A DNA stretch of 64,000 bases, taken from positions 1,223 through 65,222 of the forward strand of contig DAOPVC010000004.1 in the NCBI GenBank assembly GCA_035350895.1, written 5' to 3'. Of the stretch, positions 1 through 64,000 are shown in pieces (positions within the stretch are counted from its first letter, which is position 1; every line of letters starts with the position of its first letter). The position numbers and the translations under genes were made by a program. Under the pieces are notes generated by a model that saw only the letters and a program-made list of their open reading frames with translations, did not search any database and was not told the DNA's origin. This DNA comes from Smithella sp. Its GTDB lineage: Bacteria > Desulfobacterota > Syntrophia > Syntrophales > Smithellaceae.

Positions 1-1
1 C

Positions 2-469
2 GCCTTCATAATACTTTCCTTCCTTGCCGTCGATCACCATAAAACACTTGCTGCCGGCTCTGGCCGCATAGGCAATACGTTGGCTGTCCGGGCTGAAAAC
101 GATCGTTGATCCGACGACATCGTAGTGTTTGCCTTCCATACCATCAACAACAACAATCTGCTTGTTACCTGCCTGCGCCCGATAGGCAAAATGTTTACTG
201 TCCGGACTGAAAATAACATTGGAACCAATGCCGTCATAACGTTTCTGGGGCTGGCCGTCCACAATAACAAATTGCTTATCTCCCTCTCGGGTCGCATAAG
301 CCACGCGCCTTCCGTCGGGACTTGCCGTTAAGACCACTGGAATAAAATCAAACTTCAAAAGTAATTTTTCCGATACAGATGCCCGGGTGTTTCTATCCTC
401 CGCAAAAGAATTCAAGCTGCAAACCGCAAGCAAAAAGAGCCCCGATAAAAACAAGATTTTTCTCAACAT
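2..469 (-). CDS. Putative lipoprotein with tandem ~45-aa repeats (N-terminal part only; gene runs off the left edge)
   Basis: The start ATG is the reverse complement of 467-469, and the frame stays open down to position 2. The N-terminus is MLRKILFLSGLFLLAVC (signal peptide with a lipobox-like LAVC). Three repeats follow the pattern (V/I)xFSPDSxxxAYxAxxGxKxxxV(V/I)DGxEGKxY. It is absent from the ORF track because no stop codon lies inside the window. Confidence 0.6.
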   Translation of the reverse strand, partial: MLRKILFLSGLFLLAVCSLNSFAEDRNTRASVSEKLLLKFDFIPVVLTASPDGRRVAYATREGDKQFVIVDGQPQKRYDGIGSNVIFSPDSKHFAYRAQAGNKQIVVVDGMEGKHYDVVGSTIVFSPDSQRIAYAARAGSKCFMVIDGKEGKYYEG

Positions 470-680
470 ATTTACGATAATCCCCTTATTGAATTTAAAC
501 AAAAAAACAACTCATTAAAACAACTTTCTTGCCTGTTGTTTCTTTCATCACCGTGAAGAAATTTTATTTTTTGTTTTATTAGTCTATTTCGTTGTCACAT
601 GCAAACATATTCTTAAATTCGAATCACTGATGAAAATTTCCCCGAAATGGTAATTTTATCAATGACCCGGAAAAAATATT

Positions 681-709
681 TTGACAAGATTTATTTTTTA
701 CATTAAAAT
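681..709 (+). promoter_or_regulatory. Sigma70-type promoter of the leu operon leader
   Basis: TTGACA (681-686), an exact 17-nt spacer, then TAAAAT (704-709). It lies about 290 nt upstream of the leuA start. Confidence 0.6.
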
Positions 710-755
710 GTCACGAATTTGGGAAAAGGCATAAATATAAACGATGTCGGGAACA

Positions 756-863
756 ATGAAAAAACAAATTTTAATATTGAACATTCTGCCTCTTCTTCTG
801 GGACTCGCGCTGTTGCGCCTTTTACTAAAGGCCACCCGCCCATCGTTTTTAGGTCATCATTAG
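756..863 (+). CDS. Leucine-rich leader peptide (35 aa) of a putative leu attenuator
   Basis: Hand translation gives MKKQILILNILPLLLGLALLRLLLKATRPSFLGHH followed by TAG. 13 of 35 codons are Leu and all six Leu codons are used. A second in-frame ATG lies at 744. It sits between the promoter and an intrinsic terminator upstream of leuA. Confidence 0.55.
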   Translation: MKKQILILNILPLLLGLALLRLLLKATRPSFLGHH

Positions 864-886
864 GACAGCAAAATAATGGATTACCT

Positions 887-922
887 AAAAGGCCGTGGGT
901 AAAAACCACGGCCTTTTTTATT
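887..922 (+). terminator. Intrinsic terminator (attenuator) in the leuA leader
   Basis: GGCCGTGG (891-898), loop GTAAAAA, CCACGGCC (906-913), followed by TTTTTTATT. The upstream A-run can extend the stem. Confidence 0.7.
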
Positions 923-996
923 ATATAAAGGTACATATCCCGATAGCCTATGGCTACGGGATCAATTCCTAATAGTCATTAGAAGGAGATACTGCT

Positions 997-2544
997 ATGA
1001 AAAAAGATAAAAATCGCGTTTACATTTTCGATACAACATTAAGGGACGGCGAACAATCCCCGGGATACAGCATGAATACAGAGGAAAAATTGATGCTCGC
1101 CCGTCAACTCGAAAGGCTGGGCGTCGATATCATCGAGGCGGGATTTCCCATCGCGTCCGAAGGGGACTTTGACGCTGTCCGGCAGATTGCGCGGGAGATT
1201 AAAAAATCTCAGGTGGCCGGCCTTGCCCGTGCCAATAAGATCGACATCGACCGCGCCTGGCAGGCGATAAAAGACGCCGTGCATCCCCGTATCCATACTT
1301 TCATTTCTTCATCGGATATTCATTTGAAATATCAACTCAAGAAAAGCCGGGAGCAAGTGCTTAAAGAAGCGGTTGCCGCTGTCAAACTGGCCCGTTCTTA
1401 CACGGATAATGTCGAATTTTCGCCGATGGATGCCACGCGCTCGGATAAGGATTATCTGGTGGAAATGGTCTCCGCCGTTATTGATGCCGGGGCCGGCACG
1501 GTCAATATTCCCGATACCGTTGGTTATGCCATCCCGGAAGAATTCGGCAATCTGATCGCTTATCTTTTTGCCAACGTGAAAAATATCGATGATACGATTA
1601 TTGCCACCCACTGTCATAACGATTTGGGTCTGGCTGTTGCCAACTCCCTGGCCGCCATCAGGCAGGGGGCACGCCAGATCGAATGCACCATCAACGGCAT
1701 CGGCGAGCGGGCGGGCAATACGGCCATGGAAGAAGTGGTTATGGCGTTGCAAACCCGCAAAGATCTTTTCGGGCTTTACACAAAGATTAAGACAGATCAG
1801 ATCTATAAAACGTCGCGGCTGCTCACGCAGATCACCGGCATATCGGTACAGCCGAACAAAGCCATTGTGGGCGCCAACGCTTTCGCACACGAATCGGGTA
1901 TTCATCAGGACGGCTTGATCAAGGAGAAAATCACGTATGAAATCATGACCCCTCAATCCGTCGGGATCAGCGATACACATATCGTACTGGGCAAGCATTC
2001 CGGTCGCAACGCTATTTCACACCACTTAAAAAAAATGGGCTATCTGCTGAACGATGAACAAATCAACAAGGTCGCGGCAAGAGTTAAGGAACTGGCCGAC
2101 ATCAAGAAAGATATTTACGACGAAGACCTGGAGGTGATTCTTTCCGAAGAGATCTACCGGGGCGAGGATAAATACAGCCTGATTTACCTTAACGTTGTCA
2201 GCGGCAATGTAGCGATTCCCACAGCAACGATGGAAATGCAAATAGCCAAAGAAGTCGTCCGGGAAGCGGGATTCGGCAACGGTCCGGTTGATGCGACGTT
2301 TGCGGCTATCCGCAACATCACCAAAACCAATTATCCGCTGATGAAATATATTGTCAACGCCATCACGGGTGGATCGGACGCGCAGGGCGAAGTTACGGTA
2401 CAACTGAAATACAATGGTCATTCCGTTGTCGGTCGCGGGGCGCATCCCGATGTTATTGTCGCGTCCGCCAAAGCCTATATCAATGCGCTGAATCGTCTCG
2501 AATTTTTAAAAGACAATATTAAAAAGGTTAAAATTGTTGAATAA
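997..2544 (+). CDS. leuA: 2-isopropylmalate synthase
   Basis: 515 aa. It has the HMGL-like N-terminus [13 protein letters not shown], the [13 protein letters not shown] motif and a C-terminal LeuA regulatory domain. The RBS GAAGGAGA lies upstream. Confidence 0.95.
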
Positions 2545-2595
2545 ATACGTGAAATAAGTTAAAGACCGTTTCACTTTTCACAAGGAGAGTAAATC

Positions 2596-3855
2596 GTGGG
2601 CAACACTATTACGGAAAAAATTTTACTGGCTCATACAAAGCTGAAAAAAATATACGCCGGCCAGTTGATCAATGCGCGGGTTGATATCGCACTGGGCAAT
2701 GACGTCACCGCTCCGATAGCTATTCATGAATTTTACAAGTCGGGCGGGACAAAAGTATTCAATAAAAACAAAGTAGCGCTGGTTCTGGATCACTTCACGC
2801 CGAATAAAGATATTAATTCGGCGCAACAATGCAAAACCGTGCGTGAGTTTGCCGCCCAGCAGAAAATAACTCATTTTTATGAAGGCGGAAATGTAGGCGT
2901 TGAACACGCCTTGCTCCCGGAACAGGGTATCGTTCTGCCGGGCGACCTGATCGTAGGCGCGGACAGTCATACCTGCACTTACGGAGCGTTGGGAGCATTT
3001 GCCACAGGGGTGGGCAGCACCGATCTGGCGGCGGTCATGCTTACGGGCGAACTTTGGTTTAAAGTTCCGTCATCGATCAAATTCGTCATTAACGGCAAAT
3101 TACAAAAATGGGTTTCCGGCAAGGATTTAATTTTGCACATCATCGGACGCATCGGCGTGGACGGCGCCCTTTATCAGGCGATGGAGTTCACCGGAGACAC
3201 CATCGGGAAACTGCCCATGGCCGACAGACTTTCGATGGCCAATATGGCGATCGAAGCCGGAGCGAAAAACGGCATTTTCGTTCCCGATAACATTACGGAA
3301 GAATACGTTAAGAAAAGAGCCAAGCGCGATTACAAATTCTATTTTTCCGACGACGATGCCGCCTATACCGACATCCTGGAAATCGACGCCGCGACTATCG
3401 AGCCGCAGGTGGCCTTCCCCCATCTGCCGTCTAACGTCAGAGGGATCAGCAAAGCAGGCAGGGTGAAAATTGATCAGGCCCTGATCGGATCCTGCACGAA
3501 CGGCCGGATTGAGGACTTGAGGATTGCCGCCCGGGTTCTGAAAAATCGCAACGCGGCAAAAGACGTACGATTGATTATTGTTCCGGCAACTCCGGAAATT
3601 TATAAGGCGGCGCTGAAAGAAGGATTGATTGAGACTTTCATGAAAGCCGGAGCCGTCATCAGTCCGCCGTCATGCGGTGCCTGCCTGGGCGGTCACATGG
3701 GAATTCTGGCGGCCGGAGAAAGAGCGGTCGCGACAACGAACCGAAACTTCATCGGCCGGATGGGACATCCGAAAAGTGAAGTTTATCTGGCGAATCCGGC
3801 CGTGGCGGCCGCTTCCGCCGTGCTGGGAAGAATTGCTTCTCCGGAAGAATTATAA
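2596..3855 (+). CDS. leuC: 3-isopropylmalate dehydratase large subunit
   Basis: 419 aa of the aconitase family. It has the DSHT, GSCTNGR and SCGACLG Fe-S ligand motifs. GTG start with an AAGGAGAG RBS. Confidence 0.95.
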
Positions 3856-3868
3856 GAAAGCATCCATG

Positions 3869-4016
3869 TCCCACTTAGCTTCGCACGTGGGATAATTCAA
3901 CTTGCAGATATTACTGCGCTACGCTTGTAATATCTGAGTTTCATTAAAATTTGGGACTCATTACAACTTACAATCTTCTATACACATTGTTTCTGAAGAT
4001 TGAGTCTCATTAAAAA
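3869..4016. repeat. Mosaic hairpin repeat element, copy A (leuC-leuD spacer)
   Basis: Hairpin TCCCAC-12nt-GTGGGA is followed by the linker TAATTCAAC. Next comes hairpin CAGATATTAC-TGCGCTACGCTT-GTAATATCTG. Then the linkers GAGTTTCATTAAAAT and GGACTCATTACAACTTAC. Next comes hairpin CAATCTTC-16nt-GAAGATTG, then GAGTCTCATTAAAAA. Confidence 0.7.
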
Positions 4017-4027
4017 GGATTTTTACC

Positions 4028-4534
4028 ATGATATTCAAAGGAAGAGTTTGGAAATTTGGAGACAATATCGACACAGACGCGATTATTCCGGCGCGTTATC
4101 TGACGACATCCGATCCTAAAGAGCTGGCGGCTCACTGCATGGAAGACGCCGATCCCGATTTTGTCGCCAAAATGAACCCAGGCGACATTATTCTGGGCGG
4201 GGAAAACTTCGGGTGCGGCTCTTCGCGAGAACATGCACCCATTTCAATAAAAGCAGCCGGCGTTTCCTGCGTTATCGCCAAGAGTTTCGCCCGTATTTTT
4301 TACCGCAACTCCTTCAATATGGGGCTGCCCATTTTCGAATCCCGCGAACTGGCGGACGCGATTGCAGAGGGAGAGGAAATCCGCGTGGACAGCGCCGCGG
4401 GAACGATAACCGTCACCGGTTCTCACCAGACCTTCCGGATCAATCCGATTCCTCCTTTTATGGAAGAGCTGATTGCCGACGGCGGTTTGATGAAACATAT
4501 TGTCAGGGAGAGAGAGAGCAAATCACGGGCATGA
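4028..4534 (+). CDS. leuD: 3-isopropylmalate dehydratase small subunit
   Basis: 168 aa with the [13 protein letters not shown] motif typical of LeuD/aconitase swivel domains. Confidence 0.95.
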
Positions 4535-4574
4535 ACCCTAAATCAAGTTTTAAAACGGCAACATAGTGAGTGAT

Positions 4575-4691
4575 GGGTATCATACCCTCCGCTATGCGGG
4601 ATTGTTTCCAATAGCGTTTAGCTATTAGATAATTCGACTAAAAAACTTCAATGCGCTTTGCTTTTGAAGTTTTAGTCTCATTACAACTTAC
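4575..4691. repeat. Mosaic hairpin repeat element, copy B (leuD-leuB spacer)
   Basis: GGATTGTTTCCAAT is followed by hairpin AATAGC-GTTTA-GCTATT and the linker AGATAATTCGAC. Next comes hairpin AAAACTTCAA-TGCGCTTTGCTT-TTGAAGTTTT, then the linker AGTCTCATTACAACTTAC. Confidence 0.7.
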
Positions 4692-4750
4692 CAAATGCGC
4701 TGCGCCTATAGTGACCTTAGGTTATGTGCTTACGGAATTGGAGTTTCACA

Positions 4751-5845
4751 ATGAAGAGAGAGCGTTTTAAAATTGCTGTTTTTGCCGGTGACGGCATCGG
4801 CCGGGAAATCATGAAAGAAGCGCTGAAAATTATAAAAATTATCTCCGACGATAAGAACATTCATTTTCAACTCCATGAGGGGCTTGCCGGCGGCTGCGCT
4901 TACGATCGTTTCGGCACGCCGCTGCCGGATTCCAGCCTTCAACTTGCCCGGCAAAGCGACGCCGTTTTACTGGGAGCCGTTGGCGGACCGCAATGGGAAA
5001 ATCTGGATTACAGTATCCGGCCGGAAAGAGCGCTTCTGGGATTGCGCGGCAGCCTGGGCATTTATGCCAACTTACGACCGATTGTCGCTTTCGATGAACT
5101 TCTGGATGCCTCCCCGCTGAAACGATCCATTGTGCAGGGCATCGATATCATGATTGTCCGCGAATTGACCGGCGATGTCTATTTCGGCAAACCACGCGGC
5201 ATCAAACAAGGGAAAAACGGAAAACGGAAGGGTGTCAACACGATGGTTTATTCCGAAGATGAAATTCGTCGCATCGCCGTCCGCGCTTTCGAAATAGCCC
5301 GCACACGCAGAAAGAATCTCCTCTCGGTAGACAAAGCCAATATTCTCGAAACGATGGAACTCTGGCGGAATGTGATCACCGACGTCGGCCGGAGCTATCC
5401 GGATGTAACGCTGCAACATATGTATGTCGACAACTGCGCTTTGCAGCTTATCCGCAATCCGGCTCAGTTTGACGTTATTGTCACGACCAATTTATTCGGC
5501 GACATATTGAGCGATGAAGCCGCCATGCTAACCGGCTCCATCGGCATGCTTCCATCGGCCAGCCTGGGGAAAAAATCCGCCTTATATGAACCGATTCATG
5601 GATCGGCGCCGGACATAGCCGGTCAGAACGTGGCCAATCCGCTGGCCATGATTCTTTCAGTGGCGTTGATGCTTCGTTATTCCCTGTCCATGCCCGCCGA
5701 AGCCCAGCTGATCGAGAACGCCGTCACTGAAACACTGAAAGAAGGATTCAGAACGCGGGATATCCATCAACCGGATAAAAAGCTTGTCAGCACCGCGGAG
5801 ATGGGCGATCATGTCGCAGAAAATCTGCGCAGACTTCTGAATTAA
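4751..5845 (+). CDS. leuB: 3-isopropylmalate dehydrogenase
   Basis: It has the [25 protein letters not shown] signature and the N-terminal [10 protein letters not shown]. The start is placed at ATG 4751 (TGGAG RBS 7 nt upstream) rather than at the ORF-track start 4724. Confidence 0.93.
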
Positions 5846-5879
5846 AAAGACCAACGCGGTTGCAGGCAATCATCGCAAG

Positions 5880-6509
5880 GTGAAGAAAATGGGATCTGTT
5901 GTTTTTCTGGAAAAAATATTCATGGAGCCTCCCCGCGAAAAAATATACCAACGGCTCGGCTACAAAAAAAGAACAACCACGCTCTCATCCGACCAGCAAA
6001 AGCAAACGGATATTTTCATCCGGGAAGCGGCTTCTGTCATTTCTCTCCGGGGGGTTTTCTTACGCCTGCCCATTGTTCATCATGACGGAAAAACAATATT
6101 TTTGTCGGAAAACATTCAACTCAGCAGCGAAAAGCTGTGTGTGTTTCTGCGCGACTGCCGCGAAGCTGTCCTGATGGGCGCAACGGCAGGCAATGCCGTT
6201 ATGGAAGCCATCAGGGAAAAAACGCGTCAAGATGACCTGGCAGCGGCGGTTGTTTACGACGCCACCGCCAGTGAAATGACAGATGCGACACTGGACTGGA
6301 TTATGAATTATTTAAACCGGCTTCTTCGCCGTGAAGGGAAATCCCTTTTGCCGCGCCGTTTTTCCGCGGGCTATGCCGATTTCAATCTGGAAAATCAAAA
6401 AACAATTTACGACAAACTGCAGATGGAAAAAATCGATGTAAAAATCAATCCAAGCTATCTGCTTTTACCCGAAAAATCAGTTACCGCCGTCGGCGGCATA
6501 TGCGGATAA
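5880..6509 (+). CDS. Stand-alone methionine synthase reactivation (AdoMet-binding) domain protein
   Basis: About 209 aa. It resembles the C-terminal activation domain of MetH (..RRFSAGYADF..LLPEKSVTAVGGI). The MetH core at 9357-11771 lacks this domain. The start codon is uncertain. Confidence 0.7.
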   Translation: MKKMGSVVFLEKIFMEPPREKIYQRLGYKKRTTTLSSDQQKQTDIFIREAASVISLRGVFLRLPIVHHDGKTIFLSENIQLSSEKLCVFLRDCREAVLMGATAGNAVMEAIREKTRQDDLAAAVVYDATASEMTDATLDWIMNYLNRLLRREGKSLLPRRFSAGYADFNLENQKTIYDKLQMEKIDVKINPSYLLLPEKSVTAVGGICG

Positions 6510-6575
6510 AAGCAGATATGGAATCGATCGGTTTTTTTATTTTTCGATTCCGTACTTCACCCTGGCTATTATTGG

Positions 6576-6604
6576 TTGACACACTAGCGATAAAATTTTA
6601 TAGT
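6576..6604 (+). promoter_or_regulatory. Sigma70-type promoter upstream of the REC-PAS-HD-GYP gene
   Basis: TTGACA (6576-6581), a 17-nt spacer, then TATAGT (6599-6604). Confidence 0.5.
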
Positions 6605-6704
6605 TCAACATCAATTAAAGCTATATTTCACAATCAACAACGCATCGCATGGAAGAAATTTGATTTCAAACCCTTTCCTTCGGTTTTATCCGGTATGGTA
6701 AGTT

Positions 6705-9263
6705 ATGGAGAACAACACGGGATCCAAATCCGACAAACAATCAAGACTGCATGTGTTAATCCTGGACGATTCTGAAGATGATGCAATGCTCATCGTCCGC
6801 GAACTTGTCAAAGGCGGCTACAAACCCGTGTATGACAGGATCGAAAGCGCAACCGCACTGCAAACAGCCCTGCAAGAAAAACCATGGGACATCATTCTTT
6901 GTGATTACAGCATGCCGGGTTTTAATGCTCCGGCGGCAATAAATCTGTTAAAAAAATCCAGGGCAGATATTCCCATCATCATTGTTTCGGGAACGGTCGG
7001 TGAAGAAACGGCCATCGAATGCATGCGTTTGGGCGCTCAGGATTATGTGATGAAAACCAACCTGTCCCGTCTTTGTCCGGCTATAGCACGAGAGATCGAG
7101 GAAACAAAAAACAAACGCAATCAAAACATTGCCGAGGCAAAACTCCGGCAGAGTGAAGAAAAATACCGCAATATTCTTGAACACATGCAGGAAGGGTATT
7201 TTGAAGTCGATCTGGCCGGCAACTTTATTTTTCTGAACAATACGGTGTGCAAAACCTTGGGTTATTCCCGAGAGGAACTCATCGGAATGAATAATCGTCA
7301 ATATACGGATGAAAAAGAATTAAAGAAGATTTTTCAGGCATACAACAACGTTTATACCACCGGCAAACCAATTCAAGAACTAACTTGGATTGTTCACCAG
7401 AAAAACGGCGGGAAAAGATATATTGCCGGCTCTGTTTCCTTAAAGAAAGATGAAGCCGGGAAACCAATTGGATTTACCGGAATGGTCCGGGATGTCACCG
7501 AGCAAAAACAGATTGAAGAAAAATTGCGGGAAGAGGAACGCAGATTCAGAACCCTTGCAGATCAATCGTCGGATATTATTCTGCTGGTCAATCGGAACGG
7601 CATTATCACTTATGAAAACAAGGCCGTTCATAAGATTTTGGGATACCAGCCGGAGGAAAGAATCGGAGCAAACGCTTCATACAATATTCATCCGGATGAT
7701 CTGAAAAACAATACCGAAGAATTCAGGAAAATATTCGCGGATGCAAACGCTCCTGTTTTACGAACGGAGGTTCGCATCCGCCACAAAGACGGTAGCTGGC
7801 GCACATTCGAAGAAGTGGCCAGCAGCCTTTCCAGGGATCATTTTGTCGAACTGGTCATTATAAACCTGCGCGACATCACCGAACGCAAGCGTTTTGAAGA
7901 GGCTTTAAGAAAAAGCGAACTGATGTTTCGCAGTCTCTTCCAAAACAATCCGGTGGGAGTTTTCCTGCTGAAAGACAGAAAATTTCTGGAAGTCAATCCG
8001 GCGCTCTGCAAAATGACCGGATATGCTCCGGAGGAACTTATCGGGCAATCCGTCAGTGTCGGCTACAGCTCTGATCAGGAATTTGAACGCGCGGGCAAAA
8101 TACTTTACAAACAAGTCCTGGAAAAAGGTTCCGGGTTTACCGAGGCCCGCCTGAAACGCAAGACCGGTGAAATTTTCGAAGCGTTGTTATACATTGCCCC
8201 CGTCGATCCGCAGGACAGCTCGCTGGGATATGAAGGAGCCATGCTTGATATCACCGAGCGCAAAAAAACGGAAAATGCTCTCCGCGAAAGCGAACGGAAA
8301 TACCGCAACATCTTTGAAAATGCCATGGAAGGCATTTATCAGGCGACCAATGAAGGCGATTTTATAACGGTCAATACCGCTTTCGCCCGGATGGCCGGAT
8401 ATGAATCTCCGAAAGATTTGATCGAATCCATCAGGAATATTTCGACCCAGCTTTATGTTCATCCGGAAGACCGGGAACGATTTCTGGGAATCAGAAAGAC
8501 GAAAGGGTTTGTGGATAACTTTGAGGTTGAATTCTACAAAAAGGATGGAAGCACTTTCTGGGTCGTTATCAATGCCCGGGCCGTCAAGGATGACGCCGGG
8601 AACGCTTTGTATACGGAGGGGCTTATCGAAGATATTACGCTTCGGAAACGGGCGGAAGAAGATCTTCGAGAGAGTCTTGAAAGACTGAAGAAAGCGGTCA
8701 ACACCACCATTCAAGTTCTGGTGTCCGCCCTGGAAGTAAGAGATCCCTACACCGCCGGACACCAGTCCCGGTCAGCGGATCTGGCCTGCGCCATCGCCGC
8801 AGAGATGGGATTGTCTCAGGAAAAGATCGACGGAATCCGCATGGCGGGCGTGATTCATGATATCGGGAAAATATCCATCCCGGTCGAAATACTGTCCAAA
8901 CCATCGAAGCTGACAAATCTTGAATTTTCTCTGATCAAAGAACACTCCCAGAGCGGATTCGAGATGCTTAAGGATATTGATTCTCCCTGGCCGCTGGCGG
9001 AAATTGTTCAGCAGCATCATGAACGCATCAACGGAACCGGTTATCCGAAAAATCTAAAAGGAGATGAAATTCTTCTTGAAGCCCGCATTCTTACTGTTGC
9101 CGACGTTGTGGAGGCTATGGCATCCCACCGTCCCTATCGCGCTTCGCTGGGCATCGAAACCGCCCTGGAAGAAATCGAAAAAAACAAAGGCATTCTTTAT
9201 GATGAAGCCGTTGCCAACGCCTGCCTGAAATTATTCCGCGAAAAAGGCTATGTTCTGGAATAA
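6705..9263 (+). CDS. Response regulator with multiple PAS/PAC domains and a C-terminal HD-GYP domain (putative c-di-GMP phosphodiesterase)
   Basis: 852 aa. It has an N-terminal receiver (LILDDSEDD...DYSMPG) and at least four PAS-like blocks with repeated ITERK/VTEQK junctions. The HD-GYP motifs are HDIGK and HHERINGTGYP. Confidence 0.85.
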   Translation: MENNTGSKSDKQSRLHVLILDDSEDDAMLIVRELVKGGYKPVYDRIESATALQTALQEKPWDIILCDYSMPGFNAPAAINLLKKSRADIPIIIVSGTVGEETAIECMRLGAQDYVMKTNLSRLCPAIAREIEETKNKRNQNIAEAKLRQSEEKYRNILEHMQEGYFEVDLAGNFIFLNNTVCKTLGYSREELIGMNNRQYTDEKELKKIFQAYNNVYTTGKPIQELTWIVHQKNGGKRYIAGSVSLKKDEAGKPIGFTGMVRDVTEQKQIEEKLREEERRFRTLADQSSDIILLVNRNGIITYENKAVHKILGYQPEERIGANASYNIHPDDLKNNTEEFRKIFADANAPVLRTEVRIRHKDGSWRTFEEVASSLSRDHFVELVIINLRDITERKRFEEALRKSELMFRSLFQNNPVGVFLLKDRKFLEVNPALCKMTGYAPEELIGQSVSVGYSSDQEFERAGKILYKQVLEKGSGFTEARLKRKTGEIFEALLYIAPVDPQDSSLGYEGAMLDITERKKTENALRESERKYRNIFENAMEGIYQATNEGDFITVNTAFARMAGYESPKDLIESIRNISTQLYVHPEDRERFLGIRKTKGFVDNFEVEFYKKDGSTFWVVINARAVKDDAGNALYTEGLIEDITLRKRAEEDLRESLERLKKAVNTTIQVLVSALEVRDPYTAGHQSRSADLACAIAAEMGLSQEKIDGIRMAGVIHDIGKISIPVEILSKPSKLTNLEFSLIKEHSQSGFEMLKDIDSPWPLAEIVQQHHERINGTGYPKNLKGDEILLEARILTVADVVEAMASHRPYRASLGIETALEEIEKNKGILYDEAVANACLKLFREKGYVLE

Positions 9264-9356
9264 CACCCGTCCCGGCCATGAAATGAAATTTGCAGAAAAG
9301 TAATCATTGAGGTATAAGAACTTCAAAATCTGACAGCTTGTGTTTCGGGGGATAAC

Positions 9357-11771
9357 GTGGCTGAACTTGCTAATGTAAAAAATATTTTAACTAAAAAAAT
9401 TGTCATTCTGGACGGGGCTACCGGAACCGAACTGCAGAAAAGGGGCCTTCCGCCGGGGGTTTCTCCGGAAATCTGGTGTCTGGAAAATCCAGGAATTATC
9501 GCCGATGTTCACACGTCTTACATGAAAGCGGGTGCGCAGATCGTTTACACCTGTACTTTCGGAGCCAATCGTTTCAAACTCAAACAATATGGAGCAAAGC
9601 AAGACGTTTATGCCATCAACCTCGAACTTGCCCGGCTGGCGAAAAAAACCTGCGGCAACAAAGCGCTTGTTGCCGGAGATATCGGGCCGACCGGCCTGTT
9701 CGTCGAACCTTTCGGGCCGCTGACGTTTGAAGAGGCCGTCAATGCATTCAAAGAACAGGCGCGCGGATTAATCGACGGCGGATGCGATCTAATCGTTATC
9801 GAAACCATGATTGACATTCAGGAAGCGCGCGCCGCCCTGCTGGCCGTCAAAGAAATTGCCGATATTTTCACGGTGGTTTCCATGACGTATGAAAAGGACG
9901 GTCATACATTGGGAGGAACGCCTCCCCCGAGCGCCCTGATCACCCTGCAGAGCCTGGGAGCGGACGCCGTGGGCTGCAACTGCTCCGCCGGACCCGAACA
10001 AATGGTTGATTTCATCGCGGCCATGAAGCCTTTCGCCACGGTGCCGCTTGTGGCGAAACCCAATGCCGGCATGCCCCGTCTTGACGGCGGCATAACCGTC
10101 TTTGAAATGAACGCAAAAACCTTTGCCGATTTCAGCGTCAAACTGGCGGCCGCAGGCGCCAATATGCTGGGCGGCTGCTGCGGAACCACACCGGAGCATA
10201 TCCGGGCGTTGAAAGGTTCGGTGGCGCGGAAGAAACCTGTTTTACCTCTCGTCAAATCGATCTCCGCCCTCAGTTCGGCGCGCCGATTCCTGGACATTCG
10301 AGAAAACGATCCTCTTTACGTTGTCGGTGAACGAATCAACCCCACGGGTAAAAAAGCCCTGCAACAGGAGCTGATGGAAGGCAAACTATCCATCATCCGG
10401 CAGATGGCCCAGGAGCAGGAAACCCAGGGCGCCGCTCTGCTGGATGTCAACGTCGGTCAGCCCGGCATTGATGAAGTCCAAACCATTAAACATGTGATCA
10501 GTCTTCTTTCCGCCTCCAGCGGTCTGCCTCTGGTCATCGATTCCTCCCGGATCGAAACCATTGAAGCCGCTTTGCGTCTCTATCCCGGAAGAATGATGAT
10601 CAATTCCATTTCCGGAGAAAAGGAAAAACTGGACAAACTCCTGCCATTGGCTGCCAAATACGGGGCAATGTTTATTCTGTTGCCGCTGACCGGTGGCGAA
10701 ATTCCCCGCACGGCGAAAAAACGACAGGCGGTCATCGAAAATATATTCCGCAAGGCGCAGAAATTCGGATTTACCAAAAACGATTTTGTGGTTGACGGAC
10801 TGACGATGGCCATCGCTTCCGACCCCGGTGCCGCCCGGGAAACGCTCGCAACCATCGACTGGTGTAAAACGATCTTCCGATGCAAAACAATTCTCGGTCT
10901 TTCCAATGTTTCCTTTGGGATGCCGGCCCGCCCCTGGATAAACGCCGCATTCCTGGCGATGGCTCAATACTGCGGCCTCACGATGGCCATTGCCAATCCG
11001 GCCAGCGTCGAATTTATGAATGTCAACAAAGCCGGAGATGCCCTGACGGCCAGAGAGAAGGCTTCCTTCCATTTTATCAACCATTTTTCCCGGCAGGAAC
11101 CCGTTTCCGCCCCGGTGGCCACGGCATCAGCACCGCCGGAAGAAAAGGTGGGACAGGCCATCACGGCAGGAGACAAAGACGGCATCATCGCGCTGATTGA
11201 CCAGGCGATGAAATCGGGAAAAACGGCGTCCCAACTGGTTGACGATTACATGATTCCCGCTATTGTGCGCGTGGGCGATCTTTATGAGAAAAAAATTTAT
11301 TTTCTGCCGCAACTTATGACGGCGGCTGAAACCATGAAAAAAGCGTTGTCTCATCTCGATCCGCACTTGAAAAAAGCAACGGCCGTCAACAAAGGGAAAA
11401 TTCTTTTGGCCACCGTTCGCGGCGATATTCATGATATCGGGAAAAACATCGTCGCTCTGCTTCTGCGAAATTACGGTTATCAGGTCATTGACCTCGGCAA
11501 AGACATCTCCGACCAGAGCATTGTTGACGCGGCAAAAAAAGAAAAACCGGACATCATCGGCCTTTCCGCCCTGATGACCACAACCATGATCAACATGAAG
11601 GATATCATCAATCTGGCCCGCGCTCAGAACATCCGGACGGATTTTCTTATCGGCGGCGCAGTCGTCACCGATCATTACGCTCAATCCATCGGAGCGTTCT
11701 ATGCCCGGGACGGCGTGGAGGCGGTCAAAGTGGTTGAAAAATTAGTCAAAAAAATCCGTATTGAGAAATGA
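9357..11771 (+). CDS. metH: Cobalamin-dependent methionine synthase core (Hcy-binding, pterin-binding, B12-binding; no reactivation domain)
   Basis: 804 aa. It has a Hcy S-methyltransferase domain with the GGCCGTTPEHI zinc site, a pterin-binding barrel, and a B12 cap plus the DxHxxG motif (GDIHDIGKN). GTG start. Confidence 0.9.
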   Translation: MAELANVKNILTKKIVILDGATGTELQKRGLPPGVSPEIWCLENPGIIADVHTSYMKAGAQIVYTCTFGANRFKLKQYGAKQDVYAINLELARLAKKTCGNKALVAGDIGPTGLFVEPFGPLTFEEAVNAFKEQARGLIDGGCDLIVIETMIDIQEARAALLAVKEIADIFTVVSMTYEKDGHTLGGTPPPSALITLQSLGADAVGCNCSAGPEQMVDFIAAMKPFATVPLVAKPNAGMPRLDGGITVFEMNAKTFADFSVKLAAAGANMLGGCCGTTPEHIRALKGSVARKKPVLPLVKSISALSSARRFLDIRENDPLYVVGERINPTGKKALQQELMEGKLSIIRQMAQEQETQGAALLDVNVGQPGIDEVQTIKHVISLLSASSGLPLVIDSSRIETIEAALRLYPGRMMINSISGEKEKLDKLLPLAAKYGAMFILLPLTGGEIPRTAKKRQAVIENIFRKAQKFGFTKNDFVVDGLTMAIASDPGAARETLATIDWCKTIFRCKTILGLSNVSFGMPARPWINAAFLAMAQYCGLTMAIANPASVEFMNVNKAGDALTAREKASFHFINHFSRQEPVSAPVATASAPPEEKVGQAITAGDKDGIIALIDQAMKSGKTASQLVDDYMIPAIVRVGDLYEKKIYFLPQLMTAAETMKKALSHLDPHLKKATAVNKGKILLATVRGDIHDIGKNIVALLLRNYGYQVIDLGKDISDQSIVDAAKKEKPDIIGLSALMTTTMINMKDIINLARAQNIRTDFLIGGAVVTDHYAQSIGAFYARDGVEAVKVVEKLVKKIRIEK

Positions 11772-12493
11772 ACATCAATCTTCGCCATAAACAAACGGTG
11801 ATCCTGTCGGCTGTGTTCTTTTCGGTGCTGCTCCATCTTACCGCCGCCGCCTTGATCGCTTTCGATTTATCCGATGCGCCCGCCGCTACTGATGACGTCA
11901 ATGTTTTGCACACGGTTCTGGTTTCGCCCGATCATGAAAAGAAGAACGCTGTTATGGAGACGATCGGCCGTTCGGAGCAAACGGCACCGGCGCATCCACG
12001 CCCTGTCAGGGCGACAGTAGAGATTGAATCACCGGCCGGCACTTCGAATAACATTCAAATATCGCAGACCACAACGAGCACCGCCGCGGATCAGACAACG
12101 GCTGAAGGATCTGAAAAATTCACTTCCGCTGCGGACGAAAAATCCCCGGGGGTTCAAAACCGCCCGGTCAATGCGGCGGTTGAACAAACTTATCATGCCG
12201 GTCCCGCCGTGGCTTACCCCCTGTACAGAGAAAACTCACCGCCTGTTTATCCGGAAATCGCCCGTCTGCGCGGGTATGAAGGTATTGTTCTGATCTTCGC
12301 GGAAATTTTACCAAACGGACGGGTGGGTGAGGTCAAAATACGGAAATCATCGGGATATGCCATTTTGGACCAATCGGCGCTTCAGGCGATCAAACCCTGG
12401 AAATTCGAACCCGCCAGGAAAGCGGGCAATCCGTTTACGGCCTGGGTGGAATTGCCGATTAAATTCATCCTGAAAAATCATTCTCAATCATAA
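11768..12493 (+). CDS. TonB-family protein (C-terminal TonB domain)
   Basis: It has an N-terminal TM helix, a low-complexity Ala/Thr/Pro linker and a TonB_C-like end (YPEIARLRGYEGIVLIFAEILPNGRV...SSGYAILDQSALQAIKPWKFEPA). The start overlaps the metH stop (ATGA). Confidence 0.7.
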   Translation: MNINLRHKQTVILSAVFFSVLLHLTAAALIAFDLSDAPAATDDVNVLHTVLVSPDHEKKNAVMETIGRSEQTAPAHPRPVRATVEIESPAGTSNNIQISQTTTSTAADQTTAEGSEKFTSAADEKSPGVQNRPVNAAVEQTYHAGPAVAYPLYRENSPPVYPEIARLRGYEGIVLIFAEILPNGRVGEVKIRKSSGYAILDQSALQAIKPWKFEPARKAGNPFTAWVELPIKFILKNHSQS

Positions 12494-12517
12494 GTTTCAT
12501 GCGACGGAGGAATAGCA

Positions 12518-13105
12518 ATGACCATTGACAAAATGAAGGAACGGCTGGGAGAAATCATTCTGGAGAGATCGTTTAAATACAGTGAAAATCCTCCCTTTAC
12601 GCTTGCATCCGGCAGGAAAAGCAATTTTTATTTCAATTGTAAACCGACGACGCTTGATCCTGAAGGAATGAATCTCATCGGTGCGATTATTTTCGACATG
12701 CTTAAAGATACCGGTATTACCGCGGCCGGCGGCCTTACGCTGGGCGCCGACCCCATAGCCAATGCGCTGGCCGTCATCTCTTATCAGAAAGGCAACCCGA
12801 TTAAATCTTTCATTGTCAGAAAGGATGTTAAAGATCACGGCACCAAAAGCGCCATCGAAGGCAATGTCCGGGCCGGTGAAAAAGTCGCTATTATCGACGA
12901 TGTCATTACAACCGGCGGCTCCACCATTACCGCGATTGAGCACGCCCGCCGGGCGGGACTCAGCGTCGAAATGGTTATCACGCTGATCGACCGCGAAGAA
13001 GGAGGCAGAGAAAACATTCTCCGGCACAGCGACAACATCAAATCCATTCTGACCAGAACCGACATCATGACCCTGCGTGATAAAAAAACAGCGGCAGACA
13101 AATAA
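12518..13105 (+). CDS. pyrE: Orotate phosphoribosyltransferase
   Basis: 195 aa with the PRPP-binding motif VAIIDDVITTGGST. Confidence 0.9.
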   Translation: MTIDKMKERLGEIILERSFKYSENPPFTLASGRKSNFYFNCKPTTLDPEGMNLIGAIIFDMLKDTGITAAGGLTLGADPIANALAVISYQKGNPIKSFIVRKDVKDHGTKSAIEGNVRAGEKVAIIDDVITTGGSTITAIEHARRAGLSVEMVITLIDREEGGRENILRHSDNIKSILTRTDIMTLRDKKTAADK

Positions 13106-13173
13106 CGGCAATGCGAGGATCAGACGGTCAAATGTTTTTCAAGAAATCCAAAAAATATCAGCAAGGTGAATGT

Positions 13174-13572
13174 ATGAAAAACAAGATATTGATTCTTTTC
13201 ACGGCATCGTTATTAATTTTAACGGGATGCAGCGCGGCCATCAATCTGCAGGGAAAGGTCGCCGGCATCAGCTCCGGCAAGTTTTTTTACCAGGACGGCA
13301 ACCTCGTGAGCGATTACAAAGCCGATATTGATGCGGTCTGGCAGGCCTGCGAAAAATCCGTGACCGACCTGAAAGCGAAAGATATCCGAAAGGAACGTAA
13401 AATTTCCACCGGCGTCATCACATCCGTTATTCAGGATGAGCGCGTCATCATCAAAGTGGAATATGCGGGCAGAGATCTGACATCGGTTTCCGTATTCGTC
13501 GGAACGATCGGCAACAGTATGGCTTCGCGTCTGATTCACGACAGAATCATCGGCAATCTGAAGATAAATTAA
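13174..13572 (+). CDS. DUF3568-like lipoprotein
   Basis: The signal peptide plus lipobox is MKNKILILFTASLLILTGC. The start is placed at ATG 13174 (AAGGTGA RBS) rather than 13111. Confidence 0.6.
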   Translation: MKNKILILFTASLLILTGCSAAINLQGKVAGISSGKFFYQDGNLVSDYKADIDAVWQACEKSVTDLKAKDIRKERKISTGVITSVIQDERVIIKVEYAGRDLTSVSVFVGTIGNSMASRLIHDRIIGNLKIN

Positions 13573-13580
13573 TTCGCACC

Positions 13581-14747
13581 ATGAATGAAACACCCCCCGG
13601 GAGAAGCAAAAAAGCCATTCCTATCTTTGCCTGGGCGTCCTTCTTGAATGACCTGGGTTCGGATATGATTTATCCGATCTGGCCGCTCTTTGTAACGTCT
13701 TTTACGGGAGCAAACATGGCAATGCTGGGGCTGATTGACGGCCTCGGAGAAGCCTTTGTTTCCATCTCCAAAGCGGCATCAGGATATATCTCTGACAGAA
13801 TCAGAAAAAGGGAAATCTTTATCTGGTCCGGTTACATTTTGGGATCGGCGTCCCGTCTTGGTTACGCGCTTGCCCCGGCATGGCAGTGGCTGATCCCCTT
13901 AAAAATATTGGACCGTTCCGGGAAAATCCGTTCCGCTCCTCGTGACGCCCTGGTCGCCGATATTTCCACCGACCAGAACCGCGGCAGCAATTTCGGCTTG
14001 ATGAAAGCCATGGATAATTTTGGGGCGGTTTGCGGTATTGTTGTTTGTCTGCTGCTTTTTGAAAAAATCGGATTTATGAATCTTTTTCTCATTGCCGCAC
14101 TGCCCTCCCTTGTCAGCGCATTTCTGATTTATAAATACATCAAGGAAGATAAGATTTCAGACAAAAATATTTTTGCCGTTTTTACCTGGAAAAAATTGGA
14201 TGCTAATTTTAAACTCTTTGTTATTCTCAATTCCATATTTACGTTGGGAGCATTCAGTTATTCCTTTTTGCTTATCTTTGCCGAAAAAAGCGGATTCAGG
14301 GCGATGTATCTGCCGGTTTTTTATCTGATCATCACGGTCACCGCAGCAATTTTTTCTTTACCCATGGGCAAGCTTTCCGACAGAATTGGAAGGAAAAAAC
14401 TGATGTATCTGGCTTTCGGTTTATGGACGGCCGTCTGCATCAGCTTCATACTTTCCACGAACGCCTGGGTTGTTTTTGCCGTCTTTATTCTTTATGGATT
14501 GCACAAAGCGGCGCTGGAAACCGTGCAAAAAACCTATACGGCGGAACTTTGTCCGGAGTGCTTCAGGGCAACGGGCTTGGGCGTGTTTCAGATGGCGGTG
14601 GGCATCTGCGCTCTGCCCGCTTCAATGATTGCCGGTATTCTCTGGGATAAAATTGACATGCACACGCCCTTCTATTTATCTATGGCTTTGTCTCTGATTG
14701 CCTGCCTGATGCTTTTGTTTGTTAAAGAGAGTGATTGCGGGATGTAA
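13581..14747 (+). CDS. MFS transporter
   Basis: 388 aa with about 12 hydrophobic helices and MFS-like D-R-x-G-R-K loops (SDRIRKRE, SDRIGRKK). Confidence 0.8.
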   Translation: MNETPPGRSKKAIPIFAWASFLNDLGSDMIYPIWPLFVTSFTGANMAMLGLIDGLGEAFVSISKAASGYISDRIRKREIFIWSGYILGSASRLGYALAPAWQWLIPLKILDRSGKIRSAPRDALVADISTDQNRGSNFGLMKAMDNFGAVCGIVVCLLLFEKIGFMNLFLIAALPSLVSAFLIYKYIKEDKISDKNIFAVFTWKKLDANFKLFVILNSIFTLGAFSYSFLLIFAEKSGFRAMYLPVFYLIITVTAAIFSLPMGKLSDRIGRKKLMYLAFGLWTAVCISFILSTNAWVVFAVFILYGLHKAALETVQKTYTAELCPECFRATGLGVFQMAVGICALPASMIAGILWDKIDMHTPFYLSMALSLIACLMLLFVKESDCGM

Positions 14748-14768
14748 TGAAACCATTGCCCGCTTCCG

Positions 14769-15962
14769 CTAGGTCCGTTTAACCAGCAGCAAGCCTTTCA
14801 AATAACGCCCTTCGGGGTGCCCGAGAGCGACAGGATGATCCGGTCCGGCTTCGAGCCTCGACAAAACCTGCAAATCGGCCTTGGCGTCGCGAGCGGCAGC
14901 AAGAACAATTTTATAAAAAAGGTCTTCCTCGATTAAATTCGAACAGGAAAATGTGGCCAGCATGCCGCCCTGGGTCAGATGTTTTATCGCCTGTAAATTA
15001 ATGTCTTTATATCCTCTTGCCGCTTTGGTCACATCCCTTTTTGTTTTGGCGAAAGCCGGCGGATCAAGAATAATCAGATTGAAGTTTTCCTGCGTATTGC
15101 GCAAATACGTAAAAACGTCCGCTTCGACGACCGGATAATTTTCAGCGGCAAACCAGTTCAGATGCAGATTTTTTCTGGCAGCCGCACACGCCGTCTTTGA
15201 TATATCCAGCGACACAACTTTTTTCGCTCCTCCTTCCGCGCAATAGACGGAAAAAGCGCCGGTGTAGGCAAAACAATTCAGGACGAGAGCTTCGCGGCTC
15301 AACACTCCTATTGTTTCCCGGTTGACACGCTGGTCGAGAAAGAATCCTGTTTTCTGACCGGAAACAACATCGACTTCAAATTTCAAGCCGTTTTCCATGA
15401 TCTCCAGAACGCCGGTTTCGCCTTCGCCGAAAACCACCCCGCTGACATTTTCCAGTCCTTCAATTTTACGCGACCGGCTGTCGCTCCGCTCGTAAATACA
15501 CGTCGGTTTCAGCTGAGAAACAAGAGCGTTGAGAATATGATTTTTCTGTTTTTCCATGCCGGCCGTGGCTATGGAAAAAACCAGTGTCGTGTTATAGACA
15601 TCAACAATCAGTCCCGGGAATCCGTCACCTTCGGCATTAATCAGACGATAGGCGTTTGTCTGCTCGCCGATTATTTTTTGCCGCAGTTTATAAGCATCGT
15701 GCAGGCGGGACTGCCAGAAATATTCAGAGATATTCTCTTCACATTTTTGCGTCAAAGCACGGAAGGAGATGTCTGTTGAAGGATTGAAAAAACCAAGCGC
15801 CACGCAATGGTCCGTCGAATCCTTCGCCAGAACAATATCGCCGGTGCGGGGATTTCCACGAACGGAGGCGATTGCGCCGGAAAAGATCCAGGGATGCCCG
15901 CGCAGCAGAGCTTCTTCCCGGCCCTTTTTCAAAATGATTTCCGGATATATTTTGTGAATCAT
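14769..15962 (-). CDS. rlmI: Class I SAM-dependent rRNA methyltransferase (RlmI-like, PUA + MTase)
   Basis: It has the PUA-like N-terminus GHPWIFSGAI and SAM-MTase motifs (VLNCFAYTGAFSV, IILDPPAFAK). The start is placed at the internal Met (MIHKIYPE). Confidence 0.8.
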   Translation of the reverse strand: MIHKIYPEIILKKGREEALLRGHPWIFSGAIASVRGNPRTGDIVLAKDSTDHCVALGFFNPSTDISFRALTQKCEENISEYFWQSRLHDAYKLRQKIIGEQTNAYRLINAEGDGFPGLIVDVYNTTLVFSIATAGMEKQKNHILNALVSQLKPTCIYERSDSRSRKIEGLENVSGVVFGEGETGVLEIMENGLKFEVDVVSGQKTGFFLDQRVNRETIGVLSREALVLNCFAYTGAFSVYCAEGGAKKVVSLDISKTACAAARKNLHLNWFAAENYPVVEADVFTYLRNTQENFNLIILDPPAFAKTKRDVTKAARGYKDINLQAIKHLTQGGMLATFSCSNLIEEDLFYKIVLAAARDAKADLQVLSRLEAGPDHPVALGHPEGRYLKGLLLVKRT

Positions 15963-16060
15963 GACGAAACAAAATATATTTTCCGGCTTGAAAATGCAAG
16001 ACACATTATATTATAAGCATTTATCGATTTTTGAATTTACTTGACCGAACAGGGAGAGCA

Positions 16061-17140
16061 ATGATGTATGCAGTCATCATGGCCGGAGGCAGAGGGGTAA
16101 GATTCTGGCCCCGCAGCAGAGAAAAAAAACCCAAACACCTTCTCGACATCACCGGCGAAAAAACGATCATTCAGGAAACCGTCGACCGGATCAAGCCATT
16201 GATTCCTCCGGCAAATGTTCTGGTCGTGACGGGGAAAAAACACGCCCGGAGTTTAATCAAACAGCTTCCGGAAATTCCTTCACGAAATATTATTATCGAA
16301 CCGGAGGGAAAAAACACGGCAGCCTGCATCGGGCTGGCCGCTTTGCATATTCGACAAAGAGTCCGCGACGATGTCATGGTTGTCTTGCCGTCCGATCACG
16401 CCATTGCCGACCCTGGCAAATACCTTGCTCTCATCAAGGCGGCGGCTCGAACGGCCGCCGAAGAGAAAAGTCTGGTCACCATAGGCATTAAACCGACCGG
16501 CCCTCATACGGGATACGGTTACCTTGAAAAGGGCCTGTTGTTCAAAAAAATTAAAAATGAAAAAGTGTACCGCGTCAAATCAATCCGCGAAAAACCTGAT
16601 TTTCAGACAGCCTGTAAATTTGTTCAAAGCGGTCATTTTTACTGGAACAGCGGTATGTTCATCTGGAAAACATCGGTAATCCTGCAGGAAATCGCCCGCT
16701 GGCTGCCTGAATTGTATGCAGGGCTGGGAAAAATCGATCAAGCGATGAACTCTCCGCGGGAAGCTTCCACGGTGGCCCGCGTCTATAAAACACTGGATTC
16801 CATATCCATCGATTACGGCGTTATGGAAAAAGCCGACAAGGTTTACCTTCTGCCGGGTGATTTCGGCTGGAGCGACGTCGGCAGCTGGGATTCGCTTTGG
16901 GATATATCGTCCAAAGATATCCAGGGCAATGTTATTTTAAATGAAAGCCGGGCGATCATTGAAAATTCGGCGGGATCGCTGATCTACAATCCCCAAAAAC
17001 TTACCGCTCTGGTGGGCGTGAAAGATTTAATCATTGTTGAAACAAAAGACGCACTGCTGATATGTAAAAAAGGCTGCTCTCAGGACGTTAAAAAAATTGT
17101 CGACAGACTGGAAGCAAACAAACTGAGCAAATATCTTTAA
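16061..17140 (+). CDS. Mannose-1-phosphate guanylyltransferase (nucleotidyltransferase only)
   Basis: It has the MAGGRGVRFWPRSR signature (GGxGxRxWP). The GGGAGAG RBS precedes ATG 16061. Confidence 0.85.
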   Translation: MMYAVIMAGGRGVRFWPRSREKKPKHLLDITGEKTIIQETVDRIKPLIPPANVLVVTGKKHARSLIKQLPEIPSRNIIIEPEGKNTAACIGLAALHIRQRVRDDVMVVLPSDHAIADPGKYLALIKAAARTAAEEKSLVTIGIKPTGPHTGYGYLEKGLLFKKIKNEKVYRVKSIREKPDFQTACKFVQSGHFYWNSGMFIWKTSVILQEIARWLPELYAGLGKIDQAMNSPREASTVARVYKTLDSISIDYGVMEKADKVYLLPGDFGWSDVGSWDSLWDISSKDIQGNVILNESRAIIENSAGSLIYNPQKLTALVGVKDLIIVETKDALLICKKGCSQDVKKIVDRLEANKLSKYL

Positions 17141-17442
17141 TACCGTTTCAAATAAACCGGTTTGCCTTTGATTGAGTTTCCCTGTTTTTCCAGTTCGCCG
17201 GTGATCATGGCAAGGGAAGTTTCCTGATCATCAAAGGTCACAATCAATATATCCCGGCTTTCGAATTGAAATTTTTTGACGCCCTGAATGTTTTTAAGGA
17301 TAGAACTTATCCTTTGCTTGGACCCTCAGGCGGAACAGCCGGGTATGCTCATCTGAACCACAACTTCTTCCGCCGTCGCCATGTTCAGGAAAATCCCCAA
17401 AAAAATAAAAACAAAAAACAGGGTCAACGTCTTTTTCATCAT
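17137..17442 (-). CDS. Candidate secreted heavy-metal-associated (MerP-like) selenoprotein, in-frame UGA at 17326-17328
   Basis: Hand translation gives MMKKTLTLFFVFIFLGIFLNMATAEEVVVQMSIPGCSA[UGA]GSKQRISSILKNIQGVKKFQFESRDILIVTFDDQETSLAMITGELEKQGNSIKGKPVYLKRY. A GAGG RBS lies upstream. The protein has a signal peptide plus the HMA fold pattern (GMxCxxC...GV), with the UGA at the second Cys position. A SECIS-like hairpin lies downstream. Confidence 0.6.
17296..17314 (-). promoter_or_regulatory. SECIS-like stem-loop
   Basis: The mRNA reads AAGGAUA-AGUUC-UAUCCUU (7-bp stem, 5-nt loop). It occupies nt +15 to +33 counted from the U of UGA, which places G23 and U24 in the loop. Confidence 0.5.
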
Positions 17443-17573
17443 CCGCCTCGTTGTTCATTTTGGCGATATCATAACTCCAATGACCGGTGGATTGCAATCA
17501 TAAATACAATTGACAGCCCAGATTAAATTTGGGATAAAAATACCCCATACTGGTTTGGGAAAGCCTATAAAAT

Positions 17574-18179
17574 ATGATTACCATATCTGATTCGCCCTTG
17601 ATTTTAGCTTCCGCTTCGCCGCGTCGACAGGAAATGCTTCGCGCCGCCGGATTGAATTTTAAAATCATTCCGGCTCATGTCAACGAAAAATATCTTCCCG
17701 GAGAAAGTCCGCAAGAGCATGTTCGCAGGCTTTCGCGTAACAAGGCGGCCGTGGTCGCCTTGGAAAAACAAAATGCCTGGGTTTTAGGAGCGGATACCAT
17801 TGTCGTTATTGACGGCATGGTTTTGGGCAAACCCCGCAACAGGACACAAGCGGCAACCATGCTCAAAAGATTAAGCGGACGAGAGCATAAAGTTTTTACC
17901 GGATTCACAATTGCCCGGATGGCTTCCGGAATCTGCACAACGAAGGTGGTTCAATCCTCCGTTCGTTTCAAAACAATCACCCCCGATGAAATGAACGGGT
18001 ACGTCAACTCGGATGAGCCCTACGACAAGGCCGGCGGATATGCCATCCAGGGACAAGGCGCATTTTTCATCCGATCCATCCGCGGATCATACACAAACGT
18101 CATCGGCCTGCCGCTTTGTGAAGTTTTGGAAATTCTTAAAAAACTGCACGTCATTAAATTTAACGCACCGGAGCGCTGA
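17574..18179 (+). CDS. maf: Maf-family nucleoside triphosphate pyrophosphatase
   Basis: 201 aa with LILASASPRR..., GADT.V and the KAGGYAIQG motifs. Confidence 0.9.
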   Translation: MITISDSPLILASASPRRQEMLRAAGLNFKIIPAHVNEKYLPGESPQEHVRRLSRNKAAVVALEKQNAWVLGADTIVVIDGMVLGKPRNRTQAATMLKRLSGREHKVFTGFTIARMASGICTTKVVQSSVRFKTITPDEMNGYVNSDEPYDKAGGYAIQGQGAFFIRSIRGSYTNVIGLPLCEVLEILKKLHVIKFNAPER

Positions 18180-18221
18180 GTGGTCTGCTCAAAATCGAAT
18201 TCAGAAGACTGATAAAAATTT

Positions 18222-18917
18222 ATGGACACAGGAATCGCCTTCACGATCGCTACAATAAAACAGAGAATCGCCGCGGCCGCCGCAAGGAGCCACCGTCCGC
18301 CGGATTCCGTAAAACTTCTGGCGGTAACCAAAACCGTTCCCCTGATGCTCATTGAAGAGGCGATCAACGCCGGCGTTACGGCGATCGGCGAAAATTATGT
18401 TCAGGAGGCGAAAGAAAAAATAACCGCCCTCGGCCGTAAAACAGAATGGCACATGATCGGGCATCTTCAGACCAACAAGGCCAAATATGCCGTGAAGCTC
18501 TTTGATTACATTCATTCGGTTGATCGTCTGGACCTGGCCGTGGAAATCGATAAACGGGCGGGGCTTGCCGGAAGAAAAATCAATATTCTCATTGAAGTGA
18601 ATGTCAGCGGAGAAAAATCGAAAAACGGCATTGAAGAAACAAAGGCCATCGGCCTGCTGAAAGCCATTTCCGGATTGGAAAACATTGCGGTCAAAGGACT
18701 AATGACAATGGCGCCTTATTCGTCCGATCCCGAAAACTCCCGTCCCTGTTTTTCCGGACTCAGAAACCTTCAGCAGAAAATCATCAGGGAAGGCATTGCG
18801 GGCATCCGGATGGATGAACTGTCCATGGGCATGACCGATGATTTTGAAATAGCCATTGAAGAAGGAGCAACCATCGTGAGAATCGGCCGGGCGATTTTCG
18901 GAGAAAGAAACAAATAA
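18222..18917 (+). CDS. yggS: YggS-family pyridoxal-phosphate homeostasis protein
   Basis: 231 aa with LLAVTKTV (PLP lysine), HMIGHLQTNK and ELSMGMTDDFE motifs. Confidence 0.9.
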   Translation: MDTGIAFTIATIKQRIAAAAARSHRPPDSVKLLAVTKTVPLMLIEEAINAGVTAIGENYVQEAKEKITALGRKTEWHMIGHLQTNKAKYAVKLFDYIHSVDRLDLAVEIDKRAGLAGRKINILIEVNVSGEKSKNGIEETKAIGLLKAISGLENIAVKGLMTMAPYSSDPENSRPCFSGLRNLQQKIIREGIAGIRMDELSMGMTDDFEIAIEEGATIVRIGRAIFGERNK

Positions 18918-18973
18918 GTCATAACCGTCCGCGAAAACCGGCACTGTTTTTATCGCAAGAAACCGATCAATGA

Positions 18974-20146
18974 TTAATTGATCGTCTGTCTGTTGCTGTC
19001 TATAAAATTTTTAGCGGTTTTCTTGTAAACTTTCAGGCAGGCATCCACAACGGTGGGGTCATACGTAATCCCCTTATGCTTGATAATCTCCTCAATCGCC
19101 GCGTCAACGCCCAGCGCCGGACGGTAAGGCCGGTAGGAAGCCATGGCGTCAATAACGTCAGCGACGCCTATAATCCGCGCTTCCAGAGCAATTTGTTCTC
19201 CTTTTAAGCCTCGCGGATAGCCGGACCCGTCAATTCGTTCATGGTGTTGATAGATAACTTCCGCCACCGGATAAGGAAATTCTATGTTGACCAGAACATC
19301 GTTGGCCACTTTGCAATGCGTCTTGATGATTTCTCTTTCCAGATTGCTCAGGGCGCTGGGTTTGGTCAGTATTTCCGACGGCACCGATATTTTTCCAATA
19401 TCATGAAGCGTGGCGGCAATGTGAATGAAAGCAACCTGTTCCTCGGGCAATTTCATTTCCCGTGCGATCTTGCAGGCGATCTTGGCGACCTGATCTTCAT
19501 GTCCGGATGTATAGGGATCACGTGTTTCGATAATTTTGGACAGTGTTTTGACAATCCCATCCAGAATAATCTGTGATTTTCTGTAACTATCCTTAAGTTT
19601 TTCAGTCTGGATTAAAAGGTCTTTTGTTTTCTCCATAGCCTTTCTTTCCAGCTTTTTATTCAATTGAGTCAATTCCTTGTTTTTATCTTGGACCAATTCC
19701 ACAAGGCGCTTGTTTTCCGCCAGTATTTCTACTTTGGACAGGGACTGTTTGATGTGCAGCAGGATTTCTTCTTCATGCCAGGGCTTCGTAAAATATAGAT
19801 GAACCCCTCCCTTATTGATGGCTTCGATAATGGCATCGGAATCTGCGTAGCCCGTAAGCAGGATCCGGACGGCATCGGGGAAAATTTCTTTGGCCTGAGC
19901 GAAGAATTGAACGCCGCTCATCTCGGGCATTCTTTGATCGGAAATAATCAGGGAGTAGGGTTTTGGCGCCGACCGCAGTTTATTGAGCCCCTCCGAACCG
20001 CTGTTCGCAACGTGAACCTCATAATCTTCGTCGGCTAAGATACGCTTAAAAGCGTTCAGAATGGAATATTCATCATCGACGATGAGTATACAATGTTGAT
20101 ATTTTGAATCGTTAGACAGTTTAAAATCCTCTCCTGAAGGCTGCAA
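18974..20146 (-). CDS. Response regulator with HD-GYP output domain
   Basis: It has a receiver (ILIVDDEYSI...SDQRMPEMSG), a coiled linker and HD-GYP motifs (HDIGK, HHERIDGSGYP). The ORF-track start is a TTG, so the true start is uncertain. Confidence 0.85.
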   Translation of the reverse strand: MQPSGEDFKLSNDSKYQHCILIVDDEYSILNAFKRILADEDYEVHVANSGSEGLNKLRSAPKPYSLIISDQRMPEMSGVQFFAQAKEIFPDAVRILLTGYADSDAIIEAINKGGVHLYFTKPWHEEEILLHIKQSLSKVEILAENKRLVELVQDKNKELTQLNKKLERKAMEKTKDLLIQTEKLKDSYRKSQIILDGIVKTLSKIIETRDPYTSGHEDQVAKIACKIAREMKLPEEQVAFIHIAATLHDIGKISVPSEILTKPSALSNLEREIIKTHCKVANDVLVNIEFPYPVAEVIYQHHERIDGSGYPRGLKGEQIALEARIIGVADVIDAMASYRPYRPALGVDAAIEEIIKHKGITYDPTVVDACLKVYKKTAKNFIDSNRQTIN

Positions 20147-20289
20147 TTTACTTGCAGCTTAAAAGTAAAACGATTCCGATGCTTCTGTCAAGATATTATT
20201 TGTTTTGACAGAATAATTGTCCGGCTACCGATGGATGAACCGGAATGGATGAAGGTGGAGAAACCATGATTGTTAAAGAACTTGAGCCG

Positions 20290-23103
20290 TCAGGACGAAA
20301 TAATTTTTCTTAAAAATTGACCGGTCACGGACTGCTCATCCCGCGCCACTTTTTCCACGGTTCCCGAAGACACGATCCGTCCGCCGCCGGAGCCTCCCTC
20401 CGGCCCGAGATCAATCACGTAATCGGCGCACTTGATGATGTCCAGATTATGTTCAATAACAACCATCGTATTGCCCATGTCCACAAGGCGCATTAAAACA
20501 TCCAGCAGTTTCTGAATATCGGCAAAATGCAGACCGATGGTCGGTTCATCCAGAATATACAGGGTGTTGCTGTTTACTTTCTTGCCCAGTTCCCGCGCCA
20601 GTTTGATTCTTTGCGCTTCTCCTCCGGAAAGGGTCGTCGCCGATTGTCCCAGATGAATGTAGCCCAATCCGACATCATTGAGCAGTTGCAGGTGCGATCG
20701 GATGGAGGGGATATTGGAAAAAAATGTCAGCGCCTGATTGACCGTCATATCCAGAATATCGGCAATGTTTTTATCCTTATATTGAATGTCCAGAGTATCC
20801 TGATTGAATCGTTTGCCGTGACAGGCATCGCAGGTGACGTAAACATCAGGCAGAAAGTGCATTTCGATTTTGATCAAACCGTTGCCCTCGCAGGCTTCGC
20901 AGCGTCCGCCCTTCACGTTAAAGCTGAAACGTCCCGGTTTGTACCCGCGCATTCGTGATTCGGGAAGGTTGGTAAACAAATCACGAATGAAGGAAAAAAC
21001 ACCCGTGTACGTTGCCGGGTTAGAACGCGGTGTGCGTCCGATCGGATGCTGGTTAATCATAATGACACGTTCGATACCTCCCAGGTCCACGACTCTTTTA
21101 ATCTTGCCCATCGACCCGTTATACTGATTCAAACGACGCGCCAGCACCTTATAAAGTGTTTCAATGACCATTGTGCTCTTTCCCGAACCGGAAACCCCGG
21201 TCACCGCCGTAAAAACCCCAACCGGTATTTTAATATCGATGTTCTTAAGGTTGTTTTCGCTGGCTCCCTCCAGAACAATATGCCTTCCTGTCAGCGGACG
21301 TTTCTTCAGCGGCGGCTCTATCGTTTCTTTGCCCGACAAAAACCGGCCGGTCATGGACGTTTCACTTTCCAGAATCTCCTCCGGGGTTCCCTGGAAGACG
21401 ATTTTTCCCCCCTCCGTCCCGGCGCCCGGTCCGATATCCACAATATGATCACAGGCCATGATCATGTCGGCGTCATGTTCCACAACCAGCACCGTATTGC
21501 CCATATCACGCAGTCTTTTTAAGGTCTCGATCAGCCGCAGATTATCTTTCTGATGCAATCCGACAGTCGGCTCATCCAGAACATACAAAACGCCCATCAG
21601 TCCGGATCCGATTTGCGTGGCCAGCCGGATGCGCTGGCTCTCACCGCCGGACAAGGATGACGTGGCTCTCTCCAGATTTAAATAATCCATCCCCACATTC
21701 AACAAAAATTGCAGACGGCTTTTGATTTCCCGCACGACTCTTTCGGTAATGTTTTTTTCCTGCGGCGTGAGATTAATCCTTTCAAAAAAATCATAACAAT
21801 CACGGATGGACATCTTACAGAGCTCATAAATATTCTTGTCCTTCACCGTAACGGCAAGAATCTCTTTTTTTAAGCGCGCCCCATGACAGGTATCGCAGGC
21901 GCTCAAATCAATGTAGCGCATCAGGTCGTTGCGGATTTCCGCCGATGCGGTTTCCCGCCAGCGGCGTTCCAGTTGCCTGATCGCCCCTTCGAAAGGCCGG
22001 TGGGCAAAGTATCTCTTGTTGCCGCGATCATGATAAAACTTGATCGGTTCATCGCCCGATCCGTAAAGCAAAACCTTTCTAATCTTTTCCGGCAATTTAT
22101 TGAACGGCGTATTGACATCAAAACCATAATGCGCGCTAAGCGCATCCAGGATATTATAATAATACATGGAGTGACGTCCGGCCCACGGTGCGATGGCGCC
22201 GTCCCGCAGAGACAATCCGGCGTCGGGAACGACGAGATACTCGGTAAAGCGCATGGAAGACCCCAGACCGTTACAGGCGGGGCAGGCCCCGTAAGGATTG
22301 TTGAAAGAAAACATACGCGGAGACAACGCAGGAAGACTGATTCCGCAGTCGGGACAGGCGTATTTCTCGCTGAACAGCATTTCTTCTCCGCCGGCAATCA
22401 CGATGCGCACGAGTCCCTCCGTCCGGCTTGACGCAATCTCCAGCGAATCCCGCAACCGTTTTCGGACACCCTCTTTTAAAACCAGACGGTCAACGACGAG
22501 GTCAATGTCATGACGTTTATTCTTTTCCAGAACGATTTCTTCCGCCAGATCCCGGATTTCACCATCAATCCGGACACGGGCAAACCCTTCTTTCTGAAGT
22601 TTTTTCAGCTCCTTTTGAAACTCGCCTTTTTTCCCCCGTACCAGCGGCGCCAAAACACTGAACGGCGTATTGTCGGGCAGAGAAAGAATACTTTCCAGAA
22701 TGCCGTCAATGGTCTGTGATTTTATTTCCCGGCCGCACCGATAACAATGACAGACACCGATCGCGGCATAAAACAGACGGAAGTAATCATAAATTTCCGT
22801 TACGGTGCCCACGGTGGAGCGGGGATTGTGGCTGGACGTGCGCTGTTCGATGGCGATGGCCGGAGACAGCCCCTCGATCGATTCGACATTCGGTTTGTCC
22901 ATCTGTCCGATAAACTGACGGGCATACGTGGAAAGAGATTCCACATAACGTCTCTGGCCTTCGGCATAGATGGTGTCAAACGCCAGCGAAGATTTTCCGG
23001 AACCGCTCACGCCGGTGATGATCACGAATTGATCCCGGGGAATGTCCAAGCTTATATTTTTCAAATTGTGCTGCGCCGCGCCCCGGATTTTTATTGCTTC
23101 CAT
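20290..23103 (-). CDS. uvrA: Excinuclease ABC subunit A
   Basis: 937 aa with two ABC modules (GVSGSGKSS, GVSGSGKST; LSGGE x2) and CxxC zinc modules. Confidence 0.97.
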   Translation of the reverse strand: MEAIKIRGAAQHNLKNISLDIPRDQFVIITGVSGSGKSSLAFDTIYAEGQRRYVESLSTYARQFIGQMDKPNVESIEGLSPAIAIEQRTSSHNPRSTVGTVTEIYDYFRLFYAAIGVCHCYRCGREIKSQTIDGILESILSLPDNTPFSVLAPLVRGKKGEFQKELKKLQKEGFARVRIDGEIRDLAEEIVLEKNKRHDIDLVVDRLVLKEGVRKRLRDSLEIASSRTEGLVRIVIAGGEEMLFSEKYACPDCGISLPALSPRMFSFNNPYGACPACNGLGSSMRFTEYLVVPDAGLSLRDGAIAPWAGRHSMYYYNILDALSAHYGFDVNTPFNKLPEKIRKVLLYGSGDEPIKFYHDRGNKRYFAHRPFEGAIRQLERRWRETASAEIRNDLMRYIDLSACDTCHGARLKKEILAVTVKDKNIYELCKMSIRDCYDFFERINLTPQEKNITERVVREIKSRLQFLLNVGMDYLNLERATSSLSGGESQRIRLATQIGSGLMGVLYVLDEPTVGLHQKDNLRLIETLKRLRDMGNTVLVVEHDADMIMACDHIVDIGPGAGTEGGKIVFQGTPEEILESETSMTGRFLSGKETIEPPLKKRPLTGRHIVLEGASENNLKNIDIKIPVGVFTAVTGVSGSGKSTMVIETLYKVLARRLNQYNGSMGKIKRVVDLGGIERVIMINQHPIGRTPRSNPATYTGVFSFIRDLFTNLPESRMRGYKPGRFSFNVKGGRCEACEGNGLIKIEMHFLPDVYVTCDACHGKRFNQDTLDIQYKDKNIADILDMTVNQALTFFSNIPSIRSHLQLLNDVGLGYIHLGQSATTLSGGEAQRIKLARELGKKVNSNTLYILDEPTIGLHFADIQKLLDVLMRLVDMGNTMVVIEHNLDIIKCADYVIDLGPEGGSGGGRIVSSGTVEKVARDEQSVTGQFLRKIISS

Positions 23104-23117
23104 GATGTACTTCTGTG

Positions 23118-24092
23118 CTAATATTTGATGTCAATGTGTGACTTCGAGCGAAGGGACTCCATCCATTCCCCGAATTTTATATCCATTTTTTCATCTTCAA
23201 TTTTCGCCTTGATTTCTTCCCGCACCACGGCAACCGGTTTCAATCCGCCTCCTTTTTTATCCACCACCTTGACAATATGAAACCCCTTGCCGGATTCAAT
23301 GACTTCGCTCACCTGATCCAGAGGCAGGTTGAACGCAATCTTTTCAACTTCCGGAATGATTGTTCCTTTCTCGATAAAGCCGACATCACCACCGGTTGCC
23401 GCTGCCGGTCCCTGCGAGTATTTGGCGGCCAGCCCATCAAAGGATTCTCCCTTGATAATGCGCTCACGCAACAGCGCCGCTTCCTTTTTTATTTTCATCT
23501 TTGTGTGACTGTCCGCGTTTTCAGGCAACATGAGAAAAATCTGCTTCATTCTGACACTCTCTCCGCCTTCGTATTCATCACGGTGTTTATTGTAATATTC
23601 TCCGATCTCCTCGTCCGTGACGATGATTTTATCTTTGACTTCCCGCCTTAATAAACGCATGCGAATCATTTGTGATCTTATTTCTTTTTTCACGGTTTCG
23701 ATCGAACCGCCTTCCCGGGCAAGGTTTTTTAAAAATTCCTGCATCGTCAAATTCTGTTTCGTCAACATATCCTGCAGGACACTCATAACCTCTTCTTCCC
23801 TGACCGTTGCGCTGACACCGGTTTTTTTCGCTTCCTGTTCAATCAGCATATTATCAATCAGCCGTTGAAAAAACTCTTCTTTCGCCTGGACGAGTAATTT
23901 GTCCTTGTCAGTGCCTTTGTAAGTGTTTTCGATGTTCATCCGGTAAGGTTCAAAGGCCGTGTTCAATTCATAAAGGGTTATCACCTCATCGTTGACCACA
24001 GCGATAATTTTATCCACGACTTCGGCATACGCCAACGGACACAGCAGAGCCATGCTTAACAAAATCAAAATGATTTTTTTGTAAAACCTCAC
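23118..24092 (-). CDS. SurA-like periplasmic chaperone / peptidyl-prolyl isomerase
   Basis: It has a signal peptide (..CPLAYAEV), a SurA_N-like region and a parvulin domain (GGDVGFIEKG...GFHIVKV). Confidence 0.8.
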   Translation of the reverse strand: MRFYKKIILILLSMALLCPLAYAEVVDKIIAVVNDEVITLYELNTAFEPYRMNIENTYKGTDKDKLLVQAKEEFFQRLIDNMLIEQEAKKTGVSATVREEEVMSVLQDMLTKQNLTMQEFLKNLAREGGSIETVKKEIRSQMIRMRLLRREVKDKIIVTDEEIGEYYNKHRDEYEGGESVRMKQIFLMLPENADSHTKMKIKKEAALLRERIIKGESFDGLAAKYSQGPAAATGGDVGFIEKGTIIPEVEKIAFNLPLDQVSEVIESGKGFHIVKVVDKKGGGLKPVAVVREEIKAKIEDEKMDIKFGEWMESLRSKSHIDIKY

Positions 24093-24109
24093 AACGCGTC
24101 CTCCCTGTT

Positions 24110-25123
24110 TTATTTTTTCTGATAAGGTCTTTTGATTTTCATATTGGTTTCTTTTTTAATAACGGCTTTCTTCTTCAATGCATCCAGCCATTCTGCAAAA
24201 GCGGATTCTTCTTTCTGCAAACGAATGTCGGCAACGATATCCTCTCTGACGTCCGACAGGCTTTTTTCTCTCGCCGGATGAATTTCCATAACTTTGAAAA
24301 TGTGAAATCCGTAAGAACTCTGCACAATCGGACTGATTTGGTTAACCGGTATTTCGAAAATCGTTTTATCGAGCGGTTCCGGCATCATCCACCGGGTGAT
24401 AAATCCCAGATCTCCGCCTTTGCCGGCTTCCGGACTGATGGAAACCTCCGATGCCACTTTGGCAAATTCTTCGCCGGAACGAAGCCTTTCCAGGGCTCGC
24501 TCGGCCGTCGACATATCCCGGACCACGATTTGCGATACTCTGACGCTTAAATCACTTTTAAAGGTGTGACGATGTTTTTCGAAATAATCTCTGATTTCAG
24601 CTTCGGAAATTTTAATTTTGGAATTCACATCAGCAGAAATAAGCTTCTGTAAAAGAATTTCTTTTTTAAATTTTTCCTTCCATTTATCATAGTTGATGTT
24701 TTCCTGAGCAAACAAACCGGTAAAATCTTCTCCGTAGTCCCGTCTTATTTCTTTTATCTTTTCTTCCAATTCGGCATTGCTGACCGATATATTCAATTCC
24801 GTAGCGCGCAGCTCCATGATTTTCTCGGCAATCATGCCGTCCAGAACTTCCTCTTCAAATCTTTGCATATAATCAGGCTGACTCAAGAGATCTTTAGATA
24901 CCATTTGCATTTTTTTTCCCAGAAGAGCCTGATAGTCATCAAGATAAATCTTGGAGCCGTTGACCGTTGCAACGTACGGACGGGAAAAGTTATTGATCTG
25001 ATCGCAGGCAACAATCAAACTGCAAAAAAACAAACAGGCCATGCCGCAACGGCGCAGCAAGCGCCCTCTTCCGGATTTTACGGCGATAGAAAAAAAGGCT
25101 GAACGTTGTCTCGCTGGAATCAT
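24110..25123 (-). CDS. Parvulin-type peptidyl-prolyl isomerase (PpiD/PrsA-like), probably lipoprotein
   Basis: It has a parvulin domain (GGDLGFITRW...GFHIFKV). A hydrophobic segment ends in IVAC (lipobox-like). The start could instead be the internal Met at about 25042. Confidence 0.7.
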   Translation of the reverse strand: MIPARQRSAFFSIAVKSGRGRLLRRCGMACLFFCSLIVACDQINNFSRPYVATVNGSKIYLDDYQALLGKKMQMVSKDLLSQPDYMQRFEEEVLDGMIAEKIMELRATELNISVSNAELEEKIKEIRRDYGEDFTGLFAQENINYDKWKEKFKKEILLQKLISADVNSKIKISEAEIRDYFEKHRHTFKSDLSVRVSQIVVRDMSTAERALERLRSGEEFAKVASEVSISPEAGKGGDLGFITRWMMPEPLDKTIFEIPVNQISPIVQSSYGFHIFKVMEIHPAREKSLSDVREDIVADIRLQKEESAFAEWLDALKKKAVIKKETNMKIKRPYQKK

Positions 25124-25149
25124 ATTTTTTGCTTATATCCTGCTTGCGT

Positions 25150-28100
25150 TTATTGGGCAAGCATCTTTAACAATGCATAGGCTTGGGGCAGTATTTCTTT
25201 TTCGGGAAGAGCGGGCATCGGAACATACAGCTTATAATCCGGCGTAAAACGCAATTCCTTAATTTTCTTGCGATAAAGACTGACAATCCGGACCGGATCA
25301 ACCGGAGAATTCTCCCGGAAAAAAACATACATATATTTGCCGTCATAGCCCATCTTTTTCCCCTTCAACGGTTTCAGATAGTTTCTGATGCTGATGACCT
25401 GGAGCAAGTTATGCGCAAAAGGAGGCAGCTCCCCATAACAGTCCAGAAGTTCGTTTTTGATTTGTTCGATCTCTCCGTCATGGGCAGCCAGAGATATTCT
25501 CTTGTATAAAACCAGCCTCTGGTGAACATCCCGGACATAATCCTCGGGAATAAAAGCGGAAATCCCCAATTGAATTTCCGGCATCAGGTCCTCTTCGTCA
25601 AGGCTTTCTCCCTTGATTTCCCGGATGGTTTTTTCCATTAATTCGGTGTAAAGTTCATAACCAACTGCGGAAACGTGACCGGACTGGGAAATGCCCAGCA
25701 GATTTCCTCCTCCGCGTATTTCCAGATCATTGTACGCGATGCGAAAGCCGGATCCCGGTTCGGCAAATTCCTTGATCACCTGCAGCCGTTTCATTGCTTC
25801 GCGGGAAAGCATCGCGCCCTTGGGCAATAAAAGATATGCAAAGGCTTCCTGATTGGAGCGTCCCACCCTGCCTCGAATCTGGTATAACTGCGCCAAACCG
25901 AATTTTTCAGCACGATTGATGATGATCGTGTTGGCGGAGGGAATATCAAGACCGGAACCGATAATGGTAGTGCAAACCAGCACATCGCATTCCTGACGAA
26001 TGAAACCCGTCATCGCTTTTTCAATATCCGCCGCTTTCATCTGTCCGTGCACAACGCCGACTCTCGCCTGCGGCACAAGACGCTGCACCATCCGGGCGAT
26101 GGAATAGATCGAACGCACCCGATCGTGAACAAAAAATATCTGTCCCTGACGCGCCAGTTCTTGCTCGATGGCCGCCTTGATGGCGTCCTCGTCGAATTCC
26201 AGCACGAAAGTCTTGATGGACAACCGGTCCTGGGGCGGTGTGTTGATGATGGATAAATCCCTGATGCCGACCAGCGACAGATGAAGCGTTCGAGGAATCG
26301 GTGTCGCGGACAGCGTGAGCACATCAACAAGCGTGCGCATCTTTTTCAATTTTTCCTTGTGCGCCACGCCGAATCGCTGCTCTTCATCAATGATCACCAG
26401 GCCCAGATCTTTAAATTCGACGTCCTTCTGCAAAAGGCGGTGTGTTCCCACAATAATATCCACTTTTTGATGTTTCAGTTCTTCCACGATTTGTTTTTGT
26501 TCGGCGGCCTTTTTAAAACGATTCAACACCTCCACGCGCACCGGAAAATCCCTGAAACGCCGGGAAAAAGTCCGGTAGTGCTGTTCCGCGAGAATGGTCG
26601 TGGGCACCAGAACGGCAACCTGTTTGCCGTCCATGACGGCGCGAAAAGCCGATCGGATCGCAACTTCCGTTTTCCCGAATCCGGCATCGCCGCAAATCAA
26701 CCGGTCCATCGGCTTGTAATCATCCATATCCAGATTAATATCTTCAATGGCCTTCATCTGATCCGATGTTTCTTCAAATTCAAACGTGGAGCAGAATTCC
26801 TCGTAAAGGCGGTCCGGCGGCGCAAATGATTTGCGCTCCAGAGCTTCACGCGCGGCATAAACGGCAACCAGTTCCTCGGCATATTCCCGCACCGATTTTT
26901 TAACTTTTTCCTTGACGGCTTCCCAGGACGCGCCGCCCATTCTGTCGATCCTGGGCACATAACCATCCGGCCCCAGATAGCGCTGAATTTTTTCCAGCGC
27001 GTTGACCGGAATGTAAAGCTTGTCCCCGTCCAGATATTCAATGACCAGAAAATCGTTTTCGATTTTCCGAACGGAAATTTTTTTTAAACCGCGGTAAAGG
27101 CCGATGCCGAAATCGGTGTGCACCACAAAATCGCCTTCCTTCAGATCACCGAACGACTTGATAAAATAACCCTCGCGCACCGGTCGAACCCGGCGACGGG
27201 GCGTTTTTTTGACAAAGATTTCTTCTTCGCTCAAGACAGCCAGTTTCATAGCCGGAATGACAAAACCGGTGGAAATTTCTCCCTCGCGTAACAGTAATTG
27301 CGCATGACCATCCCAGCGGCCAATCATTTCCAGAACCGAATCCGTTGTCGGTACGTTCTGCACCGGCAAATCGTACGATAGAAGCAGTTGCCTCATGCGC
27401 TGGATATCTTCCGGCATAGGGCAAAAGCAAAGGATCAGCATCCCCTGCGCAAGCCACGACTTGATTTTTTCAGTGGTCAGTCGCAGAGAAGCGTCGTCTT
27501 TGATTTCACCGGCAAACGGCTCACCCGGGCAGGCATCACGTCGGGTTTCAAAACTAATCCGGGCCTCCGTTCTCTCCGGTTCCAGTTCAAGCTCCGTTAG
27601 AAAAATTTGCGAGAATTTTTCCAAACCGGCCGTGACATCTTCCGGCTGGAAATACGTGTTTTCTTTTTCCAGATAAAATTTCCCGCTGTCTTTCGCTTTA
27701 AAAAGTAATTTATCAATCGTCAGTTCCGCATTTTGCATCGCCTGACGAACGGCCAGCGGATCATCAAGCACCACCAGCGTATCGGCGGAAAGATAATCAA
27801 GAAGACCGGATAACCTATTGCCGGAGAGACCGCCTGCGGCTCCGTATGATTCATAAAACAGCGGCAAAAATATGGGGTTGATCGAACCGGCCAGGCCATC
27901 TTTGACCGTCTCCACCAGACGATTGCGTATTTCACGGGAAAGCGAAAGTTCGTCGGCGCGACGCCGGATATTGCGCACAGCCAGTTCGAGTGTTGACGGA
28001 TCGATGATCACTTCGCCTGCCGGCGGCAAAACAAAAGCCGATGACGTTCCAATCGAGCGCTGAGAAGAAGGATTAAATATCCGGACCGATTCTATTTCGT

Positions 28101-28740
28101 CGCCCAGCATTTCCAGACGCAGTGGATTTTTCTCCGTCGGGGGGAAGATGTCAATGATATTGCCGCGGATGCTGAATTCCCCTTTCTCCTCCACCAGACT
28201 TTCCCGTTTATACCCCTGCGAAATCAGCCGTGCGCCGAATTCGTCTCTGTTGATCGTGTCGCCTGCCGAAATGATTTGCATGGCCTGGCCAAACGCGTCA
28301 ACCGGCATCACTTTCTGCATCACGGCATTCGCCGATGTGACGATAATCAGTTTATGGCTGATCTGCAGATTGGCCAGCGTTTCCAGACGCAGCAATTCCT
28401 CTTCGCGCTGGAGAGCGAACATGTCGATCGTCAGAAAATCAAGTGAGGGATAATGAAAGACGGATTCTGCACCTAAAAACAGCGACAGATCGCGGGCAAA
28501 TGCCGCCGCCTCTTTTTCTTCCGGACAAACAACCAACACGGTCCTGTTCAACCGATGAAAAACAAGAGAGATCAGAAAAGACCGGGAAGCCCCGGCAAGT
28601 CCGCCCACATGAATCTTTTCCCGATTTTTATCAATCTGCTGAAACAGATTGTTTATGGATGCAATCTCGTCCGCTTTTTTACTGGCAATAATTTTCCGCA
28701 CTGGTCGTAATGGTTTTCCTTTAAATCTGAGTAACACCAA
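25150..28740 (-). CDS. mfd: Transcription-repair coupling factor
   Basis: 1196 aa with a UvrB-homology N-terminus, a CarD-like RNAP-interaction domain, superfamily-2 helicase motifs ([18 protein letters not shown]) and a TRCF C-terminal domain. Confidence 0.95.
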
Positions 28741-28936
28741 AACCCATTCTGAACAAGAATCTCTCCTTGATCCAGAATGGGTAAGTTGGAGTGCTTTGTA
28801 GTCTTCTTTCCGGGATAATTCAATTGAAAACTTCTTGCCCGGAAAAACATCACGAATTACAAGGGTTTTCCATTATCTGTTGACAACCGCGGCGTCTTTG
28901 ATAAACTGCCTTCAATCAATTAAATGGAGATTTAAA

Positions 28937-30163
28937 ATGATTTCTGTAGAAAAAGCTCTCAAGACGATTCTCGTGAATTTCCGGCCGCTGGGTCTGGAAA
29001 AAATCAATATTCTGGACGTTTGCGGCAGAGTCATCGGTGAAGATATTTTCGCGTCACGCAATATTCCATCCGCCGCTAATTCCGCCATGGACGGCTATGC
29101 CGTGTCCTTTGCTGATGTTAAAAACGCGCCGCGCGCATTGAAAATCATCGAAGACATCCCGGCCGGAAAAATCGCCCGGAAGAAAATCAATAAAGGAGAG
29201 GCCGCCCGCATCATGACCGGCGCGGTAATTCCTCAGGGAGCAGATACCGTCATCCGTCAGGAAGATGCCCAAAAAGACGGCAAAACCGTCATGATTCTTA
29301 TCCGTGCGCAGAAAGGAGATCATATCCGTTACGCCGGCGAAGATGTGCGCAAAGGAGAACGGGTTATCAAAAAGGGGGATGTCCTGCGTCCGGCGCATAT
29401 CGGAATGCTGGCGGCTCTGGGCAAGGCCTCTGTCCGCGTTTATCAAAAACCGCGCGTGGCGATCATGTCAACCGGCGATGAGCTGGTTGATATCAAGACC
29501 ATCCCCGGCCCGGGAAAAATAGTCAACAGCAACAGTTATTCACTGGCAGCTCAGGTACTGGAAAGCGGCGCGACACCGATCATGCTGGCAATTGCCAGGG
29601 ATAAAAAATCCGACTTGCAGAAAAAATTCAAAACCGCCCTGAACGCCGATGTGATCATTTCCTCCGGCGGCGTTTCCGTCGGCGATTTCGATTTCGTAAA
29701 AAACGTCATGGGAGAAATCGGCAACGCCATGCGTTTCTGGCAGGTCGCCATGCGCCCGGGTAAACCGCTGGCTTTCGGCGCCATTGAAGGTGTTCCTTTA
29801 TTCGGCCTGCCGGGGAATCCTGTCTCCACGATGGTTTCCTTTGAGCAGTTTGTGCGCCCATCTCTTTTGAAAATGCTGGGTCATAAAAAAATCTTCCGCC
29901 AGACGATAAGCGCAACCTGTACGGACGGATTCGAAAAGAAAGCCGGATTCCGGCATTTCATCCGCGCCGTCGTCAGACGAGAAAACGGCCAATATGTCGC
30001 CACAACAACCGGTGATCAGGGTTCCGGAATTTTAAAATCGATGGTCGCCGCCAACGGCCTCATTGTCATGGGAGAAAACGAAACCCATATCGAAAAAGGA
30101 TCGACGGTGACGGTTCAGTTGCTGGACGACTCTTTGTCCTGGTCGGAGTCTCTTCAACTATAA
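28937..30163 (+). CDS. moeA: Molybdopterin molybdenumtransferase
   Basis: It has the MoeA N/linker, MoCF-biosynthesis and C-terminal domains (SAMDGYA, MSTGDEL, GLPGNPVS). The start is placed at ATG 28937 (GGAGA RBS) rather than 28835. Confidence 0.9.
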   Translation: MISVEKALKTILVNFRPLGLEKINILDVCGRVIGEDIFASRNIPSAANSAMDGYAVSFADVKNAPRALKIIEDIPAGKIARKKINKGEAARIMTGAVIPQGADTVIRQEDAQKDGKTVMILIRAQKGDHIRYAGEDVRKGERVIKKGDVLRPAHIGMLAALGKASVRVYQKPRVAIMSTGDELVDIKTIPGPGKIVNSNSYSLAAQVLESGATPIMLAIARDKKSDLQKKFKTALNADVIISSGGVSVGDFDFVKNVMGEIGNAMRFWQVAMRPGKPLAFGAIEGVPLFGLPGNPVSTMVSFEQFVRPSLLKMLGHKKIFRQTISATCTDGFEKKAGFRHFIRAVVRRENGQYVATTTGDQGSGILKSMVAANGLIVMGENETHIEKGSTVTVQLLDDSLSWSESLQL

Positions 30164-30188
30164 AATCCATATTATATCTTATTGCTTG

Positions 30189-30217
30189 TTGACACTTCGC
30201 CATTTTGCGGATAAATT
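30189..30217 (+). promoter_or_regulatory. Sigma70-type promoter of selC
   Basis: TTGACA (30189-30194), a 17-nt spacer, then TAAATT (30212-30217). It ends 7 nt before the first tRNA nucleotide. Confidence 0.5.
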
Positions 30218-30224
30218 CATTCAC

Positions 30225-30322
30225 GGAAGCGCCAAGGTCACTGGTGGGCCTCCCGGACTTCAAATCCGGTGTGGGGCGCTAAAACCGTCCCAGGTGGGTT
30301 CGATTCCCATGCGCTTCCGCCA
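30225..30322 (+). tRNA. selC: tRNA-Sec (anticodon UCA)
   Basis: 98 nt. The 8-bp acceptor stem is GGAAGCGC/GCGCTTCC. The anticodon stem is CCGGA/TCCGG with loop CTTCAAA (UCA). The long variable arm is GGGGCG-CTAAAAC-CGTCCC. The T arm is GTGGG-TTCGATT-CCCAT, followed by discriminator G and an encoded CCA. The overall layout parallels E. coli selC. Confidence 0.93.
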
Positions 30323-30373
30323 ATATTTCCTTGAATATCAATAACTTAATTTTTTAAAAGCGTGCCGATAAAA

Positions 30374-30740
30374 TCAGTGATATGTGTTTTTTGTCGGTCG
30401 GGCTCTCTGGATTCTTCTGCCGAGAGAATCATAAGCGAAGGTATACGCGCCGGTGGTATCGGAGATAATCTTCGTCATCTGGTTGTTGGCGTTGTAGTAA
30501 TAATTGATGGTTTTGAGTGTGCCCGTGCTTTCCTTCATCGTCATCTTTGTTCTGCTACCCATGATATCAGAGCTGGGCCAGATTGTAGCTGGTCACTCCG
30601 GTCATGCGGTTGGTGGCATCGTAGTTGTAGTAGTAGACGATACTGGAATGGGCAGTTCCTGTCAAATTGCCGGACTGGTCATACTCGACGAGATTTTGCT
30701 CTTGGGCGAAACTTTGGTTAAACGGTAGACCTTGTCGTTA
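30374..30740 (-). pseudogene. Decayed RHS core fragment
   Basis: Two frames are broken by an internal deletion. They read ..EQNLVEYDQSGNLTGTAHSSIVYYYNYDATNRMTGVTSYNLAQL* and MGSRTKMTMKESTGTLKTINYYYNANNQMTKIISD..FAYDSLGRRIQR. This is about 80-90% similar to residues encoded at about 35095-35420 of the full-length RHS gene. Confidence 0.7.
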
Positions 30741-30813
30741 CTTTAGTATTTCGTTGTCAAATATCACTTGTCAAAAACAATTGGTATGATGTTTCCGGAT
30801 TTCTTATTGTCAA

Positions 30814-31191
30814 TTAATTAGAACTGTTTCCAATATTTCTTTTTCTCCATTTCCCTGAAATCCACGCGCCGATATATCCAAATATAATGCAGGGTATGGT
30901 AAGAAACGCGTAAAATACTATTCCAGGAGGTAATAAATTCCAATCACCCTCGGTTAAAAACATCGTCATAACAAGTTGGACAAAAATAATATAGATTCCC
31001 CATCGCCAAAACCGATCAGAAAAAAGAAGACCCATTATCCCTGAAAGCAATATTGAGATAGGATATCCGATTTGCCAGTATGATAGCAAATCCGTTGGAT
31101 CTTGAGGGCTTGCAATGACCTTAAATACCGTCCAGATTATAGCGCCAATTATTAATGCTATAAACACTTTTGAATATTCACTTATTTTCAT
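30814..31191 (-). CDS. Small 4-TM membrane protein, candidate immunity protein for the orphan RHS toxin
   Basis: 125 aa with four hydrophobic helices and a basic C-terminal tail (KWRKRN). It lies immediately downstream (33 nt) of the orphan RHS tip. AT-rich. Confidence 0.5.
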   Translation of the reverse strand: MKISEYSKVFIALIIGAIIWTVFKVIASPQDPTDLLSYWQIGYPISILLSGIMGLLFSDRFWRWGIYIIFVQLVMTMFLTEGDWNLLPPGIVFYAFLTIPCIIFGYIGAWISGKWRKRNIGNSSN

Positions 31192-31224
31192 ATTCCTCCT
31201 GTAAATCTTTATACGCCTGAATAA

Positions 31225-32796
31225 TTACCACCCTCTACCCGCCCCACCCGTAGCACATTCACAATCACTTTTACCGATGTTTTCTGCAACACAATGAACG
31301 GCATCCACATTGCACTTTTCGCATGCACCAAATCCAAATCTCCATGATAACATATTGCAACCATATCGCTTGTAACAATTGTCATGTGCTATACAACATT
31401 TTTTTGTACAGGGATTATTGTTTAAACGTCCAGCTGGTCTCGTACAAATGTTATCTTGTTCAGAATAACCGGGCAAAGGACTACCATTGAAAGGCCATCC
31501 TCCGTACCAAGGCCATCCATCAGCACCTTCAAAAAGATGCTGACCGAAAAGAGTTTCATAGAAACCACCGTAATCATTATAATTTATAGGATTACCGATT
31601 CCAATACCAGAAATATTTGGATCAATCCTAGGCACTGGGCCAACACCTGGTACCCAATCTGTGAACATACCCAACGAATAGCCCCATGTTAATCCATATG
31701 GATCTGAGAAATTTACGGGGTTCTGACGCGCATACAAATATTGATTTATTCCACCCCCGAATCCAATCGGGTCTCTGGTGATAAACCTCCCTGCGTTCGA
31801 ATCATAATATCTTGCTCTGTAATAGTAAAGATTCGTTTCAGAATCGTATTCTCTGCCGGTATAGGTAAAGGGCTGCTTAATCCAGAATGGCGTGGATTTG
31901 ATGTTGCCGAAGGAATCATAATCGTATTCCTGCACCTTATGTCCCATGTGGTTGGTTAGCGTTGTGATTGACCCTAATCCGTCGGCATGATAGTAAATCC
32001 TCGTGTTGTTAATTTCCGCCGCCAGAGGCTCGTCTATGTTCGGACCGTGAATGTAGAAGGCGGTCTGTTTGCCGTTTCCATCGTACTCGGTAATGATGTT
32101 CTGCTGGTCATAGATGTAAAAGGTCGTTCTGGGATAATCCGGCTTGTTGAGCAGTTGGCCGATAATATTGTTGTCGTCATCCAGTTCTTCCCTCTCGGTC
32201 GTCTTGGATATTCTTCTGCCGAAGGGATCATAGGCAAAGCTTACTGCTTTAATCTTGTCTCCTTTCCTGATGGTTACATCAATTAATCTGTTTTCATCAT
32301 CGTAGGCGTAAGAAGTGATTGTTTTCCATTTGCCGACGGTTTCCATCTTTTTAATCAGATTGCCATTAGCATCATATTCATTTTGCGTTTTCTGATGAGG
32401 ATGTTCTGTTGATGTCAGCAGTTCATTGCCATCATTGTATGTATAGCTGTCAAATTTATCGGGGCCGGTCTGGCGGTTACCCACGGGATCATAGCTGTAG
32501 GCTTCGGTGTGGTGATGGACAATATCATCGAACAGCTTTTCCAGTTTATTCCTGCTGAAAGGAGAGGCTTTGGCTAAACGGTAAACCTTGTCGTAAGTAT
32601 AATTCATCGTATGGGGAATGTTTTCTTTGATGGTTTGGGTCAGTCTGTTGCCCACAGGATCATGGGTATAGGCAAAACTGTCGATGGTCTGATGAAAAGC
32701 GTTCTTATGCGTAATGCCGGAGATTCTGCTGAGTTGTTCATAAATCAACATGCAATTGTTAAAGAGCAAAAAGACACAGCGGAAAAAAATCTTCAA
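31225..32796 (-). CDS. Orphan RHS C-terminal cassette with phospholipase-A2-like tip
   Basis: 523 aa. Residues ITHKNAF...RDPIGF are identical to the main RHS protein. The RHS core end is RFITRDPIGF...DPYGL. A unique Cys-rich tip follows, containing KKCCIAHDNCYKRYGC. Confidence 0.8.
   Translation of the reverse strand: MKIFFRCVFLLFNNCMLIYEQLSRISGITHKNAFHQTIDSFAYTHDPVGNRLTQTIKENIPHTMNYTYDKVYRLAKASPFSRNKLEKLFDDIVHHHTEAYSYDPVGNRQTGPDKFDSYTYNDGNELLTSTEHPHQKTQNEYDANGNLIKKMETVGKWKTITSYAYDDENRLIDVTIRKGDKIKAVSFAYDPFGRRISKTTEREELDDDNNIIGQLLNKPDYPRTTFYIYDQQNIITEYDGNGKQTAFYIHGPNIDEPLAAEINNTRIYYHADGLGSITTLTNHMGHKVQEYDYDSFGNIKSTPFWIKQPFTYTGREYDSETNLYYYRARYYDSNAGRFITRDPIGFGGGINQYLYARQNPVNFSDPYGLTWGYSLGMFTDWVPGVGPVPRIDPNISGIGIGNPINYNDYGGFYETLFGQHLFEGADGWPWYGGWPFNGSPLPGYSEQDNICTRPAGRLNNNPCTKKCCIAHDNCYKRYGCNMLSWRFGFGACEKCNVDAVHCVAENIGKSDCECATGGAGRGW
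31760..32715. repeat. 956-bp direct repeat, copy 1 (orphan RHS cassette)
   Basis: By eye, line by line, it is identical to 34081-35036 (offset 2321 bp). The six-frame ORFs at 31987-32286 and 34308-34607 translate identically. Confidence 0.9.
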
Positions 32797-32800
32797 CTGC

Positions 32801-33697
32801 TTATTTGCTTATCAATGCACAGATCAACGCTAAAAAAATTGATAAAATTATAATAACGATAATATCCTTTTTTAAAACTGGAAAATAGAAGTTACTTGGT
32901 CTTTCTCTTTGAACATTTATTGGCATAAATATTATCAGGCCAAATTTCAACAGGATCATAATATTTACAACTAATATAGCTATTGATTCACTCCAAATAA
33001 GCCAGTGCTGCCTTATTTTTAATTCATAACCCGCAGATAAAATTATAAATATTAAAGTGCCAATACAGATTATTATTTTCACCTTTTCAACACTTGACGA
33101 TAATCGAGGTATAGGCCTAGAAAAATAATTAATTGTTTCCTTCGGAATTTTTCTTGATTTATATAATAACAATAGTATTGTAAAGACAAATACTCCAGAA
33201 ACTATTTCAAAACTATTATTAATAACGTTTTTGTTATGTCCAATACAACTCATAAGTGGCAGTACCAGAATTACCGGTACAGACATCATTAAAGTCGCAT
33301 AAGAAATAAAATATTTAAACGCTTTCGTGTCTTCACTGTTTTTAGATACTTCTGATACATCGGGAATCAATATCGATAGGAGCAAATAGAAATATCCACA
33401 AAAAATAAAACTAAGTGGTATAAATATAACAAATGCCAATTTTAATATATTAATATTAATGAAGTGAATACTGAAATACGAATGTAAATAATTTACTAAA
33501 ACTATCCCAATAAATGTCGAATTGATGCTCCAAAGAATTTTAGCATAATCTTTATATCGTAAAGCTAAAAAGGCAATAATAGGTAGAAAGTAAAAAAAAC
33601 ATATTGCGCCACCAAGTGTTTTTTGTAAATCTAAAATTCCAAAATATAGAAATATTAAGGCCCACAGTAAATTGAACAAGCTAAACAAAATAAGCAT
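32801..33697 (-). CDS. Polytopic membrane protein (about 9-10 TM), candidate immunity protein for the main RHS toxin
   Basis: 298 aa, extremely AT-rich and hydrophobic. It starts 19 nt downstream of the RHS stop and ends 4 nt before the orphan cassette ORF. Confidence 0.55.
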   Translation of the reverse strand: MLILFSLFNLLWALIFLYFGILDLQKTLGGAICFFYFLPIIAFLALRYKDYAKILWSINSTFIGIVLVNYLHSYFSIHFININILKLAFVIFIPLSFIFCGYFYLLLSILIPDVSEVSKNSEDTKAFKYFISYATLMMSVPVILVLPLMSCIGHNKNVINNSFEIVSGVFVFTILLLLYKSRKIPKETINYFSRPIPRLSSSVEKVKIIICIGTLIFIILSAGYELKIRQHWLIWSESIAILVVNIMILLKFGLIIFMPINVQRERPSNFYFPVLKKDIIVIIILSIFLALICALISK

Positions 33698-33716
33698 AAA
33701 TTATCACCAATATTAA

Positions 33717-36700
33717 TTACATTAGACAAAGATTTTTCTTTTTTTGAATACATTTCTTGTATTCCTCAAACGCTTCGACATAACTATGTTTCGCTTCTTT
33801 TGTTAGAAAATAGCCACCTACGCCATAAGCAAGAGAAGCAGGAAGAACTGCGACTACTAGATATGGAGCAAATGTACTTACTCCCATGGGAAATGTAATC
33901 GCAGTCACATAAAAACCAATCCCCGTAATATAGTCTAATACACTAATTCCTAAAGCCACTTTATTAATATGTGCAAAGCATTCGGTATAACCAAAAAGAG
34001 TCTCATAGAGACCCAATGGATCAACTTTATTAACGGAATTTCCGTCAACATAATTGTAAAGATTCATTTCCCCGCTATTAAATCCAATCGGGTCTCTGGT
34101 GATAAACCTCCCTGCGTTCGAATCATAATATCTTGCTCTGTAATAGTAAAGATTCGTTTCAGAATCGTATTCTCTGCCGGTATAGGTAAAGGGCTGCTTA
34201 ATCCAGAATGGCGTGGATTTGATGTTGCCGAAGGAATCATAATCGTATTCCTGCACCTTATGTCCCATGTGGTTGGTTAGCGTTGTGATTGACCCTAATC
34301 CGTCGGCATGATAGTAAATCCTCGTGTTGTTAATTTCCGCCGCCAGAGGCTCGTCTATGTTCGGACCGTGAATGTAGAAGGCGGTCTGTTTGCCGTTTCC
34401 ATCGTACTCGGTAATGATGTTCTGCTGGTCATAGATGTAAAAGGTCGTTCTGGGATAATCCGGCTTGTTGAGCAGTTGGCCGATAATATTGTTGTCGTCA
34501 TCCAGTTCTTCCCTCTCGGTCGTCTTGGATATTCTTCTGCCGAAGGGATCATAGGCAAAGCTTACTGCTTTAATCTTGTCTCCTTTCCTGATGGTTACAT
34601 CAATTAATCTGTTTTCATCATCGTAGGCGTAAGAAGTGATTGTTTTCCATTTGCCGACGGTTTCCATCTTTTTAATCAGATTGCCATTAGCATCATATTC
34701 ATTTTGCGTTTTCTGATGAGGATGTTCTGTTGATGTCAGCAGTTCATTGCCATCATTGTATGTATAGCTGTCAAATTTATCGGGGCCGGTCTGGCGGTTA
34801 CCCACGGGATCATAGCTGTAGGCTTCGGTGTGGTGATGGACAATATCATCGAACAGCTTTTCCAGTTTATTCCTGCTGAAAGGAGAGGCTTTGGCTAAAC
34901 GGTAAACCTTGTCGTAAGTATAATTCATCGTATGGGGAATGTTTTCTTTGATGGTTTGGGTCAGTCTGTTGCCCACAGGATCATGGGTATAGGCAAAACT
35001 GTCGATGGTCTGATGAAAAGCGTTCTTATGCGTAATATTGGTTAATCGGCTTAGCTGGTCGTAGCTGTAACTGGTTACGGTATCGTTGGGCAGGGTTCTT
35101 TTAATTCTTCGGCCGAGAGAATCATAAGCGAAGGTGAAACTGCCCATATCGGAGACAATCTTCGTCATCTGGTTGTTGGCGTTGTAGTAATAATTGATTG
35201 TTTTGGGCATGCCCGTGCCTTCTTTCATCGTCATCTTTGTTCTGTTGCCCATGATGTCGTATTGATATTCAATATTGAAGAGCTGGGCCAGATTGTAGCT
35301 GGTCACTCCGGTCACGCGGTTGTCGGCATCGTAACTGTAGTAGTAGACGATGCTGGGATTGGCAGCTCCTGTCAAATTGCCGGACTGATCATACTCAAAG
35401 ATATCGGAGGTGCCGTCGGGATAATTTCTTTCCACCAGTCTGTTCAACGCGTCGTAAATGTAATTGATGGTCCGCCCATCGGGCTTGGTCTTGGAAATCA
35501 CGTTGCCTTTCGCGTCGTATGTGTAGGTTGTGAAGTTTCCCTGCGGGTCGGTCTCTTTAATCAGTCTGCCCGTCTGGTCGTATTGATAAGTTGTTGTGTG
35601 ATTTTTGGCGTCAGTGACTGTCGCAAGTTTATCCGAGCCGCCTCCGCAGGTGGAACAACCTCCCGCGCCGTAAGTAAATGTAGTTTTTTCGCTCAGGGCG
35701 TCGGTCATTTTGATGAGCTGATTTTTGTAATTATACTCGTAAGTGGTCGTGTTACCGTTGGCATCGGTGACGGATAATCGATTGCCGTTGGCGTCATGTG
35801 TGTATCTACTGGTCTGTCCGGCGGAATCGGTAACGGCGATCAGTTGATTGAGGCTGTTGTACTGGAACGTTGTTTTATTTCCCGTCGCATCGGTCTGGCT
35901 GATCATATTGCCCAGATTATCGTAAGTCTGCGATGTTGTCTGACCGGTGGGACTGGTCATGGAAATCAGGTTATGGTTAGAATCGTAAGCCATTTGCGTG
36001 ACACCGCCGGCAGGATCAGTAATAGTGATGATATTGCCTCTGCTGTCGAAGGTGTAGCGGGTTGTGGCGCCAGACGGGTCAGTTGTGGAGGTCACATTGC
36101 CGTTGTCATCGTAGGTATAGGACGTTTGGCTGCCTGCGGCGTCGGTAATGCTTATGACCTTATTCTGATCATTATAGGCATAAGTTGTCGTGTTGTTCAG
36201 CGCATCGGTGACGGAGGTCATGTTGCCGTTTTGGTCATAGGTATAGTTTGTCGCTGTGCCGTCGGGTTCCGTTTTGCCGGTCAGATTGCGGTTGGAATCA
36301 TATTGGTAATACGTTGTGGCGCCGGACGGGTCGGTTTTAGACGTTAACGCGCCGAAAACAGGATCGTATTTGTAAGTCCAGGCGCCGCCGTCCTGCTCGA
36401 TTATGGTGGTTGTATTGTTTTCCGGATCATACTGGATGTTGCGGGCATAACCCTGCGGATCGATGGCCTGAGTGACGCGGTGTTCGGCATCGTAGGAATA
36501 CCGGACAAGATTACCCTGCGGATCGGTTTTGGTCAGCATGAAGGCCTCGCCGTCGTAAGTGTAGTGCCATGTCTGTGTACCCAGTGAGCTATGGGATGAC
36601 ACGGAAGTCAGAGTGTCTCCGCTGTAGCTGAAAGCATAGCTGTTGTTGTTGGGATCGGTGATGGCGCTGATTCTGTTGCCGGCATAGCTAAGATAGATTG

Positions 36701-38237
36701 CTCTTCCCGCCAGATCGGTGATACTAACCAGATTGCTGCCAGCACTGTAGGTGAGATTGACTTGATTGCCGTTCCTGTCCGTGATTGCTGTTAATTTCCC
36801 GTTCGTATTAAATGAATAAACCATGCCGTTTTTATAGAGGAGTGTGAATGTGCCGTCGGTGTTGACCTGCAACATCGGATAAGCGGAGATATCAGACGTG
36901 TAATAGTCGCCATTTCTGTATAGGGAAATCATGCCGCCGCGATCGTCGGAAAGGATATAGGCGTCATCCGTGGGATCGGTTGAAATAAAAACGTTGTAGG
37001 TATGTGTCCATCCTTTTCCCAATACGCCATTGTATCCTTCCATGCTGTTGTAATACAGCGTAAAGTCAGGCATTAAGCCGGAGGAATTGGGCACGGTGAA
37101 AAGATTCTGCGAATGACTTAAGTTGCCGCTGGCAATGTTTAAAGATGAATCAAAAGAAACGTCCAGTTTGCAATCTTTTTCCCGGGCAGCAACTTTAAAC
37201 GATTTATTGTTGGAATTCCGGCAAGTCGGATCATCAATTTCTTGCGCTGAAAGTGTGGCCGTGTAAGATCCCGGGGGCACAACATCTCCATTAGCATCTT
37301 TCCCATTCCAGGAAATTGAGCCTGGATTGCCAGAGCCATGAATAGGCGCAATGCCGGAAACACCGCCGCTTATTGTCAGTGTCCATGTAAACGGCTGGGA
37401 TGAAGTTATTTCGGCTTCGAATATTATCCTTCCGCCGTTTCTTGGATCAATGATCGTGTTTGATCCGTCAAATTTGTTGATTTTAAGATCGCATGTCGTA
37501 CATTCGTTCACAGTCACTGGAGGCGGAGAAGCTGAAGCAGAACCTGGCGGGCAACAGCCGCTGGTTTTGAGTGGATCATTTCTATAGTCTTGAACAATTT
37601 CTGTAGACGTTTTACTTATCACGGGATAAATATCAGCGTCCGATGGCATGAAGGCATTCCATGCATTTTCGCAGGCTTGTACCGGATTAGCAGGATCTCC
37701 GCAGGCATAATCAATATAATAAGCGGTAGTTGAATCTACATAATCACCACAACAATAGACACTTCTACGACTTAAAAATAATCTGGCTTTATGATACCAA
37801 GCGGTAGAGCACATATCGAGGCAAGTGCTCCGCCACCAGATTTTATAAGCTCTACATTCTGATTGCGTAGAATTAACACAAGTTGCATTAACAGTAATGC
37901 TTTTATAGACGATTTGCCCTGCTTTGTCGGTTACACTGATAAGAGGATTTAGATCACAATTCGGATTGCTGGAAGGCGAAGTGTAATTTACGGAAGTGCC
38001 TGTTGAAGAAGAAAGACTTCCGCCGCCGCTATTAATCTCCCAAAAATAAGGCCCGCCGCACCCCCCGAAAACCGATAATGTTGCGATTTGATTGATAGAC
38101 ATCTGGGACGGTCCGTTAATCATGAAAGGCAAAGGTGGCTCGGCCTTGCTGTTTCCAATAAACAATAAATTAAGAACATTAATAAAGATAAATACCGATG
38201 CAAAAAGAAAAGTCCTTCGAACTGTCAACATGATCAA
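33717..38237 (-). CDS. RHS/YD-repeat protein with Sec signal peptide and short hydrophobic C-terminal tip
   Basis: 1506 aa. It has a signal peptide (..IGNSKAEP), a Cys-rich N-terminal region and a FlgD-Ig-like stretch (GSISWNGKDANGDVVPPGSYTATL). It has dozens of YD repeats. The RHS core end is RFITRDPIGF...VDPLGL, followed by a 96-aa tip. Confidence 0.9.
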   Translation of the reverse strand: MIMLTVRRTFLFASVFIFINVLNLLFIGNSKAEPPLPFMINGPSQMSINQIATLSVFGGCGGPYFWEINSGGGSLSSSTGTSVNYTSPSSNPNCDLNPLISVTDKAGQIVYKSITVNATCVNSTQSECRAYKIWWRSTCLDMCSTAWYHKARLFLSRRSVYCCGDYVDSTTAYYIDYACGDPANPVQACENAWNAFMPSDADIYPVISKTSTEIVQDYRNDPLKTSGCCPPGSASASPPPVTVNECTTCDLKINKFDGSNTIIDPRNGGRIIFEAEITSSQPFTWTLTISGGVSGIAPIHGSGNPGSISWNGKDANGDVVPPGSYTATLSAQEIDDPTCRNSNNKSFKVAAREKDCKLDVSFDSSLNIASGNLSHSQNLFTVPNSSGLMPDFTLYYNSMEGYNGVLGKGWTHTYNVFISTDPTDDAYILSDDRGGMISLYRNGDYYTSDISAYPMLQVNTDGTFTLLYKNGMVYSFNTNGKLTAITDRNGNQVNLTYSAGSNLVSITDLAGRAIYLSYAGNRISAITDPNNNSYAFSYSGDTLTSVSSHSSLGTQTWHYTYDGEAFMLTKTDPQGNLVRYSYDAEHRVTQAIDPQGYARNIQYDPENNTTTIIEQDGGAWTYKYDPVFGALTSKTDPSGATTYYQYDSNRNLTGKTEPDGTATNYTYDQNGNMTSVTDALNNTTTYAYNDQNKVISITDAAGSQTSYTYDDNGNVTSTTDPSGATTRYTFDSRGNIITITDPAGGVTQMAYDSNHNLISMTSPTGQTTSQTYDNLGNMISQTDATGNKTTFQYNSLNQLIAVTDSAGQTSRYTHDANGNRLSVTDANGNTTTYEYNYKNQLIKMTDALSEKTTFTYGAGGCSTCGGGSDKLATVTDAKNHTTTYQYDQTGRLIKETDPQGNFTTYTYDAKGNVISKTKPDGRTINYIYDALNRLVERNYPDGTSDIFEYDQSGNLTGAANPSIVYYYSYDADNRVTGVTSYNLAQLFNIEYQYDIMGNRTKMTMKEGTGMPKTINYYYNANNQMTKIVSDMGSFTFAYDSLGRRIKRTLPNDTVTSYSYDQLSRLTNITHKNAFHQTIDSFAYTHDPVGNRLTQTIKENIPHTMNYTYDKVYRLAKASPFSRNKLEKLFDDIVHHHTEAYSYDPVGNRQTGPDKFDSYTYNDGNELLTSTEHPHQKTQNEYDANGNLIKKMETVGKWKTITSYAYDDENRLIDVTIRKGDKIKAVSFAYDPFGRRISKTTEREELDDDNNIIGQLLNKPDYPRTTFYIYDQQNIITEYDGNGKQTAFYIHGPNIDEPLAAEINNTRIYYHADGLGSITTLTNHMGHKVQEYDYDSFGNIKSTPFWIKQPFTYTGREYDSETNLYYYRARYYDSNAGRFITRDPIGFNSGEMNLYNYVDGNSVNKVDPLGLYETLFGYTECFAHINKVALGISVLDYITGIGFYVTAITFPMGVSTFAPYLVVAVLPASLAYGVGGYFLTKEAKHSYVEAFEEYKKCIQKKKNLCLM
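34081..35036. repeat. 956-bp direct repeat, copy 2 (main RHS gene)
   Basis: Identical to 31760-32715. Confidence 0.9.
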
Positions 38238-38570
38238 TTGCTCTCCGTTATTTTATTGATAATAACTTTTCTGAAACGAACAGTTACTCAGCCACTTGCT
38301 AATATATAATTGCCGACGATTGTCATAAGCGCTTCATGACTGGCAACGGTATTTATAGTAATGATTTTTTGCTAAACTTTTACTGAAATCGTTTCGGCAT
38401 ATGATAAAAGCCCGCCAAAAACGGACTTTTTTATTTGTGAGATAATAAGGCTTTTTTTATAATTAAACTTCTAATAAGAAATCAAGTTTTATTTTGATCA
38501 AACGATATTTTAAATACACTGTTATTGATGCGATTGTTTTAAATATCATTAATTTTTCAATAACAGAATG

Positions 38571-38598
38571 GGCCGGATTCCCATGTGCTTCGCCAATA
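38571..38598 (+). repeat. Remnant of the tRNA-Sec 3' end (att-like island boundary)
   Basis: GGCCGGATTCCCATGTGCTTCGCCAATA aligns with tRNA 30297-30325 (GGTTCGATTCCCATGCGCTTCCGCCAATA). The T-stem pairing ATGGG/CCCAT is retained. Confidence 0.6.
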
Positions 38599-38739
38599 AA
38601 TCATCTTTATAATTATTGAAACCTATGGCAGAATAACAAGCATTGATCATAGGCGTGATTGACCTGAACAATTTGAAGATTGCTGAAGAATTTTTGCAAT
38701 CAATATGACATTTCAATAATTCAAGAAAAAAAGAGGACT

Positions 38740-39414
38740 ATGCAAATGAACGTAATAGAAGCCATACAGAAGCGCAGGAGCATTCGGGCGTTTACGGAGA
38801 AGCCGGTGCCCAAAGAAACGATTATGGCAATTCTGAATATCGCCTGCCGGGCGCCTTCGGCGATGAATACGCAACCGTGGCAATTTATCGTGATCACCGG
38901 CGAAAAGCTCAACAAACTTCGTGCCGCCATCGTGGAAAAGCTGAAGAGCGGCGCGCCCATTGTGCCGGATCATCAGGTGGTGAGCTGGCCCGATAAAAGC
39001 GTTTATAAAGATCGTCAAATCACGCTGGCTAAGCAGCTCTTCAAAACCATGGACATTGCCCGTGAAGATAAAGAAAAACGCGCCTGGTGGATGGAACGGG
39101 GTTTTCGTTTCTTTGACGCTCCGGCGGCCATTATCGTTGCATGCGACAAGATTCTGGGCGAGGCGGCGCCTCTTCTGGATCTGGGGGCGGTCATGCAGAA
39201 CATCTGCCTGGCGGCCCTTGATGTCGGTCTGGGAACCTGTATTGAGGATCAGGGCGTGATGTACCCTGAAGTCGTCCGCGAACATACCGGTGTTTCACCG
39301 GAAAAGCGTCTGATGATAGCGATCGCAATCGGCTATCCGGATGAAAATTTCCCGGCTAATCAGGTCTGTTCGGAACGCGAACCGGCAGCCAGTCTCACCC
39401 GTTGGGTGGAATAA
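38740..39414 (+). CDS. Nitroreductase-family protein
   Basis: It has the KRRSIRAF motif near the N-terminus and SAMNTQPW. The start is placed at ATG 38740 (AAGAGGA RBS). Confidence 0.85.
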   Translation: MQMNVIEAIQKRRSIRAFTEKPVPKETIMAILNIACRAPSAMNTQPWQFIVITGEKLNKLRAAIVEKLKSGAPIVPDHQVVSWPDKSVYKDRQITLAKQLFKTMDIAREDKEKRAWWMERGFRFFDAPAAIIVACDKILGEAAPLLDLGAVMQNICLAALDVGLGTCIEDQGVMYPEVVREHTGVSPEKRLMIAIAIGYPDENFPANQVCSEREPAASLTRWVE

Positions 39415-39596
39415 GCGACCTCCGCAGGGGAAAAAATTCCGACCCCGATGTTTCCGTACCATGAACAGGGCGAGCAGCCCATCGCCGAAGATTTTAAAAC
39501 TTACGTTTCTTTTTTTTTCGATGCGAATTAAATATTGCAATACAGACATCATATGGTAAAAACAGGATACAATTTCATCGGAGCGGCGGAGCATTT

Positions 39597-40223
39597 ATGC
39601 ACAGAAGGATCGTCACCTGTTTTGTTTTTTTATTTCTGCTGTCTTCTCAGGCAATGGGTGAGACCGCACAGGACTGGTTTAATAAAGCTTATGCTTTGTC
39701 GGACGGTAAAAGATTCAGCGATCCGCAAAAGGCCGTCGAGTATTTGAATAACGCCATTAAACTTCAACCGAATGACGCCGAAGCTTACTATAACAGAGGC
39801 GTTGCTTATGACAACCTGGGTGAGTACCAAACGGCAATCAAAGATTACAATCAGGCTATCCGCTTGAGGCCTCATTATGCAGAGGCTTTCTGCAACAGGG
39901 GAATTTTATATAACGCGACCGGCCAGTTTCAGATGGCCATTGCGGATTTCAATGAAGCCATCCACCACAACCCCGATGATGCCGAAGCGTATCTCGGTCG
40001 CGGTTTCGCCTACGATCAACTCGGTCAATATCAGAAAGCCATTCAAGAATACAGTAAAGTCATCGCTCTTAAACCCGATTACGCCAGCGCTTTCAATAAC
40101 AGAGGAGCGGACTATCTCGCACAGGGAAACATTCCCTATGGTTGTCGCGACGCCAAAAAGGCGTGCGACCTTGGAAACTGCAAACTATTGAGACTGTCAA
40201 AGGACAGAGGAATCTGTCGATAA
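39597..40223 (+). CDS. Secreted TPR-repeat protein
   Basis: It has a signal peptide (..SSQAMGET), about five TPR units (AEAYYNRGVAY..., AEAFCNRGILY..., AEAYLGRGFAY...) and a Cys-rich C-terminal tail. Confidence 0.8.
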   Translation: MHRRIVTCFVFLFLLSSQAMGETAQDWFNKAYALSDGKRFSDPQKAVEYLNNAIKLQPNDAEAYYNRGVAYDNLGEYQTAIKDYNQAIRLRPHYAEAFCNRGILYNATGQFQMAIADFNEAIHHNPDDAEAYLGRGFAYDQLGQYQKAIQEYSKVIALKPDYASAFNNRGADYLAQGNIPYGCRDAKKACDLGNCKLLRLSKDRGICR

Positions 40224-40351
40224 TTCAGCAAAAAATTAAAGGTCCTTCAGGCAATATCCTCCCGCAAACACCTGTTGACTTGCCATTACTTCTTTCTCTG
40301 GATATTAACTTCACTGGTTGTTTTAATTTCATCATCATATTGAAATAATTG

Positions 40352-40375
40352 TTGATTAATAAAAAAATTAATCAA
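40352..40375. promoter_or_regulatory. Perfect 9-bp inverted repeat (operator- or hairpin-like)
   Basis: TTGATTAAT - AAAAAA - ATTAATCAA. Confidence 0.4.
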
Positions 40376-40430
40376 TATTAAATAATATTAATGTATATTA
40401 AGTAATATTAATAAATATTAAAAATATTTC
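40371..40430. repeat. Six tandem 10-bp AT-rich repeats in exact helical phase
   Basis: ATCAATATTA AATAATATTA ATGTATATTA AGTAATATTA ATAAATATTA AAAATATTTC, directly abutting TTGACA at 40431. Confidence 0.75.
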
Positions 40431-40488
40431 TTGACATTTGTTTAAAATTAGTGCCTTATGAGAACCAAGTGAGGTGTCTCTTTAATCT

Positions 40489-40686
40489 ATGGCCGATAAT
40501 ATAAAGAAAAATCAAGTAAAAAAGTTTCGGGAAACAATTCCTTTAAGCATATCCGAATTGGCCCGCCGGGCAGGATTAACTCCCCAAACTATTTCCAAAA
40601 TGGAAAAGGGATTGTCCACGAGAAAAAATTCCGAATTGAAGGTGGCCAAAGCTTTGCAAAAAACATATGAAGAGGTATTTCCCTGA
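40489..40686 (+). CDS. XRE-family helix-turn-helix protein
   Basis: 65 aa with an HTH_3-like segment LSISELARRAGLTPQTISKMEKG. Confidence 0.75.
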   Translation: MADNIKKNQVKKFRETIPLSISELARRAGLTPQTISKMEKGLSTRKNSELKVAKALQKTYEEVFP

Positions 40687-40742
40687 TTAAAGCAGACTTT
40701 TTTGGCTCACTGGTTTCTTTACTGGAGAAAGATTGAATCCAA

Positions 40743-41012
40743 ATGAAGATTGTAGGAAGATTGTTAATAGTTTTCTTACTGTTAATGTCTCTTTTGATAA
40801 CATTCGGCAATAGAGGAATTGTTGACAATTACTTCATGAGTAAAAGGCTGTCTGAATTAAAAGCGCAAAACGGAAAGATCACACTGGAGAACAACGAATT
40901 AAAGAAAAAAATCATTTTATTGCGAAATGATATTAATTATATAGAAGTCATAGCCCGCAATGAATTAGGAATGGTTAAAAAAGGAGATATTGTTTACCGG
41001 TGGGCTAAGTAA
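40743..41012 (+). CDS. ftsB: Septum formation initiator (FtsB/DivIC family)
   Basis: 89 aa with a single N-terminal TM helix, a coiled coil and a conserved tail IARNELGMVKKGDIVYR. Confidence 0.75.
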   Translation: MKIVGRLLIVFLLLMSLLITFGNRGIVDNYFMSKRLSELKAQNGKITLENNELKKKIILLRNDINYIEVIARNELGMVKKGDIVYRWAK

Positions 41013-41047
41013 CAAGAGATTTAGCAATAAACAATTATGGTGCTTAG

Positions 41048-42130
41048 ATGCTGGATTTAAAAGAAGTATTTTCCGGAAAAAAGAGTCTTGTCGGTTTGGA
41101 TATCGGGTCAAGCTCCATAAAGTTGGCGGAGGTAATCAGCAGCTCCAAGGGACATTACCTTGAACGTTTTTGTGAAGTTCCCCTGCCCAAGGGGGTCATC
41201 ATCGACGGCATTCTGGCCGACGTAAGCGTCCTTTCCTCAAAAATCAAAGAAATCTTCAAGATCGCCCGTTGCGGACGCAAAGGGATCGTCACTTCTCTGG
41301 CCGGCAATTCCGTCATTATCAAGAAAGTTACACTGGAGCAAATGAATGAAGCGGAATTGCGTGACTTGATTCGTGATGAAGCAGGCAAGTATCTGCCGTT
41401 TGATAATATGGATGACGTTAATTTCGATTTTCAGATTCTGGGTGAAAACAATTATAATCCCAACCAGATGGATATTGTCATCGTCGCCGCGAAAAAAGAA
41501 ATCGTCAACAGTTATCTGGAAGCGGCAACGGCAGCCGGGCAGAATGTTGAAATTGTGGATGTGGCCCCGTTTGTCCTGGAAACATTATATGAAGTTAATT
41601 ACGAATACGACAACGAAGAAATCGTTGTCTTAATCAACATCGGAGCAAGCACCACCGGAATTAATGTCGTTAAAGGGGGGACATCTGTTTTTACAAGAGA
41701 TTTTGCGCTGGCCGGCAATTCCATCACGGAGAGCATCCAGGAAAAATATCATGTGACATTTGAAGAGGCGGAAAAGCTTAAAATCGAAGGAATGCCGAAT
41801 GGAAGCGAAGGCGATAATCTTGATTTGAAAAATAATATTCTTGAATTTGCCCAGCCAATCTGCATGGAAATCGAAAGATCGATTGATTATTTTCGTTCAA
41901 CGTTCGGCGGTGAAGATATCAAACAAGTATTGCTTGCCGGTGGATCGGCCAGAATATCCAATCTGACGAAACATTTGTCGGAATTATTAAATGTGAAAAC
42001 AGAAATAATGGACTCGTTTCTGAAGATTAATTACAACAAAAGAAAAATAGACGTCAAAAATCTGGAAAATATCAAACCGGTGGCGGCAACAGCCATCGGC
42101 TTGGGACTGAGGAAAATAGGCGACAAATGA
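41048..42130 (+). CDS. pilM: Type IV pilus assembly protein PilM
   Basis: 360 aa, actin-like ATPase fold (GLDIGSSSIKLAE..., GGGSARI). Confidence 0.9.
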   Translation: MLDLKEVFSGKKSLVGLDIGSSSIKLAEVISSSKGHYLERFCEVPLPKGVIIDGILADVSVLSSKIKEIFKIARCGRKGIVTSLAGNSVIIKKVTLEQMNEAELRDLIRDEAGKYLPFDNMDDVNFDFQILGENNYNPNQMDIVIVAAKKEIVNSYLEAATAAGQNVEIVDVAPFVLETLYEVNYEYDNEEIVVLINIGASTTGINVVKGGTSVFTRDFALAGNSITESIQEKYHVTFEEAEKLKIEGMPNGSEGDNLDLKNNILEFAQPICMEIERSIDYFRSTFGGEDIKQVLLAGGSARISNLTKHLSELLNVKTEIMDSFLKINYNKRKIDVKNLENIKPVAATAIGLGLRKIGDK

Positions 42131-42675
42131 TCAAGATTAATCTTTTACCTTATCGTGAAAAGGCCAAAAAAGATACTTTTTTGAGGCAGATATTTATTGC
42201 CGCCGGCTCTGTCGTCCTGTTCATTCTTCTGCTTGTTTGGGTTACGTTCTGGATCAAATCCTCGATCAGTGATTTGGAAACACAGATAAAAGACTCGGAA
42301 TCTTCCATAGCCGTTCTTAATAAAAAAATAGGGGATCTGGAAAAATTCAAGAAAGACAAAAAGGAACTGGAGCAGAAAATAGGGGTTATTGCCACACTGG
42401 AAGAAAATCGTCTGACTCCATTAAAAACATTGGATAACCTGGCTCTGCTTGTTCCAACCAAGGATATCTGGTTCGTCAAGATTAATCAGAAAGGCGACAC
42501 CATTACCATTGAGGGAATCGGCCGGGATAATATTATTGTGGCGAATTTCATGAAAAGCATCGAACAGTTTGAACCGATAAAATCAGTCGATCTGGTCTCT
42601 TCAAAAAAGACTGAAATTGCCGGAACTACTTTGCAACAATTTAATTTTTCCTGTGTTTTGAAAAAAGGGTTTTGA
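42127..42675 (+). CDS. pilN: Type IV pilus assembly protein PilN
   Basis: It has the N-terminal INLLPYREK motif, one TM helix and a coiled coil. The start overlaps the pilM stop. Confidence 0.85.
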   Translation: MIKINLLPYREKAKKDTFLRQIFIAAGSVVLFILLLVWVTFWIKSSISDLETQIKDSESSIAVLNKKIGDLEKFKKDKKELEQKIGVIATLEENRLTPLKTLDNLALLVPTKDIWFVKINQKGDTITIEGIGRDNIIVANFMKSIEQFEPIKSVDLVSSKKTEIAGTTLQQFNFSCVLKKGF

Positions 42676-42678
42676 GAG

Positions 42679-43404
42679 ATGGCCATTGATATAAACACGA
42701 TAAAGAAAATGTCTCCTAAAGTAAAAGCTTTAGTTGTGTTTCTGGGGTTTTTATTAATCGGCTACTTCTATTGGTTCTACTTTCTTTCTTCAGCCGTTGA
42801 GAAAAGAAGCGCGTTGAGCACACAACTCTCAGAAATGCAGAATAAAATCAACGAGCAGAAGAAAATTGCCATGCAGCTCAATAAGTACAAGGCTGATGTG
42901 GCAACGCTGCAGGAAAGTTACAAGATAGCATTGCAAAAGCTTCCCGACCAGCGGGAAATACCATCTCTTTTTCACTCAGTGGCTTCAGCGGGTAAGGACG
43001 CCGGCGTTGAGTTTGTATTATTCGAACCCAAAGCTTCGGTACCCAAATCGTTGGATGCGCAGACATCCGCAGGCCCAAAGACAGCGGCATTACTTAAGCC
43101 TTCCGACCAGCGGGATCAGAAGCCGGCCAACGCCCCGGAAAGCAAGGATGCTGCGGGGCAGCAGTCCCAGGAACCTTTTTATGAAGAAATACCGGTGGGA
43201 ATATCCATTTTGGGCAACTATCAAAATATTCTCTATTTTTTCGATAAAGTTTCTAAATTACCCCGGATAGTAAATGTTTCCGATATTTCAATCGGTGACC
43301 GGAAAGAAGTAAAAGGCAGGGGATATCTTATCACCGCATCCTGCACGATAAAAACGTACATGTTTATTGATAAAAAAGACAAGGCAAGTGAAAAAACACA
43401 ATGA
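42679..43404 (+). CDS. pilO: Type IV pilus assembly protein PilO
   Basis: Assigned from its position in the operon, a single TM helix, a coiled coil and a PilO-like C-terminus. Confidence 0.75.
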   Translation: MAIDINTIKKMSPKVKALVVFLGFLLIGYFYWFYFLSSAVEKRSALSTQLSEMQNKINEQKKIAMQLNKYKADVATLQESYKIALQKLPDQREIPSLFHSVASAGKDAGVEFVLFEPKASVPKSLDAQTSAGPKTAALLKPSDQRDQKPANAPESKDAAGQQSQEPFYEEIPVGISILGNYQNILYFFDKVSKLPRIVNVSDISIGDRKEVKGRGYLITASCTIKTYMFIDKKDKASEKTQ

Positions 43405-44030
43405 AAAAAATTTTTTTAATTTTCATTAACTGTCTCCTGATAATTTTTTGTACGGCATTTTTTGTTTTTGCCGCAGAGGTTAAAAGCGCCGCCACTCCCG
43501 GTTCTGCCGTCACGGCAAATGCTGTTGCCGCCAAACAACAACAGCCCCCCCCTGTGAACGTGCCAGCTTCGGCCCAGGCCCTCAAAAAGCCGGCGCTTCC
43601 GGTTGCCGCCGTTCCTGTTCCGGCAAAGGATCAAAAACAGCAGGCACTTCCACCTTCGGTGAATCCTCCTGCGGCGGACACTTATAGTTACAATCCATCG
43701 GGAAAACCGGATCCTTTCCGTCCTTTTATCGTCATTGAAACGGCGCCAAAACCCAAACAGCAAACGGCAGCCAAGAAAACCAAGACGTCCATTTTCCCCT
43801 TACAAAGAGCGGAAACAACCAGTTATAAAGTGGTGGGGATTGTCGGGAATGAAGATCATCGAGTGGCGATTGCTGAAGATTCCGCAAAAAAGTTTTATCC
43901 GTTGTTGATCGGAACAAAAATCGGATTAAACGATGGCAGGGTGGTGGAAATTCTTGCTGACCGTGTTATTGTGGAAGAGTATGACAACAGAAAAGAAAAA
44001 AGGGTCACTTTAAAACTGTACAAAAATTAA
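43401..44030 (+). CDS. pilP: PilP-like pilus assembly protein
   Basis: It has a signal sequence, a Pro/Ala-rich linker and a C-terminal beta domain (YKVVGIVGNEDHRVAIAED...). It lies between pilO and pilQ. Confidence 0.7.
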   Translation: MKKIFLIFINCLLIIFCTAFFVFAAEVKSAATPGSAVTANAVAAKQQQPPPVNVPASAQALKKPALPVAAVPVPAKDQKQQALPPSVNPPAADTYSYNPSGKPDPFRPFIVIETAPKPKQQTAAKKTKTSIFPLQRAETTSYKVVGIVGNEDHRVAIAEDSAKKFYPLLIGTKIGLNDGRVVEILADRVIVEEYDNRKEKRVTLKLYKN

Positions 44031-44044
44031 AATGAGGTAACGTC

Positions 44045-45778
44045 ATGAAAAAATATTTCCCTAAAATATCTGCCGCTTTTTTAATTATGATCTGGGTTTT
44101 TACATATGTCATGGGAAATTCTTTTGCCGCCGTGAACGAGGACGAGAAAACGTCTGATGAAAAGTCATCGGCAAGCCCGATAATGTTGAAAAATATTTTG
44201 CTGGCCAAACTGCCCGGCAAAGAAAGAATCCATCTTGTTGTTTCCAGGCAACCGTTGATTGATGTTAAGAATAAGGATAACGGAAGTTATCTGATTAAAC
44301 TCGAAGATACCGATGTGCCGGACAGTCTCTGTCGCCCGCTGGGTGAAGGAGAGTTAAATAATATTATCAGCGTTGTCCCTTCCAAACAGTTGATTAAAGG
44401 TAAAAGCATTGTTTATTTAAATATTTATCCGCACGAAGCAGTTCCTTATTCGATCCGACAGGAAGGAGAAAATGTTTTAATTGACTTCAATGTTGCAGGA
44501 CTCGAAGAGAAAAAAGCGAATGATTCGCGAAAAGCATCCGTTTCCAAAAAGGCGCTGGCAAAAGTAAGCGCGGAACCGGAAAAAATCGACAATAAAAGAG
44601 ATGAATCATTGGATCTGCCGCCAGCCCAGAAAGGTCCGTCTAAAAAATACATAGATAGGATAGTATCCCTTGACTTTCAGGACGCCGATATAAAAAGCGT
44701 TTTACGCCTGATGGCCGAATACGGCAATGTAAGTATCGTGACCAGCGATGAAGTCAAAGGGAATATAACGCTGTCCATGAAAAATGTTCCGTGGACCAAA
44801 GCACTGGATACGATACTCGACGTAAATGGTCTGACAAAGAAACAGGACAACAATGTCATTATCGTTACGAGCATGGATAGAAGCAAGAAAGAGGATGCTG
44901 CTCGCGAAGAATTGAAAATAAAAGAACAGAAAATGAGGGCGGAAAAGGGGCTGCTGAAACAGGTGCTGATTGAAGCGAAAATTGTTGAGGCAACAGAAGG
45001 GTTTACCAGAGATCTTGGCATCCAGTGGGGTTTCGGCACATCACAGAGACAGCATATCGGCAGCAGCAAATACGGTTTGGGTGTCGTCGGAGGCAGCAAT
45101 ACATCAACAGCAAATCAACAGGCAATGACGTATCCTTCTCAAATCGGAATGACGGACAGTGACGGGAATCCCTTAACGATGGCGGCGGTCAATTTGCCGG
45201 CATCTCTTGCGTCTCCAGCCATTGGTCTGGTCTTCGGCGGTGCAACAGGATTTCTGGAAGCCCAGTTGGCAGCACTGGAAGAAAACTCAACCGGTAAAAT
45301 AATTTCTGCGCCTAAAGTTGTCACGATGGAAGGCATCAAGGCTGTTATTAAGCAGGGTGATGAAGTCCCTTATATAACTCCGGCATCGGGCGACAGCCCG
45401 GCAACCGTTTCTTTCAAAGAAGCCTTGTTAAAATTGGAAGTTACCCCGAAACTTACCGACGAAGGGAAAATTTCCATGGATATTAAAGCCAGTAATGACA
45501 CACCGGACTGGTCCAAAGCCGCCCTGAATCCGCAAGGCAATCCTCCCATTGTGAAGAGCGAAGTGGAATCCAAAGTTGTTATTAATGACGGAGATACCGT
45601 TGTTGTCGGCGGCATCTTAAGATCATCGGAAAGCAAATCGGTAAGCGGATGGCCCTGGCTGCAAAAGATACCCGTACTCGGCTGGTTATTCAAAACCGAC
45701 AGCACGACAAGAGAAAAAAGGCAATTGCTGATTTTTGTAACACCTAAAATCTTGAATAGTGAATTTACAGGCGAATGA
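44045..45778 (+). CDS. pilQ: Type IV pilus secretin PilQ
   Basis: 577 aa with an AMIN-like N-terminus, N0/N1 domains (VSLDFQDADIKSVLRLMAE) and a secretin C-domain (IPVLGWLFK...LLIFVTPKIL). Confidence 0.9.
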   Translation: MKKYFPKISAAFLIMIWVFTYVMGNSFAAVNEDEKTSDEKSSASPIMLKNILLAKLPGKERIHLVVSRQPLIDVKNKDNGSYLIKLEDTDVPDSLCRPLGEGELNNIISVVPSKQLIKGKSIVYLNIYPHEAVPYSIRQEGENVLIDFNVAGLEEKKANDSRKASVSKKALAKVSAEPEKIDNKRDESLDLPPAQKGPSKKYIDRIVSLDFQDADIKSVLRLMAEYGNVSIVTSDEVKGNITLSMKNVPWTKALDTILDVNGLTKKQDNNVIIVTSMDRSKKEDAAREELKIKEQKMRAEKGLLKQVLIEAKIVEATEGFTRDLGIQWGFGTSQRQHIGSSKYGLGVVGGSNTSTANQQAMTYPSQIGMTDSDGNPLTMAAVNLPASLASPAIGLVFGGATGFLEAQLAALEENSTGKIISAPKVVTMEGIKAVIKQGDEVPYITPASGDSPATVSFKEALLKLEVTPKLTDEGKISMDIKASNDTPDWSKAALNPQGNPPIVKSEVESKVVINDGDTVVVGGILRSSESKSVSGWPWLQKIPVLGWLFKTDSTTREKRQLLIFVTPKILNSEFTGE

Positions 45779-45859
45779 AGCAAGAGAAATTGATGTAAAT
45801 CTGATTTTTTACTTTTTTAACGGCACTCCGTTCCCGTATTAAAATAGACTAATTTTCAA

Positions 45860-46627
45860 ATGAAATTAAATACCAACAACATTATATTTCTATCCGTCCT
45901 GTCGGCCGTGTTTTTTTGTTTTTCCTGTACCTACACTCCCTGGCACAGAGAACAGTCGGAAATCTTCCTGAACAAAGGCATTTCCTTCTTGCAGGTGGGC
46001 CAATTCAACAGCGCGCTCAAAGAGCTTCTGGAAGCCGAGAAATACCACTCCGGCAACCCCAGAATTCATTATTATTTAGGCATGGCGTATCACGGCAAAG
46101 GCATGTCGGACCAAGCCATTGAGGAATTCGAAGAAGCAATATCTCTGGATAAAAATTATTCCGAGGCCCATAATTATCTGGGCACACTGTATGCGGAAAG
46201 AAGTCTCTGGGACAAAGCGATTAATGAATACGAGAAGGCGCTCAACAATCATATGTACGATACGCCATCGATCGCTCTTTATAATATGGCCCGGGCCTAC
46301 TATTCAAAAAAGGATTATAAAAAAGCTCTGATTAAATATCATGAAGTGCTCCGGACAGATCCGATGACCGCACTGCGCCCGCAAGTAGAAAAAAATATCG
46401 GTCTGATTTATTACGATCAGGACAATTTCATCGATGCCATCAAGCATTTGAAAAAATCCATAGAACTTGATCCTTCTCTTTTTGACGCCTATTACATGCT
46501 GGGCCAGAGTTATTTAAAAAATAAGGACAGCAAGAATGCAAGGCGCGCTTTTGAAAATGTCGTCAAGCTATCCCCGGAATCCTCTTTTGGTCGCAAGGCC
46601 GGGAACTATTTACAATCCCTGCCATAA
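45860..46627 (+). CDS. TPR lipoprotein, PilW/PilF-like
   Basis: It has a lipobox (FFCFSC) and about six TPR units. It lies directly downstream of pilQ. Confidence 0.6.
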   Translation: MKLNTNNIIFLSVLSAVFFCFSCTYTPWHREQSEIFLNKGISFLQVGQFNSALKELLEAEKYHSGNPRIHYYLGMAYHGKGMSDQAIEEFEEAISLDKNYSEAHNYLGTLYAERSLWDKAINEYEKALNNHMYDTPSIALYNMARAYYSKKDYKKALIKYHEVLRTDPMTALRPQVEKNIGLIYYDQDNFIDAIKHLKKSIELDPSLFDAYYMLGQSYLKNKDSKNARRAFENVVKLSPESSFGRKAGNYLQSLP

Positions 46628-46702
46628 TCTTTTAAGAATATTGAATGCTTTTCCTTTCTTGACACTCCATATAGGCTGTGTTACGAAGCGCAAAATTGCA
46701 TC

Positions 46703-47413
46703 TTGAATTTAATGACAACCGCCATGGCAAATAATAATTTTAATGAAGACCGCAATGCGTTTCTGCAAAAAGCAGATGCGCTCTTGCGGGAAAATAATAT
46801 GTCTGCCATTCTGAATCTCGCCGGCCAGCGACTGCAAAACCATCCCGCAGATGCCGATGCCCTTGGAATTTACTGTGAAGCATTGATTGGCATGGGCAAA
46901 ATTGAAGAAATGCGCCAATGGCTGATCAGGGTAGCGGAAATAATTTCCGGATTAAACCTTGTTCATGAACGTGCCGGAGATGCCTGTCGGGAAAACGGCT
47001 TTCATCAGGAAGCTGCCGCCTGTTATGAAAAATTTATCTCTTTGCGTCCGGATGCGGAAAAAGCTGTTGAAATTATCGGGAAAATGGCCTTGCTGGAACA
47101 AGAGGACAAACCTGTTGTTTCTGCAGGTGACAAGGAAGAAATTCCAGAACGGGAATTTTTTACCGTGACCCTCGCGCAACTCTACATCGATCAGGGCCAT
47201 CTTCAGGACGCGGAGGTCATCTTGGAAGAGATCGTGAAAAAGGAACCTTCCAATGAGCAGGCGATGACCATGCTGGATGAATTAAGAAGCGCCATGCAAG
47301 CTCCGTCATTGACCGAAAACAAAACGTTGAGCTCTAATGACAAGCTGATCAGGATTCTTTCCGGCTGGTTGAAAAATATCGAAAGGTTGAAAATGAATGC
47401 GGCATCAAGATAG
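46703..47413 (+). CDS. TPR-like hypothetical protein
   Basis: 236 aa of helical-repeat composition. The start codon is uncertain. Confidence 0.5.
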   Translation: MNLMTTAMANNNFNEDRNAFLQKADALLRENNMSAILNLAGQRLQNHPADADALGIYCEALIGMGKIEEMRQWLIRVAEIISGLNLVHERAGDACRENGFHQEAAACYEKFISLRPDAEKAVEIIGKMALLEQEDKPVVSAGDKEEIPEREFFTVTLAQLYIDQGHLQDAEVILEEIVKKEPSNEQAMTMLDELRSAMQAPSLTENKTLSSNDKLIRILSGWLKNIERLKMNAASR

Positions 47414-48482
47414 AAAAACGTTCGAAAGAATTGCCCGTCTTCAAAAAAAAATCTCCAACGGCAAAATCGACAGCCTGATCATATTCAGCATGAGCAACAT
47501 CCTTTATCTGTCCGGTTTCACCGGTTCTGAAGGCATCCTTTTCATCGGTCCCCCAAAGCCTGTTTTGTTTGTCGACGGCCGTTACACCGCTCAGGCGGAA
47601 ATGGAAACGGAAGGAATCAAAATCATAGAATGCGTCGATAAAATTGAAGCAGTGGCTCTGATGATCACGCAACGTAAATTAAAACGCATCGGGTTTGAAG
47701 CTGACGTCGCAACCTGGAACATCTACAACAAATTGAGACGTCACGCTCCTGAAAAAGAATTCATCCCCTGGACCGATGAATTAAAAATGCTTCGCGTGAT
47801 CAAAGATGAAGACGAAATCCATGTCATGAAAAAAGCGGCGGAAATTTCTTCAGCCGCCATCAAATCGGTCATCAGCATGATCAAACCCGGCTGGACGGAA
47901 AAGGAAACCGCCTGGCAGTTGGAAATCGCAGCCCGGGAAAACGGCGCCGACGGCACCGCCTTTGAAACCATTGTTGCCTCCGGTGAAAATTCTTCTCTGC
48001 CCCATGCAAAACCGTGCGAAAGAAAAATCAGGAAGGGTGATTTTGTCGTTATTGACTTTGGCGTGAGATACCAGGGCTATTGTTCGGATGAAACCTGTAC
48101 CATTGCTTTTGGGAAATTGACAGACAGGCAAAAAAATGCTTATCAAGTGGTGAAAGACGCTCATGATCGCGCTCTGGAATTACTCAGGGCGGAAATTCCC
48201 GGGGCGGCAATCGATCAACACGTCCGCAGTGTCTTCGGGAAAAAATATGTCCGATATTTTACGCATGGCACGGGACATGGTGTCGGTCTGGAAGTTCACG
48301 AGGCTCCGCGCCTGTCTTCCCTTTCAGACGACATTTTAAAACCGCGGATGATATTTACCGTCGAACCCGGATTATATATTCCGGGACGCTGGGGTGTCAG
48401 AATAGAAGATACCGTATTACTGAAAGAAAACAGTTGCGAAAAGCTGACAAAAATGGATAAAAAGCTTACCATTATAGAATAA
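47397..48482 (+). CDS. M24-family Xaa-Pro peptidase
   Basis: It has a creatinase-like N-domain and metal-ligand motifs (DFGVRYQGYCSD, HGTGHGVGLEVHE, EPGLY, RIED). Confidence 0.85.
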   Translation: MRHQDRKTFERIARLQKKISNGKIDSLIIFSMSNILYLSGFTGSEGILFIGPPKPVLFVDGRYTAQAEMETEGIKIIECVDKIEAVALMITQRKLKRIGFEADVATWNIYNKLRRHAPEKEFIPWTDELKMLRVIKDEDEIHVMKKAAEISSAAIKSVISMIKPGWTEKETAWQLEIAARENGADGTAFETIVASGENSSLPHAKPCERKIRKGDFVVIDFGVRYQGYCSDETCTIAFGKLTDRQKNAYQVVKDAHDRALELLRAEIPGAAIDQHVRSVFGKKYVRYFTHGTGHGVGLEVHEAPRLSSLSDDILKPRMIFTVEPGLYIPGRWGVRIEDTVLLKENSCEKLTKMDKKLTIIE

Positions 48483-48501
48483 AGAAAGAGGTTGTTCTAT
48501 C

Positions 48502-48897
48502 ATGAAGGATTTTCCGGAAGATATAATTTACAGTTGCGAACACATCTGGGTGAAGGTTGACGGAAATATGGCCACCATAGGCATCACCGATTACGCTCAG
48601 GAAAGATTGGGGGATATTCTTTCCGTCGAGTTTATCGAAACAGATACCTATGTGGAGCGTGATGAAACATTCGGCTCGATTGAGTCCGTGAAGGAAGTTG
48701 TGGATTTGATTTCCCCCGTCAGCGGCACGGTTGTCGTTGTCAATGAAGATATTCTTGAAGATGTCAGTATCATTAACAGAGATCCTTATGACACCGGATG
48801 GCTGGTTGTCATTGAAATGGATAACCTTGATCAACTGGAAGATCTTCTTGCCGCTTCCAATTACCATGATTTTATAGCGCAGGAAGAGAGTGAATAA
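48502..48897 (+). CDS. gcvH: Glycine cleavage system H protein / lipoyl carrier
   Basis: 131 aa with the lipoyl-lysine motif IESVKEVVDLISPVSG. Confidence 0.9.
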   Translation: MKDFPEDIIYSCEHIWVKVDGNMATIGITDYAQERLGDILSVEFIETDTYVERDETFGSIESVKEVVDLISPVSGTVVVVNEDILEDVSIINRDPYDTGWLVVIEMDNLDQLEDLLAASNYHDFIAQEESE

Positions 48898-48906
48898 TTC
48901 TTCTTT

Positions 48907-49731
48907 ATGGCCTGGAGATTTCTCGATTACCGAAGTTATAATATTTTTGAGAATATGGCCATCGACGAAGCAATTTTTCACGAAACCATAAGAAACAAAA
49001 GAGAACCCACGATAAGATTTTACGGATCAGATCCGGCGGCCGTTTCCATCGGTTTTTTTCAGGACGCGAAAAAGGATTTAAACATCGGGCAGTGCCGCCG
49101 CGACGGCATTGACATCGTACGACGGATAACAGGCGGAAGAGCGGTTTTCCATTTCAATGAGATTACGTATTCCGTAACCGCCGGCGATCAGGAAGAAGCT
49201 TTCCCCGGCGACATTTCGGGAACATACAATGTGATCAGCAAATGTCTTATTCGCGGACTTGGCGCCATGGGAATCAAGGCCTCTCTGGCGGAGGAAGACG
49301 GGAAAAGAAAAACGACGGGAATCAGTGCCTGCTGTTTCTCAACACCGACTAAAAATGAAATTCTGGTGGATGGACGTAAAATTTGCGGCAGCGCCCAGGT
49401 TAAAAGAAGGGGAGGCTTTCTCCAACACGGTTTACTGTTTTGCGATTTTAATCCGGATAGAACGGCGGCGCTGCTTCTTTCATCATGCGCTCCCGACCGG
49501 GTGGAGAAATTGAAACGATCGGTGACCGCGATAAACCATGAGCTGGCTCAGCCGATGAATGTGCGGGAAGTCTGTTCGGGATTAAGGAAAGGATTCCGTG
49601 ACGAACTGAACGTCGATCTGGAAGAAGGAACGCTGACGCCTGCGGAAGAAAGACTGAAAAAAGAATTGGTGAAAAAATACACCGATGTGGACTGGAATAT
49701 AGAACGGCAAAAATATTTTAAGGCGGTTTGA
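48907..49731 (+). CDS. Lipoate/octanoate protein ligase family protein (LplA/LipM-like)
   Basis: 274 aa with a BPL/LPL catalytic domain. The conserved lysine context is DGRKICGSAQVKRRGGFLQHG. Confidence 0.8.
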   Translation: MAWRFLDYRSYNIFENMAIDEAIFHETIRNKREPTIRFYGSDPAAVSIGFFQDAKKDLNIGQCRRDGIDIVRRITGGRAVFHFNEITYSVTAGDQEEAFPGDISGTYNVISKCLIRGLGAMGIKASLAEEDGKRKTTGISACCFSTPTKNEILVDGRKICGSAQVKRRGGFLQHGLLFCDFNPDRTAALLLSSCAPDRVEKLKRSVTAINHELAQPMNVREVCSGLRKGFRDELNVDLEEGTLTPAEERLKKELVKKYTDVDWNIERQKYFKAV

Positions 49732-49740
49732 TTTTCTACA

Positions 49741-50805
49741 ATGATAATTCGGGATTTGGTGGCAAAAGAAATATACAGACAAAGCGGCTATATCGCGCCG
49801 GATGTTAAGGTCGCAATAAAAATGGATGCCAACGAAAATCCGTTTGCCATTCAGGAACCTTTGAAAAAAAGACTGGGGGATAAATTGCGTTTGATAGATT
49901 TCAACCGTTATCCCCCCGCCGGAGTTCCCGGACTGCGTGAAAGATTCGCTAAATATTACGGGGTGAAGAAGAATATGATCATGCCGGGCAACGGCTCCGA
50001 CGAACTGATTCAGATCCTCTGCCTGGCCATGAAGGGCAGGATCAAAGGTGTCCTGGTTCCCATCCCTACCTTTTCCATGTATAAAATCATTGCCGTCAAT
50101 ACAGGCAACAAGGTCGTCGAAGTTCCCCTGGATAAGAAATTCGATCTGGATGTGGAAGCCATGACCGCCAGAATAAAAAATAATTTCCCGGCGCTGATTT
50201 TTTTAAGTTCACCCAACAGCCCCACCGGCAATCTTTTCAGCCGCGGGAGAATAGAAACCCTCATCAAAAAAACTCCCGGCGTGGTCGTCATTGACGAAGC
50301 CTACGGCGCTTTTTCCGGCCAAAGCCTGATTTCTCTGGTAAAGAAATTCGATAACGTGATTTTTCTGAAAACACTTTCCAAACTGGGAATGGCCTCCATT
50401 CGCCTGGGCTTTCTAATCGGCAATCCTGATATGATTAGCCAATTGGACAAGATCAGACTGCCGTATAATGTAAATTCTTTATCTCAGACCGCCGCCGGTT
50501 TTTTTCTGGACAATGAAGAGGAATTCTCTAAGCAAATCAAAGAGATAGTTAAAAGACGTGACGAACTTTACCGCGGTCTCACTGGGATCAGGGGGATCAA
50601 GCCCTATCCTTCCCGGGCAAATTTTATTTTTTTTAGTTGCGCTTTTGATTCCAATCGCATATACAACAAGCTCGTTGCGGAAGGGATTGCTGTAAAAAAT
50701 CTCAACTTTGCGCCACGGATGTCCGATTGCATCAGGGTAACGGTGGGCAGCAAAAAAGAAAATGAAGCCTTTCTGAAAGCGTTAAAAAACATTACTCCAG
50801 AATAA
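49741..50805 (+). CDS. hisC: Histidinol-phosphate aminotransferase
   Basis: 354 aa, class-II aminotransferase. It has the MDANENPF motif and a PLP-lysine context TLSKLGMASIRLGF. Confidence 0.85.
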   Translation: MIIRDLVAKEIYRQSGYIAPDVKVAIKMDANENPFAIQEPLKKRLGDKLRLIDFNRYPPAGVPGLRERFAKYYGVKKNMIMPGNGSDELIQILCLAMKGRIKGVLVPIPTFSMYKIIAVNTGNKVVEVPLDKKFDLDVEAMTARIKNNFPALIFLSSPNSPTGNLFSRGRIETLIKKTPGVVVIDEAYGAFSGQSLISLVKKFDNVIFLKTLSKLGMASIRLGFLIGNPDMISQLDKIRLPYNVNSLSQTAAGFFLDNEEEFSKQIKEIVKRRDELYRGLTGIRGIKPYPSRANFIFFSCAFDSNRIYNKLVAEGIAVKNLNFAPRMSDCIRVTVGSKKENEAFLKALKNITPE

Positions 50806-50836
50806 GGAGCGTGATTTAAAATCAGTTGAACATCAC

Positions 50837-50886
50837 AGGGTGGATTACGGCAGAAAAATTTTATTTTGCCGTACTGCCCTTTTTTT
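50837..50886 (+). terminator. Candidate intrinsic terminator after hisC
   Basis: An interrupted stem AGGG..TACGGCA / TGCCGTA..CCCT is followed by seven T residues. Confidence 0.5.
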
Positions 50887-51013
50887 GTAATGAGACTCAC
50901 CGAAAACAAACGCAGTGCGGTTTGAGGTGTTAGTCGAATTATCCCACTTGCGAAGCAATGTGGGATTTGGCACTGTCTAAGAACAAACGCAGCGAAGCGA
51001 AGTGGAATTCGAG
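50887..51013. repeat. Mosaic hairpin repeat element, copy C (inverted orientation; hisC-rpsU spacer)
   Basis: GTAATGAGACTC is followed by an imperfect hairpin and the linker TTAGTCGAATTATC. Next comes hairpin ATCCCAC-TTGCGAAGCAAT-GTGGGAT, then a second AACAAACGCAGCGAAGCG...GGAATTCGAG module. Confidence 0.65.
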
Positions 51014-51080
51014 ATTTATAAAATGATTTCATAATTTAAGTAAAACTACCAACAATAATGATTAACAGGGAGGATTTAAT

Positions 51081-51272
51081 TTGGAAGTAAAAGTGATTGA
51101 CAACGATGTAGAGAAGGCTTTAAAAATTTTGAAAAACAAGCTATCGAAGAGCGGTTTGTTCAAGGAGTTGAAAGTTCGCCGCGCTTATGAAAAACCATCG
51201 GTAAAACAAAAAAGAAAAACGATCGAAGCTCAGCGCCGTCTGGCCAAAGTTCAAAGACGCCGCAGATACTAA
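51081..51272 (+). CDS. rpsU: 30S ribosomal protein S21
   Basis: 63 aa and basic, ending ..RRAYEKPSVKQKRK...RRRRY. TTG start 6 nt after a GGGAGGA RBS. Confidence 0.9.
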   Translation: MEVKVIDNDVEKALKILKNKLSKSGLFKELKVRRAYEKPSVKQKRKTIEAQRRLAKVQRRRRY

Positions 51273-51331
51273 ACTGATTTCCCGGTTACCGGACCTCATG
51301 TCATCGCCGTTTGAAGGGAAGGTTTCATTTT

Positions 51332-51985
51332 ATGGATGAAAAACAGTACGTCATTGACGCTCTGTCGGTCAATGAATCATGGCGGGTTTTCCGTATTATG
51401 GCGGAATTTGTTGAGGGCATTGAAACACTTTCCAATGTCGAAAATGCCGTCACCATTTTCGGTTCCGCCAGAGTTAAGCCGGATGACATCGATTACCAGA
51501 AAGCTGAAAAACTGGCCAGACTTCTGGTTCAGGAAAAATTTAACGTCATTACCGGCGGCGGTCCGGGAATTATGGAAGCAGCCAATAAAGGCGCGGCTGA
51601 AGCCGGAGGGAAATCAGTAGGACTAAATATAAAACTTCCTTACGAACAAAAACCAAATTCATACGCAAACATTCATATTGATTACAAATATTTTTTCGTC
51701 CGCAAAGTCATGTTTGTCAAATATGCCGTCGCTTATGTCATCATGCCGGGTGGTTTCGGGACCATGGATGAGCTTTTTGAAGCCTTAACCTTGATTCAGA
51801 CAAAAAAAATTAAATCTTTTCCGCTTATCCTCATGGGCAGCCAGTACTGGGGAGGCCTGATCGACTGGCTGAAAAACAGGATGCTGGCGGAAGCAAAGAT
51901 TCTTCCCGTGGATATGGATTTAATCCAGGTCGTTGATGAACCGGAAGACGTTGTCAAGCTCATTAAGAAATACGTAATCATTTAA
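51332..51985 (+). CDS. LOG-family (TIGR00730) nucleotide phosphoribohydrolase-like protein
   Basis: It has the GGGPGIMEAAN and PGGFGTMDELFE motifs. The start is placed at ATG 51332. Confidence 0.85.
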   Translation: MDEKQYVIDALSVNESWRVFRIMAEFVEGIETLSNVENAVTIFGSARVKPDDIDYQKAEKLARLLVQEKFNVITGGGPGIMEAANKGAAEAGGKSVGLNIKLPYEQKPNSYANIHIDYKYFFVRKVMFVKYAVAYVIMPGGFGTMDELFEALTLIQTKKIKSFPLILMGSQYWGGLIDWLKNRMLAEAKILPVDMDLIQVVDEPEDVVKLIKKYVII

Positions 51986-52008
51986 ACTCCTTCAATTCTT
52001 AATACGTC

Positions 52009-53349
52009 ATGGAAAAAATCTTCACCAATCTGAAAAAGGGCCTTGTTGCGCCCTGCTATCTCCTTTACGGAGAAGAAGAATATCTCATTCATGACGCTCT
52101 GGATAAAATCCTTGCCATCATTGTTCCAGAGACCAGCCGTGATTTCAGCCTTTTTTATCTGGACGGCGAAAATACGGATATGGACAGCCTGACGGATAAT
52201 CTTCTGACGCCTTCTCTTCTCGGCGACAGGAAAGTCATTGTTGTCAAAGATTCCACGCTGTTCACCTCACGCGACGATCTCTCCAAACTCACGACCAAAA
52301 TACGGGCCAATATTGATGAGAACCCCTCCAAAGCGGCCAGATATTTTCTGACCTTCCTGAGTCTTGCCGGATTTGCCCTGGAAGATCTGTGTGGTTCCGG
52401 CTGGCAGAAAATAACCGATGAACAATGGAACAACCTCGTTAAGGGAGACGCGGGCGATGACCGCGAAAAATGGCTGCCGCGCATTCTGGAAATATGTCAG
52501 GCCGCGGGACTTACCGATTCAGCCGTCAATAAAACCGAAAAGCTGGAAGACGTTTTAAAATCGGGCCTTCCCGTGGGCAATTGTCTGATTTTTACGGCCG
52601 AGGCCGTGGATAAACGAAAAAAGATCTACAAGATTATCGCGGATACCGGCGTGGTTAAATATTTCGGTGAAGTTAAAAAAGAATACGCCCGCAAAGAAAT
52701 TCTTCAGAAAGAAGCTCAGAATATCCTGGATGGCTGCGGCAAGAAAATGTCGCCGGCGGCATGGATTGCTCTGGGTAAAAAAACAGGATTTGATTTCCGG
52801 CGTTCCGTCTCGGAGCTTGAAAAACTCATATCTTTCGTCGGAGAAAAAAATCTCATCGACAAGGATGACGTGGAAGAAGCCGTCGGTAAAACAAAAGAGG
52901 ATGAAATTTTCGCCCTGACCAACGCCCTGGGCGAAAAAAATCAACTGACCGCTCTGAATGCTCTGAAAAACCTTCTCGATCAGGGCATTCATCATTTGAT
53001 GATCGTGACGATGATTTCCAGAGAAATCCGATTGCTGATGCAGTCCCGGGCACTGGTGGATTCCGGAAAATTGCCGAAATTCAACGCCTCCATGGAATAC
53101 GGATGGTTTCAGAACGCTCTTTATCCGGCCTTCGTCAGTTTAAATGAATCCCCCGGGAAAAATGACATTCTGCTCTTCAATCAGCATCCTTTTTCCCTCT
53201 TTAACGCAATGCGCAACTGTCTGCGTTTCACGACCGACCGTTTGATTGACGCGCTGGAAGAGCTGCTCACGCTGGAGCGCCTGCTCAAGACATCAGGCTC
53301 CAACCCTCAACTGCTTCTCGAAAATTTTTTGATCAAGTTATGCGTCTGA
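52009..53349 (+). CDS. holA: DNA polymerase III delta subunit
   Basis: 446 aa. It has the N-terminal YLLYGEEEYL pattern and a delta-subunit-like helical C-terminus. Confidence 0.75.
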   Translation: MEKIFTNLKKGLVAPCYLLYGEEEYLIHDALDKILAIIVPETSRDFSLFYLDGENTDMDSLTDNLLTPSLLGDRKVIVVKDSTLFTSRDDLSKLTTKIRANIDENPSKAARYFLTFLSLAGFALEDLCGSGWQKITDEQWNNLVKGDAGDDREKWLPRILEICQAAGLTDSAVNKTEKLEDVLKSGLPVGNCLIFTAEAVDKRKKIYKIIADTGVVKYFGEVKKEYARKEILQKEAQNILDGCGKKMSPAAWIALGKKTGFDFRRSVSELEKLISFVGEKNLIDKDDVEEAVGKTKEDEIFALTNALGEKNQLTALNALKNLLDQGIHHLMIVTMISREIRLLMQSRALVDSGKLPKFNASMEYGWFQNALYPAFVSLNESPGKNDILLFNQHPFSLFNAMRNCLRFTTDRLIDALEELLTLERLLKTSGSNPQLLLENFLIKLCV

Positions 53350-53434
53350 GTTTCCAGGAAAGATTCCCTTGCCGTTATAAAAGAACCTTTTTAAAAAAAG
53401 GGCCCGCCTTCACTCAAACACTCCGAGGAATTCT

Positions 53435-54604
53435 TCAAATGGAAGGAAGGGTTTGCTGTGGCTCTCCCAGAAAGAACCGGCCACGCTCAATCCATTCTTT
53501 TAATTGGTGAGCAATCTGTCTGGCCTTGTAATAACTGGACAGAGGAGCGGTAATTATTTTTTTCCCGTCAAGGGTAATGACCCCACTGCGCAAATCTTTA
53601 TAACTTACCTCGGCCAAAGGTTTAGGACTGCCTTTGGGATAATCCATACTGTAATCGTAAATCTGGGTATAAATATCTTCATCTTTTACCGCTGTAAACA
53701 ACGCCATCTCTTCATCTAAAACGGGAATGGGAATTCCTATGCCCACAAAAAGAGACACGCCGTATCCCAGAATGCTTGCGCCCGTCAGCCATTGCGGAGA
53801 CATGTCCTTGAGGTTACCAATGACGGCAATGGTCCCGGCTCCTTCCCGGGGAACGCCGTTCGCTCCCCGCAGCACATTCGGATTATGCTGAGTACCGGGC
53901 CAGGCGACAAACCCCTGCGCTCCCCCTAAAAAGATACGCGTGCCGACGCCGATGGTTCTGTAATACGGATCGTTGAATAACGGGCTCAGCTGTCCCGATG
54001 TCGAATATGCCGCATTGGCCATTTGCGGACGAAGCATCCCCATGTATGTATAAATCGTTCTGTCGGAAAGATTAACGGCGCAATTATAGTTCTGATAAGC
54101 GTTGCGCGGATTGAACAAAACCGCGTCTCTCAAATCTTTTATCGTGATATTTCGCTCATATTTGCGCGCCGGATAACAATCCGTTCCGTAGCCCTCGGCA
54201 CGAAGTTTGACAACATTGCCGGCGACAAGATCCTCAATCACGTGACCGCCGCCGTAATTAAATTCGCCGGGATAGACACTGTTGAGCGGATCGTTTTCGG
54301 CAACTTCCGTCGCACCGATATAACAATCCACGGCGGCAATACCGCCATACGCCGCGACATCATTCAGCCATACTTTAGACGCCCGTATTTTCGGCGACGT
54401 GTGTCCGAAATTAAGAAAAGCCCCCGATGAACACATCGGGCCGAATGTTCCGGTGGTCACAACATCTATTTTCCGGGCTGCCTCGACCGCGCCGTGACGT
54501 TCTACGACATCGATCATCTCCTCTGCCGTGATGACAACAGCGCGCCCTTCTTTTATTTTCTCGTTGATTTCTTTTATTGTTTTTTTAACTTTGAATTTTT
54601 TCAT
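53435..54604 (-). CDS. DUF39/COG1900 homocysteine biosynthesis protein
   Basis: 389 aa. The family-typical N-terminus is VVITAEEM...VDVVTTGTFGPMCSSGAFLNFGH. Confidence 0.8.
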   Translation of the reverse strand: MKKFKVKKTIKEINEKIKEGRAVVITAEEMIDVVERHGAVEAARKIDVVTTGTFGPMCSSGAFLNFGHTSPKIRASKVWLNDVAAYGGIAAVDCYIGATEVAENDPLNSVYPGEFNYGGGHVIEDLVAGNVVKLRAEGYGTDCYPARKYERNITIKDLRDAVLFNPRNAYQNYNCAVNLSDRTIYTYMGMLRPQMANAAYSTSGQLSPLFNDPYYRTIGVGTRIFLGGAQGFVAWPGTQHNPNVLRGANGVPREGAGTIAVIGNLKDMSPQWLTGASILGYGVSLFVGIGIPIPVLDEEMALFTAVKDEDIYTQIYDYSMDYPKGSPKPLAEVSYKDLRSGVITLDGKKIITAPLSSYYKARQIAHQLKEWIERGRFFLGEPQQTLPSI

Positions 54605-54672
54605 ATTTCAATTTTATAAATCCAGATAGCATTATCTGTAATTTATACCACTGTTTGCCGGCAATTGCAAAA

Positions 54673-54746
54673 GTAATGAGACTCAAAATTCAGGAGTATC
54701 GTGAACTGAATTTTGTAAATCGAATTATCCAAAGCCCTGGCTTGGA
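54673..54746. repeat. Mosaic hairpin repeat element, copy D (inverted orientation; dut-DUF39 spacer)
   Basis: GTAATGAGACTC is followed by hairpin CAAAATTCAG-12nt-CTGAATTTTG and the linker TAAATCGAATTATC. Next comes hairpin CCAAAGCC-CT-GGCTTGG. Confidence 0.65.
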
Positions 54747-54763
54747 CTATTAGAAACTGATTT

Positions 54764-55219
54764 TCAGGTATGACCGAATCCCCCCGCTCCCCTAGAAGTA
54801 TTTTCCAACACCGATGTTTCTATCCAATCCACCCGGCAAATCTTCTGAACCACCATTTGCGCCAGACGCATGCCTCTTTTGATGACAAACGGCTCCTGGC
54901 CATGATTAATCACAATTAATCCGATTTCGCCCCGGTAATCGGCGTCAATGGTGCCCGGAGAATTCAGCAGGGTTATTCCGTTTTTAAGGGACAGACCGCT
55001 GCGCGGCCTGATTTGCGCCTCATATCCTTCCGGCAGTGCAATGGCGATACCTGTCGCGATTTTTTCTCTCCGGCCGGGCAAAATAATGACCTCCTCGGGC
55101 ACGGCGGCAAAAATGTCCATGCCCGCGGCCTGATCCGTCATGTATTGAGGAAGCTCAATATCATCCGTTCCGGGAAATTTCTGAATGCAGACTTTTATTT
55201 TTTCCATTTTTTCAGCCAA
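54764..55219 (-). CDS. dut: dUTP diphosphatase
   Basis: 151 aa with IRPRSGLS, GTIDADYRGE and RGAGGFGHT motifs. Confidence 0.93.
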   Translation of the reverse strand: MAEKMEKIKVCIQKFPGTDDIELPQYMTDQAAGMDIFAAVPEEVIILPGRREKIATGIAIALPEGYEAQIRPRSGLSLKNGITLLNSPGTIDADYRGEIGLIVINHGQEPFVIKRGMRLAQMVVQKICRVDWIETSVLENTSRGAGGFGHT

Positions 55220-55258
55220 AAATATTTACCTTGAAAGACGGGTAATCCTTGATGAAGA

Positions 55259-55301
55259 AAACCGTTCCGTATTCAAAAAGCAAATGAATGCGGAACGGTT
55301 T
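55259..55301 (-). terminator. Candidate intrinsic terminator downstream of pnp
   Basis: An 11-bp outer stem AAACCGTTCCG/CGGAACGGTTT encloses an inner ATTCA/TGAAT stem. On the minus strand the hairpin is followed by TTTTCTTC. Confidence 0.5.
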
Positions 55302-55325
55302 GTCAAATACTCTTAGCGAGTGTCA

Positions 55326-55555
55326 AATCCCCATTCGCTTCGCTCAGGGGATAGTTTCCAATTCCGATTAATCGGGAATTGGATAGTTCAACGTACTCTT
55401 CAGACTTCGCAACGCTCGTCTTTAGAGAGTCTCTCTACCACTAACGTCTTCATGAGCCTTGTTTTTCCGAGTATTACGCATTCGGAAAAACTTAGAGCGA
55501 ATTATCCCGCCACCTTTCAGGTGGCTGGGACTAGCTTCGCTACGCTCGCTCTCGA
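55326..55555. repeat. Composite mosaic hairpin repeat element, copy E (pnp-dut spacer)
   Basis: Five hairpins in mixed orientation are separated by family linkers: GGATAGTTTCCAAT, GGATAGTTCAAC, GAGTCTCTCTACCACTAAC and GAGCGAATTATC. The block is bracketed by the 9-bp direct repeat CGAGTGTCA at 55317-55325 and 55556-55564. Confidence 0.65.
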
Positions 55556-55564
55556 CGAGTGTCA

Positions 55565-64000: not shown

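Follow-up and report, generated by a model that had tools for sequence, protein, structure and literature searches.

The leu leader of Escherichia coli comprises 28 codons. In the enterobacterial leuL element (Rfam Leu_leader, RF00512), four consecutive Leu codons are located inside segment 1 of the leader RNA, mutually exclusive antiterminator and terminator structures lie directly upstream of leuA, and the stop codon lies where a ribosome finishing translation covers the antiterminator. The curated (Rfam) models are essentially those of gamma-proteobacterial leaders, and a survey of these motifs found them to be largely confined to the gamma-proteobacteria (PMC3766115). In Staphylococcus aureus, the ilv-leu operon is preceded by a leucine-rich attenuator peptide, which acts together with CodY (PMC5794164). 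Geobacter leuA has a leucine-specific T-box upstream (PMC2700814; PMC3766115), which needs no translation and senses uncharged tRNA directly, by means of a specifier codon and the T-box sequence. In Actinobacteria, the LEU element of the leuA 5′ region is a conserved pseudoknot for which a protein partner has been proposed (PMC1262725), and the Termite-leu motif (RF01730; PMC2864571) is a further RNA to be considered for the locus described here.

The window, i.e., the whole stretch of DNA that was analyzed, is 64,000 nt long and comes from the Smithella sp. assembly GCA_035350895.1 (contig DAOPVC010000004.1, positions 1,223-65,222, forward strand). Along positions 681-996, a near-consensus promoter, a Leu-rich ORF, and an intrinsic terminator follow one another, with the leuA-leuC-leuD-leuB operon beyond (Table 1). 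An earlier, sequence-only reading of this region had proposed a leucine leader-peptide attenuator with the classical logic of the enterobacterial leu leader. Both parts of this proposal are supported: the Leu codons are conserved, and mutually exclusive terminator and antiterminator structures are present in 68 homologs. The element can, with considerable confidence, be described as a ribosome-mediated (leader-peptide) transcription attenuator, which couples leuA-leuC-leuD-leuB to the supply of charged tRNA-Leu, and it very probably adjusts leu transcription to leucine supply.

Table 1. Features of the leader region and the start of the leu operon (positions within the window).
Feature	Positions	Strand	Description
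Sigma-70-type promoter	681-709	+	TTGACA 681-686, 17-nt spacer, TAAAAT 704-709; 11 of 12 consensus matches
Segment 1, candidate anti-antiterminator strand	739-751	+	AAACGAUGUCGGG; overlaps start codon 744 and the SD-like GGGA of the second ATG
Leader ORF	744-863	+	39 codons plus TAG; peptide MSGTMKKQILILNILPLLLGLALLRLLLKATRPSFLGHH; alternative in-frame start at 756
Regulatory Leu codon cluster	771-827	+	12 Leu codons; dense runs 786-800, 804-815, and 819-827
Segment 2, antiterminator 5′ strand	838-854	+	GCCCAUCGUUUUUAGGU; within the last leader codons; third positions conserved
Leader stop codon TAG	861-863	+	7 nt after segment 2; regulatory Leu codons end at 827
Segment 3	883-900	+	ACCUAAAAGGCCGUGGGU; antiterminator 3′ strand and terminator 5′ arm
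Intrinsic terminator	887-919	+	12-bp stem 887-898/906-917, 7-nt loop 899-905, T6 914-919; -21.3 kcal/mol
Hairpin module of a dispersed intergenic repeat	928-969	+	hairpin 938-962, in the leuA 5′ UTR
leuA including RBS	983-2544	+	RBS AAGGAG 983-988, ATG 997; first gene of leuA-leuC-leuD-leuB

The Smithella element shares its regulatory logic with enterobacterial leuL, including a Leu-codon leader ORF, exclusive antiterminator and terminator structures directly upstream of leuA, and a stop codon from which a terminating ribosome masks the antiterminator. However, no sequence or structure homology to RF00512 is detectable. The Smithella leader has 39 codons rather than 28, and 12-13 Leu codons of six kinds, spread over about 57 nt, stand in place of the four consecutive ones. 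These codons lie between segments 1 and 2, and segment 1 overlaps the start codon, whereas the enterobacterial Leu codons are found inside segment 1. The S. aureus ilv-leu leader is likewise Leu-rich, and attenuates a branched-chain amino-acid operon outside the gamma-proteobacteria, but phylum and operon both differ, and the two leaders are unrelated in sequence. With the Geobacter T-box, the element shares its target gene and a terminator/antiterminator switch that would report tRNA-Leu charging, and the two hosts were formerly placed in one class (delta-proteobacteria); in Smithella, however, a translated-looking Leu-rich ORF takes the place of direct tRNA sensing. The actinobacterial LEU element is likewise a lineage-specific conserved RNA in the 5′ region of leuA, but the Smithella element consists of a leader peptide and a terminator.

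Neither Leu_leader nor any T-box family was among the 24 Rfam matches obtained at E up to 10 within positions 400-1100. The sequence-only reading had suggested that leu genes of Desulfobacterota-type genomes are more often associated with T-boxes; leuA of Geobacter is indeed under T-box control (PMC2700814), but no T-box is detectable in the Smithella leader. The sub-gathering matches (HrrF, STnc180, rli61, and Termite-leu) were driven by the terminator hairpin, and were rejected. The Termite-leu match (21.3 bits compared with a gathering threshold of 51, E = 0.009-0.05) spans the terminator hairpin, a downstream hairpin, and the RBS (884-986). It rests on a GC-rich hairpin of generic type and on the A-rich surroundings of the RBS, and the Smithella element is not a member of RF01730.

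The gene upstream of the element is divergent, and the element sits between the promoter and the leu operon, which extends to position 5845. LeuA was identified as 2-isopropylmalate synthase (NCBIfam NF002086, 791 bits), and LeuC and LeuB match the NCBIfam equivalog models TIGR02083 and TIGR00169, respectively. LeuD scores 233.5 bits with TIGR02084, slightly below the curated cut-off of 245.85, and passes the LeuD/DmdB subfamily model TIGR02087. The promoter and the leuA RBS downstream of the terminator are present as claimed from the sequence alone. Among 59 distinct homologous leaders, at least 29 have a perfect TTGACA, a 17-nt spacer, and a TAnnnT -10 element, 28-40 nt before the leader start. 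Simple pattern scans of the region were not enriched over shuffles (three promoter sites compared with 1.8 expected, and one terminator site compared with 0.7 expected, neither significant), as would be seen if the promoter-like site, the ORF, and the hairpin were no more than a chance combination in AT-rich intergenic DNA. The chance of this is negligible, and the explanation is already refuted by the occurrence of the arrangement in about 77 of 80 species-level genomes, by covariation in the terminator, and by codon-level conservation of Leu.

The leader ORF had been read from position 756 to 863, encoding MKKQILILNILPLLLGLALLRLLLKATRPSFLGHH (35 residues, 13 of them Leu). The end of the ORF is correct, but ATG 756 is internal and in-frame, and the frame is open from ATG 744, giving 39 residues. 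The start equivalent to 744 is conserved in relatives, as ATG, or as GTG or TTG in Syntrophus. The claims on Leu content were confirmed, including the LLL and LLRLLL runs and the use of all six codons for Leu; given that Leu makes up 8.5% locally, the probability of finding 13 Leu in 39 codons is ~1e-5. Shine-Dalgarno-like sequences preceding either ATG are weak.

Homologous leaders precede leuA in about 77 of the 80 Syntrophales species genomes. A homologous ORF was found within 420 nt upstream of leuA at 69 of 80 loci, with most of the others being farther upstream or of a divergent form. The carriers are Smithellaceae, Syntrophus (including the cultivable Syntrophus buswellii DM-2, locus L059), and other Syntrophales, and their LeuA proteins are 71-95% identical. 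Depending on the test, 58 to 68 distinct leader sequences were compared, and the full arrangement is kept in 68. In 58 distinct homologs, the last 26 codons contain on average 10.2 Leu (range 7-12) and 0.9 Ile plus Val. Within the Leu core, codon position 2 is invariant and position 3 is free, with CTG, CTT, TTG, CTC, and TTA replacing one another synonymously. Different clades have unrelated N-terminal halves of the peptide, even though the frame stays open and the length remains 39 codons. An alignment of relatives had been proposed as a check on whether Leu codons, rather than the peptide, are conserved, with a terminator downstream; its outcome is favorable, in that the codons swap synonymously and the N-terminal halves are unrelated.

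The third codon positions are conserved as well in leader codons 31-36 (18-23 of the aligned 26-codon block), which are the last six sense codons. What is conserved here is the nucleotide sequence, since the 5′ strand of the antiterminator is made of these codons, and the seeming peptide motif at the C-terminus, RPSFLG, reflects this conservation. An arrest-peptide role for RPSFLG was rejected, since the conservation lies at the nucleotide level and the frame shifts in a paralogous family (see below). The position of the stop codon is fixed, while its identity varies (TAG in 23 sequences, TGA in 22, and TAA in 13), and the geometry of stop codon, segment 2, and Leu codons is the same in the homologs.

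Public gene calls include the ORF, in 20 clusters, all annotated as “hypothetical protein”, and its core, ILILNILPLLLGLALLRLLL, resembles a transmembrane segment, with Gly and Ala conserved at the amino-acid level while their third positions are free. The ORF might, on these grounds, encode a functional small hydrophobic (membrane) peptide, and the hairpin might be a leaky terminator or RNA stabilizer without leucine sensing. This is very improbable, as conservation between clades does not extend to the N-terminal half, and the C-terminal “motif” is conserved as RNA, with the paralogous family reading it in different frames. Homologs are found only as ORFs of 39-57 residues without a Pfam domain, and the leader occurs only once within the 64-kb window. 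Where the context is readable, the leaders directly precede leuA or one oxidoreductase operon, with a terminator always following; conservation of a membrane protein in relatives lacking the terminator is not the observed pattern.

The intrinsic terminator, predicted to be strong from the sequence alone, is indeed so (Table 1). It is present in all homologs, and two of its stem pairs show G-C to A-U covariation (39 versus 21 and 60 versus 4 sequences). In the antiterminator, the previously claimed pairing of 847-853 with 884-890 is correct and conserved, as part of a 9-bp helix (846-854/883-891). A second pairing, 834-839 with 895-900, is feasible in the Smithella sequence itself, but the conserved, minimum-energy register is 838-843 with 895-900, plus G845-C893. 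Computationally, the terminator and the antiterminator are mutually exclusive, and both can be drawn in all 68 homologs. RNAalifold on a MAFFT alignment returned the terminator only; a 1-nt difference in register between clades (ACCUAAAA versus ACCUAAA) misaligns the antiterminator partner, and the pairs were, therefore, anchored manually and recounted on fixed-length constructs.

Each antiterminator pair is kept in 63-67 of the 68 sequences. In 57 distinct constructs, 95.3% of the cells are paired, compared with 33-59% when the partners are slid. Double changes were found in eight cells, a number reached in five of 500 shuffles. At one pair, U-A occurs 34 times, U-G 15 times, and C-G seven times, and C-A is absent among the 57 constructs. 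The support for the antiterminator thus comes mainly from conservation, compensatory changes being few, and both strands are constrained by other roles too.

Full-length minimum-energy folds with ribosome masks contained the terminator every time; the switch must, therefore, be kinetic. Such folds cannot reveal the switch; transcripts cut off ahead of the 3′ arm of the terminator were folded instead. Given the general size of a ribosome footprint, a ribosome at the stop codon was taken to cover roughly positions 846-875. In the truncated transcripts, the antiterminator was predicted to form both in the absence of a ribosome and when one was modeled as stalling at Leu codons 792-822, whereas masking of 846-875 abolished it. 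The same behavior was predicted for 68 of 68 homologs, with mean energies of -23.4 kcal/mol for the antiterminator and -23.5 kcal/mol for the terminator; in Smithella, the values are about -20 and -21 kcal/mol. The folds thus agree with the original proposal that a ribosome at the stop codon would disrupt the pairing and a ribosome stalled at Leu codons would spare it, and suggest that termination of translation at 861 would block segment 2.

In the proposed mechanism, transcription would begin near position 716, from the promoter at 681-709, and a ribosome would translate the 39-codon leader (744-863), with its 12 Leu codons between 771 and 827. When leucine is plentiful, the ribosome would reach the stop codon at 861 and cover segment 2, so that segment 3 could join segment 4 (906-917) in the terminator. 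RNA polymerase would then halt in the U-tract at about 919, releasing a leader RNA of about 200 nt. When leucine is scarce, the ribosome would stall at the Leu cluster before reaching segment 2, which could then pair with segment 3 as the latter emerges. The resulting antiterminator would preclude the terminator, and RNA polymerase would continue into leuA. In this scheme, the ribosome footprints, timing, and pausing, as well as the response to leucine, are inferred. Breaks of Logan metatranscriptome contigs from related strains at about 858-923 were considered as RNA 3′ ends, and rejected, as they reflect assembly and strain variation.

If the leader were left untranslated, segment 1 (739-751) would pair with 835-848 and sequester segment 2, which would lead to termination by default, and segment 1 probably acts as an anti-antiterminator in this way. 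In the free minimum-energy fold, segment 1 pairs with 835-838 and 841-848. In the ensembles of nascent leaders from 66 homologs, a mean of 10.9 of 19 segment-2 bases pair with the 5′ region of the leader, compared with 3.9 when the upstream sequence is shuffled, and eight or more of these bases are paired in 82% of the leaders, compared with 17.5% of the shuffles. Two homologs (L005 and L007) have compensatory changes in the pairing of segments 1 and 2 (ACAAUG with CAUUGU). A simple duplex-energy test of segment 1 gave a weak signal (mean z of -0.7). The Leu codons are located in the loop between segments 1 and 2, and not inside segment 1; how a stalled ribosome prevents the 1:2 pairing is, therefore, not obvious. 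Two further pairings were considered and not adopted. A hairpin at 817-832 (GCCUUU/AAAGGC), a candidate for a conserved pause or 1:2 element, keeps four pairs, but its fifth is disrupted in 25 of 68 sequences and does not clearly covary; it is a possibility at most. Pairing of the conserved CUGGGN (798-803) with GCCC (838-841) would involve 4-5 bp and is inconsistently possible.

The same segment 2, segment 3, and terminator were found at seven metagenomic loci upstream of a different target, an operon for a four-subunit ferredoxin oxidoreductase of the pyruvate/2-ketoisovalerate type. The pattern scan used for the metagenomes was too loose, with the full motif in 18 of 120 loci. Six of the oxidoreductase-operon leaders encode peptides of 32-59 residues with 8-13 Leu, and the seventh (L144), which was read manually, is also Leu-rich. 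These leaders read segment 2 in the other two frames compared with the leuA leaders, and the terminal pair of the helix is swapped from U-A to A-U. The stop codon lies 7 to 20 nt after the segment-2 TCG in most leaders, and just before segment 2 in L144. The attenuator may, tentatively, be regarded as a reusable RNA cassette, placed before at least two operons with a Leu-rich ORF in a new frame each time, and the oxidoreductase may possibly be under tRNA-Leu control. If so, the enzyme would be a leucine-biosynthetic 2-oxoacid synthase, forming 2-oxoisocaproate or 2-oxoisovalerate from a branched-chain acyl-CoA by reductive carboxylation, and the regulation of this route in these anaerobes would parallel that of the isopropylmalate pathway. 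The element also draws attention to a ferredoxin oxidoreductase operon with a probable link to leucine metabolism.

The almost unchanged recurrence of segments 2 and 3 and the terminator before a different operon, and a nucleotide conservation of these parts far above that usual for attenuators, could also mean that the switch, although real, is set by a trans-acting factor (an RNA-binding protein, uncharged tRNA, or a small molecule), with the ORF being incidental or auxiliary. Conserved GGN, GCN, and NGC codons in the Leu region, which the need for Leu codons does not explain, would fit such a factor. This explanation is nevertheless unlikely. The Leu-richness survives synonymous changes and persists whichever of the three frames is used to read the conserved RNA. 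The stop codon of most leaders coincides with segment 2 or closely follows it, a position from which a terminating ribosome would mask this segment. The leader looks translated in every lineage, with an open frame and 39 codons despite the unrelated N-termini, and, at E up to 10, neither a T-box nor any further Rfam family is matched apart from the sub-gathering cases rejected above. The ribosome-mediated attenuator is preferred, even though the conserved Gly and Ala codons of GLALL, and the conserved NGC codon within the Leu run, are unaccounted for by it.

The mechanism is a classic one, previously uncatalogued in Syntrophales, and no Rfam family or annotation covers the element. It represents a new, unrelated sequence family of a well-known type of regulator, and Syntrophales very probably use leader-peptide logic for leuA. 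Leader-peptide attenuation is textbook biology, and the understanding of the mechanism itself is unchanged by the element. Its hosts are slow-growing syntrophic anaerobes of importance in methanogenic digesters and sediments. The findings also provide an annotation rule, by which dozens of 39-residue “hypothetical proteins” upstream of leuA are leader peptides, and the leader alignment is ready for an RNA family model. The repeat hairpin module downstream of the terminator (Table 1) is outside the attenuator; it is missing from most homologous leaders, and is present in tandem, with a 96-nt period, in three of them (L012, L013, and L077).

The region at 681-996 is flanked upstream by a divergently oriented region and downstream by the leucine operon. 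The promoter, Leu-rich ORF, terminator, and leuA ribosome-binding site (RBS) listed in the sequence-only reading were all recovered in place (table). The ORF, described there as 35 codons from position 756, stood as to frame, stop, and Leu content but not as to its start, as an in-frame ATG at 744 extends the open frame to 39 codons. Thirteen of the 39 codons are Leu (P ~1e-5 given a local Leu frequency of 8.5%), and all six Leu codons are used. LeuA, LeuC, and LeuB passed the curated cut-offs of NCBIfam equivalog models, while LeuD scored 233.5 bits (cut-off 245.85) on its equivalog and passed the LeuD/DmdB subfamily model. In the pattern scan, promoter and terminator matches taken alone were no more frequent than in shuffles, and the case therefore depends on comparison with relatives.

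Features of the leu leader and neighboring regions (window positions unless a locus is named)
Feature	Position	Detail
Promoter	681-709	TTGACA-17-TAAAAT, 11/12 matches
Segment 1	739-751	AAACGAUG.CGGG
Conserved leader codons 31-36	834-851	in frame from 744; overlaps 837-854
Segment 2	838-854	GCCCAUCGUUUUUAGGU
Leader ORF stop	861-863	TAG; ORF encodes ...MKKQILILNILPLLLGLALLRLLLKATRPSFLGHH
Segment 3	883-900	ACCUAAAAGGCCGUGGGU
Terminator	887-919	12-bp G+C-rich hairpin, then T6; -21.3 kcal/mol
leuA RBS	983-988	AAGGAG; leuA ATG at 997
leuA	997-2544	
leuC	2596-3855	
leuD	4028-4534	
leuB	4724-5845	
Intergenic repeat	928-969, 3868-4015, 4585-4690	
Intergenic repeat	~50890-50965, ~54675-54745	minus strand
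Intergenic repeat	L012:2205-2477	homologous locus

The window LeuA is 95% identical to LeuA of uncultured Smithella genomes, and the best 80 species-level LeuA loci (71-95% identity) belong to Smithellaceae, Syntrophus, and other Syntrophales. A homologous small ORF was found no more than 420 nt 5′ of leuA in 69 of these 80 loci; at most of the others the leader lies farther upstream, with a repeat array inserted in between, or takes a divergent form, and it is clearly missing at one of the 80 (L039). Among 59 distinct leaders, at least 29 are preceded, 28-40 nt before the leader start, by an exact TTGACA that is followed at 17-nt spacing by a TAnnnT -10 element. TTGACA-17-TAnnnT stands at a set distance from the leader in several clades, and this recurrence supports a putative dedicated promoter. 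The attenuated transcript implied in the window is about 200 nt (716 to ~919, from a predicted start site). Six Syntrophus leaders (L051, L054, L056, L058, L059, and L062) have no ATG in the homologous frame; their conserved start position is occupied by GTG or TTG, which AAAGG precedes by 13-17 nt, and the leader in this genus would therefore begin at a non-ATG codon.

In-frame alignment of 58 distinct leader sequences revealed that the N-terminal halves are unrelated across clades (MSDIARNQNL... versus MFSFTATTI...), yet the ORF usually spans 39 codons. The core reads G L A L L R/C L L L; in it codon position 2 is invariant and position 3 freely variable, Leu codons swap among CTG, CTT, TTG, CTC, and TTA, and two alignment columns are 100% Leu with a non-consensus codon in 38-59% of sequences. 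The final 26 codons contain on average 10.2 Leu (range 7-12) and 0.9 Ile+Val, and the stop position is identical throughout (TAG 23, TGA 22, TAA 13). This codon-level evidence favors translation of the ORF, with leucine as the probable relevant residue. Leader codons 31-36 (codons 18-23 of the aligned block; NGC CCR TCG TTT TTA GGT) are kept including third positions, and are thus constrained as RNA, not as peptide. Within the Leu run, at 801-818, Gly (GGN) and Ala (GCN) are kept as amino acids with free third positions, and the non-Leu codon that follows has the form NGC, for Arg, Cys, Gly, or Ser, with only nucleotide positions 2 and 3 kept. A simple need for Leu codons does not account for this conservation; a small hairpin at 817-832 may underlie that of NGC.

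Segment 2 is complementary to segment 3, which contains the 5′ arm of the terminator. Window transcripts ending at 902 or 905, before the terminator 3′ arm, adopt this antiterminator structure (isolated region, -19.9 kcal/mol), both when ribosome-free and when a 30-nt mask imitates a ribosome with Leu codons 792-822 in its A site. A mask at 846-875, equivalent to a ribosome at the stop codon, abolishes the antiterminator, which is also lost once the mask extends to 839 (last Leu codon of the run in the A site). In truncated folds of 68 distinct homologs, 5-8 of the first 9 terminator-arm bases paired with segment 2 in every case, and the two structures were isoenergetic (mean -23.4 kcal/mol for the antiterminator versus -23.5 for the terminator). 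Each antiterminator pair is kept in 63-67 of the 68 sequences; one of them is U-A in 44, U-G in 15, and C-G in 8, with no C-A combination. On 57 fixed-length homologous constructs, 95.3% of cells were paired, compared with 33-59% with slid partners, and changes on both sides occurred in 8 cells, a count reached by 5 of 500 shuffles. The terminator stem covaries from G-C to A-U at two pairs (39 versus 21 and 60 versus 4). Of the pairings originally proposed by eye, 847-853/884-890 belongs to the conserved antiterminator, whereas 834-839/895-900 is possible in the window sequence only, the conserved register being 838-843/895-900.

Segment 1 covers the ATG at 744 together with the SD-like GGGA that precedes the ATG at 756; in the unconstrained whole-leader fold its partners are 835-838 and 841-848. 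In folds of the nascent leaders of 66 homologs, each ending with segment 2, on average 10.9 of the 19 segment-2 bases paired with the leader start region or first codons, compared with 3.9 after dinucleotide shuffling of the upstream part; 82% of leaders, and 17.5% of shuffles, had 8 or more bases paired in this way. Clades differ in their partner sequences (AAAAACGAUG, CCUGAAAGUGACG, AUGACGGCGGC, AACGACG), and two homologous loci (L005, L007) have ACAAUG with CAUUGU where others pair ACGAUG with CAUCGU. A plain duplex-energy test of segments 1 and 2 was weak (mean z -0.7), and the resemblance of segment 1 to the anti-antiterminator of the classical four-segment design is therefore graded probable, not established. 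Two points depart from that design: segment 1 and the initiation site of the leader itself overlap, and the Leu codons occupy the loop that separates the two segments, not segment 1.

Metagenome contigs scanned with a loose DNA pattern gave 120 loci, 18 with the full motif. Eleven are leuA leaders like that of the window; seven (L094, L102, L144, L155, L164, L170, L174; GC content 45-67%) share segments 2 and 3 and the terminator almost unchanged, and precede an operon for a 2-oxoacid:ferredoxin oxidoreductase with four subunits (gamma-delta-alpha-beta; pyruvate/2-ketoisovalerate family; TIGR02175, TIGR02179). All seven fold into the same terminator/antiterminator alternatives, with a terminal antiterminator pair of A-U, not U-A (AGGA/UCCU versus AGGU/ACCU). 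Six have script-listed ORFs with 8-13 Leu in 32-59 aa (e.g., MTSMGKRKALNLESLLGLLRLSLLLVGLNPSPVVFRKV, MTGEYKRSISILFELLLCLLLLVLSLSIARRF); for L144 the script listed none, and reading by hand gave a frame of 28 codons, 7 of them Leu, that stops ~19 nt 5′ of the segment-2 TCG. The oxidoreductase leaders use the other two frames of segment 2 (PVVFR..., or ARRF then a stop within segment 2). This change of frame is the strongest argument against two other readings: that the ORF encodes a functional small protein, since Leu-richness is retained while segment 2 is read in other frames, and that the ORF is incidental to an RNA switch, since the Leu-codon run is retained whatever its frame relative to the conserved RNA. 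Two constraints are thus cleanly separated, the RNA being kept as RNA and the leader as a Leu-codon run in any frame. An attenuator RNA and Leu-rich leader at this position also suggest that the ferredoxin oxidoreductase is tied to leucine metabolism.

Kept Leu codons, a fixed stop, the conserved antiterminator, and terminator covariation support the leucine leader-peptide attenuation first proposed for this region, and ribosome-mediated leucine attenuation of the leu operon is, from sequence comparison and folding, very probable. Ribosome footprints, transcription-translation coupling, and pausing are here assumed from the classical attenuation model. No Rfam family reached its gathering score on the leader, and the enterobacterial Leu_leader and T-box were not among the matches even at E up to 10; sub-threshold matches (Termite-leu, 21 bits versus 51 included) were rejected as hairpin-driven. 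The element would share the mode of action of the classical leu attenuator but does not belong to its sequence family, and would be a separate sequence family of a known regulator type, of modest novelty. Only 20 database clusters represent the leader peptide, all 39-57 aa, "hypothetical protein" or unnamed, and without a Pfam domain. The searchable literature yielded no account of a leucine leader in Syntrophales. Known leucine controls include the T-box of Geobacter leuA (PMC2700814), the LEU pseudoknot element of actinobacterial leuA (PMC1262725), and the Leu-rich attenuator peptide of the S. aureus ilv-leu operon (PMC5794164); Rfam amino-acid attenuators were judged essentially gamma-proteobacterial (PMC3766115).

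Farther downstream, the ORF at 5880-6509 (209 aa) had no NCBIfam match, and a second near-consensus promoter-like site (6576-6604; TTGACA-17-TATAGT, 11/12) lies 5′ of a large multi-PAS-domain signalling protein (852 aa, 6705-9263). A modular dispersed intergenic repeat, [GC-rich hairpin]-ATAATTCGAC-[AT-rich hairpin]-GAGTCTCATTA, with no Rfam match, is present in the leuA 5′ UTR and in the leuC-leuD and leuD-leuB spacers; GAGTCTCATTA occurs 5 times with at most one mismatch (0.78 expected). In some relatives 2.9 copies stand in tandem (96-nt period) between the attenuator and leuA, and the hairpin of the repeat shows compensatory changes (GAUAGCC/GGCUAC to GAUGGCC/GGCCAC).

Follow-up and report, generated by a model that had tools for sequence, protein, structure and literature searches.

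A decayed copy of the tRNA-Sec 3′ end bounds an Rhs islet at selC in an uncultured Smithella-like deltaproteobacterium

Positions 30323-38568 of the 64-kb stretch of DNA analysed here (the window) are, in our assessment very probably, an islet of about 8.25 kb that was inserted at the 3′ end of selC by a tyrosine integrase and has since lost that integrase. An intact tRNA-Sec gene stands at its left junction and a partial, decayed copy of the tRNA 3′ end at its right junction; the rhs genes between them would be the cargo of the integrating element (Table 1).

Table 1. Features of the selC locus, with positions in the window.
Feature	Position	Strand	Evidence
moeA, left-flank core gene	28937-30163	+	Pfam MoeA_N, MoCF_biosynth, MoeA_C
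sigma-70-like selC promoter (TTGACA-17-TAAATT)	30189-30217	+	consensus scan, 10/12
selC (tRNA-Sec, anticodon TCA)	30225-30322	+	ARAGORN; Rfam RF01852, 77.7 bits
attL copy of the repeated core, GATTCCCATGCGCTTCCGCCA, the final 21 nt of selC	30302-30322	+	
islet left end (P′-arm-like)	30323-30372	+	shared with unrelated L101 island
truncated third rhs fragment (older orphan remnant)	30400-30694	-	Pfam RHS_repeat, E = 2e-5
125-aa membrane protein, putative orphan-toxin immunity protein	30814-31191	-	2-3 hydrophobic segments (hydropathy)
orphan rhs C-terminal module	31225-32796	-	TIGR03696 Rhs_assc_core, 4.2e-24
298-aa polytopic membrane protein, putative main-toxin immunity protein	32801-33697	-	about 8 hydrophobic segments (hydropathy)
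main rhs gene, 1506 aa	33717-38237	-	Pfam RHS_repeat 3e-115, TEN_YD-shell, DUF6531; TIGR01643, TIGR03696
AT-rich non-coding right end of islet (P-arm side, upstream of rhs)	38238-38568	.	93% identical in L095
attR, decayed tRNA-Sec T-arm, 3′ acceptor strand and ATA, TGGGCCGGATTCCCATGTGCTTCGCCAATA	38569-38598	+	alignment; position in L096/L097
nitroreductase gene, right-flank core gene	38740-39414	+	Pfam Nitroreductase, 2e-32

The tRNA-Sec gene is the single tRNA that ARAGORN reports in the window, and its match to the Rfam family (E = 4.6e-15, against a threshold of 47 bits) confirms the gene as the initial annotation had placed it. The promoter-like site upstream and the core genes on either side are likewise present as described. 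The order mfd-moeA is conserved among Syntrophales relatives. At the other junction, the copy of the tRNA 3′ end claimed by the same annotation is present to the letter: GGCCGGATTCCCATGTGCTTCGCCAATA, at 38571-38598, is a 28-nt imperfect copy that aligns with the tRNA 3′ end plus ATA (GGTTCGATTCCCATGCGCTTCCGCCAATA) at 24 of 29 positions, with four substitutions and a 1-nt deletion, and the TGGG just 5′ of it (38569-38572) likewise matches the tRNA. The repeat does not recur; it is the sole match at up to 6 edits on both strands of the whole window, and 60 dinucleotide-preserving shuffles of the window yielded no match at up to 5 edits (0/60). The tRNA is duplicated in its 3′ part only, the 126 nt 5′ of the repeat having no significant similarity to the first 69 nt of the tRNA (score 14, a value reached by 22% of shuffles and by 76% of windows elsewhere in the genome).

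Relatives of the host carry the same site without the insert. In L096, L097 and L099, at about 80% amino-acid identity to the window, moeA, selC and the nitroreductase gene are contiguous, with mfd-moeA upstream of selC in all three and TPR, HTH, divIC and pilM genes also downstream in L097 and L099. The nitroreductase gene begins at 10001 in each, 23 nt beyond selC in L096 (9880-9977) and about 140 nt beyond it in L097 and L099 (9760-9857). The attR of the window ends 144 nt before the nitroreductase start, as compared with about 137 nt in L097, and it occupies the place of the real tRNA 3′ end of L096 and L097; the sequence behind it (ATAAATCATC...) has its homologue in the DNA that natively follows the tRNA in L097 (ATATTATCATCATC...). 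These three observations, namely the empty sites, the position of attR and the homologous flank behind it, uphold the attL/attR reading originally proposed, and every check suggested along with it spoke in its favour. In five or more lineages at about 80% identity the slot is either empty or filled with different cargo. No empty-site relative was found at species level, and no empty-site junction in the contig-level read data of four runs, contigs being a form of data that hides rare variants; the islet is fixed in every assembly and run of this species examined.

As judged from their sequences, selC in these relatives is a multi-allelic hotspot, with integrase-bearing elements at the same core. 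L098 shows integrase-driven insertion at this site directly: over 10,833 bp, beginning exactly at TTCGATTCCC in the tRNA T-loop, its sequence is that of the empty-site L097 (99.98% identity), and upstream of this point it has a perfect 24-nt repeat and a gene for a 404-aa tyrosine recombinase (Pfam Phage_integrase, 2.4e-14). This integrase is only distantly Xer-like (XerA is its best NCBIfam match, at 59 bits where the cut-off is 220). Its N-terminus is Cys-rich and resembles a zinc ribbon, and it counts 73 relatives, mostly from Syntrophales, Smithella or deltaproteobacterial MAGs. Every locus of the family with DNA has one arrangement: after the integrase come one or two ORFs, then a P arm in which GTGCCGATAG stands in tandem, and then the 24-nt core seen in L098. 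Tandem core arrays are frequent among these loci, and tandem att copies or modular sub-islets are seen in L140, in L205 and L206 (cores 11916, 16960) and in L209 and L212 as compared with L210. Cargo at the site is diverse, and here too a repeat of the tRNA-Sec 3′ end marks its boundary. In L101 (repeat at 9947-9971) the slot is filled by 8.6 kb that code for a chromate transporter, a TetR regulator, an FGGY kinase and an amidohydrolase; in L140 an internal 20-nt repeat precedes glycosyltransferase, ATP-grasp and PAP2 genes. The final 21 nt of tRNA-Sec stand alone on 30 IMG/VR contigs, in 14 of which a distant homologue of the integrase adjoins them, mostly ending just upstream and co-oriented.

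In the window itself, tblastn detected no integrase, excisionase or remnant of either, just as the initial annotation had stated, and the catalyst of this particular insertion is therefore inferred by analogy with these elements to be a now-lost integrase. The left end of the islet, which carries AAAAGCGTGCCGATA, does not resemble the sequence that natively follows the tRNA in empty sites and is 92% identical over 39 nt to L101:1387-1425. It contains GCGTGCCGATA at 30360-30370, 38 nt past the tRNA, and all L098-family integrases examined have two tandem copies of the same 10-mer beside them, preceding the core by 59 and 70 nt; this is circumstantial evidence for an arm-site link between the islet and that family. 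The right end of the islet (38238-38568) has no resemblance to the family's conserved P arm.

The sister lineage L095 has both the rhs gene and the attR (there GGGCCGGATTCCCATGCGCTTTTGCCA) in common with the window, at 95% amino-acid identity for the nitroreductase, 81% for the Rhs N-terminus and 90-93% identity for the surrounding non-coding DNA. Two changes in attR are private to the window lineage and two different ones to L095, and because the repeat is shared but privately mutated in each, the insertion must be old. Three T-loop differences from the tRNA (CCG for TTC) are common to both and may be element-derived or the product of old decay. The repeat drifts at about the rate of the non-coding DNA around it, and its independent decay in the two lineages fits the description of the islet as fossilised.

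Between the tRNA and the repeat, domain and hydropathy scans recover what had been described from the outset, that is, Rhs modules and two membrane-protein ORFs, and nothing else. The architecture of the main Rhs protein is clear: a signal-peptide-like N-terminus is followed by a FlgD-Ig-like and DUF6531 region and a YD-repeat shell, the Rhs-associated core closes with DPLGL (aa 1406-1410), and a hydrophobic C-terminal domain of 96 aa (33720-34007) completes the protein, with hydrophobic segments at aa 1-30 and 1446-1478 in the hydropathy scan. Homologues of its N-terminal region are very rare (6 in a set of 5.8 billion proteins, all at 46% or below), and none of those with examinable context lies at selC. 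Directly 3′ of the gene is that of the 298-aa membrane protein. The orphan module consists of a core 3′ end (31760-32715), a DPYGL motif and a Cys-rich putative toxin domain (31228-31689) with a PLA2-like CCIAHDNCY motif. It shares with main rhs a 956-bp stretch that is 100% identical, and this duplication is real, since in three runs the depth of its unitig is double that of the neighbouring ones. In P0010 the same toxin domain has a homologue of the 125-aa membrane protein fused to it or next to it; profile searches returned no family match for the 125-aa protein or for the 298-aa one, and an immunity function is putative for both, as is a toxin function for the two C-terminal domains. The third rhs fragment, with 81.6% nucleotide identity to main rhs 35093-35404, ends abruptly 77 nt from the tRNA.

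The islet had also been called AT-rich, which is true of the whole (41.6% GC, against 48.3% and 46.6% in the flanks) and of the toxin tips and immunity genes, but not of the rhs core. The 43 genes outside the islet average 47.9% GC (sd 3.4) and 53.2% GC3 (sd 4.6), and main rhs falls within their range (45.6% and 51.0%). The 298-aa gene (27.3% GC, 24.2% GC3) and the 125-aa gene (36.0% and 32.8%) do not, the toxin and immunity modules lying 3.5 to 6 sd under host GC. Foreign composition is thus limited to the toxin tips and immunity genes, and the rhs core is not distinguishable from the host.

In the explanation that we favour, the crossover would have fallen between the T-loop and CCA, in the final 21-24 nt of the tRNA gene. 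An intact tRNA would have been rebuilt at attL from the copy of this segment that the element brought with it, and the displaced native 3′ end would have stayed with the native downstream DNA at attR, before the nitroreductase gene. Loss of the integrase and fixation of the islet would have come afterwards, with attR drifting once it was free of selection. The Sec-signal-bearing main Rhs is predicted to encapsulate its 96-aa hydrophobic C-terminal toxin in the YD-repeat shell and to release it, and the polytopic membrane protein encoded after it would confer immunity. Beyond these, a displaced orphan module would supply a Cys-rich toxin with its small membrane immunity protein, followed last by the stump of a third module, and the 956-bp identical stretch could serve as a substrate of homologous recombination for the swapping of toxin tips.

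The cut in the third rhs fragment, so close to the tRNA, implies that the present content is a rearranged remnant, and it may not be the original cargo. One possibility, which would refine the main explanation more than compete with it and to which we give somewhat less than even chances, is that the islet is composite: the att footprint would derive from one or more elements accreted in tandem at selC, and the Rhs array from one of them only or from homologous recombination into a pre-existing islet. A later internal deletion would then have joined the P′ arm of the element nearest the tRNA to sequence midway in the Rhs array, with loss of the integrase or integrases, of an internal att copy and of the remainder of the third rhs module. 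Such a history would accommodate the truncated fragment, the first 50 or so nt after the tRNA that are shared with the non-Rhs L101 island and carry the L098-family arm motif, a P-arm side unlike that family, the host-like rhs core, and the tandem att arrays and modular gain and loss of sub-islets in L140, L205/L206 and L209/L212 versus L210. It sits less well with a window that holds no internal att remnant at up to 6 edits and with a left-end similarity as short as 39-50 nt.

Host-like core composition could also be expected if the rhs region were ancestral and the "empty" relatives had lost it by deletion between repeats, the repeat at the right junction being an older, unrelated relic; fixation throughout the species and presence in L095 would agree with this. 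We consider it improbable in view of the five or more lineages with an empty or differently filled slot, the handful of N-terminal homologues, none of them at selC where context could be examined, and the deviant composition of the toxin and immunity modules. Less credible still is a chance match, or the remnant of a tandem tRNA-Sec duplicate (a pseudo-tRNA), with no integration behind it. The imperfection of the match leaves some room for this, and the retained T-stem could suggest a tRNA-like relic, but shuffled sequences gave nothing comparable, the 5′ two-thirds of the tRNA have no counterpart upstream, the position of the repeat is kept in L095 and equals the native tRNA end of empty sites, and identical partial repeats bound other inserts at the same site.

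Genomic islands enter at tRNA 3′ ends, with integrase-made direct repeats of 16-20 bp on either side (PMC2704930), and the general features of insertion at the tRNA-Sec 3′ end in Enterobacteria have been set out (PMC2704930; PMC7545054). Like the enterobacterial selC islands (LEE, SHI-2, AGI-3 of E. coli BEN2908), the islet is inserted at the tRNA-Sec 3′ end and bounded by a direct repeat of that end, its site holds cargo that varies between strains, and it lacks an integrase, as many of those islands do or have only a degenerate one. It is, however, merely 8.25 kb long and without a mobility gene. The enterobacterial hotspot invoked by the initial annotation has a multi-allelic counterpart here, but in a host that is no enterobacterium: it is an uncultured Syntrophales/Smithella-like deltaproteobacterium from anaerobic-digester and wastewater metagenomes. 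In the related elements the order integrase, one or two ORFs, P arm, core puts the integrase on the side away from the intact tRNA, unlike in Enterobacteria, where the integrase of P4-like islands typically adjoins selC and where retronphage phiR73 is a selC-associated prophage.

The cargo invites comparison with Rhs loci that have orphans (Salmonella Typhimurium SPI-6; rhs of E. coli and Dickeya), with which it shares the YD-repeat shell, a core ending in PxxxxDPxGL, a variable C-terminal toxin with the immunity gene immediately 3′, a tip and immunity region more AT-rich than the core, and an orphan module with a core stretch in common with the main gene. Such shared stretches allow recombinational tip-switching (PMC7043789; PMC4436062). 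The window differs from these Rhs loci in that PAAR, VgrG and T6SS genes are absent from its 64 kb, in an N-terminus that resembles a Sec signal peptide and leads into a Cys-rich region, then an Ig-like domain and DUF6531, in an N-terminal region with almost no public relatives (6 matches), and in the integral-membrane nature of both putative immunity proteins.

The orphan C-terminal domain, for which 5 homologues are known, recalls Tox-PLA2, a polymorphic-toxin domain of phospholipase A2 fold with a DxC[ST] element (Zhang et al. 2012, PMC3482391). Like Tox-PLA2 it comes after an RHS core and has the invariant C-x-x-H-x-x-x-Y (CIAHDNCY), and its N-x-C-T resembles DxC[ST]; unlike the published motif, it has no N after the Tyr. 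In Pfam and PDB it matches secreted PLA2s alone, with the catalytic His-Asp aligned and with scores far below threshold (10.7 bits against 32.1; PDB E about 8), and Foldseek gave no match to this domain, whose AlphaFold model is poor (pLDDT 45.8).

Tandem accretion of islands at one tRNA gene is described for the pheV islands of E. coli, among other cases (PMC11537424). The serial att copies and modular sub-islands at selC in L140, L205/L206 and L209/L212 are of this type; the window, in contrast, keeps only two att copies, so that accretion there is a matter of deduction and not of sight. Overall, the islet is an ordinary genomic islet of the integrase type minus its integrase, its cargo is a typical Rhs array, and it belongs to a kind that is already known.

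The only tRNA that ARAGORN finds in the window is a tRNA-SeC (tca) at 30225-30322 on the plus strand, and the Rfam tRNA-Sec model scores that interval at 77.7 bits (E = 4.6e-15), in agreement with the initial annotation; the TTGACA-17-TAAATT promoter that it had placed ahead of the gene is likewise found as a promoter-like site at 30189-30217. The islet begins at the base next to the tRNA (30322/30323), so that the 3′ end of a tRNA gene is the target, and at its far side the sequence GGCCGGATTCCCATGTGCTTCGCCAATA (38571-38598) agrees with the T-arm, the 3′ acceptor strand and the following ATA at 24 of 29 positions and lacks one nucleotide; the TGGG that precedes it matches the tRNA too. This repeat, noted in the first reading, is the only match at six or fewer edits on both strands of the window, and none of 60 dinucleotide shuffles of the window contained a match at five or fewer. 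The direct repeat characteristic of tRNA islands is therefore present, as a copy at 38569-38598 (attR) that duplicates only the 3′ part of the tRNA: the 5′ 69 nt of the tRNA have no significant similarity to the 126 nt upstream of attR, which argues against a full-length pseudo-tRNA at that site.

In GTDB, MoeA and Mfd are most similar (56-70% identity) to proteins of uncultured deltaproteobacteria, Smithella and Syntrophaceae/Syntrophales MAGs, and metagenomes of anaerobic digesters, activated sludge and wastewater contain contigs that encode proteins identical to those of the window. The taxonomy of these matches rules out an enterobacterial context, so that the first reading is sound in its observation and its interpretation but not in its taxonomic framing. 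At 56-70% identity in MoeA the synteny right of selC is no longer conserved, making the GTDB genomes uninformative for the right boundary. Loci were instead gathered by searching metagenome contigs with the right-flank nitroreductase, and the proteins and tRNAs of the window were then mapped onto them.

Several of these loci are empty. In L096, mfd, moeA (84%) and selC (9880-9977) are followed by the nitroreductase gene at 10001 with nothing between the last two, and L097 and L099 have the same arrangement except for a gap of about 140 nt, with TPR, HTH, divIC and pilM downstream as in the window. The expectation that moeA, selC and nitroreductase would be contiguous in relatives lacking the insert is thus confirmed, with nitroreductase directly after selC in all three. 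L095, from a sister lineage, is occupied like the window (nitroreductase 95% identical, Rhs N-terminus upstream 81% identical), L101 holds an 8.6-kb insert of other cargo between selC and the nitroreductase gene, L103 has about 1 kb with two small reverse-strand ORFs, and L102 and L140 have still different content. Since relatives show empty, Rhs-occupied and differing cargo states, the selC-nitroreductase interval is a multi-allelic hotspot. Upstream of the nitroreductase homologue in L102, a run of imperfect direct repeats of about 90 bp (…TTCGAAGTGACA…GTCATGTCGAGCG…; L102:2900-3420) fills the selC-side intergenic region, with an autotransporter gene beyond; these repeats resemble MITE or REP sequences. 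The window also contains a complete pilMNOPQ type IV pilus assembly/secretin cluster (41048-45778, plus strand), 2.3 kb downstream of the islet and preceded by an HTH gene and a divIC/ftsB-like gene, which L097 keeps at about 90% amino acid identity.

Junctions were located by a fuzzy search of the loci for the tRNA 3′ end, together with alignment. The attR copies of the window and of L095 belong to the same element and read GGGCCGGATTCCCATG(T/C)GC(-/T)TT(C/T)GCCA, then ATAAATCATCTTTATAAT. Each has changes of its own, namely a C-to-T substitution and the 1-nt deletion in the window and CC to TT in L095, and, as these differ, the ancestral attR would have had 21 perfect nt (GATTCCCATGCGCTTCCGCCA) plus ATA. 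The non-coding DNA around attR is 90-93% identical between the two, so attR drifts roughly neutrally. Past attR, the DNA of the window aligns with the native DNA that follows the intact tRNA of the empty site L097, and the spacing to the start of the nitroreductase gene is 144 nt from the window attR versus about 137 nt in L097. In L101, attR (GGTTCGA-CCCCATGCACTTCCGCCA) lies about 30 nt ahead of nitroreductase, with a downstream flank like the native flank of L096, and L140 carries an internal 20-nt copy of the tRNA 3′ end. The junctions thus have the pattern of integration, an intact tRNA followed by element DNA and a displaced 3′ end followed by native DNA, and the empty sites, the homologous native flank and the matching spacing together support the proposed attL/attR footprint of insertion into the tRNA 3′ end.

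Two features of these ends deserve separate mention. The acceptor stem of the window tRNA-Sec has a C-G pair (30230 / 30311; GGAAGCG / CGCTTCC) where all relatives examined (L006, L096, L097, L101 and L103) have T-A (GGAAGTG / CACTTCC), which is a compensatory double change, and the attR of the window and that of L095 carry the G version. In addition, TTTTCAATAA stands just ahead of attR and its inverted form TTATTGAAA about 20 nt past it (38556-38565 and 38617-38625), while TCAATAACTTA also occurs after selC at attL and past the core in the viral contigs L196 and L202; these may be sites for accessory factors, such as IHF-like ones, or plain AT-rich chance.

Between the two copies of the tRNA 3′ end all genes lie on the minus strand, and the RHS modules and membrane-protein genes described initially are indeed there, as three rhs parts (main, orphan and fragment) and ORFs of 298 and 125 aa (see the table). 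The main rhs has 16 RHS-repeat matches (PF05593, 3e-115) and a TIGR01643 match at 1.8e-91, as befits a YD/RHS shell, and the Rhs-associated core TIGR03696 is recognized in both the main (1.8e-22) and the orphan (4.2e-24) modules. The cores end in DPLGL (main, aa 1406-1410) and DPYGL (orphan, aa 365), after which the two tips are unrelated, giving the core-plus-variable-C-terminus layout of Rhs proteins. Positions 31760-32715 of the orphan are 100% identical to 34081-35036 of the main rhs over 956 bp, as in an orphan module. In three independent runs the unitig of the repeat is covered about twice as deeply as those beside it, which shows the duplication to be real, and the gene order of the islet is identical in independent JGI and ENA assemblies. 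Complete identity over 956 bp implies either a very recent duplication or ongoing gene conversion.

Features of the islet and of related selC loci (window coordinates unless a locus is named)
Feature	Location	Strand	Description
Main rhs	33717-38237	-	1506 aa; hydrophobic signal-peptide-like N-terminus, then Cys-rich, FlgD-Ig-like, DUF6531 region
Main rhs tip		-	96 aa, hydrophobic; follows DPLGL
Putative immunity protein	32801-33697	-	298 aa, about 8 hydrophobic segments
Orphan rhs module	31225-32796	-	core part 31760-32715, DPYGL, then Cys-rich tip
Orphan Rhs tip, Cys-rich domain	31228-31689	-	partner is the 125-aa membrane protein
125-aa membrane protein, putative immunity	30814-31191	-	in the position expected of an immunity gene
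Older rhs fragment	30400-30694	-	81.6% identical to 35093-35404; ends 77 nt from tRNA
L101 insert genes			chromate transporter, transposase fragment, TetR regulator, saccharopine dehydrogenase, FGGY kinase, amidohydrolase
Tandem GTGCCGATAG	L098:3061-3082; L205-L208:11846-11867; L209:12434-12455; L210-L212; L214:8910-8931		
Serial cores	L205/L206 at 11916 and 16960; L209 at 12504, 13311; L212 at 6720, 7527		L210 single

The Rhs proteins are presumably interbacterial toxins. The 298-aa and 125-aa ORFs sit where immunity genes are expected, directly downstream of the toxin tips, and a homologue of the 125-aa protein accompanies the same toxin domain elsewhere (protein P0010); both membrane proteins are the putative cognate immunity proteins. 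The tips may have been swapped by recombination over the identical 956 bp, as exchange of main and orphan rhs tips by recombination has been described for other systems (PMC7043789). The main Rhs protein has no T6SS PAAR/VgrG, T7SS or Tc-toxin partner domain, and no delivery-system genes occur among the annotated neighbours within about 20 kb on each side; the cargo is a bona fide Rhs array without a visible T6SS link.

The insert had been described as AT-rich, and its GC content is indeed 41.6% versus 48.3% and 46.6% in the flanks; the description holds for the toxin tips and immunity genes but not for the main rhs, which is host-like. The 43 genes outside the islet average 47.9% GC (sd 3.4) and 53.2% GC3 (sd 4.6), and the main rhs (45.6% and 51.0%) falls within 1 sd of them, whereas the values of the tips and immunity genes are lower by 3.5 to 6 sd, with GC of 35.2% in the first toxin tip, GC and GC3 of 27.3% and 24.2% in the 298-aa gene, and of 36.0% and 32.8% in the 125-aa gene. 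AT-rich tips and immunity genes are usual for Rhs elements.

Among 5.8 billion proteins the orphan tip has only five homologues. Each of them comes after an RHS core, and one forms a fusion with a homologue of the 125-aa protein. Across the tip and these homologues 10 cysteines are conserved and CCxxHDxCY is invariant, the tip itself reading CCIAHDNCY with C98, C99, H102, D103, C105 and Y106 unchanged in six of six family members. In Pfam and the PDB it matches nothing but secreted PLA2s, with the catalytic His-Asp aligned and with scores far below threshold: PF00068 reaches a non-significant 10.7 bits against a cut-off of 32.1, and phmmer against the PDB gives E of about 8. An AlphaFold2 model from the 6-sequence alignment, at a pLDDT of 45.8, is too poor to decide, and Foldseek with this model retrieved nothing from the PDB at E ≤0.001. 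Tox-PLA2 domains, whose motif is CxxHxxxY, are already known on RHS proteins (PMC3482391). The orphan tip fits this catalytic motif, whereas in profile and fold it has no significant match to Tox-PLA2 or secreted PLA2; it is probably a divergent Tox-PLA2. On a bolder and rather doubtful reading, the tip and its 125-aa partner represent a rare and divergent kind of PLA2-like Rhs toxin that a membrane protein neutralises. In the homologues, the toxin opens with YETLFG right after DPLGL, and YETLFG also opens both tips of the window (main, about 34007; PLA2-like domain, 31560 region; minus strand). The orphan has an extra stretch of about 43 aa between DPYGL and YETLFG that contains a degenerate second core end, '...DP......NPIN..D.GG'; the shared YETLFG and this second core end look like traces of past tip displacement, a nested recombination junction.

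What kind of enzyme uses this target can be seen in L098, which is 99.98% identical to L097 and L099 over 10,833 bp, the identical stretch opening precisely with TTCGATTCCC in the T-loop (L098:3131 = L097:9834). The L098 sequence ahead of this position is element DNA, with a 404-aa tyrosine recombinase (Pfam Phage_integrase, 2.4e-14; distantly Xer-like), a 190-aa ORF and a P arm with tandem CGTGCCGATAG. Given this identity, one species holds both empty and integrase-occupied alleles. Residues 30-55 of the integrase (L098:1243-2454) form a CxxC...CxxC segment (CQRCGITRRERVCPKCGYDAC) that is typical of the family and looks like a zinc ribbon; such an N-terminus is unusual among tRNA-targeting tyrosine integrases. 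At E ≤1e-20 there are 73 relatives, mostly from Syntrophales, Smithella or deltaproteobacterial MAGs. The loci L205-L212 and L214 repeat the layout, an integrase being succeeded by one or two ORFs and then by the P arm and 24-nt core also present in L098, the core being the T-loop-to-CCA segment of the tRNA, so that in relatives the core is used by integrase-bearing elements. Tandem GTGCCGATAG, 70 and 59 nt upstream of the core, stands beside every integrase of the L098 family that has a core in reach and is a candidate arm-type integrase binding site; one family locus, L213, yielded neither core nor P-arm motif. In several family loci two cores follow one another, and strains differ in the sub-islets that they carry, for example a ParE-toxin module of about 800 bp; this shows stepwise accretion at selC in related bacteria. 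The cargo includes restriction-modification systems, GmrSD, DnaB or DUF3987 replication genes and ParE toxins. In IMG/VR, 30 contigs hold only the last 21 nt of tRNA-Sec without a full tRNA, and in 14 of the 30 a distant homologue of the L098 integrase (22-27% identity) adjoins, in most cases ending just upstream and co-oriented. With integrases paired with the core both in the L098 family and in these contigs, integrase-mediated targeting of the tRNA-Sec 3′ core is common.

By analogy, a tyrosine integrase, since lost, would have recombined attP with attB somewhere between the T-loop and CCA, with attL rebuilt from element sequence and attR being the displaced native tRNA end. As noted at the outset, no integrase remains: the window has no integrase ORF, and tblastn searches with the integrase of L098 and the ORFs beside it gave nothing below E = 0.3. 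No joint skipping 30323-38595 occurs in the contigs of four runs over 29800-39400, rare variants being hidden at contig level. With no integrase, a decayed attR, presence in all assemblies and no skipping junction in the four runs, the islet is most likely immobile.

The left end of the islet bears on whether a single element inserted here or whether several accreted in tandem at selC and were later fused by deletion. The first ~50 nt past selC (30323-30372) are unlike the native flank of empty sites and match the left end of the unrelated L101 island at 92% over 39 nt. Within them, 38 nt past the tRNA, GCGTGCCGATA (30360-30370) is the motif tandemly repeated in the P arm of the L098 family, and one copy lies 35-38 nt past selC in both the window and L101; this suggests that the left end is tied to L098-family integrases. 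The right-hand P-arm side of the window is unlike the P arm of that family, and a 15-mer scan for the left-end motif gave 74 matches, estimated to be about chance for the size of the collection, none of them near a tRNA-Sec core. Scanning IMG/VR for the tandem P-arm motif gave nothing, and among six integrase homologues, every element with DNA runs more than 10 kb upstream or off the contig before attL is reached. Should an L098-type attL read selC and then ...AATATCAATAA...AAAAGCGTGCCGATA..., the left end of the window would derive from that family.

Because of the left end's link to the family and of the truncated rhs stump next to the tRNA, the islet may be what a deletion left when it fused parts of more than one element. 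Searching with the N-terminal 415 aa that are unique to the Rhs protein found only six proteins, at most 46% identical, and no copy of the same array with an integrase; the one homologue with usable context (P0002) sits at a different locus, beside core genes. The fullest version of the composite reading we regard as rather doubtful when taken as a whole: that the left end keeps the arm-type site GCGTGCCGATA of an undescribed, Syntrophales-wide family of selC-specific tyrosine integrases with a zinc-ribbon-like N-terminus, laid out as an integrase, 1-2 ORFs, a P arm with tandem GTGCCGATAG and the 24-nt core; that these integrases move defence and toxin cargo about and give rise to tandem selC arrays in uncultured syntrophs; and that one such array, fused by deletion, survives as the islet.

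With its insertion at the 3′ end of selC, the islet is a clean, comparatively documented example, from beyond the much-studied pathogens, of the way in which tRNA islands arise according to the textbooks. The selC site of uncultured Smithella/Syntrophales-like bacteria in anaerobic digesters is a multi-allelic hotspot of integration whose empty, integrase-occupied, fossilised and alternative-cargo alleles are available side by side. The attB core is now defined and, paired with the candidate integrases and their conserved P arm, might serve as a site-specific integration tool in a group without genetics, and the cargo places Rhs toxins with membrane-embedded putative immunity proteins in obligate syntrophs, whose competition biology is little known. 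That the alleles form a comparative series and that attP architecture is conserved across a Syntrophales integrase family is neat rather than surprising.

Genomic islands are recognized by insertion at a tRNA 3′ end, (near-)perfect target repeats of about 16-20 bp, absence in relatives and mobility genes such as an integrase, functional or cryptic, and they range from 10 to 200 kb, smaller ones being called 'islets' (PMC2704930). Measured against this description (PMC2704930), the insert has the tRNA target, the direct repeats and the empty sites, and part of it has a deviating composition, whereas it lacks a mobility gene and, at 8.25 kb, is below the size range. It behaves as a tRNA-associated genomic islet and largely counts as one, and since it has no mobility gene and is smaller than 10 kb, 'fossil islet' is the right label. 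Overall, it extends known principles to a new lineage and leaves the current understanding of tRNA-integrated islands unchanged.

Follow-up and report, generated by a model that had tools for sequence, protein, structure and literature searches.

An orphan rhs module in Smithella sp. with a probable secreted phospholipase A2-like toxin tip and a candidate membrane-embedded immunity protein

Introduction

Among the weapons that bacteria use against one another, lipid-degrading effectors form a major class. The Tle1-5 effectors of type VI secretion systems (T6SS) are antibacterial lipases that act on target membranes from the periplasm, and they are countered by Tli immunity proteins that are periplasmic and often lipoproteins. 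Tle1-4 are alpha/beta-hydrolase lipases of the GxSxG type and Tle5 is a phospholipase D (PLD); to our knowledge, the experimentally known lipid-degrading effectors are alpha/beta-hydrolase or PLD enzymes, and we know of no member of Tle1-5 with the fold of the secreted phospholipases A2 (sPLA2s). In Salmonella and other enterobacteria, full-length rhs genes can be followed by orphan rhs-CT/immunity modules, whose tips can be transferred to the main gene by recombination.

The classical sPLA2s (groups I, II, V and X, PF00068; group III of the bee-venom type, PF05826; group XII, PF06951) are small, secreted, disulfide-rich proteins with a CC-x-x-H-D-x-C-Y catalytic helix and a second helix of the form C-[DN]-x-x-A-x-x-C-[IVLF]. 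Two bacterial relatives of this fold are among the closest described systems. Zhang, de Souza, Anantharaman, Iyer and Aravind reported in 2012 a PLA2-fold domain, Tox-PLA2 (PDB 1kp4 type), associated with RHS repeats and having the motifs DxC[ST], CxxHxxxYxN and C, with no immunity protein given (PMC3482391). TtaP, from a typhoid-toxin islet, is a divergent bacterial sPLA2 relative that is missed by standard models; it was found by HMM-HMM comparison and its PLA2 activity was proven experimentally (PMC11525133). Here we describe an orphan rhs module in a 64,000-nucleotide stretch of Smithella sp. DNA (the window), and compare its tip with these systems.

Results

Anatomy of the orphan rhs module

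The features of the locus are collected in Table 1. The orphan ORF lacks about 1070 N-terminal residues relative to the full-length rhs, and profile scans identify in it an RHS_repeat match (E=1.5e-9) and the Rhs-associated core TIGR03696 (E=4e-24, residues 293-369), which ends ...RDPIGF...SDPYGL; this is the arrangement of RHS/YD repeats followed by a core ending in PxxxxDPxGL by which polymorphic toxins of the Rhs/YD-repeat type are recognized. Identity to the main rhs stops just upstream of DPYGL, at RDPIGF, and the orphan tip is unrelated to the main Rhs tip. As it stands the orphan cannot be secreted, having no N-terminal secretion or shell part, and the neighborhood of the locus showed no genes for a T6SS or another delivery system; unlike the Tle systems, the main Rhs has a Sec signal-like N-terminus.

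Table 1. Features of the rhs island in the window, in order of position.
Feature	Coordinates	Strand	Remarks
tRNA-Sec	30225..30322	+	Borders low-GC rhs island
Third rhs fragment	30411..30686	-	Decayed, tip-less; 83.5% identical to 35104-35396; between immunity gene and tRNA-Sec
Immunity candidate, 125 aa	30814..31191	-	Predicted 4-TM inner-membrane protein; four hydrophobic segments by eye
Orphan (5'-truncated) rhs ORF	31225..32796	-	523 aa + stop; carries the final RHS repeats, the core and the toxin tip, in that order
Conserved sPLA2-like core, 88 aa	31246..31509	-	Tip residues 61-148; supported by family conservation, AlphaFold (pLDDT 82) and profile-profile match to sPLA2
CEKCNVDAVHC, second helix	31291..31323	-	Aligned with sPLA2 C-x-C-D99-x-x-A-A-x-C helix; Asn127 at Asp99 position
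CCIAHDNCY, His-site signature	31372..31398	-	Tip H102/D103, presumed catalytic His and Ca-binding Asp
Gly/Pro/Trp-rich linker of tip, 43 aa	31561..31689	-	TWGYSL...NDYGGF; missing from close homologues
DPYGL, Rhs core end	31690..31704	-	Predicted autoproteolytic release site
Direct repeat, 956 bp	31760..32715	-	100% identical to 34081-35036 of full-length rhs
Multi-TM ORF, 298 aa	32801..33697	-	After main Rhs tip; without Pfam family
Full-length Rhs, 1506 aa	33717..38237	-	N-terminal signal-like peptide, DUF6531, 21 RHS repeats, core, own hydrophobic tip

The long direct repeat could allow the orphan tip to be swapped onto the main gene, with the full-length Rhs as the inferred partner in recombination; such a swap would delete the 298-aa ORF, presumably the immunity gene for the main Rhs tip. 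The module resembles the enterobacterial orphan rhs-CT modules in being a truncated fragment with identical core DNA, a different tip and its own candidate immunity gene, although switching was not observed here in public contigs, which contain the window's own arrangement only. The 956-bp stretch is collapsed at about double depth in contigs of public runs, and the absence of tip-swapped junctions is weakly informative because short-read contigs cannot span the repeat.

The tip and its family

The tip comprises the 154 aa after DPYGL (31228-31689, minus strand). The preliminary description had reported within it, beyond the RHS core terminus, a histidine-site signature of the sPLA2s together with at least eight further cysteines, and both are confirmed: KKCCIAHDNCYKRYGC is present, residues C98-Y106 are encoded exactly at 31372-31398, and the tip has 11 Cys, three in the motif and eight elsewhere. 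CCIAHDNC (31375-31398) matches the His active-site pattern C-C-{P}-x-H-{LGY}-x-C (PROSITE PS00118) and is the only match in the six frames of the window, where 0.09 are expected from shuffles; CC..HD.CY was found in none of 300 shuffles. By these counts the motif is not a chance match. Close homologues have YETLFG directly after DPLGL with no 43-aa linker between. We considered the linker as a second, decayed Rhs core end (RIDP...NPIN..D.GG) and rejected this, with shuffle p values of about 0.18 and 0.5.

The tip's final ~88 aa represent a family of C-terminal toxin domains with members in at least 201 clusters at 50% identity (E<=1e-3), or 63 clusters at E<=1e-10, recovered from sludge, sediment and other metagenomes; a narrow-alignment profile search of genome contigs returned two loci only. 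The domain is always C-terminal; in most cases DPxGL and RHS repeats come before it, fusion being mostly to Rhs cores. Conservation of the motif extends to homologous tips, with CxxH[DN]xC[YF] retained in 151 of 153 homologues, and an alignment of 114 sequences has the His, the Asp and five Cys in every member and three further Cys in 113, the two adjacent Cys of the motif being kept in 113-114. The family has four invariant Cys pairs, and the number of Cys is odd (11) in 75 of the 114 members. Its signature consists of a predicted helix with CC-x-x-H-D-x-C-Y and a putative hairpin partner helix with C-x-x-C-N-x-x-A-x-x-C, in which the Asn (Asn67, equivalent to Asp99 of the sPLA2s) is present in 111 of 114 sequences and is replaced by Asp in only 3. 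The family is widespread and uncurated, and is missed by Pfam and NCBIfam models.

Relationship to the secreted phospholipases A2

None of the Pfam or NCBIfam models scores above threshold for the tip, and the window's tip reaches only E=0.066 against PF00068 (14.2 bits, cutoff 32.1). PLA2 families nevertheless head the sub-threshold Pfam matches: among the 59 members scanned, PF00068 was matched by 12, PF05826 by 3 (best E=0.0078, 16.8 bits against a cutoff of 22) and PF06951 by 2 (best E=6.1e-5), and PF09056 by none; the member behind the best PF06951 score was absent from the ten likely members rescanned. Searches of Pfam, NCBIfam and PDB sequences with the single tip gave motif-level sub-threshold PLA2 matches only. 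With two family profiles, all seven matches among PDB sequences were sPLA2s, each of them sub-threshold (E 0.55-8.5), and the alignment to PA-11 spans the Ca-loop region to helix 3.

Profile-profile comparison by hhalign aligns the family with nine PDB sPLA2 sequences of groups I, II and V at 87.4% probability (P=3.7e-6). The 46 aligned columns take in the two signature helices as well as three disulfide pairs. C38/C39-H-D-C45-Y of the family is paired with C44/C45-H48-D49-C51-Y52, followed by C51 with C61, C63 with C91, C66-N67 with C98-D99, and C73 with C105, and the family Cys positions thereby match the classical disulfides 44-105, 51-98 and 61-91, with the two helices in the same order. 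The highest score among 200 column shuffles was 16.7, against 33.7 observed, and the second helix was still aligned when the His motif was taken out (P=1.3e-3; 16.8 against a shuffle maximum of 13.0). As a calibration, groups I/II compared with group III gave 76.8% over equally small alignments; in profile terms, the match between the family and the sPLA2s is thus as strong as that between these two groups. An extended match to the bee-venom group III enzymes was also considered and rejected, as hhalign (51%) was limited to 15-16 columns around the motif.

Other hallmarks of the classical enzymes are lacking. The Asp active-site pattern [LIVMA]-C-x-C-D-x(4)-C (PROSITE PS00119; Asp99) does not occur in the family, which has the C-x-x-C spacing and Asn noted above in a helix that is still aligned with the Asp99 helix. 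The canonical glycine-rich Ca loop (Y-G-C-x-C-G-x-G-G or W-C-G-x-G) was looked for before the His helix, as the preliminary description had suggested, and is absent from the family. A conserved Q-D-x-x-C-[ST]-x-P-[AG] stands in the Ca-loop position and is left unaligned by hhalign; comparison of the N-terminal halves aligned only the 12-residue His motif, and single-sequence hhalign placed NGNlwPG on the bee-venom PGTLWCGHG with only 15% probability. The family differs further from the classical enzymes in its occurrence in bacteria, in forming a putatively cleavable tip on an Rhs shell, and in its length of only ~88 aa, with an 11-residue connection replacing the beta-wing.

The family also has features in common with Tox-PLA2 (group XIV, or prokaryotic PLA2, PF09056), a PLA2-fold domain: both are C-terminal toxin domains of RHS- or filamentous-type polymorphic toxins with Sec-type export, both have Asp-x(1-2)-Cys-[ST]...Pro ahead of the His helix, and both have C-x-x-H-x-x-x-Y. 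However, its motif is CC-x-x-H-D-x-C-Y rather than C-x-R-H-D-F-G-Y-R-N, with no Asn at +2, and it has 8-11 Cys where Tox-PLA2 has 4. The hhalign comparison with four PDB enzymes of groups XIII/XIV (1faz, 7ygk, 4aup and 8k1w) was not significant (0.4%, P=0.14), and judged by the published motifs, by PF09056 and by these four enzymes the family appears not to be of the Tox-PLA2 or group XIV type. TtaP, a relative of group XIV (DUF1353), has no disulfides and, unlike the family, is not a polymorphic-toxin tip.

An AlphaFold model of the conserved core (pLDDT 82, pTM 0.75) has two 17-residue helices at the motif positions. Foldseek with a first model (pLDDT 71) returned sPLA2s as all of its top 8 matches, the best at E=0.49 and TM 0.35, which is not significant; with the second (pLDDT 82) the best match was a bacterial PLA2 at E=4, also not significant, and the animal sPLA2 matches were lost. 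The best match in BFVD, a densovirus VP1 (E=3.3), was likewise not significant. The sPLA2 relationship proposed in the preliminary description is supported in part: the family profile aligns over both the His-Asp and the second catalytic helices, whereas no curated model scores above threshold, the Asp-site pattern and Ca loop are missing, and neither structural model has a significant match. We conclude that the family is probably a divergent branch of the classical sPLA2 superfamily.

Candidate immunity proteins

The 125-aa ORF, previously put forward as an immunity candidate, is indeed a conserved neighbor of the tips of close relatives. It starts 33 bp downstream of the tip ORF, with AGGAGG upstream (31195-31200), and its product is conserved beside the homologous tips of loci L001, L002 and L003 and is fused to the tip in P0004. 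Distant relatives have another 4-TM protein or a lipoprotein instead, and altogether three unrelated immunity candidates follow family members, namely two families of 4-TM proteins and a family of lipoproteins with lipoboxes. That these candidates are membrane proteins or lipoproteins points to the cell envelope as the site of toxin action, and the 125-aa protein most likely protects its owner.

Discussion

The locus is probably an sPLA2-like phospholipase effector with its cognate immunity protein, and with moderate confidence we favor reading it as an orphan rhs toxin/immunity module in which the tip is a divergent sPLA2-type phospholipase and the 4-TM protein its antidote. The tip would be delivered into the envelope of a neighboring Gram-negative cell, where the disulfide-rich domain would fold in the oxidizing periplasm and hydrolyze membrane glycerophospholipids by His-Asp activation of water, probably at sn-2 and probably with Ca dependence through Asp103. 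The lysolipids and fatty acids released would damage the membrane, and the 125-aa protein would neutralize the toxin at the membrane of the producer and its kin. For the orphan tip to be deployed, it would first have to be recombined, through the identical 956-bp repeat, onto the full-length Rhs with its signal peptide, at the cost of the current main tip and its immunity gene. The proposed likeness to Tle1-5 lies in an envelope lipase paired with an envelope-located immunity protein.

An sPLA2-derived scaffold need not do the work of a PLA2, and the tip may instead act on another envelope ester or lipid (as a PLA1 or lysophospholipase, or on lipoprotein or lipid A acyl chains) or damage membranes non-catalytically, as Lys49 myotoxins do. 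The near-universal Asn at the Asp99 position and the missing Ca loop speak for such a reading, and immunity candidates that are membrane-embedded or lipid-anchored are compatible with any envelope lipid target. We nonetheless consider this unlikely, since the strict invariance of the His and Asp of the catalytic dyad argues for catalysis, and the replacement of the His by Leu in the orphan copy L003 is expected of an inactivated enzyme rather than a binder. The least likely of the alternatives, in our estimation, is that the PLA2 likeness is convergent, with an unrelated small, disulfide-rich, helical toxin domain using its H-D pair for other chemistry or metal binding. The Foldseek results, including the loss of the animal sPLA2s with the more confident model, would fit this, as would HMM-to-sequence E-values that all exceed 0.5 against PDB and an N-terminal alignment restricted to the motif; yet convergence on the motif does not readily account for a second helix that aligns independently of it, for both partners of three sPLA2 disulfides being aligned, for a profile-profile score equal to that between accepted sPLA2 groups, or for PLA2s leading every search, whether of PDB sequences, Pfam, or PDB and BFVD structures.

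The cassette could also be a decaying, functionless relic of past rhs rearrangements beside tRNA-Sec, given that the N-terminal two thirds of the Rhs are missing, that another tip-less rhs fragment adjoins, and that no tip-swapped junction is present in public contigs; decay is evident in relatives too, where L003 has the His to Leu change, L002 an inserted IS together with a shortened immunity gene, and P0004 the toxin-immunity fusion. In the window, though, the ORF is intact through the tip and keeps every conserved residue, the immunity gene is likewise undamaged and has a strong ribosome-binding site, and the complete identity of the 956-bp repeat points to recent exchange. The cassette is also found at the depth of the main gene in several sludge metagenomes and as a 156-nt tip contig in one metatranscriptome, the latter being weak evidence, and we regard the relic explanation as distinctly unlikely.

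We found no description of an Rhs tip with the classical sPLA2 motif in a literature search, but the preliminary suggestion that an sPLA2-type fold would be new among RHS tips was overstated, as PLA2-fold tips on RHS toxins were already described by Zhang et al. in 2012 (PMC3482391). Because such tips were predicted then and the present evidence is purely computational, the finding is incremental and not a surprise. As a more far-reaching proposal, held tentatively and short of probable, the family would be a distinct, unrecognized bacterial group of the classical (animal/plant type, CC-x-x-H-D-x-C-Y) sPLA2 superfamily that serves as an interbacterial Rhs toxin, with a catalytic network in which Asn takes the place of Asp99, a Ca site that is not glycine-based, and immunity proteins embedded in the membrane.

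For annotation, the family contributes a new set of putative toxins and immunity proteins, and enzymologists gain a minimal bacterial sPLA2-like scaffold of ~88 aa; the three unrelated families of candidate envelope immunity proteins found with one toxin fold provide a system for studying how phospholipases are blocked at the membrane. It also bears on the origin of the venom-type sPLA2 fold. If the family is a distinct bacterial group of classical sPLA2s, it would be a candidate for connecting bacterial conflict systems with the venom and immune sPLA2s of eukaryotes, with transfer in either direction.

Organization of the rhs island

The orphan rhs ORF encodes RHS repeats (PF05593, E=1.5e-9) and, at residues 293-369, the Rhs-associated core domain TIGR03696 (E=4e-24), which ends in ...RDPIGF...SDPYGL and is followed by a tip that contains KKCCIAHDNCYKRYGC, has a Gly-, Trp- and Pro-rich beginning, and carries 11 Cys in its second half. 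The preliminary description had reported a CCIAHDNCY motif in this tip, and we confirm both the observation and its exact position: the motif maps to 31372-31398 and is the sole match to C-C-{P}-x-H-{LGY}-x-C in a six-frame translation of the whole window, where 0.09 matches would be expected from shuffled sequence.

The 956 bp at 31760-32715 recur with 100% identity at 34081-35036 in the full-length (main) Rhs; the identity stops at the RDPIGF codons, and the orphan is without ~1070 N-terminal residues relative to the main Rhs. The latter begins with a signal-like peptide and ends in a hydrophobic tip quite unlike that of the orphan. After DPLGL, the main tip (33717-34070, minus strand) opens with YETLFG, as in the PLA2-like family, continues for ~100 mostly hydrophobic residues (…GISVLDYITGIGFYVTAITFPMGVSTFAPYLVVAVLPASLAYGVGGYF…), and has no match in Pfam; this tip and the multi-TM ORF that follows it resemble a pair formed by a membrane-inserting toxin and a membrane immunity protein. 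In two public sequencing runs (X11 and X12) a contig has 337 different bases instead of 337 of the main rhs repeat region at 35879-36217, a strain-variable segment within the YD-repeat shell of the main Rhs. The tip-less rhs fragment begins ~90 bp past tRNA-Sec, and G+C content falls from ~0.52 in the flanks to 0.27-0.44 within the island. On either side lie genes of ordinary housekeeping function (Mfd, MoeA, nitroreductase, PilMNOPQ), and no T6SS genes were seen among them.

Features of the rhs island and its border
Feature	Coordinates	Strand	Length	Remarks
tRNA-Sec	30225-30322			borders rhs island
Third rhs fragment	30411-30686			decayed, tip-less; 83.5% identical to 35104-35396
125-aa ORF	30814-31191	minus	125 aa	start 33 bp past tip stop codon; AGGAGG upstream
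Orphan rhs ORF	31225..32796	minus	523 aa
Tip of orphan	31228-31689	minus	154 aa	directly after DPYGL core end
Multi-TM ORF	32801-33697	minus	298 aa	after main Rhs; no family
Full-length (main) Rhs	33717..38237	minus	1506 aa	2321 bp upstream of orphan, same orientation

A family of C-terminal domains

When 1.84 billion representatives were scanned in full with HMMER, a family of at least 201 clusters emerged at E<=1e-3 (63 at E<=1e-10), conserved over the final ~88 aa of the tip (31246-31509). This domain is C-terminal in every family protein; upstream of it the longer ones have RHS repeats, the RHS core or DUF6531, and the DPxG[L] core end lies 30-80 residues ahead of the motif in 106 of 156 by a strict pattern, with many of the remainder matching a relaxed version. 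In a subset of family members, P0041, P0044, P0066, P0071, P0073 and P0079 a conserved …GLPDAGCEFGACG… segment, not the Rhs core, stands in front of the domain, which is therefore also attached to another carrier module.

The family consensus is NGNxxPGxxxQDxxC[ST]xPAxxLNxNxCxKxCCxxHDxCYxxxGCNxSSW(8-12)CxxCNxxAxxC[IV]...CxC. The His, the Asp and five Cys are present in all 114 sequences of the family alignment (A4, whose numbering we use), three further Cys and Ser55 in 113, Gln18 in 112, Asn67 in 111 (Asp in the other 3) and Asp19 in 108; the motif is thus clearly conserved among homologous tips, the contrary outcome having been named in the preliminary description as one that would count against its reading. 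An odd number of Cys (11) in 75 of the 114 members, including the window's tip, implies that one Cys is unpaired or otherwise used; minimal members have 8, and Cys34 and the C-terminal CxC pair co-vary, being lost together.

Probable relationship to secreted phospholipases A2

None of the curated models claims the tip; the best in Pfam is PF00068, whose 14.2 bits fall short of its 32.1 cutoff. PLA2s top every search with any return and occupy both PDB sequence lists entirely: two family profiles compared with 177,635 PDB sequences gave seven matches each, all secreted PLA2s (sPLA2s), at E values of 0.55-8.5. A Pfam scan of 59 members gave sub-threshold matches to PF00068 in 12, to PF05826 in 3 (best 0.0078) and to PF06951 in 2 (best 6.1e-5), and to the prokaryotic PF09056 in none.

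Alignment of the family by hhalign with nine group I/II/V sPLA2 sequences, as printed by the PDB search, gave a probability of 87.4% (P=3.7e-6) over 46 columns, with a score of 33.7 against a maximum of 16.7 in 200 column-shuffled PLA2 alignments. The family CC-H-D-C-Y is paired with C44/C45-H48-D49-C51-Y52, the invariant GC with C61, the next invariant Cys with C91, C-N with C98-D99, and the last invariant Cys with C105, so that invariant family Cys match the two partners of each of the sPLA2 disulfides 44-105, 51-98 and 61-91; from these pairings we infer that the domain may share this disulfide map. Alignment of the second helix to the Asp99 helix persists when the His motif is removed from both partners (P=1.3e-3; 16.8 against a shuffle maximum of 13.0). 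As a calibration with equally small alignments, groups I/II compared with bee-venom group III gave 76.8%, so that the Rhs tip family lies no farther from group I/II than two recognised sPLA2 groups do from one another. Four enzymes of groups XIII/XIV, from bacteria and fungi, gave nothing (0.4%) against the family.

Where sPLA2s have Asp99 the family has Asn, and its Cys are spaced differently at this point. The glycine-rich Ca loop is not present in the family, which has in its stead a conserved Q-D-x-x-C-[ST]-x-P, nearer by eye to the bacterial PLA2 D-x-C-[ST]-x-x-P (1faz sequence). AlphaFold predicts the core with confidence (pLDDT 82, pTM 0.75) and places two helices of 17 residues each where the motifs lie. 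Foldseek returned no significant match for two AlphaFold models: the top eight for model 1 are sPLA2s (best E=0.49, TM 0.35), the sole PLA2 match for model 2 is the bacterial 8k1w (E=4), and densovirus VP1 tops the viral library (E=3.3).

Homology of the domain to sPLA2 is, in our judgment, probable. The Asp-site signature and the Ca loop are absent and the curated thresholds are not reached, and for these reasons we assign the domain to none of the existing sPLA2 groups; the sPLA2-type reading originally proposed is supported in part, by the conserved motif and the profile match. We regard the domain as a divergent sPLA2 relative, most likely working like one.

The preliminary description had also suggested that an sPLA2-type fold might be new as a standard RHS tip. 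Tox-PLA2, modelled on PDB 1kp4 with motifs DxC[ST], CxxHxxxYxN and C, has been given with RHS and ALF repeats and no immunity family (Zhang et al. 2012, PMC3482391), so PLA2-fold RHS tips are known as a kind and that suggestion goes too far. Unlike Tox-PLA2, the present family sides by hhalign with the classical CC-x-x-H-D-x-C-Y enzymes and not with group XIV, and a literature search found no paper on this tip family. TtaP, a bacterial PLA2 missed by standard models and then proved active (PMC11525133), provides a precedent for a model-invisible bacterial PLA2.

Neighboring genes and candidate immunity proteins

The 125-aa candidate immunity protein has four hydrophobic segments, and homologues follow close tip relatives at loci L001 (68% identity) and L003. 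At a third locus (L002, 4001-6230, from a delta-proteobacterial MAG), where this tip, its C-terminus altered, sits on a full Rhs, the homologue is a remnant (5958-6230, 5'-truncated) split from the toxin by an inserted transposase-like ORF (4671-5690). The metagenome protein P0004 (248 aa) fuses the toxin domain to the immunity protein from DPTELLSYWQIGYP on, which eliminates the toxin's last Cys pair; either a deletion or an artefact of assembly could explain this. L003, a 2.3-kb contig binned as Methanobacterium and probably mis-binned, encodes a close tip homologue (82-879) in which the invariant His is Leu (CCKALDDCY) and the downstream 4-TM gene is kept; it appears to be an orphan copy that has been inactivated.

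Another 4-TM protein comes next in the CCVKHDNCY clade (L006 and L007), and in the distant members L004, L005 and L008 the next gene encodes a protein of 143-159 aa that bears a lipoprotein signal peptide, the three being mutually homologous. These three unrelated envelope-located neighbors fit a toxin that targets membranes, or works at them, from their periplasmic face, and so lend circumstantial support to a lipid target; the periplasmic side is also where a domain of 8-11 Cys could fold. That the locus is a toxin/immunity module is very likely indeed, and that the domain is an active phospholipase A2 is favored with more modest confidence.

Proposed deployment of the orphan tip

Public activated-sludge and wastewater metagenome contigs show the window's arrangement at even depth and contain no swapped junction, although short-read contigs would be unable to reveal one. 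At 31571, just ahead of YETLFG in the protein, contigs from two sludge runs (X1 and X12) match the window rightwards and pass leftwards into unrelated AT-rich sequence, a hint of a variant in which a different tip is attached at this position. A 156-nt contig in an aquatic metatranscriptome (X25) is identical to 31370-31525, part of the orphan tip including the His motif, at depth 2; it is a weak hint, possibly of transcription of the supposedly silent cassette, or else of carried-over DNA.

In the mechanism that we propose, the tip would be released at DPYGL, arrive in the target envelope, become oxidised and cleave membrane phospholipids through a His-Asp mechanism, and the 4-TM protein would block it in kin. 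The orphan would be a stored module in this genome, such that recombination over the 956-bp direct repeat would place its tip onto the exported Rhs, with deletion of the tip now present there and of its 298-aa partner.
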